Assembly: GCA_031388865.1 (NCBI GenBank)
Contig: JANMSA010000010.1
Span: forward strand, 1-30,707
Direction of reading: 5' to 3'
DNA from: Acidobacteriota bacterium
Lineage (GTDB): Bacteria > Acidobacteriota > Thermoanaerobaculia > Gp7-AA8
Length of the DNA: 30,707 nucleotides
Shown: positions 1 through 30,707 of the stretch, one piece after another
How positions within the stretch are numbered: position 1 is the first letter of the stretch
Layout: every line of letters starts with the position of its first letter
Notes under the pieces: model-generated
Seen by the model: only the letters and a program-made list of their open reading frames with translations
Databases searched by the model: none
Told to the model about the DNA's origin: nothing
Position numbers and translations under genes: made by a program

Positions 1-2
1 AC

Positions 3-377
3 ACGGCAACTTCTTCGGGCGCGAAGACGAGCAATTACGGGAGCCAGCGAGACAACGTGACCACGGTAAATAGCGGTCAGTACTACCCCAAGAATCTGAT
101 CTCGATTCCGGGCGACCGTCGTAGAACCGAAGGTCGGATTCACGCGACGCAAAAGCCCGTCGCGCTCATGGAGTACCTCATCCGCACCTACACGAATGAG
201 GGTGAGACGGTTCTCGACAACACGATGGGAAGCGGAACGACCGGCGTCGCATGCGTTCGCACGAAGCGCAACTTCATCGGGATCGAGATGGATGAGAAGT
301 ACTTCGAGATCGCGAAGAAGCGGATCGAAGACGAACTGCGGAACCAACAGCCATCACTTCTCGACGAAGCTGCGTGA
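3..377 (+). CDS. Site-specific DNA methyltransferase (N4/N6 family, phage-type), 3' part; 5' end lies outside the window
   Basis: Frame is open from position 3. HATQKPVALMEYLI followed by VLDNTMGSGTTGVA (SAM-binding motif I) and FIGIEMDEKYFEIAKKRI is the typical C-terminus of beta-class N4/N6 methylases. Confidence 0.9.
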   Translation, partial: TATSSGAKTSNYGSQRDNVTTVNSGQYYPKNLISIPGDRRRTEGRIHATQKPVALMEYLIRTYTNEGETVLDNTMGSGTTGVACVRTKRNFIGIEMDEKYFEIAKKRIEDELRNQQPSLLDEAA

Positions 378-398
378 TTCGCCGCCTTTGACGCGTTG

Positions 399-421
399 GA
401 CCTAGCACGCGACCTAGCACG
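399..421 (+). repeat. Tandem 11-bp direct repeat GACCTAGCACG (399-409, 411-421); candidate integrase arm-type binding sites
   Basis: Exact repeat with 12-bp period, about 85 bp upstream of the tRNA fragment. Confidence 0.55.
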
Positions 422-504
422 AACCGTTTCTCGGGCACTGCATCGGGAACGAACGCCAATCAAATCAGTGCTTTGCGATTTTGAGATGTTCCGTAGCTCC
501 TACA

Positions 505-550
<46 letters not shown>

Positions 551-576
551 ATCTGAATCAGGAAGCAGCCCAACTT

Positions 577-599
577 AGCCCGCGAAAGCGGGCTTTTTT
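577..599 (+). terminator. Rho-independent terminator downstream of the tRNA fragment
   Basis: AGCCCGC-GAAA-GCGGGCT hairpin followed by TTTTT. Confidence 0.9.
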
Positions 600-608
600 G
601 ATTGATCC

Positions 609-785
609 GACGTCGGCCTGCTCGCGGAGGAGTACCACCCCGCGGCCCGCCGCCATCTCGAGAACTTCCCTCAGGCGTTCTCCCATGCCGGCCTGATCAC
701 CACTGCGCTGAACCAGCGCCGGGAAGACGGGCCGGCGCACGACCGCGCGAATGCAGGTCGGGCGGGCGGAGCCCGCCGCCGCTGA
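609..785 (+). pseudogene. C-terminal remnant of a glycoside hydrolase family 15 (glucoamylase/trehalase-like) gene
   Basis: Manual translation DVGLLAEEYHPAARRHLENFPQAFSHAGLITTALN matches the GH15 C-terminal motif (xGLLxEEYDP...GNFPQAFSH). There is no start or upstream part. Confidence 0.75.
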
Positions 786-843
786 CGATCGCCGATCATG
801 ACTCCATGTGATCGCCGTCACTCGGAACGGGTGACCCACGCCG

Positions 844-871
844 TTGACCACGTTCCCGCCCTCTGCATACT
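844..871 (+). promoter_or_regulatory. Possible sigma70-type promoter for the multicopper oxidase operon
   Basis: TTGACC (844-849), 16-nt spacer, CATACT (866-871), about 210 bp upstream of the start. Confidence 0.3.
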
Positions 872-1082
872 GGCCCAGGTCATGAACAACGGATGGCCAT
901 CACTCCGGCATGGAGGCAGGCATTCGCAAAACAGCCCAGCGGATGCCCTCCGTGCTCGACGGCGAGTGCGATGGCCGGCTCCGGCTGCAAGTTGCCCGTA
1001 ACAGGTCGCTTCTGCCGATGCAGGGCGCAACGACAACCCTCTACCTCGTTCATGGGTCCCGCAACAGTCTGAGGAGACGCAT

Positions 1083-4000
1083 ATGCCCATCGGTCGTTCC
1101 CTACGCGCACGCACGTTCACCTTCCTGATCGTTCTCATTGCCCTGCTGCTGCCGTTCGCTACCCACGCGCAGAGCGTGTTGCCAATCGGCAACGCGCTCT
1201 GCGCGCGGGTCGTCCAGGCCGACATCGTGGCGCTCGATCAGCCCTGGTTCTGGAACCGCCTCGGCGCGGTGGAGCCGCAAGGCATGATCTTCGCGCTCAG
1301 GCGCGACGTCGTCTCGAACAACGGGACCCCCGGCCTCGTGGCCGGCAACGTCCAGCTGCGCTCCGACAAGCGCCCCCGCCCGCTGGCGCTGCGCATGAAC
1401 GTCGGCGACTGCCTGCAGATCAACTTCACCAACCTGCTCGCGCCGACGCCCGTGCACAAGGACCAGCCGGCCACGCGGACCGCGTCGGTCCACGTGATCG
1501 GGATGCAGCTCGTCGACAGCATCGCTTCCGATGGCTCCAATGTCGGCAACAACGTGAGCAGCCTGGTCAAGCCGGACGGCTCCGCCGTCTACAAACTCTA
1601 CGCGGAACGGGAAGGCGGCTACTTCCTCTACAGCGCCGCGGCGACGACGGGCGGGGAAGGCAGCGGCGGCACTCTGGGCGCCGGACTCTTCGGCGTGGTC
1701 AACGTCGAGCCGAAAGGCGCCGAGTGGTATCGCAGCCAGGTCACCAAGGACGATCTGAAGTACGCGACCATCGGCATGACCAAGGACGGGCACCCGATCC
1801 TCAACTACAAGGCGGTCTATCCGGCCGGACACAAATTCGCGGCGCTTCCGGTCCTGGCGATGCTGCATGAGGGAAGGATCATTCATTCCGATCTGACGGC
1901 CGTCATCACCGGGCCGGACGCCGGGCGCCTGCCGGCCGGGACGTATCCGAAGAACCCGGTGGAGCCGGATCGGGAACAGCCCTTCCGTGAATTCGCGGTG
2001 ATTTATCACGACGAATTCGGCGCCGTGCAGGCCTTCCCTGAGTTCGAAGACCCGCAACTGAAATACACGCTGCATGGAGTGCGCGACGCGTTCGCGATCA
2101 ACTACGGAACCGGCGGCATCGGCGCCGAGATTCTGGCCAACCGCTTCGGCGTCGGCCCGGTCGCGGACTGCACCGAGTGCAAGTACGAAGAGTTCTTCCT
2201 CAGCTCCTGGTCGCTCGGCGACCCGGCCATGGTGGTGGACGTCCCGGCGAACGCGCCGTGTACGCCGGCGCAGCTCAAGCAAGGCATCCAGTGCATCAAG
2301 CCGGGGATGAAGGCGACCAAGGCTTTCTATCCCGACGATCCGTCGAACGTCTATCACAGCTACCTGAGCGACCACGTCAAGTTCCGGATCGTGCACGCGG
2401 GGCCGAAGGAGCATCACATCCATCACCTTCACGCGCACCAGTGGCTGCACACGCCGGACAGCGATGAGTCGGCGTACCTCGACAGCCAGGCGATCGGACC
2501 GGGAGCCTCGTTCAATCTCGAGATCGCGCACGGCGGCAGCGGCAACCGCAACCAGACCATCGGCGACTCGATCTTCCACTGCCACTTCTATCCCCACTTC
2601 GCCATGGGCATGTGGTCGTTATGGCGCGTCCATGACGTGTTCGAGTCTGGAACGCAGCTCGGCGACGATGGCCGACCGGCCTTCGGCTCGCGCGCTCTTC
2701 CCGACGCAGAAATTCTGACAGGCACTCCCATCCCGGCCGTCGTGCCGATGCCGACCATCGCCATGGCGCCGTTGCCGGAAGCGACGGCGACCATCGTCAA
2801 TGGCCAGGTGCAGATCACCGGAGTGGGCAATCCCGGCTATCCGTTCTTCGTTCCCGCGGTGGCCGGCCACCGCCCGCCGCATCCGCCGCTCGACACGGTC
2901 GACGACGGCGGCTTGCCGCGGCACAACATCGTCGGCGGGACGTTCACCGAGCAGCACACCCGTCTCGATTTCGACAAGGTCCTCGTCACCGCGGATGCGC
3001 GGTTCATTCCTGAGACGGGTACGAAGGTCGAGCTGGAGGCGATGGCGTTTCACGCGATCCGCAATCACGCGAGCTTCACCCCGGGCGGCGCGGTGGCGAC
3101 TTTCATCACCAACGGTCTGCCGCCGGCGCCGGGCGCGCCTTTCGCCGATCCCTGCATCACCAGCGACGGTCTGGCGACCGGAACCCCGCGTACCTACAAG
3201 GCCGCCAACATCCAGCTCGACATCAAGTTGAACAAAGCGGGGTGGCACTTCCCGCAGCAGCGCATCCTGACGCTATGGGGTGACGTCGACGCAACGCGCA
3301 ATGGCACGCGGCCTCCCGAGCCGTTCTTCTTCCGCGCGAACACGGGCGACTGCATCACCTACCACCACGCGAACCTCGTTCCGAACGTCTACGTGCAGGA
3401 CGATTTCGAAGTGCGCTCACCGACCGACATCATGGGGCAGCATATCCATCTGGTGAAGTTCGACGTGCTGGCGTCCGACGGGTCCGGCAACGGCTTCAAC
3501 TATGAAGACGGCACGTTCTCGCCCGACGAAGTGATCGAGCGCATCCACGCCATCAACGCCTTCGGTGGCGCGCTCGACCTCGATTCCGTGCGCAGGAAGC
3601 TCGCGCCGAAACCGCATCCCTATTTCGGTACCCTTGGCGCGCAGACCACCATTCAGCGCTGGTACGCCGACGACGTCGTCAACAACGGCGGCGACGACCG
3701 GACCCTGCGCACGGTCTTCACCCACGACCACTTCGGCCCCTCCACGCACCAGCAGGTGGGTCTTTACGCCGGACTGGTCATCGAGCCCAAAGGATCGAAG
3801 TGGCGCCATTCAGAGACCGGCGCGTTCTTCGGCGGGCGCTTCGACGGCGGCCCCACGAGCTGGCGCGCCGACATCCTCACCCCCAACGCCGACGACAGCT
3901 ATCGCGAGTTCCTGCTCGAGTTCGCCGACTTCCAGTCGGCCTATTGGCCTGACGGCAAGCCGGTCAATCCTCCGAACAAGAAAGAAGCCGGTCTGCCGTT

Positions 4001-5894
4001 CCTCGTGGAAGTGGCCAACCCCTGTCCCATCAGCGGTCAAATGGCGCCGTGCCCGGAGGCGATCAGCGCCGCCGATCCCGGAACGATGGTCGTGAACTAC
4101 CGCAATGAGCCCATCGCTCTGCGCGTGCAGAACCCCGTCACCAATACCCAGACACTCGGACCGGGGGGCGACCTGTCGTACGTGTTCCGCTCCGACGTCC
4201 CCCGCGCCAACAAGAATCTCAACCTTCCGGGACCCTATCTGCCGCTGACTGGCGGGGTCGCGGCCGGCGACCCGTACACGCCGCTGCTGCGCGCGTATGA
4301 GGACGACCGCGTGCAGATCCGCATCATGGTCGGCGCGCACGAAGAGGGGCACAACTTCGCAGTCAACGGCATCAAGTGGCTCTTCGAGCCCTCCGATGCG
4401 AACTCCGGATACCGCTCCTCGCAGATGATGGGCATCTCCGAGCACTTCGAGTTCATCGTGCCGGCACTGCCGAAAGAGGGTGTGGGCGCGTTTGCCGACT
4501 ATCTCTACACGCCCGGACGCTCCGTTGAAGACATGTGGAACGGCCTGTGGGGAATCATGCGCGCGTACGGCAACAACCAGTCGGACCTGTTGCCGCTGCC
4601 GAACAACCCGCCCGGCGGGAAGGTGATCACCAACATCGGCGACTTTACCGGCGTCTGCCCGAAGACTGCGCCGGCTCGGAACATCGACATCACCGCCGCG
4701 CTGGCGACCAACATCCTCGCTGACCAGACCCTGATCTACAACCACCGTACGAATCAGGGCGGGATCCTCCACGATCCGACGGCGATCCTCTTCGTTCGCA
4801 CCAACGAGATCGGCCTCGACGGCAAGATGATGAAAGGGTTCAAGCCCGAGCCCCTCGTCCTCCGCGCCAACGCGGGCGACTGCATCAACCTGACTCTCCG
4901 GAACACGCTGCCGGAGAAAGCTCCCGATCTGGCGGGCTACAGCGCTCTGCCGATGATCGTGGAGTACTTCAACATGAACCAGGTCGCCCCGTCGAGCACG
5001 GTCGGCCTTCATCCGCAGCAACTCTTCCTCGACGTCACGCGCAGCGACGGGCAGGAGGTCGGCTTCAATCCGTCACAGACGGCGATGCCGGGGCACACCG
5101 TCACCTATCAGTGGTACGCGGGTGATCTGCAGATTGGTCCTACCGGCTTCGCCACCCCGCGGCCGATCGAGTTCGGCGCGACCAATCTTCTGTCGTCCGA
5201 TCCGATCAAGCACAGCGGCAAGGGCGCGATCGGCGCCTTGATCATCGAGCCTCAAGGCTCGAAGTGGATCTCGGATGCAGGCTCGCACGCCGCGGCTACG
5301 GTGTTTACCGCGTCCGGCGAGACCATCCGCGACTTCGCGGTCGTGTTCCAGAACGACGTCAACCTCCGGTACGGCTTCGACGGGTCGGCGGTGAAGACGA
5401 TCGCTGAGGAAGACGACGCCGAGGATACCGGGCACGCGGCGGTGAACTATCGCACCGAGCCGATGTGGAAGCGCATGAACTATGCGCCCGAGACCCCGTT
5501 CGAGGTCACGCGCACGTTCGACTTCACCAACGCGCTCTCGAACCTGCAGACCGGCGGCGATCCTGAGACTCCGGTGTTCGTCTCGGGCCGCGGCGTGCCG
5601 ACCCGCTTCCGTCTGGTCCAGCCGGGCGGCCATGCGCGGAACAACGTCTTCACTCTCCACGGCCATGCCTGGTACGAAGAGCCCTACGTCAAGAACTCGA
5701 CCGTGCTGGGCTTGCGCCCGGAATCGGAGCTCTTCGGAGCGATGATGGGAGTCGGTCCCTCCGCGCATTTCAACATTCTGCTCAAGAACGGCGCGGGCGG
5801 CTTGTTCGGCGTCCCTGGCGACTATCTCTTCCGCACCTTCAGTTCCTTCCAGTTCGACGGCGGCATGTGGGGGCTCTTCCGTGTCACCCCGTAG
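1083..5894 (+). CDS. Large secreted multicopper oxidase, MnxG-like (candidate Mn(II) oxidase), 1603 aa
   Basis: RBS GAGGAG at 1071-1076 and Sec signal ending THA|Q. Copper motifs HIHHLH (2415-2432), HCHFYPHFAMGM (2577-2612), HIH (3441-3449) and HDH (3723-3731). Repeated cupredoxin-like domain starts (LRMNVGDC, FRANTGDC, LRANAGDC). Confidence 0.9.
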   Translation: MPIGRSLRARTFTFLIVLIALLLPFATHAQSVLPIGNALCARVVQADIVALDQPWFWNRLGAVEPQGMIFALRRDVVSNNGTPGLVAGNVQLRSDKRPRPLALRMNVGDCLQINFTNLLAPTPVHKDQPATRTASVHVIGMQLVDSIASDGSNVGNNVSSLVKPDGSAVYKLYAEREGGYFLYSAAATTGGEGSGGTLGAGLFGVVNVEPKGAEWYRSQVTKDDLKYATIGMTKDGHPILNYKAVYPAGHKFAALPVLAMLHEGRIIHSDLTAVITGPDAGRLPAGTYPKNPVEPDREQPFREFAVIYHDEFGAVQAFPEFEDPQLKYTLHGVRDAFAINYGTGGIGAEILANRFGVGPVADCTECKYEEFFLSSWSLGDPAMVVDVPANAPCTPAQLKQGIQCIKPGMKATKAFYPDDPSNVYHSYLSDHVKFRIVHAGPKEHHIHHLHAHQWLHTPDSDESAYLDSQAIGPGASFNLEIAHGGSGNRNQTIGDSIFHCHFYPHFAMGMWSLWRVHDVFESGTQLGDDGRPAFGSRALPDAEILTGTPIPAVVPMPTIAMAPLPEATATIVNGQVQITGVGNPGYPFFVPAVAGHRPPHPPLDTVDDGGLPRHNIVGGTFTEQHTRLDFDKVLVTADARFIPETGTKVELEAMAFHAIRNHASFTPGGAVATFITNGLPPAPGAPFADPCITSDGLATGTPRTYKAANIQLDIKLNKAGWHFPQQRILTLWGDVDATRNGTRPPEPFFFRANTGDCITYHHANLVPNVYVQDDFEVRSPTDIMGQHIHLVKFDVLASDGSGNGFNYEDGTFSPDEVIERIHAINAFGGALDLDSVRRKLAPKPHPYFGTLGAQTTIQRWYADDVVNNGGDDRTLRTVFTHDHFGPSTHQQVGLYAGLVIEPKGSKWRHSETGAFFGGRFDGGPTSWRADILTPNADDSYREFLLEFADFQSAYWPDGKPVNPPNKKEAGLPFLVEVANPCPISGQMAPCPEAISAADPGTMVVNYRNEPIALRVQNPVTNTQTLGPGGDLSYVFRSDVPRANKNLNLPGPYLPLTGGVAAGDPYTPLLRAYEDDRVQIRIMVGAHEEGHNFAVNGIKWLFEPSDANSGYRSSQMMGISEHFEFIVPALPKEGVGAFADYLYTPGRSVEDMWNGLWGIMRAYGNNQSDLLPLPNNPPGGKVITNIGDFTGVCPKTAPARNIDITAALATNILADQTLIYNHRTNQGGILHDPTAILFVRTNEIGLDGKMMKGFKPEPLVLRANAGDCINLTLRNTLPEKAPDLAGYSALPMIVEYFNMNQVAPSSTVGLHPQQLFLDVTRSDGQEVGFNPSQTAMPGHTVTYQWYAGDLQIGPTGFATPRPIEFGATNLLSSDPIKHSGKGAIGALIIEPQGSKWISDAGSHAAATVFTASGETIRDFAVVFQNDVNLRYGFDGSAVKTIAEEDDAEDTGHAAVNYRTEPMWKRMNYAPETPFEVTRTFDFTNALSNLQTGGDPETPVFVSGRGVPTRFRLVQPGGHARNNVFTLHGHAWYEEPYVKNSTVLGLRPESELFGAMMGVGPSAHFNILLKNGAGGLFGVPGDYLFRTFSSFQFDGGMWGLFRVTP

Positions 5895-7830
5895 CCATCT
5901 GTTCCTCGTCTCTCTTCTCGTGGCAGCGCTCCTTGGGGGCGCTGCCACGGCGCGCGCCGCCGATGCGGCGGTCAAGGCCGGCGTCGTGATGCAAAAGGTC
6001 GTTCGCGACGGCGTCTCCATCGAGTTTCTCCCTTCCTCTGGTGGTGCCGGAGAGATCCGTCCCGATCCGATGGAAGGAGAGAACGTCGAGCTTCGCTTCT
6101 GGGTTCGCGGTGCGACCGGCGAGCGGCTTGCCGGCATCAAGCCCGCCGCATGGATCGACGCACGCGCCGGCAAGGCGGGTGCGGCCTCCGGAACGGCCGA
6201 CTGCAAGGCGAAGGTTCAGTCGTTCATCTCCGGCACGCTTCGCGCGCGTCCGCAGGTCGATCTGAATTCGTACTTCATCCTCGCGCTCAACGCCGAGCCG
6301 GTCATCTCCGTCATCGACCCGATCCTCGGCTTCGGCGGCAGCCGCCTCTATACCGACATCCGTCTCCCGAGCCCCGGCTTCGACTGGGTGCTGACGCGGG
6401 ACCAGAAGCGCCTCTTCGTGGCCATGCCGATCATCAACCAGGTGGCCGTCGTCGACACCGACTCGTGGAAGGTGACCAAAACCATCGACGTCGGTCCCAA
6501 ACCGACCCATCTCCTCATCTCCCCTGACGAGCAAACCCTCTGGGTGGCCAGCCAGAATGCCGATGCCACCGCCCCATCGCTTACGGTCATCGACGTGAAG
6601 ACTCTCGCGGTGGCTGCGTCGTTGCGAACGGGCCGCGGCCCGCATCGTCTGGCCTTCGCGGCGGACAGCACCGTCGTCGCGGCGACCAACGGCGGTGAAG
6701 GCACGGTCACGCTCATCGACGCGACGACGCTTCGTGCGGTCAAAGATCTGAAGAGCGGCCCCTCGCCGCTGGCCATCGCCGCCTCCGCGCTCAGCGGCGT
6801 GTTCTACGCGGGCGACACTGTCGACGGCTCCATCTCCGTCATCGATCCCGCGAAGCACACCATCGTCTCGAGAATGAAGGCGAAGCCGGGATTGACGACG
6901 ATCCGCTTCGCGCCCAACGGGCGATTCGGCTTCGTCACCGTTCCGGGCGCCGACGTCGTTCAAGTGATCGATTCCTCGAACGCCTCCATCGTGGCCACCA
7001 TCGACGTCCCGAAGACGCCCGATCAGGTCACCTTCACCGAGTCGTTTGCCTACGTCCGCTCGGCCGGCGCCGATCACATCACCATGATCCGGCTCGCCGA
7101 GCTCGGCGCGGGGATGAAACCGAACCTGGTCAGCTTTCCGGGTGGGCAACTCCCGCCGGCCGTCGCGAAGGTCGAGGCTGCAGCCGACGCGGTCATTGCC
7201 GCGCCGGAGTCGTCCGCGGTGATCGTCGTCAATGCGGCGGACAAGCTCATCTACCACTATGAAGAGGGGATGGCCGCCCCGATGGGGAACTACCAGACCT
7301 ACGGCCGGACGCCGAAAGCGGCGCTGGTGGTGGACCGGAGTCTCCGTGAGACCGGACCGGGCGTGTTCTCCATCAAGACGCAGGTCCCCGCGGAGGGGAT
7401 GTACGACGTGGCGTTCTACCTCGACTCGCCGCGCGTCGTGCACTGCTTCAATCTCGCCGTGCGCGTCAACCCTGCGCTGAAGAAAAGCGCGGCACGCCGT
7501 GTGAGCGTGAAACCGCTGATGACCGATCTGGTCATCCGCGCGAATGAGCCGGTGGCGCTGAAATTCAAGCTCACCGATTCGGAGACCGGCAAGGCGCACG
7601 AGAACCTCAAAGACGTCCGCATCGTCGCTTTCCTCGCGCCCGGAATCTGGCAGCGGCGCGAGATGGCAACCGCTGCCGCCGGCGGGATCTACACCCTCAC
7701 CACTGTGCCTCCCGAGCCGGGCATCTACTACGTCTTCGTCGAAAGCGTGTCGCTCGGCCTCAGGCTCAACGAGCAGCGGCCGCTGATCCTCCAGGCCGTC
7801 GGCATCGAGATCCCAAAGGAGTCCCCATGA
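5881..7830 (+). CDS. Secreted YVTN/YncE-type beta-propeller protein with C-terminal Ig/YtkA-like domain
   Basis: Signal peptide (ATARA|ADAA) and repeated blade motifs (VAVVDTDSWKVTKTIDVG, VTLIDATT, ISVIDPAK, VQVIDSSN). The GTG start overlaps the oxidase 3' end; the exact start is uncertain. Confidence 0.85.
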   Translation: MSPRSHLFLVSLLVAALLGGAATARAADAAVKAGVVMQKVVRDGVSIEFLPSSGGAGEIRPDPMEGENVELRFWVRGATGERLAGIKPAAWIDARAGKAGAASGTADCKAKVQSFISGTLRARPQVDLNSYFILALNAEPVISVIDPILGFGGSRLYTDIRLPSPGFDWVLTRDQKRLFVAMPIINQVAVVDTDSWKVTKTIDVGPKPTHLLISPDEQTLWVASQNADATAPSLTVIDVKTLAVAASLRTGRGPHRLAFAADSTVVAATNGGEGTVTLIDATTLRAVKDLKSGPSPLAIAASALSGVFYAGDTVDGSISVIDPAKHTIVSRMKAKPGLTTIRFAPNGRFGFVTVPGADVVQVIDSSNASIVATIDVPKTPDQVTFTESFAYVRSAGADHITMIRLAELGAGMKPNLVSFPGGQLPPAVAKVEAAADAVIAAPESSAVIVVNAADKLIYHYEEGMAAPMGNYQTYGRTPKAALVVDRSLRETGPGVFSIKTQVPAEGMYDVAFYLDSPRVVHCFNLAVRVNPALKKSAARRVSVKPLMTDLVIRANEPVALKFKLTDSETGKAHENLKDVRIVAFLAPGIWQRREMATAAAGGIYTLTTVPPEPGIYYVFVESVSLGLRLNEQRPLILQAVGIEIPKESP

Positions 7831-8399
7831 ATCCTCGCCTGCAGCTCTCCATGCTCGTCGTCCTCGTTCTCGTCGTCGCGCCCCTCGGCGCGGCGACGCA
7901 GGCCTTCCAGCCGGTCATCCCCGACGTCCCGGTGTTGACGCAGGACGGCAAGAGCGTCCGCTTCTACTCCGACCTGGTGAAGGGAAATACGGTCGCCGTC
8001 AACTTCATCTTCACGAACTGCAAGACCATCTGCCCGATGCTCGGCGGCATGTTCACGAATCTGCAGAAACAGAACGGGCGAGGCGTGCGGATGATCTCGA
8101 TCAGCATCGATCCGACCGTCGATACGCCGCGCCGGCTCAAGGAGTGGGGAGCGAAGTTTCATCCGGGACCGTCCTGGATCTTCGTCACCGGGAAACAGGC
8201 CGACATCGACCAGATCCTGAAGGGGCTCGGCGTCTACACCTCCCGGCCGCAGGACCATCTGCCGCTGACCATCATCGGCAGCGACGTCACCGGCACCTGG
8301 ACGCGCAACTACGGATTCCTCAGCGGACCGGAGCTCGCGAAGGTCGTGACGAAAGTGAACGGCGGCGCCGCGCAGACGACGGCCGGAGGCGGCCGATGA
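7827..8399 (+). CDS. SCO family (Sco1/SenC) copper chaperone
   Basis: Signal peptide, FIFTNCKTICP (CxxxC) and distal His (QDHLP). ATGA overlap with the upstream gene. Confidence 0.9.
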   Translation: MNPRLQLSMLVVLVLVVAPLGAATQAFQPVIPDVPVLTQDGKSVRFYSDLVKGNTVAVNFIFTNCKTICPMLGGMFTNLQKQNGRGVRMISISIDPTVDTPRRLKEWGAKFHPGPSWIFVTGKQADIDQILKGLGVYTSRPQDHLPLTIIGSDVTGTWTRNYGFLSGPELAKVVTKVNGGAAQTTAGGGR

Positions 8400-8947
8400 T
8401 TCGCATCGCCACGATCGCTCTTCTCCTGCTGGCTCTTCCCGTGGCCGCCTCGGACCTTCCCACCGCGGGACGCAACTACTTCACCGACCTCGCGCTGACC
8501 AACCAGAACGGCGAGAAGATGCGCCTCTACAGCGATCTGATCGCTGGAAAGACGGTGGTCATCAACACCTTCTTCTCGACCTGCGTCGGGATCTGTCCGA
8601 TCATGGCCGCCACCTTCACGCGCATCCAGAACAAGCTCGGCGACCGCCTCGGGCGCGACGTCATCCTCATCTCCATCACCGTTGATCCGGAGACCGACAC
8701 GCCGGCACGCCTGCGCGATTACGCGAAGAGCATGTCGGCGAAGCCGGGCTGGTATTTCGTCACCGGCAAGAAGAAGAGCGTCGAAGAGGCCCTGGCCAAG
8801 CTCGGCCTGCGCGCCGCCTCGAAGGAGGAGCACACCTCGGTGATGATCATCGGCAACGAGCCGAAGGGCGTCTGGAAGAAGGCGTTCGGCTTGGCGAATT
8901 CCGAGGACATCGTGAAGATGGTCGAAGACGTGGCGGCGGGGAAATGA
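8396..8947 (+). CDS. SCO family copper chaperone, second paralog, 183 aa
   Basis: ATG at 8396 overlaps the upstream TGA (ATGA). Signal peptide, FFSTCVGICP (CxxxC), LISITVDPETDTP and distal His (EEHTS). Confidence 0.9.
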   Translation: MIRIATIALLLLALPVAASDLPTAGRNYFTDLALTNQNGEKMRLYSDLIAGKTVVINTFFSTCVGICPIMAATFTRIQNKLGDRLGRDVILISITVDPETDTPARLRDYAKSMSAKPGWYFVTGKKKSVEEALAKLGLRAASKEEHTSVMIIGNEPKGVWKKAFGLANSEDIVKMVEDVAAGK

Positions 8948-10413
8948 AGCGCTTCGCCGTTGCGCTTGCGCTCCTCGTCGCGGGCACGGCCTGGGCGGCA
9001 GCGCCACTCACTCCCGAGGAAAAGCGTGGACGGAAGATCTACCTTCACGGTGACGGCGCCACCGGCCCGATGGCGGCGTTCTTCGGTGCGGACGATGCAG
9101 GCGAGATCAACGCCAGCGTCGTTCCCTGCTCTTCGTGTCATGGTGCGGACGGACGCGGCGTTCCCGAGGGCACGGTCGCACCGTCCGACATCCGCTGGAG
9201 CGTTCTCGCGAAACCGTTCGTGTGGGCCGATGGCGCCCGCCACCGCCCGCGCTATGACCAGGCGCTGCTCACTCGCGCCGTTCGTGGAGCCATCGACGCC
9301 GCCGGCACGCCGCTGTTCGCGGTGATGCCGCGCTACCGCATCGACGAGCCCGATCTCGTCGATCTGCTCGCCTACATGCGCAGGCTGGGCAACGAGCCGC
9401 AGCCGGGGCTCGAAGACGACGCGATCGTGATCGCAACCGTCGTCCCGCTCTCCGGTCCGCGCGCCCCCTCCGGCGAGGCGGCGCGCCGCGTGATCAGCGG
9501 CTACTTCGCCGACGTCAACGAACAGGGCGGTCTGTTCGGCCGGCGCCTGAAGCTCGAGGCCATCGACGCCGTCGCGCCGTCGGAAGACATCGCCGCCGCT
9601 CTCGGCGGTCCGATCTTCGCCGTCGTCGGCGCTTCGTGGGCGGGCGGCGATCCAGCGCTGGACGATCTGATCGCCGCCGAGCGCATCCCGCTGGTCACGC
9701 CGTTCGCGAACGCAGTGGAGAGCCGCTCCGCGGTGAGCTCGTTCTACCTGTTTCCCGATCTCGAGAGCCAGACACTGGCGCTGATCGATTTCGCCGCGGA
9801 GCGCGCCGGCAAGACCGCGATGCGCATCGCGCTGGTGCACGACGGGTCGAAGGTGGCCGAAGGCGCTGCCGATACCGCGTCGCGGCACTGCGCGTCGATC
9901 GGCTGGCCGGTGACGACGAATGCGTCCGAGGATGCGGATCTCCTCCTGGTCATCGGCAACGTCGATGTGTCCGCGCTCGCGGCGACGACGAAGACTCCGC
10001 AGATCCTGATCGCCGGAGCGTCGGTGACCCGATCGTTGTTCGACCTGCGCGGGAAGAAGGTGTTCGTCGCCGTTCCCACGCTGCCGGGCGACATGACCGG
10101 CGAGGGGAAGGGGGAGATCGAATCGTTCGCGATGCGACACCGGCTCAGCCCCGCCCACCGCGCCGCCGAGGTGGCGGCATACGCGTCAGTGAAGGTCTTC
10201 GTGGAAGCGCTGCGCCGCGGAGGCCGCGACGCCACGCGCGAGAAAGTCATCGCCTCGCTCGAGCGCCTCTACGGGTTTGTCACCGGCGTGACGCCGCCCA
10301 TCACGTACGGCCCAAGCCGCCACGTCGGCGCCGTCGGCGCCTACATCGTCGAGGTGGACTTCGAGCGCAAGACATTCGGCCCCGCCAGCCCCTGGATCAC
10401 GCCGGAGCAGTGA
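8944..10413 (+). CDS. c-type cytochrome domain fused to a type I periplasmic binding protein (LivJ-like) domain
   Basis: Signal peptide, CSSCH heme motif, candidate axial Met in VMPRY, then PLSGPRA...INEQGG-like LFGRRLKL segment characteristic of Leu/Ile/Val-binding proteins. ATGA overlap. Confidence 0.85.
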   Translation: MKRFAVALALLVAGTAWAAAPLTPEEKRGRKIYLHGDGATGPMAAFFGADDAGEINASVVPCSSCHGADGRGVPEGTVAPSDIRWSVLAKPFVWADGARHRPRYDQALLTRAVRGAIDAAGTPLFAVMPRYRIDEPDLVDLLAYMRRLGNEPQPGLEDDAIVIATVVPLSGPRAPSGEAARRVISGYFADVNEQGGLFGRRLKLEAIDAVAPSEDIAAALGGPIFAVVGASWAGGDPALDDLIAAERIPLVTPFANAVESRSAVSSFYLFPDLESQTLALIDFAAERAGKTAMRIALVHDGSKVAEGAADTASRHCASIGWPVTTNASEDADLLLVIGNVDVSALAATTKTPQILIAGASVTRSLFDLRGKKVFVAVPTLPGDMTGEGKGEIESFAMRHRLSPAHRAAEVAAYASVKVFVEALRRGGRDATREKVIASLERLYGFVTGVTPPITYGPSRHVGAVGAYIVEVDFERKTFGPASPWITPEQ

Positions 10414-10479
10414 TCCGTGGGGGGGGGTGCATCACGTAGGATTCACGTGTCTTCCCGCGGTCATTTTAGAAGGGAAACA

Positions 10480-10518
10480 GACGACCAGGACGTTGGATCC
10501 GCCAACGTCCTGGTCGTC
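10480..10518. terminator. 17-bp perfect inverted repeat between convergent genes; likely terminator
   Basis: GACGACCAGGACGTTGG-ATCCG-CCAACGTCCTGGTCGTC, followed by TGTTT on the minus strand. Confidence 0.75.
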
Positions 10519-10535
10519 CCGGAACGGCTCAACGA

Positions 10536-11040
10536 TCAGTCGTCCCCGTCGTCATCATCGTCGCCTTCGACCTCGATGGTTTTGGCGAGCAGGCTTCCGT
10601 TGCTCTGCTCGAAGGCGTCGACCTCGACCTCCTGTCCGGGCCGCAGGTCCGCAAGTGTGCCGCGGCGGTCATCGATCATAACGACCGTGTCGGTATCGAC
10701 CGTCACAATGACATTGCCCTCGTCGGTCCGGATGGTGAGCTGACTACCGGCGATCGCGGTGATGCGGCCTTCGATCTCGACGCTCTCATCGTCGCCATCG
10801 CCATCGTCGTCCTCATCCTCGATCTCGATGGTGATCGCGAGCAGGCTTCGGTCGCTCTGCTCGACGGCATCGACCTCGACCTCCTGTCCGAGCCTCAGGT
10901 CTGCAACGGTGCCGCGGTGGTCATCGATCATGATGACCGTGTGGGCATCGACCGTCACGGTGACATCGCCCTCGTCCGTGCTGATGGTGACGCGACTGCC
11001 GGCGATCGCGGTGATGCGGCCTTCGATCTCGACGCCTTCA
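10536..11040 (-). repeat. Intragenic tandem duplication with 252-bp (84-aa) period
   Basis: GTGATGCGGCCTTCGATCTCGACG occurs at 10759 and 11011, and the last two protein repeats are near-identical. Confidence 0.85.
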
Positions 11041-12317
11041 TCATTGTCATCGCCATCGTCGTCCTCATCCTCGATCTCGATGGCGACCGCTTCGAGCGAG
11101 CCATCGGGACCACGGCGGGCCACGATCTCGACCTCATCACCTGTCTTGAGCCGCGAGAGGTCGAGAATCGAGTCATCGCCGCGGATGATCGTCGTAGCCG
11201 TCACCCAGATCGTGGTATCGAGACCGTTCTCCGCCCGAACCGTCAATTGGGAACCGCTGATCCCGACGATCGTTCCTTCGAGCTCAAAGAAGCGCTCGTC
11301 GTCCGTTTCGATCTCGACCAACAAGGCGGTCCAGCTGTCCGTCGCGGTTGCCTGAACCGTCGCTTCGACCGCGTCGCCCACCTTCACCTCGGACAGCGAC
11401 AGACGCCGCTCGTCTGAGCGGATCACCGTTTCGGGAAGCACACTCACCGTGAGCTCGGCGCCCGAGCGCGTGCGAATCCGAAGAGAGTCATTGCCGACCG
11501 CGGTGATCACCCCTTCGATTTCATGAAACCCATCGTCGTCAACCTCGATCAGCAGTGCCGTGAGAACATCGCCGGGTCCGCGCAGTGCCTCGATCTCGAC
11601 CTCTGCCCCAACAAAAAGGACACCCGAGGTTGCGGTCGAGTGATCAGCACGGAACCGGGTATCGGGCGTGAGCAGAACCTTGAACGCGGAGCCGTGGCGG
11701 GTCCGTAAGCGGATCGCTCCCGGCTCGACACCGGTGACGACGCCTTCGATCTCCACCGTCTCGAGATCGGCTTCGATCACGAGTGCCACCTCTGCGCCGG
11801 TGGCGTCACGAACCCACTCGACTTCGACGCGCATGCCGGCCGCGAGCGCTGCGAGGGATGTGACGTGATCATCGACGACCACGACTGTCTGCGGGGTCAA
11901 TCGAAGGGTCATCTCACCATGCGGGGTGGTGAGAACCAGTGCGTTGCCGGAGACGCTCTTCACCACGCCGCGCGCATCGCTTTCCGTCTCGATTTCGATC
12001 GCGATCGCGGTATAGACGTCATTCGCATCGCGCTGAAACCGGGCCTCGACTTTGTCGCCGACTTGAAGGACGGCGTCGAGCAGACGGTGGTCGTCCGTGA
12101 AGATCCTGGTCTGAGGCGTGAGCCGCGCCATCAGATCGCCTCGCTTCGCCGTACGAATCGTCACCGAGTCTCGAGAGAGAGCCATGACGACCCCGTCGAC
12201 CTCCTGTGGACCCCCAGCGACCGCACGCCGCCTGCCCCCGCCCGATCCTTCCGCCACGGTGGCGCTCAGAAGGGCCGTGATCATCATCAAAACCATAAAC
12301 AACCGTCTCGAAAGCAT
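10536..12317 (-). CDS. Secreted acidic protein with seven DUF5666-like (OB-fold-type) repeats, 593 aa
   Basis: RBS AGGAG, hydrophobic signal, and seven ~70-85-aa units of the form EIEGxITAI...L.vG..VEV.a......l.A..IEIE. Confidence 0.85.
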   Translation of the reverse strand: MLSRRLFMVLMMITALLSATVAEGSGGGRRRAVAGGPQEVDGVVMALSRDSVTIRTAKRGDLMARLTPQTRIFTDDHRLLDAVLQVGDKVEARFQRDANDVYTAIAIEIETESDARGVVKSVSGNALVLTTPHGEMTLRLTPQTVVVVDDHVTSLAALAAGMRVEVEWVRDATGAEVALVIEADLETVEIEGVVTGVEPGAIRLRTRHGSAFKVLLTPDTRFRADHSTATSGVLFVGAEVEIEALRGPGDVLTALLIEVDDDGFHEIEGVITAVGNDSLRIRTRSGAELTVSVLPETVIRSDERRLSLSEVKVGDAVEATVQATATDSWTALLVEIETDDERFFELEGTIVGISGSQLTVRAENGLDTTIWVTATTIIRGDDSILDLSRLKTGDEVEIVARRGPDGSLEAVAIEIEDEDDDGDDNDEGVEIEGRITAIAGSRVTISTDEGDVTVTVDAHTVIMIDDHRGTVADLRLGQEVEVDAVEQSDRSLLAITIEIEDEDDDGDGDDESVEIEGRITAIAGSQLTIRTDEGNVIVTVDTDTVVMIDDRRGTLADLRPGQEVEVDAFEQSNGSLLAKTIEVEGDDDDDGDD

Positions 12318-12329
12318 GTGTCTCTCCTG

Positions 12330-12366
12330 AAAAAAAAAACGGAAGGCGCAAGGTACGCCTTCCGTT
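12330..12366 (-). terminator. Intrinsic terminator immediately 5' of the RBS of the DUF5666 gene
   Basis: Minus strand AACGGAAGGCG-TACCTTG-CGCCTTCCGTT followed by a further T run, then CAGGAGAGACAC-ATG. Confidence 0.8.
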
Positions 12367-12780
12367 CAACTCCGTCTGCTGGATTGATTGATTCAGATCT
12401 TCAGGTGCGGATCTTAGGTCCCGAACACGCGATTGCGAGTGACATGGGTCACACGTTGCGACGGTGGCCCGATTCACCGCGACCGCCTACGTGCAGGATC
12501 TCGTGTTTCGGAACGAGAACAACCTCGAGCACGCCAGGGCGCCCTTCTTCCTGAATACACCCGGCCTCAGTCTGGATACCTATGACGCCAGTGACGGGCG
12601 CAAGATGCTTCGCGCTTCTGCTCGTGATCTCGAACAGCGGGTTCAGCTCCGAGCACGCGTGTCACAGCCGCTTCACGGCGCCCGATGACTCTCGCGTGAA
12701 GCGCAGCGGGCCGGGGCATCGCGCCGGCGCCGCGCGCCTTACGGCCAACTCCTCGCCGCCCGACCCGGGAATGAGCAAAC

Positions 12781-14229
12781 TCAGGTTTCTCCCGCACCGG
12801 AGATCGGCGTGGACGACACGCAGTTGCGGCCCGCCGCCTTGGACGCATAGAGCGCGGAGTCGGCTGCCTCGAGCAGCTGCTTCAGCTCGAGCGTGTGCTC
12901 GTCGAAGACGGCCACGCCGGCACTGAGGGTCACGGCCACCGGGCCGCGTCGCGTCTTGATCGGAGCTTCTCCAACGGCGAGGCGAATTCGCTCAGCCGCT
13001 TTCCGCGCCATCTCCAGCGTCGTCTCCGGGAGCAGCACGGCGAACTCCTCACCTCCGAAACGCGCCGCCAGATCGGTCGCCCGAAGGGTCGACTGTAAGC
13101 GGCGCGCCGCCTCGCGTAGCACGTCGTCGCCTGCCCCGTGCCCGAGACGGTCATTGACACCTTTGAAGTGATCGAGGTCGATCATCACCGCCGCGAGAGG
13201 ATGACCGTACCGCCGGGCCCGACGGCATTCGTCCTGCCCGACCTCCAGCAGGCGTCCGCGGTTTGGAAGGCCGGTGAGCGCGTCACGCTCGGCCATCCGC
13301 TGCATCCGGCCAAAGAGCAGCACCAGTCGTTCCGCGCCGAACAAAGCAACACCCGCAGCCAGCGCGGTGACGACAGCCAGGAGGAGAAGGTTCCGTCGCT
13401 CCAGGCGGCGCGGTTCCGCAAAGGCGACGGCGGTTGGCACCCCGAGTGAGAGAAAGACGTCCCCGGCACTCCCTCCTCTCGGAAGCTTCGTGAACCCGTA
13501 GAGGCGCTGCACTCCATCGCCGCCCCCGGCCTCGGCCGTTCCCTCGCCTCCCGAGGCCACGATCGCCTGCCAGAGCTCGCTCCTGTTCGCGTCGCGACCG
13601 ACAATCCCCTCGGGATCGGGGTAGCGGAGCAGGATCCGTCCAGAAGCGTCCCAGAGCGTGACCCGGGTGAGAGCGTCGAGGCCTGCCACGGCGAATGCCG
13701 TGGCCACCCAGCGGATCGCCAGCCTGGTCACGAGCACTCGCGCCGGCACGCCAGGGTCGCCGGGCACAGTATGGACAACGGTGAAACTGGGGACCTTCGC
13801 GACGCCGGCGAGGCGGATCGGCCCGACCGCGAACGTCATTGCCGCCGCCTGGGCCAGGAGTGCGTGGTCTTCCGCATCGATGTTCGCAGGCTGAGCGCTG
13901 GCGACCACTGCGCCGTCCACGCCGGCGAGCAGCAGGGTCTCGTACTGGTGGGGAGACGTGGCAAACACATCGCGGAACAACGCGGCACATGCTTCGGGCT
14001 CCGCCCGCCTCACCGCGGGCGCCTGGGCCAGAACAAACAGGAGCTGGCGGGCGTCGGCGACGACGCGGCCGTGCTCCGCGGCGAACAACAGCACTAAACG
14101 CCGCGCGTCCTCCCGCTCGCGCACGCCGGCCCGTCGCCGCTCCTCGAATCCCTGGTACAGGGTGAAGACAAAGAGTGGACCGACGGCCAAGGCAATCAGC
14201 AGGAGCAACCGCGCTCGGATGCCGCTCAC
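12781..14229 (-). CDS. Membrane sensor diguanylate cyclase (TM-Cache-like periplasmic domain-TM-GGDEF)
   Basis: Two TM segments, DALTGLPNR, IDLDHFKGVND, RATD I-site five residues before the GGEEF active site. GTG start. Confidence 0.9.
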   Translation of the reverse strand: MSGIRARLLLLIALAVGPLFVFTLYQGFEERRRAGVREREDARRLVLLFAAEHGRVVADARQLLFVLAQAPAVRRAEPEACAALFRDVFATSPHQYETLLLAGVDGAVVASAQPANIDAEDHALLAQAAAMTFAVGPIRLAGVAKVPSFTVVHTVPGDPGVPARVLVTRLAIRWVATAFAVAGLDALTRVTLWDASGRILLRYPDPEGIVGRDANRSELWQAIVASGGEGTAEAGGGDGVQRLYGFTKLPRGGSAGDVFLSLGVPTAVAFAEPRRLERRNLLLLAVVTALAAGVALFGAERLVLLFGRMQRMAERDALTGLPNRGRLLEVGQDECRRARRYGHPLAAVMIDLDHFKGVNDRLGHGAGDDVLREAARRLQSTLRATDLAARFGGEEFAVLLPETTLEMARKAAERIRLAVGEAPIKTRRGPVAVTLSAGVAVFDEHTLELKQLLEAADSALYASKAAGRNCVSSTPISGAGET

Positions 14230-14331
14230 GACTCGCCCACGTCGAGCTCCCCCTCAGCGAACCACCAACGATCTCTGACACGCCGGCGGTCTGCGGGGAA
14301 CGCCGCCAGCCAGACCGACCACACGCGTGCC

Positions 14332-14706
14332 AACCCTCTCTCTCGATGCTCCGCCGAGCATCACGCCCAATATACACGCTCCCAAATCGTCCCCATCACT
14401 TGATGGCCTCGGGTGTCATGGAAGTGAGCCGCGGACACCGTCGAGAACTGGACCACTCCACTCTCCAACGAATACCCGGCTCCCACGACGATGAGCCCAT
14501 CATCCTGGAACACTGGCGCAAGGAATCCGCTTCGCTGGCTTCGACGCCGCCGCCACGTTCAGCTGCCGTCTGATCGCCGTGGCCATGATCGCGTGCGCAA
14601 TCCGGTCCAGGCGGCACGACCTCCTGAACAGCTCCGGCAGCGATCGCCTCCTTCGGCATCCCGAAAACGATGCATGTTGCTTCGTCCTGGCCGATCGGCG
14701 CAGCGC
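14332..14706. repeat. Diverged duplicate of 22032-22225 joined to 22588-22770
   Basis: Read-by-eye alignment shows near identity (roughly 14 differences in the first ~195 bp, about 4-7 in the second ~185 bp). The intervening 366 bp are missing at a shared AGGA. Confidence 0.9.
14416..14706 (-). pseudogene. Fused remnants: 3' end of cheB (with 1-nt insertion) and C-terminus of a beta-carbonic anhydrase
   Basis: IGQDEATCIVFGMPKEAIAAGAVQEVVP then a frameshift; QDDGLIVVGAGYSLESGVVQF is the carbonic anhydrase tail. Confidence 0.75.
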
Positions 14707-15075
14707 TGAGCGAGCACATGACCGCTCCCGTCGCCGTAATTAGCGGGAGCAGCAGACTTTCGTGTGCCAGATGTAGTGCTCGTGAGCCACAGCGGACGAT
14801 GTGCCCTCACGAAGGCCAGGCGCCCACCAGAACCTGATGTGGGCAGTTAGTTCGCCCGCGCCTCTGCGCGCTGCGCACAGACAACGACAGCTGAGAACCG
14901 ACAACATCTTTCCAACCGGACACCGACTTGTGCGGAGCGATACTTGGAAGCAGGCGTGATCAGTCACGCCCCACCGTTCCTCTCTCAGCTCGTGGCGCAC
15001 GTGGTGGCGAGCTCGAGTCATGATCGCGATGAATCGATTGCGCGTTTGGAAACGAGGTGCGCTACGTCCCGGGAA

Positions 15076-15792
15076 TCATAACTTCGTGGGCGGAGGGGCT
15101 GGATTGACCGTGACGGTGAACGTCGCGGAGCCGCGAACGATCGCGGGCCCCGGGGGACCAGTCAACCGAAAATCCCTGAACCAGGAACGGTCGACGGAGA
15201 AATTCCCTACGGCGGTGCACTTCAGCGGAAACCTCGCGGAGTTTGCGGTGCTCGTGGCGAGCTTGCCGCCCAGATCGTAGCGACCGTCCGCGACGTCGAG
15301 CATCGCCCCCGCGGGTCCAATGACCAGATGGGTGACGCTGCCAATCACCTTCAGGGTGAAGGTTTCGCCAACGTAGCATGAGCGCGAGCTCCCGTCGGCG
15401 TAGCCAGTGATCGTCGTCCTGTAAGACTTGATCTTGAAGGTCTCCTCGCCCATGGCGAAGTTGATCGTGATGGTGGCGTTGTCGCCATCAGACGCCGATC
15501 CGGCGCCGACGAGGATCTCCACGGAGCTGTTCGAGCCACCCACCCTTCGTCCGATGTCGACGGTGAACGATGAATCGTTCGATTCAGCGCCGATGCAAAG
15601 GTCCATGTACTCCCCTTTGACGATGATCGAGGTCTTTGCGGACGAGTCGACGAAGACCGGAATCCTGTCAGTTACCGAGTACGTTTGGCCATGCGCCGAG
15701 ATCGATGAGATTCCGGCTTCCGCGCCGGCGGCGAAGAGCAGCAGTCCTGCCGCTGCCGCAACACCGGCGATGGATTGAAAAGGTCCGCGCAT
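15076..15792 (-). CDS. Secreted hypothetical beta-rich (Ig-like) protein, ~238 aa
   Basis: RBS GAGGAG before GTG-ATG (15795/15792), signal peptide ending AEA|G, Ser/Thr/Gly-rich beta-strand pattern, ends in a Pro-rich PAPPPTKL. Confidence 0.75.
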   Translation of the reverse strand: MRGPFQSIAGVAAAAGLLLFAAGAEAGISSISAHGQTYSVTDRIPVFVDSSAKTSIIVKGEYMDLCIGAESNDSSFTVDIGRRVGGSNSSVEILVGAGSASDGDNATITINFAMGEETFKIKSYRTTITGYADGSSRSCYVGETFTLKVIGSVTHLVIGPAGAMLDVADGRYDLGGKLATSTANSARFPLKCTAVGNFSVDRSWFRDFRLTGPPGPAIVRGSATFTVTVNPAPPPTKL

Positions 15793-15867
15793 CACTGGTC
15801 TCCTCCTCGCAGCCACGCCCGGGCTGCCTCGGTTGCACTGGTAGTCCGTTTTAGTGGAAGAGATTGA

Positions 15868-15876
15868 ATTTTAGCA
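15868..15876 (-). promoter_or_regulatory. Extended -10 element TGCTAAAAT upstream of the secreted protein gene
   Basis: TGn-TAAAAT in an AT-rich patch about 75 bp upstream of the start. Confidence 0.45.
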
Positions 15877-16122
15877 CTAGTGTCGCCCGAAGGGGTTGTT
15901 CAGGTCCAGACGATAGAACCACGCCAGCACTGTCTAGCGCCATTCGAACTCGATGAGCTCTCCCGCGGCCAAGGCGGATTCCAGGCGGAACTACGCCAGC
16001 GGAACTTCCCGGCTACCGCACGACCTCCGCCGCCCCAGTCATGAGGCAATCACCGGGGCCCTCTTCGCCTCGAACAAAGGCCCGAAGGGCGGCTCACCCT
16101 CGGTTGGGAGGTTGGTACGCTC

Positions 16123-18579
16123 TCACTTGTCGTCGACGACGACGATCGTGCCGTCGTCGGCGCTCGGCAGATCGCCGACCTTCCCCGGTTCGAAGCGAGC
16201 CTCGATCTCACGTTTGCCGTGCGCGAGCCGTGCGACGGTGGTCGCCGCCTGGCCCAGCCGGTCGAGCTTCACCGGCTTGCCCCACGCTTCACCGTCGATC
16301 AGGAAGCGTACCCGTCCGACGGGCGCGCTTTTTTCGCCGGCCGCTCGCCGCGAGACGCTGGCGATGAGTTTCAGCGGCGCGCCGTAACGGAGCCGGTCGC
16401 CATCGACGTTGAGCGCCGTCCTGGTCGCACCCGCTTCGATCCGCTGGCTGAGGAGGTAGGCCTTGGCGAAGCCGGCATGGCCGGTCACCGCGACATCGAA
16501 GACGCAATTGGCGTTGCGGTTCTTGTCGCGAACGCCGCGGCAGATTCGCTTCGCCGCTTCTTGCGCCATGGGCTCGGCGAGCGGAGCGTCAGGGATGACG
16601 CAGGGTCCGCTTTTCGGCGGCCAATCCTTGATCGCGAAGGTCGCCGCCGACTCGCCCGAGCCGTAATCGAACAAGCTGGTCGCAGCGCTGACCCGCCAGG
16701 CCTCTTCGAAGGTCTCATAGAGATCGACGTAGCGCTGCGCCGCGGAGGCAGGCTTGGCCCCGAGTGAAGCGCCGTTCGGCAGCGCCGGCAGCCAGCTGCC
16801 GGCCGCGACATCGCCCATCACCCCTTCGGACGCCGGGGTCTGCAGGACGCTGACGTTCAAATACCACCGGTCATGCGGCGCGCCCCAGAAATGCGAGGTC
16901 GCGGTCAGACGGGTTCCGTCAGGAAAATCAATCGCAATTCCATCGCCGGCTCCGGCGGCGGCGACCCGCGCGCCTGGGCCGAGCGCGACTCCTGGTCCGG
17001 TGACCGGCGTCACCGCGCCATCGACGCGCAGCACCATGCGGCCGCCGTCTGGCTGATAGGTGACTCGGCGCCCAGCAACGCGCGCCGCGACTGCCTCGTT
17101 CAGGCTGACGCACGCGGCCAGCTCCGTGTGCGGATTGAGGATGGGTGGCTGGGTGCTTACGGGCGTCTGGCGCGTTTGGATCTCCAGACCGCCGCCGTCG
17201 CGAAGCAAGGTGAACTCGCCGGCGCTCTGGAAATCGTAATGGACGCCGTCCGTGGTGCGGATATGCGGGTCACCGTCGGTGAAGCCGTCGGCAAGCGAGC
17301 CGTAATGCAATAGCTCGTTCGGCGAGCCGGCGCCGCCATTGACGATCCCGCCCCATCCGGCGGTCGTCGCCACGTTGTTGGCGTTGTGAATCGCCGTCCA
17401 TACTGCAGCCGGCGTCGCCGCCGCATGCGTTTCGAGATAGCGCGCGGCGACGCCGGCGACATGCGGCGAGGCCATCGACGTGCCGGACAGGGTGGTCGTC
17501 GCCGCGTTGTCCGTCCTCGACGCCGACAGGATGTTCTCCCCCGGCGCGAACAGGTCGATGCAGGCGCCGATATTCGATGTAGCGGAGCGGGTATCGTTAG
17601 TGGGATCGGTGTTGCCGACTGTGATTGCCACCGGCACGGCCGCCGGCGACTGGTTGCACGCGTTGGCGCCGTTGCCGTTACCCGCCGATACGACAACCGT
17701 GACATTGGCCGCGACGAGGGCGGCGACGTCTGCGTTCAGTGTCGCAGAGACGGGACCACCGATGCTGATATTGGCCACCGCCGGCGGAGTGGCGTTGGCC
17801 GTCACGAACTGCACGCCTGCGCGGACATTGGCCGTGGTAGGGGTGCAAGTTCCCGGGTCGCCGACGCGCACATTGCGGATGGCGACCGCTTTCGCCACCC
17901 CGAAGGTCGCTCCGCCAATGGTTCCGGCGACATGAGTGCCGTGATTGACGCAGTCGCTGAAATCCACTCCGGCGACGGTGAAATCGTCCGTCGCCCTCCC
18001 CCCAAACTCGTTGTGGGTGATGCGGACTCCGGAATCGATGACATAAGCGTCGACACCCGCTCCGGTCTCGCTGTAGGTGTAGGTGCCGTTCAGCGGCAAC
18101 AGCCGGCGCTCGATGCGGTCGAGCCCCGTCGGCGGCGCGCCGGGGGGGTTCGGCGGCTGAATGATGTCGTATTTCATCACCTGGTCTGCCTCGAGAAAGG
18201 CGACCTCGGGGAGCGAGCGTATGAACTCCAACGCGGTTTTCGCGCGCTCGGGTTCGCGCGGCAGGCGGACACTGAAGCCGGGATTGGGCGGCCCGTAGAC
18301 GTGCCGAATCTGGGCTCCGAGCGCCTGGACGCGCTTTTGCGCGGCTGCGATCTGTGCGCGCGTCGTCCCTTCCTTGAAGACGACCATGTATTGGCCGCGG
18401 ATGACAGCAGGAGAGTCCTCGTTGGTGACGGGCGCGGGCGCCTCCCGGTCCCGACTCTGAGCAGCAACCTCGCCGGACGTGCACGCGACGGATAACGCTA
18501 CCGTTGCCGCGAAGACGACCAGTCTCCATGAGCGCGAAGCCACGCCAATCTCACTCGCTGAGCGTATTTCGATGAACAT
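16123..18579 (-). CDS. Subtilisin-family (S8, aqualysin/proteinase K-like) serine protease with I9 propeptide, VWD domain and C-terminal Ig-like domain, 818 aa
   Basis: RBS GAGGAGG before ATG 18579. Catalytic triad YVIDSG, NHGTHVAG, SGTSMASPHVAG; propeptide IRGQYMVVFK; VWD start GDPHIRTTDGVHYDFQSAGEF; C-terminal VGRVRFLIDG. Confidence 0.92.
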   Translation of the reverse strand: MFIEIRSASEIGVASRSWRLVVFAATVALSVACTSGEVAAQSRDREAPAPVTNEDSPAVIRGQYMVVFKEGTTRAQIAAAQKRVQALGAQIRHVYGPPNPGFSVRLPREPERAKTALEFIRSLPEVAFLEADQVMKYDIIQPPNPPGAPPTGLDRIERRLLPLNGTYTYSETGAGVDAYVIDSGVRITHNEFGGRATDDFTVAGVDFSDCVNHGTHVAGTIGGATFGVAKAVAIRNVRVGDPGTCTPTTANVRAGVQFVTANATPPAVANISIGGPVSATLNADVAALVAANVTVVVSAGNGNGANACNQSPAAVPVAITVGNTDPTNDTRSATSNIGACIDLFAPGENILSASRTDNAATTTLSGTSMASPHVAGVAARYLETHAAATPAAVWTAIHNANNVATTAGWGGIVNGGAGSPNELLHYGSLADGFTDGDPHIRTTDGVHYDFQSAGEFTLLRDGGGLEIQTRQTPVSTQPPILNPHTELAACVSLNEAVAARVAGRRVTYQPDGGRMVLRVDGAVTPVTGPGVALGPGARVAAAGAGDGIAIDFPDGTRLTATSHFWGAPHDRWYLNVSVLQTPASEGVMGDVAAGSWLPALPNGASLGAKPASAAQRYVDLYETFEEAWRVSAATSLFDYGSGESAATFAIKDWPPKSGPCVIPDAPLAEPMAQEAAKRICRGVRDKNRNANCVFDVAVTGHAGFAKAYLLSQRIEAGATRTALNVDGDRLRYGAPLKLIASVSRRAAGEKSAPVGRVRFLIDGEAWGKPVKLDRLGQAATTVARLAHGKREIEARFEPGKVGDLPSADDGTIVVVDDK

Positions 18580-19470
18580 GCGGTGGTCCTCCTCTTGAAA
18601 GCACCGAAGCTGCTCTGTTCGACCTGGGTCTACTGGACGGACTCGCTTGACACTTCTTTGGTTTTCTTCGTGCCGTACGTGCCGGCAGTCAGGCAGATCA
18701 GAAGAGAACCCGCGAACCATTGCGCGAACCATTGCCGTCGCATGGATAACCTCCGCTTGTATTGATGGGTGGAAGGATACACCCGGAAGCCTCCCGGCGT
18801 CTCTCAGACGTCAAGCTCTATATCGACTCGGTGCATGCCAGGCCCCCAGCCGTCTCGATCTGCACGACAGCAGCAGCGCCGAACCTGGCGAAAACTGGCG
18901 CGGACTTGTTGCCTGCGGCAATGGTCACCAGCTGCAGACGCGCGGTGCGCGCCGGATCGATGACCCGACGCATGATGGCTGACCCTAGGGCGGCTCACTG
19001 TTGCTGGGGAGCGAGCAAGGTCCCTCGCCATTGTGCCTGGGGGTAGCGCACCAAGAGCGGCACGTCGAATCAGGCAAGTAGATCGTCTCGAGGCCAGGCG
19101 TCCTGTGGAGCGGCCGCTCTCAACCCGGATCATCCACGAAGCACCCCCCACCTGTCATCTTGAGGGTGCGCCGGCTCGTCATTCAGCTGCAACACCATAG
19201 GTGACACGCACGCCGGGTATTCGGAGTTCGATGGCCCATCGCAGCAATCATCTTCGCCAGCGTCGAAGGCGGGGAGATTCACGCCACCCATTCGAGCAGG
19301 TAATCTCTTCCACGATCAGCATAGAGAAACCTCACGGTCTCCATATTGGCTGGGAGCGCTGGCGGAGTCCGATTCCCCGGTAATAGCAATAAAGGCATTG
19401 AGCAGATATTCTCGTAAATGGTCGCCAGATCGGCCTTGAGCTCCACGCGCTGCTTGATGGTCTTGCACGG

Positions 19471-19790
19471 TCAACCCGCGACGGACCGCCATGGCGACAC
19501 CGTGACCATCCACAATCCGCAGCCATACGTCGCCGCCACGAGGTCATTGCTATCGGGGATCCAGGCCAGGTCGCGTACGTCGCATCGTCCGGCGCCTCCG
19601 CTCGTCGGCGTCCACGTCACACCGCCGTCGTCGCTCACATACGCACCCACGCGGGTGGCGGCGAAGATCATGTTGCGTCTCGTGGGGTGGCGGGTGATGG
19701 CCGAAACGCGCACGTTTGGTGGCAGACGGTTCGGAGCGGAGCCCCTCCTTTCGATCCAGGTGCTACCGCCGTCGGTCGTCGTCAGCAGCG
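19471..19790 (-). pseudogene. C-terminal fragment of a BNR/Asp-box beta-propeller (glycosyl hydrolase-like) gene
   Basis: LLTTTDGGSTW...IFAATRVGAYVSDDGGVTW...DLVAATYGCGLW: SxDGGxTW Asp-boxes and the typical terminal AATxGRGxW-like motif. Confidence 0.75.
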
Positions 19791-19794
19791 TCTC

Positions 19795-19812
19795 TGCCGT
19801 ATTCTTACGGCA
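19795..19812 (+). promoter_or_regulatory. Palindrome TGCCGTA-TTCT-TACGGCA containing a -10-like TATTCT 6 nt before the ATG (possible leaderless promoter/operator)
   Basis: 7-bp inverted repeat seen directly; no Shine-Dalgarno sequence before ATG 19812. Confidence 0.4.
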
Positions 19813-21158
19813 TGGGCCTCATAGGACGTGCAGTTCTCGCGGCAGCACTCGTCGTCGCTGGTCTGGAAACCTCAGGGCAGCGCGCACCAGTCAAGGCACT
19901 CACAGGCGGCCGGCTCATCGACGGATTCGGAGGCAAGCCGATCGCGAACAGCGTGATCCTCATCGAAGGCGATCGCATCAAGGCCGTCGGTCAGGTGGGA
20001 ACGCTCACCATTCCGGACGGTGCCGAAATCATCTCGACCGAGGGGATGGATGTCCTCCCCGGGCTGTGGGATATGCACGTGCACCTGATGATCAATGGCC
20101 ACGCTGATTACGATCACTGGTTCGCGACCTACCCGTCGCTCTACCGGAAGGTGATCATGCCCGCCTCGGCGCATCAGCTTCTGATGGCTGGCGTCACCAG
20201 CGCGCGCGACCTGGGCGCGCCGCTCGAGGATTCGATCTCGGTGCGGGATGCGATCCGCCGCGGCGAGATTCCCGGTCCGACGCTGTACGTATCCGGTCCG
20301 TTCCTGCAGCACGAGCCGTACCCCGGAGAAGAGGACTCGCGCTGGGGCGTCAAAGGCGCAGCTGATGCGCGCGCCAAGGTTCGTCGCGTCGCAGAGGCGG
20401 GAGTGGACGTCATCAAGCTCATCGATCAGGACCTGATGACGATGGAGGAGGTGAAGGCGATCGTCGACGAGGCGCACCAGCGTCGCCTTCCCGTCGCGGC
20501 ACATGCGCACCGCCCCGAGGAGATCCGCCGCGGACTCCTCGCTGGCGTCGACTGCTTCGAGCACACCGGCCTCGCCACCGCGCCGGAGTATCCGCCGGAC
20601 GTGATGGCGATGATCCGCGAGCGCACCGCGCAGATGAACAAGGGGCCGCTGTTCTGGACGCCGACCGTTGAAGGGCTGCACAACTACGAATCGCTCCGCG
20701 ACAACCCCGAGAAACTCGACTCCGACAGCTGGCACCGGGGACTGCCACCGGAGGTCATCGCAGACATCCGCAAGTCGTTCGCTCATCCCGAGCGCCTTCC
20801 CTACTTCCAGATCACGTCGCTCCGTCGTGCCACGCTGAAGCGGAAGATCGACCAGCTGCGCGAGGCCGGTGTGGTGCTGCTGGTCGGCACCGACAGCGGG
20901 ATTCCGATGAAGTTCCACAGTCAGTCGACGTGGAACGAGCTCGATGTATGGGTGCGAGTGATGGGGATCGATCCGATGGAAGCGATCCGTGCTGCGACAT
21001 GGTGGCCGGCGGTGGCGATGCGCGTCTCCAACGACGTCGGCACCGTGAGCGAAGGCAAGTACGCCGACATCATCGCCGTGAAGGGCGACGTGCTGAAGCA
21101 CATCAACATCCTGCAGAACGTCGACCTCGTGATCCGTCACGGGCAGCGATACAAGTGA
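19812..21158 (+). CDS. Secreted metal-dependent amidohydrolase (Xaa-Pro dipeptidase/imidazolonepropionase-like), 448 aa
   Basis: Signal-like N-terminus, PGLWDMHVHL (HxH), GVTSARDLG, VIKL, AHAH, EHTG, GTDSG, GKYADIIAV. Confidence 0.9.
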   Translation: MGLIGRAVLAAALVVAGLETSGQRAPVKALTGGRLIDGFGGKPIANSVILIEGDRIKAVGQVGTLTIPDGAEIISTEGMDVLPGLWDMHVHLMINGHADYDHWFATYPSLYRKVIMPASAHQLLMAGVTSARDLGAPLEDSISVRDAIRRGEIPGPTLYVSGPFLQHEPYPGEEDSRWGVKGAADARAKVRRVAEAGVDVIKLIDQDLMTMEEVKAIVDEAHQRRLPVAAHAHRPEEIRRGLLAGVDCFEHTGLATAPEYPPDVMAMIRERTAQMNKGPLFWTPTVEGLHNYESLRDNPEKLDSDSWHRGLPPEVIADIRKSFAHPERLPYFQITSLRRATLKRKIDQLREAGVVLLVGTDSGIPMKFHSQSTWNELDVWVRVMGIDPMEAIRAATWWPAVAMRVSNDVGTVSEGKYADIIAVKGDVLKHINILQNVDLVIRHGQRYK

Positions 21159-21164
21159 GCCAGG

Positions 21165-21725
21165 GAACCGCGGTGAGGCAGTCCATCCGGGCGCGGTGAG
21201 GACGGTGGTCCACGATGCGCCGCCAGTAGTGCTGCGACGGATGGCGCCACCCAATCGGCCGGGATCGGTCGCGACCAGGATCAGATCCGAGTTGACCGGT
21301 GACACGGCGACGTCGCGAATACCGCACTCCATGACGCCTGCGCCGCTGACTTCGGTCCACGAAACGCCGTTGTCGATACTCCGGTACAGCGCCCCGGGCG
21401 CCGTCCCCGCCATTCCGGTGCCGCAGTAGATCGTGCCCGGTACGCGAGGATCGCGCGTCAGCGCCGTCACGATCTTCCCCACGAAATCGGGATGCGACGA
21501 CCAGGAGAGCCCGCCGTCGATGCTGTGCCAGAGGCCGCCGACGCTTCCCGACCAGACATCGTCTGCGTTGGACGGATGCGTGAGCACCGTGAAGATACGG
21601 CCGGCCAGGTCGTTCGATCCGAACGATTCCCAGGTGACGTCTGTCAGCGTGCGTGGACGGAGACGGCGCGCGGCGGCGTGGCCGAGATCGCGCTCCCGCT
21701 CGGCGGCGCGGATCGCCTCGACGTC
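21165..21725 (-). pseudogene. N-terminal fragment of a BNR/Asp-box beta-propeller gene
   Basis: TWESFGSNDLAGRI...GGLWHSIDGGLSW...LYRSIDNGVSW...IRRSTTGGASW. The reading loses family character at the amidohydrolase stop. Confidence 0.8.
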
Positions 21726-21800
21726 GGGCAACGTCACCGCTCCGGCCTTCACAGCGAACGCACTCCCTGGCAGCTATGTCGTCACAGCCACGACACCGGA
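21719..21800 (+). pseudogene. Short remnant of an Ig-like (invasin/Big-type) surface-protein repeat
   Basis: SGNVTAPAFTANALPGSYVVTAT resembles the G.ATAP.FTAN..AGSY.VTA repeat of large surface proteins. Confidence 0.5.
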
Positions 21801-21819
21801 GGCATGGGGATCGCCAACT

Positions 21820-22018
21820 TCGTCGACGTCTATGTCCGTCGATATCTTCCGCGTCAAGTGGTATATCGAGGACGCCATTCGCCGCAGCGGCGTTCCACAT
21901 GCTCCGGCCGACAGCGTTCATGGACATCTGGATCGACGAACTAATGGCCAAAGACATGCGCGAGAAAGGCGTCGCCACCATCTTCGGCGACTCGTACGAC
22001 GAGAGAGAATCTGAGTGA
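21820..22018 (+). pseudogene. Frameshifted internal remnant of an NmrA/atypical SDR NAD(P)-binding protein
   Basis: VDIFRVKWYIEDAIRRSGVP in one frame continues as MLRPTAFMDIWIDELMAKDMREKGVATIFGD in another. Confidence 0.65.
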
Positions 22019-22115
22019 AGTACCCTGCACAAACCCTCTCTCTCGATGCTTCGCCGAGCATCACGCCCAATAAACACGCTCCCGAATCGTCCCCATCACT
22101 TGATGCCCTCGGGTG

Positions 22116-22244
22116 TCATGGAGGTGAGCCGCGGACACCGTCGAAGAGCTCGACGACTCCACTCTCCAACGAATACTCGGCTCCCACGATGATCAGCCCA
22201 TCATCCTGAATCACTGGCGCAAGGACTTCTCGCAGATGGTTACC
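22116..22244 (-). pseudogene. C-terminal remnant of a beta-carbonic anhydrase
   Basis: NHLREVLAPVIQDDGLIIVGAEYSLESGVVELFDG matches the beta-CA tail motif (GAEYSLETGxV). Confidence 0.7.
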
Positions 22245-22269
22245 GAGACCTGGATATTGGCGCGCACGG

Positions 22270-22638
22270 CCTGCCGTACCAGACGATGAAAGACTCCAGA
22301 TCCAACGCAAGCATCAGCAGCACAAAGCCGATGAACCCATCACAGCATTCCTCGCCGACGTGGCCGATTCGCACAATGGACATCGCGGCAAGATCTGTCG
22401 CCCAGCAGCGAACATGCGGATCATCGACGCGATGGACACGATTCGTCCAACAGAGATCGTCGTGCTCCCGATCGTTCACAACGAGGAGCTTTTCGGTGTG
22501 CTGTACGGCGACAACGCGGGACATCAAGCAGCCATCCACATGCCGAGCGGCCTGGAGATCTTTCTGTCGCAGGCCGGATGTGCGCTCAGGAACGCTTTGC
22601 TGGCTTCGACGCCGCCGCCACGTTCCGCTGCCGTCTGA
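22270..22638 (+). pseudogene. C-terminal GAF-like remnant of a DUF4388-type chemosensory-associated protein
   Basis: FLADVADSHNGHRG...TEIVVLPIVHNEELFGVLYGDN...LEIFLSQAGCALRNALL. There is no plausible N-terminus; the 3' end overlaps the cheB 3' end. Confidence 0.55.
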
Positions 22639-23647
22639 TCGCCGTGTCCATGATCGCGTGCGCAATCCGGTCCAGCGGCACGACCTCCTGAACAGCTCCG
22701 GCAGCGATCGCCTCCTTCGGCATCCCGAAAACGATGCATGTTGCTTCGTCCTGGCCGATCGTCGCAGCGCCGGCTTTGCGCATCGAGAGAAGGCCTTTGG
22801 CGCCATCGTTGCCCATTCCGGTCATGATCACTCCGACACCACGATGCCCTGCCGCCTCGGCGACCGATTCGAAGAGGACATCGACACTGGGCCGATGCCG
22901 TGACACCAGCGGTCCATCGTTGACGTTGACCACGTACTCGTCTCCTGAGCGGCGAACGATCAGGTGGCGGTTGCCGGGCGCGATGAGAACACGGCCTGGC
23001 GCCACGCGATCACCGGTTTCAGCCTCCTTGACCTCCATCGCGCAGTCGCGATCGAGCCGTCGCGCGAACGCGGCCGTGAACCCGGCCGGCATGTGTTGCA
23101 CGACGACCGTTCCGGGCGCATCGGAGGGCAGGGCGCGCAAGACCCGCCAGAGTGCTTCCGTTCCTCCTGTCGAGGCTCCGACCGCGACGATCGCATCGGT
23201 TGCCGAGCCCAACGCTGCTTCGGCCGGAACGGATGTGACGTCCGGACGCGAGATCCGCACCCGGGCCGCCGCCCGGATGGCATCGATGAGCAGCACTTTC
23301 GAATCGGTCAGGAAATCGGCAATGCCGACGCGCGGTTTCTCCAGGACCTCGACCGCACCGATCTGGAGCGCCTGCATCGCCTGCTCACCGCCGCGTGCGC
23401 CGAGGCTGGAGCAGACGACGGTCGGGATCGGATGATCCTGTTTCAGATTGCGCAGGAACGTCAGTCCATCCATGCGCGGCATCTCGAGATCCAGAAGGAG
23501 GACGTCGGGTCTCTTCGCGCGGATCTTGGTGGAAGCGATCAATGCGTCCGCTGCCACCCGCACGGCGATGTCGGCCTGGTCGGCGAGCATCGACTTCACA
23601 ACCTGCCGAACCAGAGCGGAATCGTCGATGACCAGAAGATCGATCAT
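22586..23647 (-). CDS. cheB: Chemotaxis response regulator protein-glutamate methylesterase
   Basis: Receiver domain (VIDDS, LLDLEMPRMDG, KP) plus esterase with GASTGG, QHM and GNDG catalytic residues intact. Confidence 0.95.
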   Translation of the reverse strand: MIDLLVIDDSALVRQVVKSMLADQADIAVRVAADALIASTKIRAKRPDVLLLDLEMPRMDGLTFLRNLKQDHPIPTVVCSSLGARGGEQAMQALQIGAVEVLEKPRVGIADFLTDSKVLLIDAIRAAARVRISRPDVTSVPAEAALGSATDAIVAVGASTGGTEALWRVLRALPSDAPGTVVVQHMPAGFTAAFARRLDRDCAMEVKEAETGDRVAPGRVLIAPGNRHLIVRRSGDEYVVNVNDGPLVSRHRPSVDVLFESVAEAAGHRGVGVIMTGMGNDGAKGLLSMRKAGAATIGQDEATCIVFGMPKEAIAAGAVQEVVPLDRIAHAIMDTAIRRQRNVAAASKPAKRS

Positions 23648-23651
23648 CGCG

Positions 23652-24167
23652 TTACCGGCGGCGCTGACGTGCGCTCTCCATCGGTCGGTACTGCACAGAC
23701 GGTAGGACCGACGTTCGGGAGATCGAGCTCATTCCGGCGAGACTCTCCGCGTGCCCAAGAAACAGATAGCCGCCAGGACGGAGCGCGCCGAGAAGGCGCT
23801 TCACTCCCGTCGAGCAACCAGCGCTCCAGATTCGAATGCGATCGGACTTCCGCTCGATGTCCGGCAGGACGACGGTGCGGAAGAAATCGAACTGCCGGAC
23901 ATCGCGGAAGAAGTGCGTTTCGTTCGTGCAGATCGCGTCGATCATCTGCCGCTTTTCATCGCCGTCATCGCGGCCCATGCGGTCGTAGTACTGGCCGAAC
24001 GAGCGGACGCCGAGCGCGCGCATGCGCCGTGACAGCCCCGCGATGAGGAGCGAGCGCCTGGCGGGCTCCAGATGGATGCCCGCCTCCTGCCGGATCAGCA
24101 CCTGCAGGTCTCGGAACCCGGCGTCGGTCACGGCTGTCTCGAAGGCCGCTGTCACGATGGTCCTCAA
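23652..24167 (-). pseudogene. cheR: Chemotaxis methyltransferase with large in-frame internal deletion (171 aa)
   Basis: TNETHFFRD and IWSAGCSTG jump directly to VKRLLGALRPGGYLFLGHAES. The EEPYS, SAM-binding ATDI and CRNVLIYF segments are absent; the junction is near 23804. Confidence 0.88.
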
Positions 24168-25819
24168 AAGCGCTTGAAATCGTGCAGCGAGACTTCCCGA
24201 ACCTGTGCGAAGCCCGCTCCGCCAACCCGTCGGGCCGGCGACGGTGCCGTCCGCGGATAGAGAAGTATCGGTTCCGCAACCGCGTCACCGGTGGAATGGG
24301 CGGCCTCGTTTGCATCGGTTCGAAAGAAGGCAACCAACTGCTGCAGAGCAAGAGCCTGTGAGGACATCTCCTCGGCCGTCGACGCGAGCTCCTCGGCAGC
24401 AGAGGCGTTGCGCTGGGTGACCTGGTCGACCAGCGACATCGCCTTGTTGATCTGCGCCACGCCGGCGGACTGCTCGCTGGACGCGGCTGCCACCTCTTGC
24501 ACCATCTGCGCGGTGACGCGAATCGAGGGGACGAGCTCATTGAGGAGTTGCCCCGAGCGTTCCGCGACGACCAGGCTCGAAGTGGCCAGCGTGCCGATCT
24601 CCTTCGCCGAGACCTGACTCTTCTCCGCGAGCTTGCGCACTTCGGCAGCGACCACGGCGAATCCGCGGCCATGGTCACCGGCGCGCGCAGCTTCGATGGC
24701 TGCATTCAGAGCCAGCATGTTCGTCTGATAGGCGATCTCCTGCACGATCGAGATCTTCTCCGCGATCGACTTCATGGCATCGACACTCTGACGCACGACC
24801 ACGCCCGATTCCTCCGCGTCGTGAGCGCCTTTGAGTGCCCGCTGCTCCATCTGGCGGCTGTTGTCGGCGTTCTGACCGATGGAGGCACTCATCTCCTCGA
24901 GCGATGACGTCGTCTCTTCGACGGACGCCGCCTGCTCGCTCGTGCCCTGCGAGACGGACTGTGAAGTGGCCGAGACCTGGGCGGCGGCCGAGGAAAGGGC
25001 GTTTGCGGACGAGCGGACTTCGCTGATCGTCGTTCGGAGCGAAGTGATCGCGCTGTTGAGCGCTCCGGCCATACGGGCTACCTCATCGTTGCCGGTGATC
25101 TCCAGCTCGGTCGTGAGATCGCCCTGAGCGACGCGCTCGAGGGCGGCCACCATGCCCGCCAGCGGCCGGATCACGGTTCTCGCCGTCGCCGCGCCCACCA
25201 GACTGACGCAGGCCAGAACGAAGACGAAGAAGCCAAGCAGCAACATCGTGCGCGAGCGAATGAGCTGGCGGGCCTGCCCCTGAGACTGTGCAGTCGCCTG
25301 GTTGGCGAGCTGCGTCAACTTCTCGACCGCGCGACGATGGTCGGCGTACTTCGGAGCGAGGTCGCCGTTGAGGACGAGCCGGGCCCGATCGATGTCGCCC
25401 CGCATGAGGGCCGGCAGGAATTCCTTGTCCCGTATCTCGAAGAACTCCATGGCCGGGCGATACGAACCCTTCATGAGAAGCTGGCGGATCTCGCCTTCCG
25501 GAAGCGTTTGCGACCAGTACTGATGCCGGGCTTCGAACGTCTGTCGCAGCGCGCGACCGTGTTTGAGAAGAGCATCCACATCCGTCTCTCCGCTTCCCTG
25601 GAGCATTTCGATGCAGAGGAGATACGCCTCCATGATGTTCTGGGTGGGCGAACGGACGTCGGCCACGAGACTGTTGCCGCGTTTGACGGTCTCGTAGATC
25701 GGCCCGTCGACTTTCACTGTCTTCAGGACGTGATAGGCGACGGAGCCGAAAACCAGCAGGCCTGCGGCGAATGCACCGATCAGGAGAGCGAATTTCAGTT
25801 TCAGGGTCAGCTTCTTCAC
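24164..25819 (-). CDS. Methyl-accepting chemotaxis protein (TM-periplasmic helical domain-TM-HAMP-MA), 551 aa
   Basis: RBS GGAGG before GTG 25819, hairpin tip [38 protein letters not shown] methylation heptads, C-terminal pentapeptide DFKRF. Confidence 0.95.
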
Positions 25820-25835
25820 GGCATGTCCTCCAAGC

Positions 25836-26070
25836 TCAACTGCGGTCAACGTGAACCGGTCGGGGATCTTCGCCCGGCCGTTGAATTGATGATCCATCCG
25901 TGTCGGCAGCCCCCGTGGAATGGGGCTGTTCGATGTCCAGCGTCGCCCGAACGCGATCGACTTCGAGCAGCAGCGTGAACCGAGCACCCGAACATCACCA
26001 GACCGACGAGGGCCTCGGGTGAGACGAGGCGAGTGATCTGATCAACGTATCGTTGGGGTTGTTCAGTCAT
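25836..26070 (-). pseudogene. Deletion fusion of an unidentified gene start ([12 protein letters not shown]) to a frameshifted cheW C-terminal remnant
   Basis: ATGA-coupled start with [21 protein letters not shown] then a frameshift near 25983 to [11 protein letters not shown] (CheW terminal strand). That frame stops at 25836, just before the MCP RBS. Confidence 0.6.
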
Positions 26071-26474
26071 GACAGTCCCTCAGAGATGCTCGGTTCGGCA
26101 ACGACGACGAGCACGCTCTGCAGCTTGGCGATCAGTTCGGCGGCGCTGATTGGCTTCGTCACGTAGTCGGCGCAACCGTTGGTGTAGCCGGCCTCGATGC
26201 TCGCCGACTCGCCGCGCGTCGTCACCAGGATCACCGGAATGTGAGCCGTGCTGCTGCGGCGCTTGATCTCCCGGCACGCATCCAGCCCGTTCATCTCCGG
26301 CATCATCACGTCCATCAGGATGGCGTCGGGCATCTCCAGCGCGGCCTTGGTCACGGCCTCCGCGCCGTTGCACGCCATGACGATGTCGTACGGATGCTTG
26401 CTGAGGATCAATCTCTCCATCAGAAGTACCGTCTTCGAGTCGTCTACGAGCAAGATCTTTTTCCGCATGATCAT
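26067..26474 (-). CDS. Single-domain response regulator (receiver)
   Basis: ILLVDDS, ILMDVMMPEMNG, LVTT, YVTKP. Start at 26474 (TGATG overlap) or 26468. Confidence 0.92.
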   Translation of the reverse strand: MIMRKKILLVDDSKTVLLMERLILSKHPYDIVMACNGAEAVTKAALEMPDAILMDVMMPEMNGLDACREIKRRSSTAHIPVILVTTRGESASIEAGYTNGCADYVTKPISAAELIAKLQSVLVVVAEPSISEGLS

Positions 26475-27277
26475 CAAGCCTCCGCGACTGCATCGCAGTC
26501 GCTCGTCTGCCCGGCCACTGAGCTCGCCAGAAACCGGCTGTTCAACAAGTCCTCGATGGTCATTGGCCTCGAGATCAGAAACCCTTGCAGAATGTCGATG
26601 CCCAACCCCAGCACCGTCGCGATGTCTTCTTCGTTCTCCACACCCTGCGCGATGACTGCGCCGTCGGACGACAACGCCAGGGCAGCCGTGGCGCGCAAGA
26701 TCGCGCGCCGGTACGGGTCGGAGGTGCAGCCATGAACCACATAGCGGTCCACTTTCAAGTATTCGGGGTGGCAGTCGATGAGCATGCGGTAGTTGGCGTC
26801 ACCGAGGCCGATGTCATCCACAGCGATGCCGACTCCGGCCGCACGCAGCTGTGACAGAGCCGTCGCGAGCTTCGTTGCCGAGACGGGCCACACATGTTCC
26901 GCGATCTCGATGATCAACCGGGACGGATGAATCCCGACGCTGCTGCTTTGGGACTGGAGCCAATCGGCAAAGTCGGGAACTCCCGTCAGCGTCGCTGCAT
27001 GCGCGTTGAGGGAGACCGTCGTGTCGCCCGGAAGCAGCGCCGCCGCTTGCAGTGCGTTCGTGAGGCAGCACTGATCGACCATCACCTCGCGGTTCTTGCG
27101 GCGCGCGTAGCCGAACATGAGCTCGGCGTTCTCCATGTTCGAGCCTCGAGGACCCCGCGCCAGAGCCTCCACCGCAAAGAGCGCTTCGCCCTGCGGCGAG
27201 AACCGTACGATGGGCTGGAACAGGATGCGGACGCCGCCCGGCCGCAGGATCTCGCTGAGACTGTCGGCCGTGCTCAT
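26474..27277 (-). CDS. Stand-alone EAL domain protein (c-di-GMP phosphodiesterase family), 267 aa
   Basis: RBS GGAGG and ATG 27277 (ATGA overlap). FQPI, VEALAR, SLN, IEIAE, VDDIGLG, LKVDR, AQGVE, LQGF. Confidence 0.9.
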   Translation of the reverse strand: MSTADSLSEILRPGGVRILFQPIVRFSPQGEALFAVEALARGPRGSNMENAELMFGYARRKNREVMVDQCCLTNALQAAALLPGDTTVSLNAHAATLTGVPDFADWLQSQSSSVGIHPSRLIIEIAEHVWPVSATKLATALSQLRAAGVGIAVDDIGLGDANYRMLIDCHPEYLKVDRYVVHGCTSDPYRRAILRATAALALSSDGAVIAQGVENEEDIATVLGLGIDILQGFLISRPMTIEDLLNSRFLASSVAGQTSDCDAVAEA

Positions 27278-27645
27278 TGCGGTCCTCCGACGAGGTTTTC
27301 GGCGATCTTTCCCAGCTGTTCGAGGTCGGTCGGCTTGTCGATGAATGCATTGATCCCGCGGCGGAACGCCTCCGACTTGACCTCGCTGGATCCGTGGCCC
27401 GTCAGCATCACGATGAGCGCGGCGGGGTTGCACCTGCGGGCGAACCGAACCACTTCCAACCCCTCGCTGCCGGAGCCGCCGAGGCTGAGATCGGCGACGA
27501 CCATGTCGTACCGGCCGCAGGCGAGAAACGCTTCGGCTTCTTCGAGCTCGCGCGCGGTGTCGACCTCGAATCCTTCGGTCTGAAAATAACGCTTCAGGGC
27601 GAAGACGACGGTTTCCTCGTCGTCGACGATGAGAAGTTTGATCAC
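27274..27645 (-). CDS. Single-domain response regulator (receiver)
   Basis: LLIVDDE, VVADL, MLTG, IDKP. GTG start. Confidence 0.88.
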   Translation of the reverse strand: MIKLLIVDDEETVVFALKRYFQTEGFEVDTARELEEAEAFLACGRYDMVVADLSLGGSGSEGLEVVRFARRCNPAALIVMLTGHGSSEVKSEAFRRGINAFIDKPTDLEQLGKIAENLVGGPQ

Positions 27646-27657
27646 GGGAGCCGATGG

Positions 27658-27673
27658 AGCAACCGAGGCGCCA
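27658..27673 (-). promoter_or_regulatory. Sigma54 (-24/-12) promoter motif
   Basis: TGGCGCCTCGGTTGCT with GG-N10-GC spacing, directly upstream of the receiver-EAL-receiver-che genes. Confidence 0.55.
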
Positions 27674-27703
27674 CCGGTGTCACTCGGCTCCGTCCTTTTG
27701 CTG

Positions 27704-28019
27704 TCAGTGAATTACAAAGCGACGGCCATCCGGCGCCAGTCCTGAATTCTGAGAATCGAAACGCTGATTTCTAATTCTAGAACTCTCGACTCTGTGCTTC
27801 CGGAGCTTGTAATACACGGCGCTGCGCGAAATGCCGAGACGCGCCGCAGCCTTCTCCACCTGGCCGCCTTCGGCCGTGAGAACCTGAAGAATGTAATCGC
27901 GCTCGAGCTCCTCGAGCGAGCCGGCGAACGGAATCCCGCCCGCGCCCTGAATCGCCTGTGCGTCAGCCGATTCCCGATCGAAAGAACAGGTTGGACGGCT
28001 CGATCGAGGAGCGGTCGCA
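27704..28019 (-). pseudogene. 3' remnant of a sigma54-dependent (NtrC/Fis-HTH) activator
   Basis: CDRSSIEPSNLFF, +1 frameshift near 27982, then SLEELERDYILQVLTAEGGQVEKAAARLGISRSAVYYKLRK (Fis HTH). Receiver and AAA+ domains are missing. Confidence 0.8.
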
Positions 28020-28029
28020 CGTCGAACGT

Positions 28030-28432
28030 TTCGGTCCATTCCAGAGCAACCTGGCGAGCATCGCGTTGAAAGATTCCCGCGCTTCGTCGCTTCTCGCATC
28101 GGTGGCGGAATCAACGCCGTCGACGAGCACGATGGGCTGCCCGGCTCCCGCTTCCGTGCGCTTCACGTGCAGCATGACGCGCCGCGTCAAACCGGGACGG
28201 CCGAGGAATCTGACTTCGCATTCCGCGGCAGGAGTGCCGGGGAGAAGGGCCGCGAACTCCCCGGCAAACTGCTCCCGGCGTGACGGCCCGATCAACTCGA
28301 GCAACTGCACCCCGAGGATTTCGGCGGTGTTCGGGACGCGAGCGTGCAAAACGCTCTGTTGACGTCGAGCACGGTGCCCGCCGAGTCACAGACCGCCAAT
28401 GCCAACGGCGCGTCGTTGAAGGCGATTCGCAC
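28030..28432 (-). pseudogene. 5' remnant of a PAS-domain sensor (probably histidine kinase), frameshifted and truncated
   Basis: RBS GGAGG and GTG 28432; RIAFNDAPLALAVCDSAGTVLDVNRAFCTL, frameshift near 28330, then AEILGVQLLELIGP...VMLHVKR...LVDGVD. Confidence 0.65.
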
Positions 28433-28621
28433 GCGGTCCACCTCCGCAGTACGACGTCCCATCGCGTTTTCGAGTGTCGGCAGTCAGCGATGTGTGGGTC
28501 CATTGTCGCATTGAAGATTCGACCATGCCGATTCTCGAAATCGAGACTCAAAAGTGGGACATGAGCTTCGAAGGACCGGGCGCTACGGTCTTACTTTCAG
28601 CGCGTTACGGACTTTCGGAAG

Positions 28622-28637
28622 AGGCACTCCTCTTGAA
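28622..28637 (+). promoter_or_regulatory. Sigma54-like motif with non-canonical -12
   Basis: AGGCACTCCTCTTGAA (GGCAC-N5-TTGA), 50 bp upstream of the OMP start. Confidence 0.3.
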
Positions 28638-28687
28638 CTTGTTGCTCGCCAGTCCAACTAGCGGTCACAACAAAGGAGGAGAAAGCA

Positions 28688-29200
28688 ATGCTGTCGATTT
28701 CCCGTCTCGCCCTGCATGTCGTCGTGCGTTCGCTGTTTGCAGCCGTAATCGCACTCCCACTGGCGGCCGAAAACCGTCTCGGAGGCCACATTGGCGTCGT
28801 CTTCCCGCTCGCTTCCTACAGCGACGGCGAAACCGCTACGATCGCCGACGATTTTTCAGTCGGCTTTCCCACCGGCATCTCGGTCAAGATCAGCGACTCG
28901 CTCATTTTCGACCTGGAAGTCGTTCCCGTGATTCACGAAGGAACCAGCAAGGTCGACCTGACAATCCACCCCGGCTTCATACGGCCCATGCGCTCGAACT
29001 ACGCCGCCGGCATCAGAGCGGCCTTCGATGTGGGCCAGGCCTCCTACGGTTTCACCCCATTGGTCAATCGCGCGTACAAGCGCGCCGGTGCTGGAGCCTA
29101 CTTCACTGAGCTCGTCCTGCCCGTCCGTTTCCAGCGCGATGAAACCGGAGAATCGCGCGTGTCTGTTGGCGTGGGTGTACACCTGGGATTCGGTTTCTAA
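28688..29200 (+). CDS. Small outer-membrane beta-barrel-like protein, 170 aa
   Basis: RBS AGGAGG, signal peptide (LAA|EN), alternating amphipathic strands, C-terminal VGVHLGFGF ending in Phe (BAM-type signal). Confidence 0.75.
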   Translation: MLSISRLALHVVVRSLFAAVIALPLAAENRLGGHIGVVFPLASYSDGETATIADDFSVGFPTGISVKISDSLIFDLEVVPVIHEGTSKVDLTIHPGFIRPMRSNYAAGIRAAFDVGQASYGFTPLVNRAYKRAGAGAYFTELVLPVRFQRDETGESRVSVGVGVHLGFGF

Positions 29201-29337
29201 GGCTTACGGCGATGGCACAACGAAGTTCTCTGTCCACAGGCAACGTGCTTCCGGCGTGGGGCGAGCAGGGCTCTTGCGAGCAGGCTCCGTTCGGGCTGGA
29301 AGCATACGAGCGACGACACGGCGGTGAGCAGAAGACC

Positions 29338-30135
29338 GTGAACCAAGAATCGACAGCGGAACTGGTTCTGGACATGTTCGACAGGGGGAAGGAGCTCACC
29401 CGGAGCCTCCTCGATCAGAATCAGCGGCTGCGGTTTCAGGTCGCCGCCCTGCAGACTGCGCAGACCCGGTTCCCGGCCGAGGTCGAGAGGCTGGAGCAGG
29501 CGGTGCGCGGTCTGAGCAAGGAGAACCGCCGGATCCTGCAACGCTCTCGCGAGGCGGAGGAAGAGAACAAGGAGATCACCAACCGGTACCTCGAGATCGA
29601 ACAGCAGAACTGCAACCTCGCCAATCTGTACGTGGCGAGTCACCAGCTGCATTCAACGCTCGACTTCCGTGAAGTCGTTCAGATCGTTCAGGAGATCATC
29701 ATCAACCTGGTCGGCGCGGAAGTATTCTCCATCCTCCTGCACGATGACGAGGAGAACCACCTCAAGACGATCGTGTCGGAGGGCGTGTATCGCATGCCGG
29801 GCGTGGATGCGCTTACCGTCCAGCCAGGCGAAGGCATTCTCGGTACGGCCGCGAAGACCGGCGAGGCCTACTACGACTCGTTGACCGACGGTGAAGTGAC
29901 GCTCCAGAAACCGCTGGCCGTAGTGCCGCTGAAGATCGAGGACCGGACGATCGGGCTGATCGTCGTCTACAAACTTCTGCAGCACAAAGACTCGTTCAGC
30001 GCCGTCGACTACGAGTTGTTCTCGCTGCTCGCTGCACATGCCGCGACGGCGATCTTTGCCTCGAAGCTGTACTGGCAGTCGGAGCGCAAGCTGAACACGA
30101 TCCAAAGCTTCCTCGATCTCCTGACGACCGGCTGA
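29338..30135 (+). CDS. Coiled-coil plus GAF domain protein, ~265 aa
   Basis: Probable GTG 29338. Heptad region (LLDQNQRLRFQV...YLEIEQQNCNLANLYVAS), then GAF (GEGILGTAAKTG, PLAVVPLKIEDRTIGLIVVY, ELFSLLAAHAATAI). Confidence 0.85.
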   Translation: MNQESTAELVLDMFDRGKELTRSLLDQNQRLRFQVAALQTAQTRFPAEVERLEQAVRGLSKENRRILQRSREAEEENKEITNRYLEIEQQNCNLANLYVASHQLHSTLDFREVVQIVQEIIINLVGAEVFSILLHDDEENHLKTIVSEGVYRMPGVDALTVQPGEGILGTAAKTGEAYYDSLTDGEVTLQKPLAVVPLKIEDRTIGLIVVYKLLQHKDSFSAVDYELFSLLAAHAATAIFASKLYWQSERKLNTIQSFLDLLTTG

Positions 30136-30528
30136 CCTGCAGCGCCTCCGCCACCGTCACGACGACGGGTCGCGATCGACCCCTTCCCGGCAAACAACAC
30201 TCCCCCGACACAATCGACGAGAGGTCGTCGACGAGTTGCCGTCGAGCACGCCCTTCATCTCCCGCGCTTCGGGAGCCTCTCTGCACAAGTCTGACGCGCG
30301 GCGTTGCGTGCGCGCCGCCCGCAACCCGAAGGACTGATGGCGGTTGCGGGCCGAGCTCTTCGCCACGGGTCGTCAACGATGCCCCCGCATCGCGATGCTC
30401 CGGACTCGTTCGGCCGCGGCCACCACGAGCGTTGATCTTCGAACGAATGTCTCGGTATCTAACCTGCAGATCAATCGCCCCGGTACGGAGGGATTAGCGA
30501 TCGTCCTCGGGGAGGCCAGCACAGCATC

Positions 30529-30707
30529 ATGACGAAACGCATTTCGTCGGATGCCCTCCGCGGGTGCACGATGCTGTTCGCGCTCCTCGCGATCTGGATC
30601 TACTTCAGGTCAGGACCACAAGCGAGTACTACTCGTATGGCCTCTTCCTGCACCCGGTCTATTTTCGCCAACCTGGTGGAGGATACGGAGAAGCAAGAAT
30701 CAAAAGC
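30529..30707 (+). CDS. Possible 5' part of a membrane protein running off the window
   Basis: GGAGG upstream; MTKRISSDALRGCTMLFALLAIWIYF resembles the R..s.DalRG start of membrane acyltransferase-like proteins. No stop before the window end. Confidence 0.3.
   Translation, partial: MTKRISSDALRGCTMLFALLAIWIYFRSGPQASTTRMASSCTRSIFANLVEDTEKQESK

Follow-up and report, generated by a model that had tools for sequence, protein, structure and literature searches.

A homologue of the Pseudomonas mnxG operon in an uncultured member of the Thermoanaerobaculia (Acidobacteriota)

A five-gene operon from the genome of an uncultured sediment bacterium is almost certainly a homologue of the mnxG operon of Pseudomonas, with a gene for a MnxG-type multicopper oxidase followed by genes for a beta-propeller, two SCO proteins and a cytochrome c fused to a periplasmic binding fold. 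The operon lies within a stretch of 30,707 nucleotides (positions 1 to 30,707 of contig JANMSA010000010.1, assembly GCA_031388865.1), which is referred to here as the window. Taken as a whole, the locus is probably a Thermoanaerobaculia mnxG-type operon whose oxidase would be loaded with copper by its SCO proteins and would oxidise manganese. Taken separately, the assignment of Mn(II) as the physiological substrate is only somewhat favoured. The five-gene architecture itself is a widespread and published kind, which is here found in a new host.

Host and layout of the operon

The source genome is a metagenome-assembled genome (MAG) of the Thermoanaerobaculia, a class of the Acidobacteriota, and comes from freshwater sediment. 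A preliminary description of the DNA had suggested a probable acidobacterium, and this is confirmed by the RecA of the MAG, which is 94-96% identical to that of Thermoanaerobaculia MAGs, and by the position of the oxidase inside a Thermoanaerobaculia subclade of its tree. The features of the operon and its surroundings are as follows.

3-377: DNA methylase fragment (Pfam N6_N4_Mtase), part of the upstream unit
577-594, + strand: terminator-like hairpin with a T-run, which closes the upstream unit
844-871, + strand: weak sigma-70-like promoter candidate (TTGACC-16-CATACT), at chance level
1083-5894, + strand: MnxG-type multicopper oxidase of 1603 aa (NCBIfam NF041487 and Cu-oxidase_3), with a Sec-type signal peptide and a ribosome-binding site, GAGGAG, at 1071-1076
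2415-3731, + strand: single complete copper set within the oxidase (HxxHxH, HCHxxxHxxxxM, HxH, HxH)
5881-7830, + strand: exported seven-bladed YVTN beta-propeller of 649 aa with Ig-like (YtkA-type) sandwiches on its flanks (Cytochrom_D1, YNCE, YVTN)
7827-8399, + strand: SCO1/SenC paralogue a, 190 aa, with CKTIC at residues 65-69 (nt 8019-8033) and His144
8396-8947, + strand: SCO1/SenC paralogue b, 183 aa, with CVGIC at residues 63-67 (nt 8582-8596) and His146
8944-10413, + strand: monohaem cytochrome c fused to a LivJ-like type I periplasmic binding fold, 489 aa (Cytochrom_C and Peripla_BP_6)
10479-10519: perfect 18-bp hairpin between the operon and the convergent gene, shared by both
10536-12317, - strand: convergent DUF5666 (CusF-like) gene downstream of the operon

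All five genes that had been described as exported are present as co-directional frames on the + strand between 1083 and 10413. The start of the second SCO gene is the ATG at 8396, the upstream GTG at 8144 that appears in the mechanical list of open reading frames is not its start. Overlapping stop/start junctions, read directly, occur at all four boundaries, with the oxidase stop (5892-5894) and the propeller GTG (5881) overlapping by 14 nt and the remaining three being ATGA overlaps at 7827, 8396 and 8944. Each start is preceded by a Shine-Dalgarno-like purine run (in gene order GAGGAG, GGGGG, AAGGAG, GGAGG and GGGG). The N-termini of the five products, as read from their translations, pass from positive charge through a hydrophobic stretch to small residues in a manner typical of Sec signal peptides, and a twin-arginine motif is found in none of the five.

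No sigma-54 consensus with two or fewer mismatches is found upstream of 1083, and over the window as a whole the number of matches does not exceed chance. At its other end the operon is closed by the hairpin at 10479-10519 and the convergent gene, thus there is no sixth gene. The DUF5666/CusF-like gene was considered as part of the module and rejected, as it neighbours the module in no related locus. None of the flanking genes of the window is a conserved neighbour in relatives, and the region upstream of the operon is not conserved with the closest relative (L009).

The oxidase and its copper site

The naming of the first gene as an MnxG-like oxidase was well founded. Its sole NCBIfam match is to the Pseudomonas MnxG model NF041487 (1434 bits, which is under the 3100-bit equivalog cut-off), and the match is colinear from end to end of the 1894 model positions (1-588, 692-785, 818-1404 and 1465-1894), with the gaps corresponding to inserts that are specific to long-form oxidases. 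Against the solved Bacillus MnxG (PDB 9bxa_A) a phmmer comparison gives an E value of 1.7e-112 and 380 bits over five colinear stretches, and with a long-form gammaproteobacterial protein of 1938 aa, which itself reaches 2414 bits on NF041487, the oxidase has 51% identity over 1534 positions.

The protein is an MnxG homologue of the six-domain type. Its copper site is complete, with type-1 ligands at H445, C500, H505 and M510 and trinuclear-cluster ligands at H448, H450, H499, H501, H787, H789, H881 and H883. All 12 of these canonical ligands are invariant in 91 relatives, 77 of the short form and 14 of the long form.

Phylogeny (MAFFT and FastTree, LG+gamma, 1496 columns) separates short-form and long-form oxidases into reciprocally monophyletic clades with a support of 1.0 and a long branch between them, and the oxidase of the window is a short form. 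Clustering away from MnxG-type enzymes, which had been set beforehand as the result that would count against the assignment, was not seen. The MnxG-type placement stands, but the enzyme belongs to a short-form clade that is sister to the Pseudomonas type. In this tree the long form is represented by proxies with no true Pseudomonas sequence, so that the comparison with Pseudomonas rests on the NCBIfam model and published tables. Among 400 genomes sampled evenly from the class of a Methyloversatilis carrier a single long-form gene was found, its contig breaking off within the gene for the propeller, and the best 120 matches of a protein search seeded with that gene include no Pseudomonas entries.

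Accessory proteins, relatives and known systems

The predicted model of the propeller (pLDDT 85) has PDB entry 1l0q as its best match, and a fold search returned only generic matches (archaeal S-layer YVTN, NosZ, NirN, NirF and YncE). The protein carries a conserved motif, EGMAAPMG, at nt 7264-7287. Both SCO proteins match Pfam PF02630 (SCO1-SenC; E 5.5e-18 and 2.8e-19) and have the CxxxC and distal copper-binding His that mark thioredoxin-fold SCO proteins, and across both oxidase clades the SCO genes in first position fall into one orthogroup and those in second position into another. A complex prediction for the mature SCO proteins a and b scored 0.00, which, coming without control runs, counts neither way on binding. 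In the fifth protein the cytochrome c domain has CSSCH at nt 9127-9141 and Met128 within MPRY, with the CxxCH and MPRY invariant in 22 of 22 aligned fusions and in the long-form clade as well. Its binding domain is poorly conserved and is partly deleted in some relatives; the predicted model (pLDDT 86) finds only generic LivJ-type binders in a fold search, and resembles binders of amino, fatty and aromatic acids.

About 40 of 79 related loci have the propeller and both SCO genes, mostly with the cytochrome fusion too. The five genes are found in identical order in Acidobacteriota, Myxococcota, Pseudomonadota and one anammox planctomycete, and this includes the cultured myxococci Anaeromyxobacter oryzae and Archangium gephyra (L095 and L096), where the CxxCH is kept. 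The archaeal Methanoperedens has the oxidase and a distant propeller only. Fusions are also found amongst the accessory genes, with SCO-SCO fusions in six related loci and propeller-HMBD-SCO fusions in two (L039 and L047), a third (L050) having the same uninterrupted fused frame. In Pyrinomonadaceae-type clusters two small genes lie between the oxidase and the propeller, and the operon of the window is a compact subtype that is without them. These small genes were considered as MnxE/MnxF-like and rejected, with no sequence match to the chains of 9bxa and one of them being DUF5659.

The closest known system is the putative mnxG operon of P. putida GB-1 (PputGB1_2447-2452; IMG 641547570-641547575), which comprises mnxG, a YVTN propeller, two SCO1 genes, a binding protein with a cytochrome c domain and a SurA-domain gene (PMC11409713, Table 4). 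Its first five genes are those of the window in content and order, and both systems use Sec export. The earlier view of a self-contained copper-loading module with an MnxG-like oxidase in an acidobacterium is supported. The window differs in its host, which is of another phylum, in an oxidase about 340 residues shorter (1603 against 1944 aa) that lacks several of the long-form inserts, in the lack of the sixth, SurA-domain gene, and in having neither a sigma-54 promoter nor an MnxS1/S2/R-type regulator beside it. The operon is thus complete, as had been claimed, with respect to the five core genes, but not with respect to the sixth gene of Pseudomonas and of Blastocatellia operons, which in the latter encodes a SurA_N and DsbA-like protein. 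For the Blastocatellia-type sixth gene the MAG gave only weak thioredoxin-domain matches (25-31% identity), which are on two other contigs and do not adjoin its MnxG-like cluster fragments. Similarly, the claim that the lineage has no characterised example holds experimentally, but in hundreds of Acidobacteriota MAGs automatic annotation has already given these genes the name 'manganese oxidase' or 'copper oxidase', and the literature has an earlier report of MnxG from such MAGs.

The Mnx complex of Bacillus sp. PL-12 (MnxG with an MnxE3F3 ring; PDB 9bxa) is more distant. The two oxidases are homologous and colinear along the whole chain, with common HxxHxH and HCH motifs in the middle of the protein followed by two HxH motifs, although the oxidase of the window is about 380 residues longer through inserts between domains. 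Small genes like mnxE and mnxF are absent from the operon, and as all its junctions overlap there is no room for them. Bacillus in turn has no set of propeller, SCO and cytochrome-binding-protein genes, and its enzyme sits on the surface of the spore, not in the periplasm.

Two further systems are alike in part. The mcoA-SCO1 operon of P. putida also has a multicopper oxidase followed by a dedicated SCO1/SenC gene, but McoA, a second Mn-oxidising multicopper oxidase, is of 1131 aa with another arrangement of copper motifs, one SCO and neither a propeller nor a cytochrome fusion. When the CuA sites of cytochrome oxidase and N2O reductase are metallated with the help of Sco/PCuAC, a periplasmic thioredoxin-fold SCO with CxxxC and His likewise serves a Sec-exported copper enzyme, and the operon's propeller model resembles those of NosZ, NirN and NirF. 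In the window, however, the target is a blue multicopper oxidase, two SCO paralogues are found in the enzyme's own operon, and the operon has no PCuAC or NosL gene.

Substrate, electron flow and significance

On the favoured reading the oxidase would be exported unfolded through Sec, so its four catalytic coppers would have to be loaded in the periplasm. Its two SCO paralogues, whose divergence is ancient, may deliver or reduce copper for it, with the propeller, which in some relatives is fused to an HMBD metal-binding domain and SCO, a possible scaffold or copper-handling partner. Once loaded, the oxidase would accept electrons one at a time from Mn(II) and Mn(III) at its type-1 copper, whilst the trinuclear cluster would reduce O2 to water and Mn(III/IV) oxide would be deposited. 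Mn oxidation has been shown for the Bacillus MnxG, and for P. putida MnxG the precedent is genetic, with the deletion of mnxG and mcoA together abolishing it in Pseudomonas (PMC13689576). The preliminary description went too far in stating that Mn oxidation in Pseudomonas depends on the SCO and propeller genes, as a 2026 review goes no further than 'may function as copper chaperones' and defers the question to later work. The cytochrome c-binding-protein fusion is a putative redox partner, in either direction, and could plausibly be the reason why Mn oxidation is lost in Pseudomonas ccm (cytochrome c maturation) mutants (PMC13689576).

Extending the substrate to the enzyme of the window is an extrapolation, given that it misses the equivalog cut-off (1434 against 3100 bits) and sits in the short-form clade, which a long and fully supported branch divides from the Pseudomonas-type long form. 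The same machinery might instead serve a periplasmic or surface ferroxidase, a cuprous oxidase or a polyphenol/humic oxidase, which would act in metal detoxification or in the attack on organic matter in sediment and would oxidise Mn, if at all, only on the side; this we consider unlikely but worth serious weight. Six-domain multicopper oxidases such as ceruloplasmin are ferroxidases, and the family is found in metal-reducing and anaerobic lineages (Geobacteraceae, Anaeromyxobacter, Methanoperedens and Jettenia). Close relatives in strict or near-strict anaerobes, namely Methanoperedens, Jettenia and Geobacteraceae, fit poorly with an O2-dependent Mn oxidase. The likeness of the solute-binding fold to binders of amino, fatty and aromatic acids also points towards another substrate, but a domain so poorly conserved and partly deleted in relatives argues against a precise small-molecule ligand. 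Against another substrate it can further be said that the only experimentally tied relatives, the MnxG proteins of Bacillus and P. putida, are Mn oxidases, and that no transporter, aromatic-catabolism or iron-uptake genes were found beside the module in any locus examined.

The constancy of the CxxCH and MPRY motifs, in the long-form clade as in the 22 fusions, would also suit a role in energy conservation, whereby the cytochrome c domain would pass electrons from the oxidase or the mineral surface on to the respiratory chain, for lithotrophic or maintenance energy, instead of O2 being their only sink. The ccm phenotype is in keeping with such a role, as are the cytochrome oxidases that are Mn-induced in one Pseudomonas strain (PMC13689576) and the presence of the module in organisms with little access to O2. 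It is nevertheless very unlikely, since the trinuclear site for O2 reduction is complete in the oxidase, the module has no linked genes for a quinol or cytochrome oxidase, no route to the membrane by way of a single monohaem domain on a binding-protein fold is known, and Mn(II)-dependent growth is not on record for any carrier.

That the genes are intact under selection, as had been proposed, is borne out by contigs from four sediment metagenome runs, in which the operon has a coverage of about 10x and its five genes are free of indels, and by 20 of the 25 listed strain variants being synonymous. The accompanying claim of a decaying neighbourhood is only partly true among the instances of decay examined; it holds for a CheR of 171 aa near the operon with most of its SAM domain missing, a fragment of CheB (14396-14719) and the remnant of an activator, of which HTH_8 alone is left (27704-28114). 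These remnants, together with the unconserved flanks, promoter candidates not above chance and at least two further copies in the MAG, could suggest a recently acquired island gene set that is unexpressed or being lost, but with five intact frames, coupled junctions, the variant record above and every catalytic and cofactor-binding residue retained this is highly improbable.

Mn oxides govern the turnover of trace metals and carbon in soils and sediments, and to our knowledge studies of enzymatic Mn oxidation have been confined to Bacillus and a few cultured Proteobacteria. The locus itself adds little that is new in kind and its value lies together with its many relatives, in that at least five bacterial phyla share a conserved five-gene module of which the Pseudomonas mnxG operon is a single branch, and Acidobacteriota of sediment and soil often have several copies of it. 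The four accessory genes are as conserved as the oxidase itself and are a worthwhile target for experiments, the SCO paralogues and the cytochrome c fusion foremost. A more speculative and rather doubtful proposal is that the module is an ancient, horizontally moving unit whose cytochrome subunit ties MnxG-type metal oxidation to cellular electron flow. If this were true, the long-known need of bacterial Mn oxidation for cytochrome c maturation would find its explanation in the operon's own cytochrome, and multi-copy Thermoanaerobaculia and other Acidobacteriota would be important Mn(II) oxidisers that have so far gone unrecognised, perhaps drawing energy from the process where oxic and anoxic sediment meet.

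Layout of the operon and its oxidase

Five genes occupy positions 1083-10413, and these are listed here with the hairpins on either side of them:

577-594: terminator-like hairpin, 5' of an operon leader of ~490 bp
1083-5894, + strand: MnxG-type oxidase, 1603 aa
5881-7830, + strand: YVTN propeller, 649 aa
7827-8399, + strand: SCO-a (SCO1/SenC), 190 aa
8396-8947, + strand: SCO-b (SCO1/SenC), 183 aa
8944-10413, + strand: cytochrome c-binding-protein fusion, 489 aa
10479-10519: perfect 18-bp hairpin, between the last operon gene and a convergent DUF5666-repeat gene

The two hairpins delimit a unit of exactly five genes. The preliminary description had reported five overlapping genes of exported type, and direct reading of the ORFs, their strand and their junctions bears this out: the oxidase and propeller genes overlap by 14 nt, the remaining three junctions are ATGA overlaps and a purine-rich ribosome-binding site lies 5' of all five starts. 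SCO-b starts at the ATG at 8396, where its signal peptide begins, the GTG at 8144 appearing only in a mechanical ORF list. All five N-termini are of the charged-hydrophobic-AxA type and no twin-arginine motif was found in any of the five products, which is why they are read as Sec-exported. The convergent gene (10536-12317, - strand) carries seven DUF5666 repeats and, at its N-terminus, a weak CusF-like match (E 2e-4, below cut-off); it has a hairpin in common with the operon, but it adjoins the module in no related locus and was rejected as a part of it.

Pfam finds only a marginal match to Cu-oxidase_3 in the oxidase, and NCBIfam gives a single match, to the Pseudomonas MnxG equivalog model NF041487, at 1434 bits, which falls short of the curated cut-off of 3100 bits and is made up of four colinear stretches that together reach from model position 1 to 1894. 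Among PDB sequences, the solved Bacillus MnxG (9bxa_A) matches at E 1.7e-112, colinear along the whole chain. The oxidase tree divides into a short-form (~1600 aa) and a long-form (~1900 aa) clade with support of 1.0, and when 77 short-form and 14 long-form relatives are aligned one type-1 copper site and one trinuclear cluster keep all twelve of their ligands (H445, H448, H450; H499, C500, H501, H505, M510; H787, H789; H881, H883), and four cysteine pairs that probably form disulfides are likewise invariant. Conserved histidines are present in the later domains, where the same alignment contains no second Cys-containing blue copper site.

Accessory proteins and distribution of the family

The propeller is modelled (pLDDT 85) as a seven-bladed YVTN propeller with Ig-like sandwiches on both sides and carries a conserved EGMxAPMG motif; its nearest solved folds are all generic (an archaeal S-layer YVTN-PKD protein, hydrazine synthase beta, NosZ, NirN/NirF and YncE). 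Both SCO proteins keep the CxxxC and the distal histidine. In the fusion protein the CxxCH and the methionine of MPRY are invariant; a LivJ-like type I binding fold (pLDDT 86) comes after this haem domain, is conserved to a far lower degree than it and has lost parts in some relatives. Comparison of the SCO genes gives one orthogroup for the first and another for the second, each with short-form and long-form members; taken with the gene order of the cultured long-form carriers given below, this makes the SCO duplication and the five-gene layout older than the split between the two clades. Gene fusions in relatives tie the accessory proteins to one another, with SCO-SCO fusions in six loci of several lineages (L011, L015, L016, L022, L049, L070), Pfam-confirmed single-frame fusions of propeller, HMBD (heavy-metal-binding domain) and SCO at L039:15929-18445 and L047:5933-8452, and the same type of uninterrupted frame in L050.

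The oxidase family is very large, with more than 4000 matching clusters at 90% identity, many labelled 'copper oxidase' or 'manganese oxidase'. In GTDB contigs, taking one genome per species, 580 stretches match the oxidase; in about 40 of the best 79 loci the oxidase is accompanied by the propeller and the two SCO genes, in most of them also by the cytochrome fusion, nearly always in the order of the window, and most of the others are cut by contig ends or hold extra oxidase paralogues. Two of the loci have unusual arrangements, L010 with two tandem oxidase genes before the propeller and L015 with an ordinary Tat-signal three-domain multicopper oxidase inserted at that point. The genes flanking the operon are neighbours of the module in none of the relatives examined, hence the five genes move together as a block. 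The distribution is patchy, with a match in 7 of 300 other genomes sampled evenly from the phylum and in two of five genomes of the window's own family.

The short-form clade, to which the window belongs, is mostly acidobacterial; the long-form clade holds, besides a gammaproteobacterial protein that reaches 2414 bits with NF041487, sequences of Myxococcota, Geobacteraceae, Rokubacteria and others. With its closest relative the window oxidase shares 78% identity, with that gammaproteobacterial protein 51%. Anaeromyxobacter oryzae and Archangium gephyra, both cultured and both carriers of the long form, have the gene order of the window and binding proteins that retain CxxCH and MPRY. Carriers include Thermoanaerobaculia, Blastocatellia, Pyrinomonadaceae, a Methyloversatilis MAG, the anammox bacterium Jettenia and Methanoperedens. 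Jettenia ecosi (L070) has the oxidase with the whole accessory set and Methanoperedens nitroreducens (L048, L065) only the oxidase and a distant propeller; their oxidases are full-length short forms of 57-60% identity. The presence of an O2-dependent enzyme in an anaerobic methanotrophic archaeon and an anammox bacterium is odd and suggests horizontal transfer. In P0034, P0036, P0042, P0062, P0075 and P0088 the oxidase is longer by 200-1100 residues that form PKD, FN3, Big or TolB-like propeller domains; such extensions, found in many relatives, hint at a cell-surface location.

Host, selection and surroundings

The window is one contig of a MAG of 6.25 Mb in 1157 contigs (completeness 96.9%, contamination 5.1%). 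The earlier assignment to a probable acidobacterium was correct, as the RecA of the MAG is 94-96% identical to that of Thermoanaerobaculia MAGs and the window adjoins a Thermoanaerobaculia MAG in the oxidase tree. Short contigs of the same MAG (C723, C235, C775, C538, C573, C694, C686) contain pieces of two or more additional MnxG-like clusters, among them a second oxidase of 54-56% identity (C723 and C235), a divergent one of 33% identity followed by a propeller (C775) and a SCO-SCO-cytochrome fusion set (C573). Their assembly was probably broken by paralogy, and with 5% contamination some fragments could come from another organism.

The public runs that contain the operon are freshwater-sediment metagenomes, and contigs of four such runs cover it about 10x. 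The claim that the genes are intact under selection is directly supported by these contigs: they show no insertions or deletions in the five genes, and 20 of the 25 listed strain variants, among them every one of the five in the oxidase, are synonymous, as expected of purifying selection.

The contrast with a decaying neighbourhood is real in part. Remnants do lie near the operon, namely a CheR of 171 aa, a fragment of CheB and an HTH_8 domain on its own; errors of assembly or differences between strains may account for some of the apparent decay to the right of it. All four runs have one more A after 14443, within the ORF of the CheB-like fragment (14396-14719), and further single-base indels occur in some runs at 12330, 14610 and 15987. 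The CheR lies between an intact CheB and an MCP (22586-25987), its SAM-binding domain match covering the first 43 of 195 profile positions. The 136-aa ORF in the region 27658-28114 is a sigma-54 activator reduced to its Fis-type HTH, and a sigma-54 consensus with one mismatch adjoins it at 27658-27673. The left end of the window, a DNA methylase fragment and the sequence following it, is a repeated or widely shared element; summed contig word depth over 1-667 is 350-700 in all four runs and about 10 elsewhere, loose contig ends occur at 505 and 773, and its join to the operon is supported from position 525 onward only.

Comparison with Pseudomonas and proposed function

The putative mnxG operon of P. 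putida GB-1 comprises mnxG, a YVTN beta-propeller repeat protein, two SCO1/SenC proteins, an ABC-type substrate-binding protein with a cytochrome c domain and a SurA-domain protein (PMC11409713 Table 4). The window matches genes one to five exactly and lacks the sixth; its oxidase is ~340 residues shorter and, unlike the Pseudomonas operon, it has no sigma-54 site. The reading as an MnxG-like oxidase operon therefore stands with corrections, given this gene order and the matches to NF041487 and 9bxa_A. In Blastocatellia-type clusters the sixth gene encodes a SurA_N and DsbA-like thioredoxin protein of ~500 aa, absent from the window operon, with only weak thioredoxin-domain matches in the MAG, away from MnxG-like clusters. 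Also missing are two small genes that Pyrinomonadaceae-type clusters have between oxidase and propeller. These are conserved (L034:5334-5765, L046:6485-6814 and the second copy in the MAG at C235:1203-1861), one of ~140 aa without a family and the other a DUF5659 protein of ~90-110 aa; as counterparts of Bacillus MnxE/MnxF they gave no match in sequence comparison.

As an oxidase exported unfolded must have its coppers inserted outside the cytoplasm, the two dedicated and anciently distinct SCO proteins would be the obvious copper donors or thiol/copper reductants, and the propeller, being fused to HMBD and SCO in relatives, may be a scaffold or copper-handling partner. The loaded oxidase would take electrons singly from its substrate at the type-1 site and pass them to O2 at the trinuclear cluster; homology points to Mn(II) and Mn(III) as the substrate and to Mn oxide as the product. 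Iron is the substrate of six-domain copper oxidases elsewhere, and this, the equivalog cut-off that was not reached, the short-form clade and the anaerobes among the hosts of close relatives make the substrate uncertain. We lean slightly towards Mn(II) as the physiological substrate; another metal or an organic compound is rather unlikely, an energy-coupled variant is very unlikely, and that the operon is a silent copy is least probable of all.

[quoted passage not shown] The preliminary description went too far in making the SCO and propeller genes a requirement for Mn oxidation in Pseudomonas; of the SCO genes the review says that they 'may function as copper chaperones' (PMC13689576). A metagenomic survey has already reported MnxG from an Acidobacteriota MAG (PMC13439051). 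The operon is well preserved and otherwise an ordinary member of a family of operons that is known and widespread; its host is unstudied and its interest modest.
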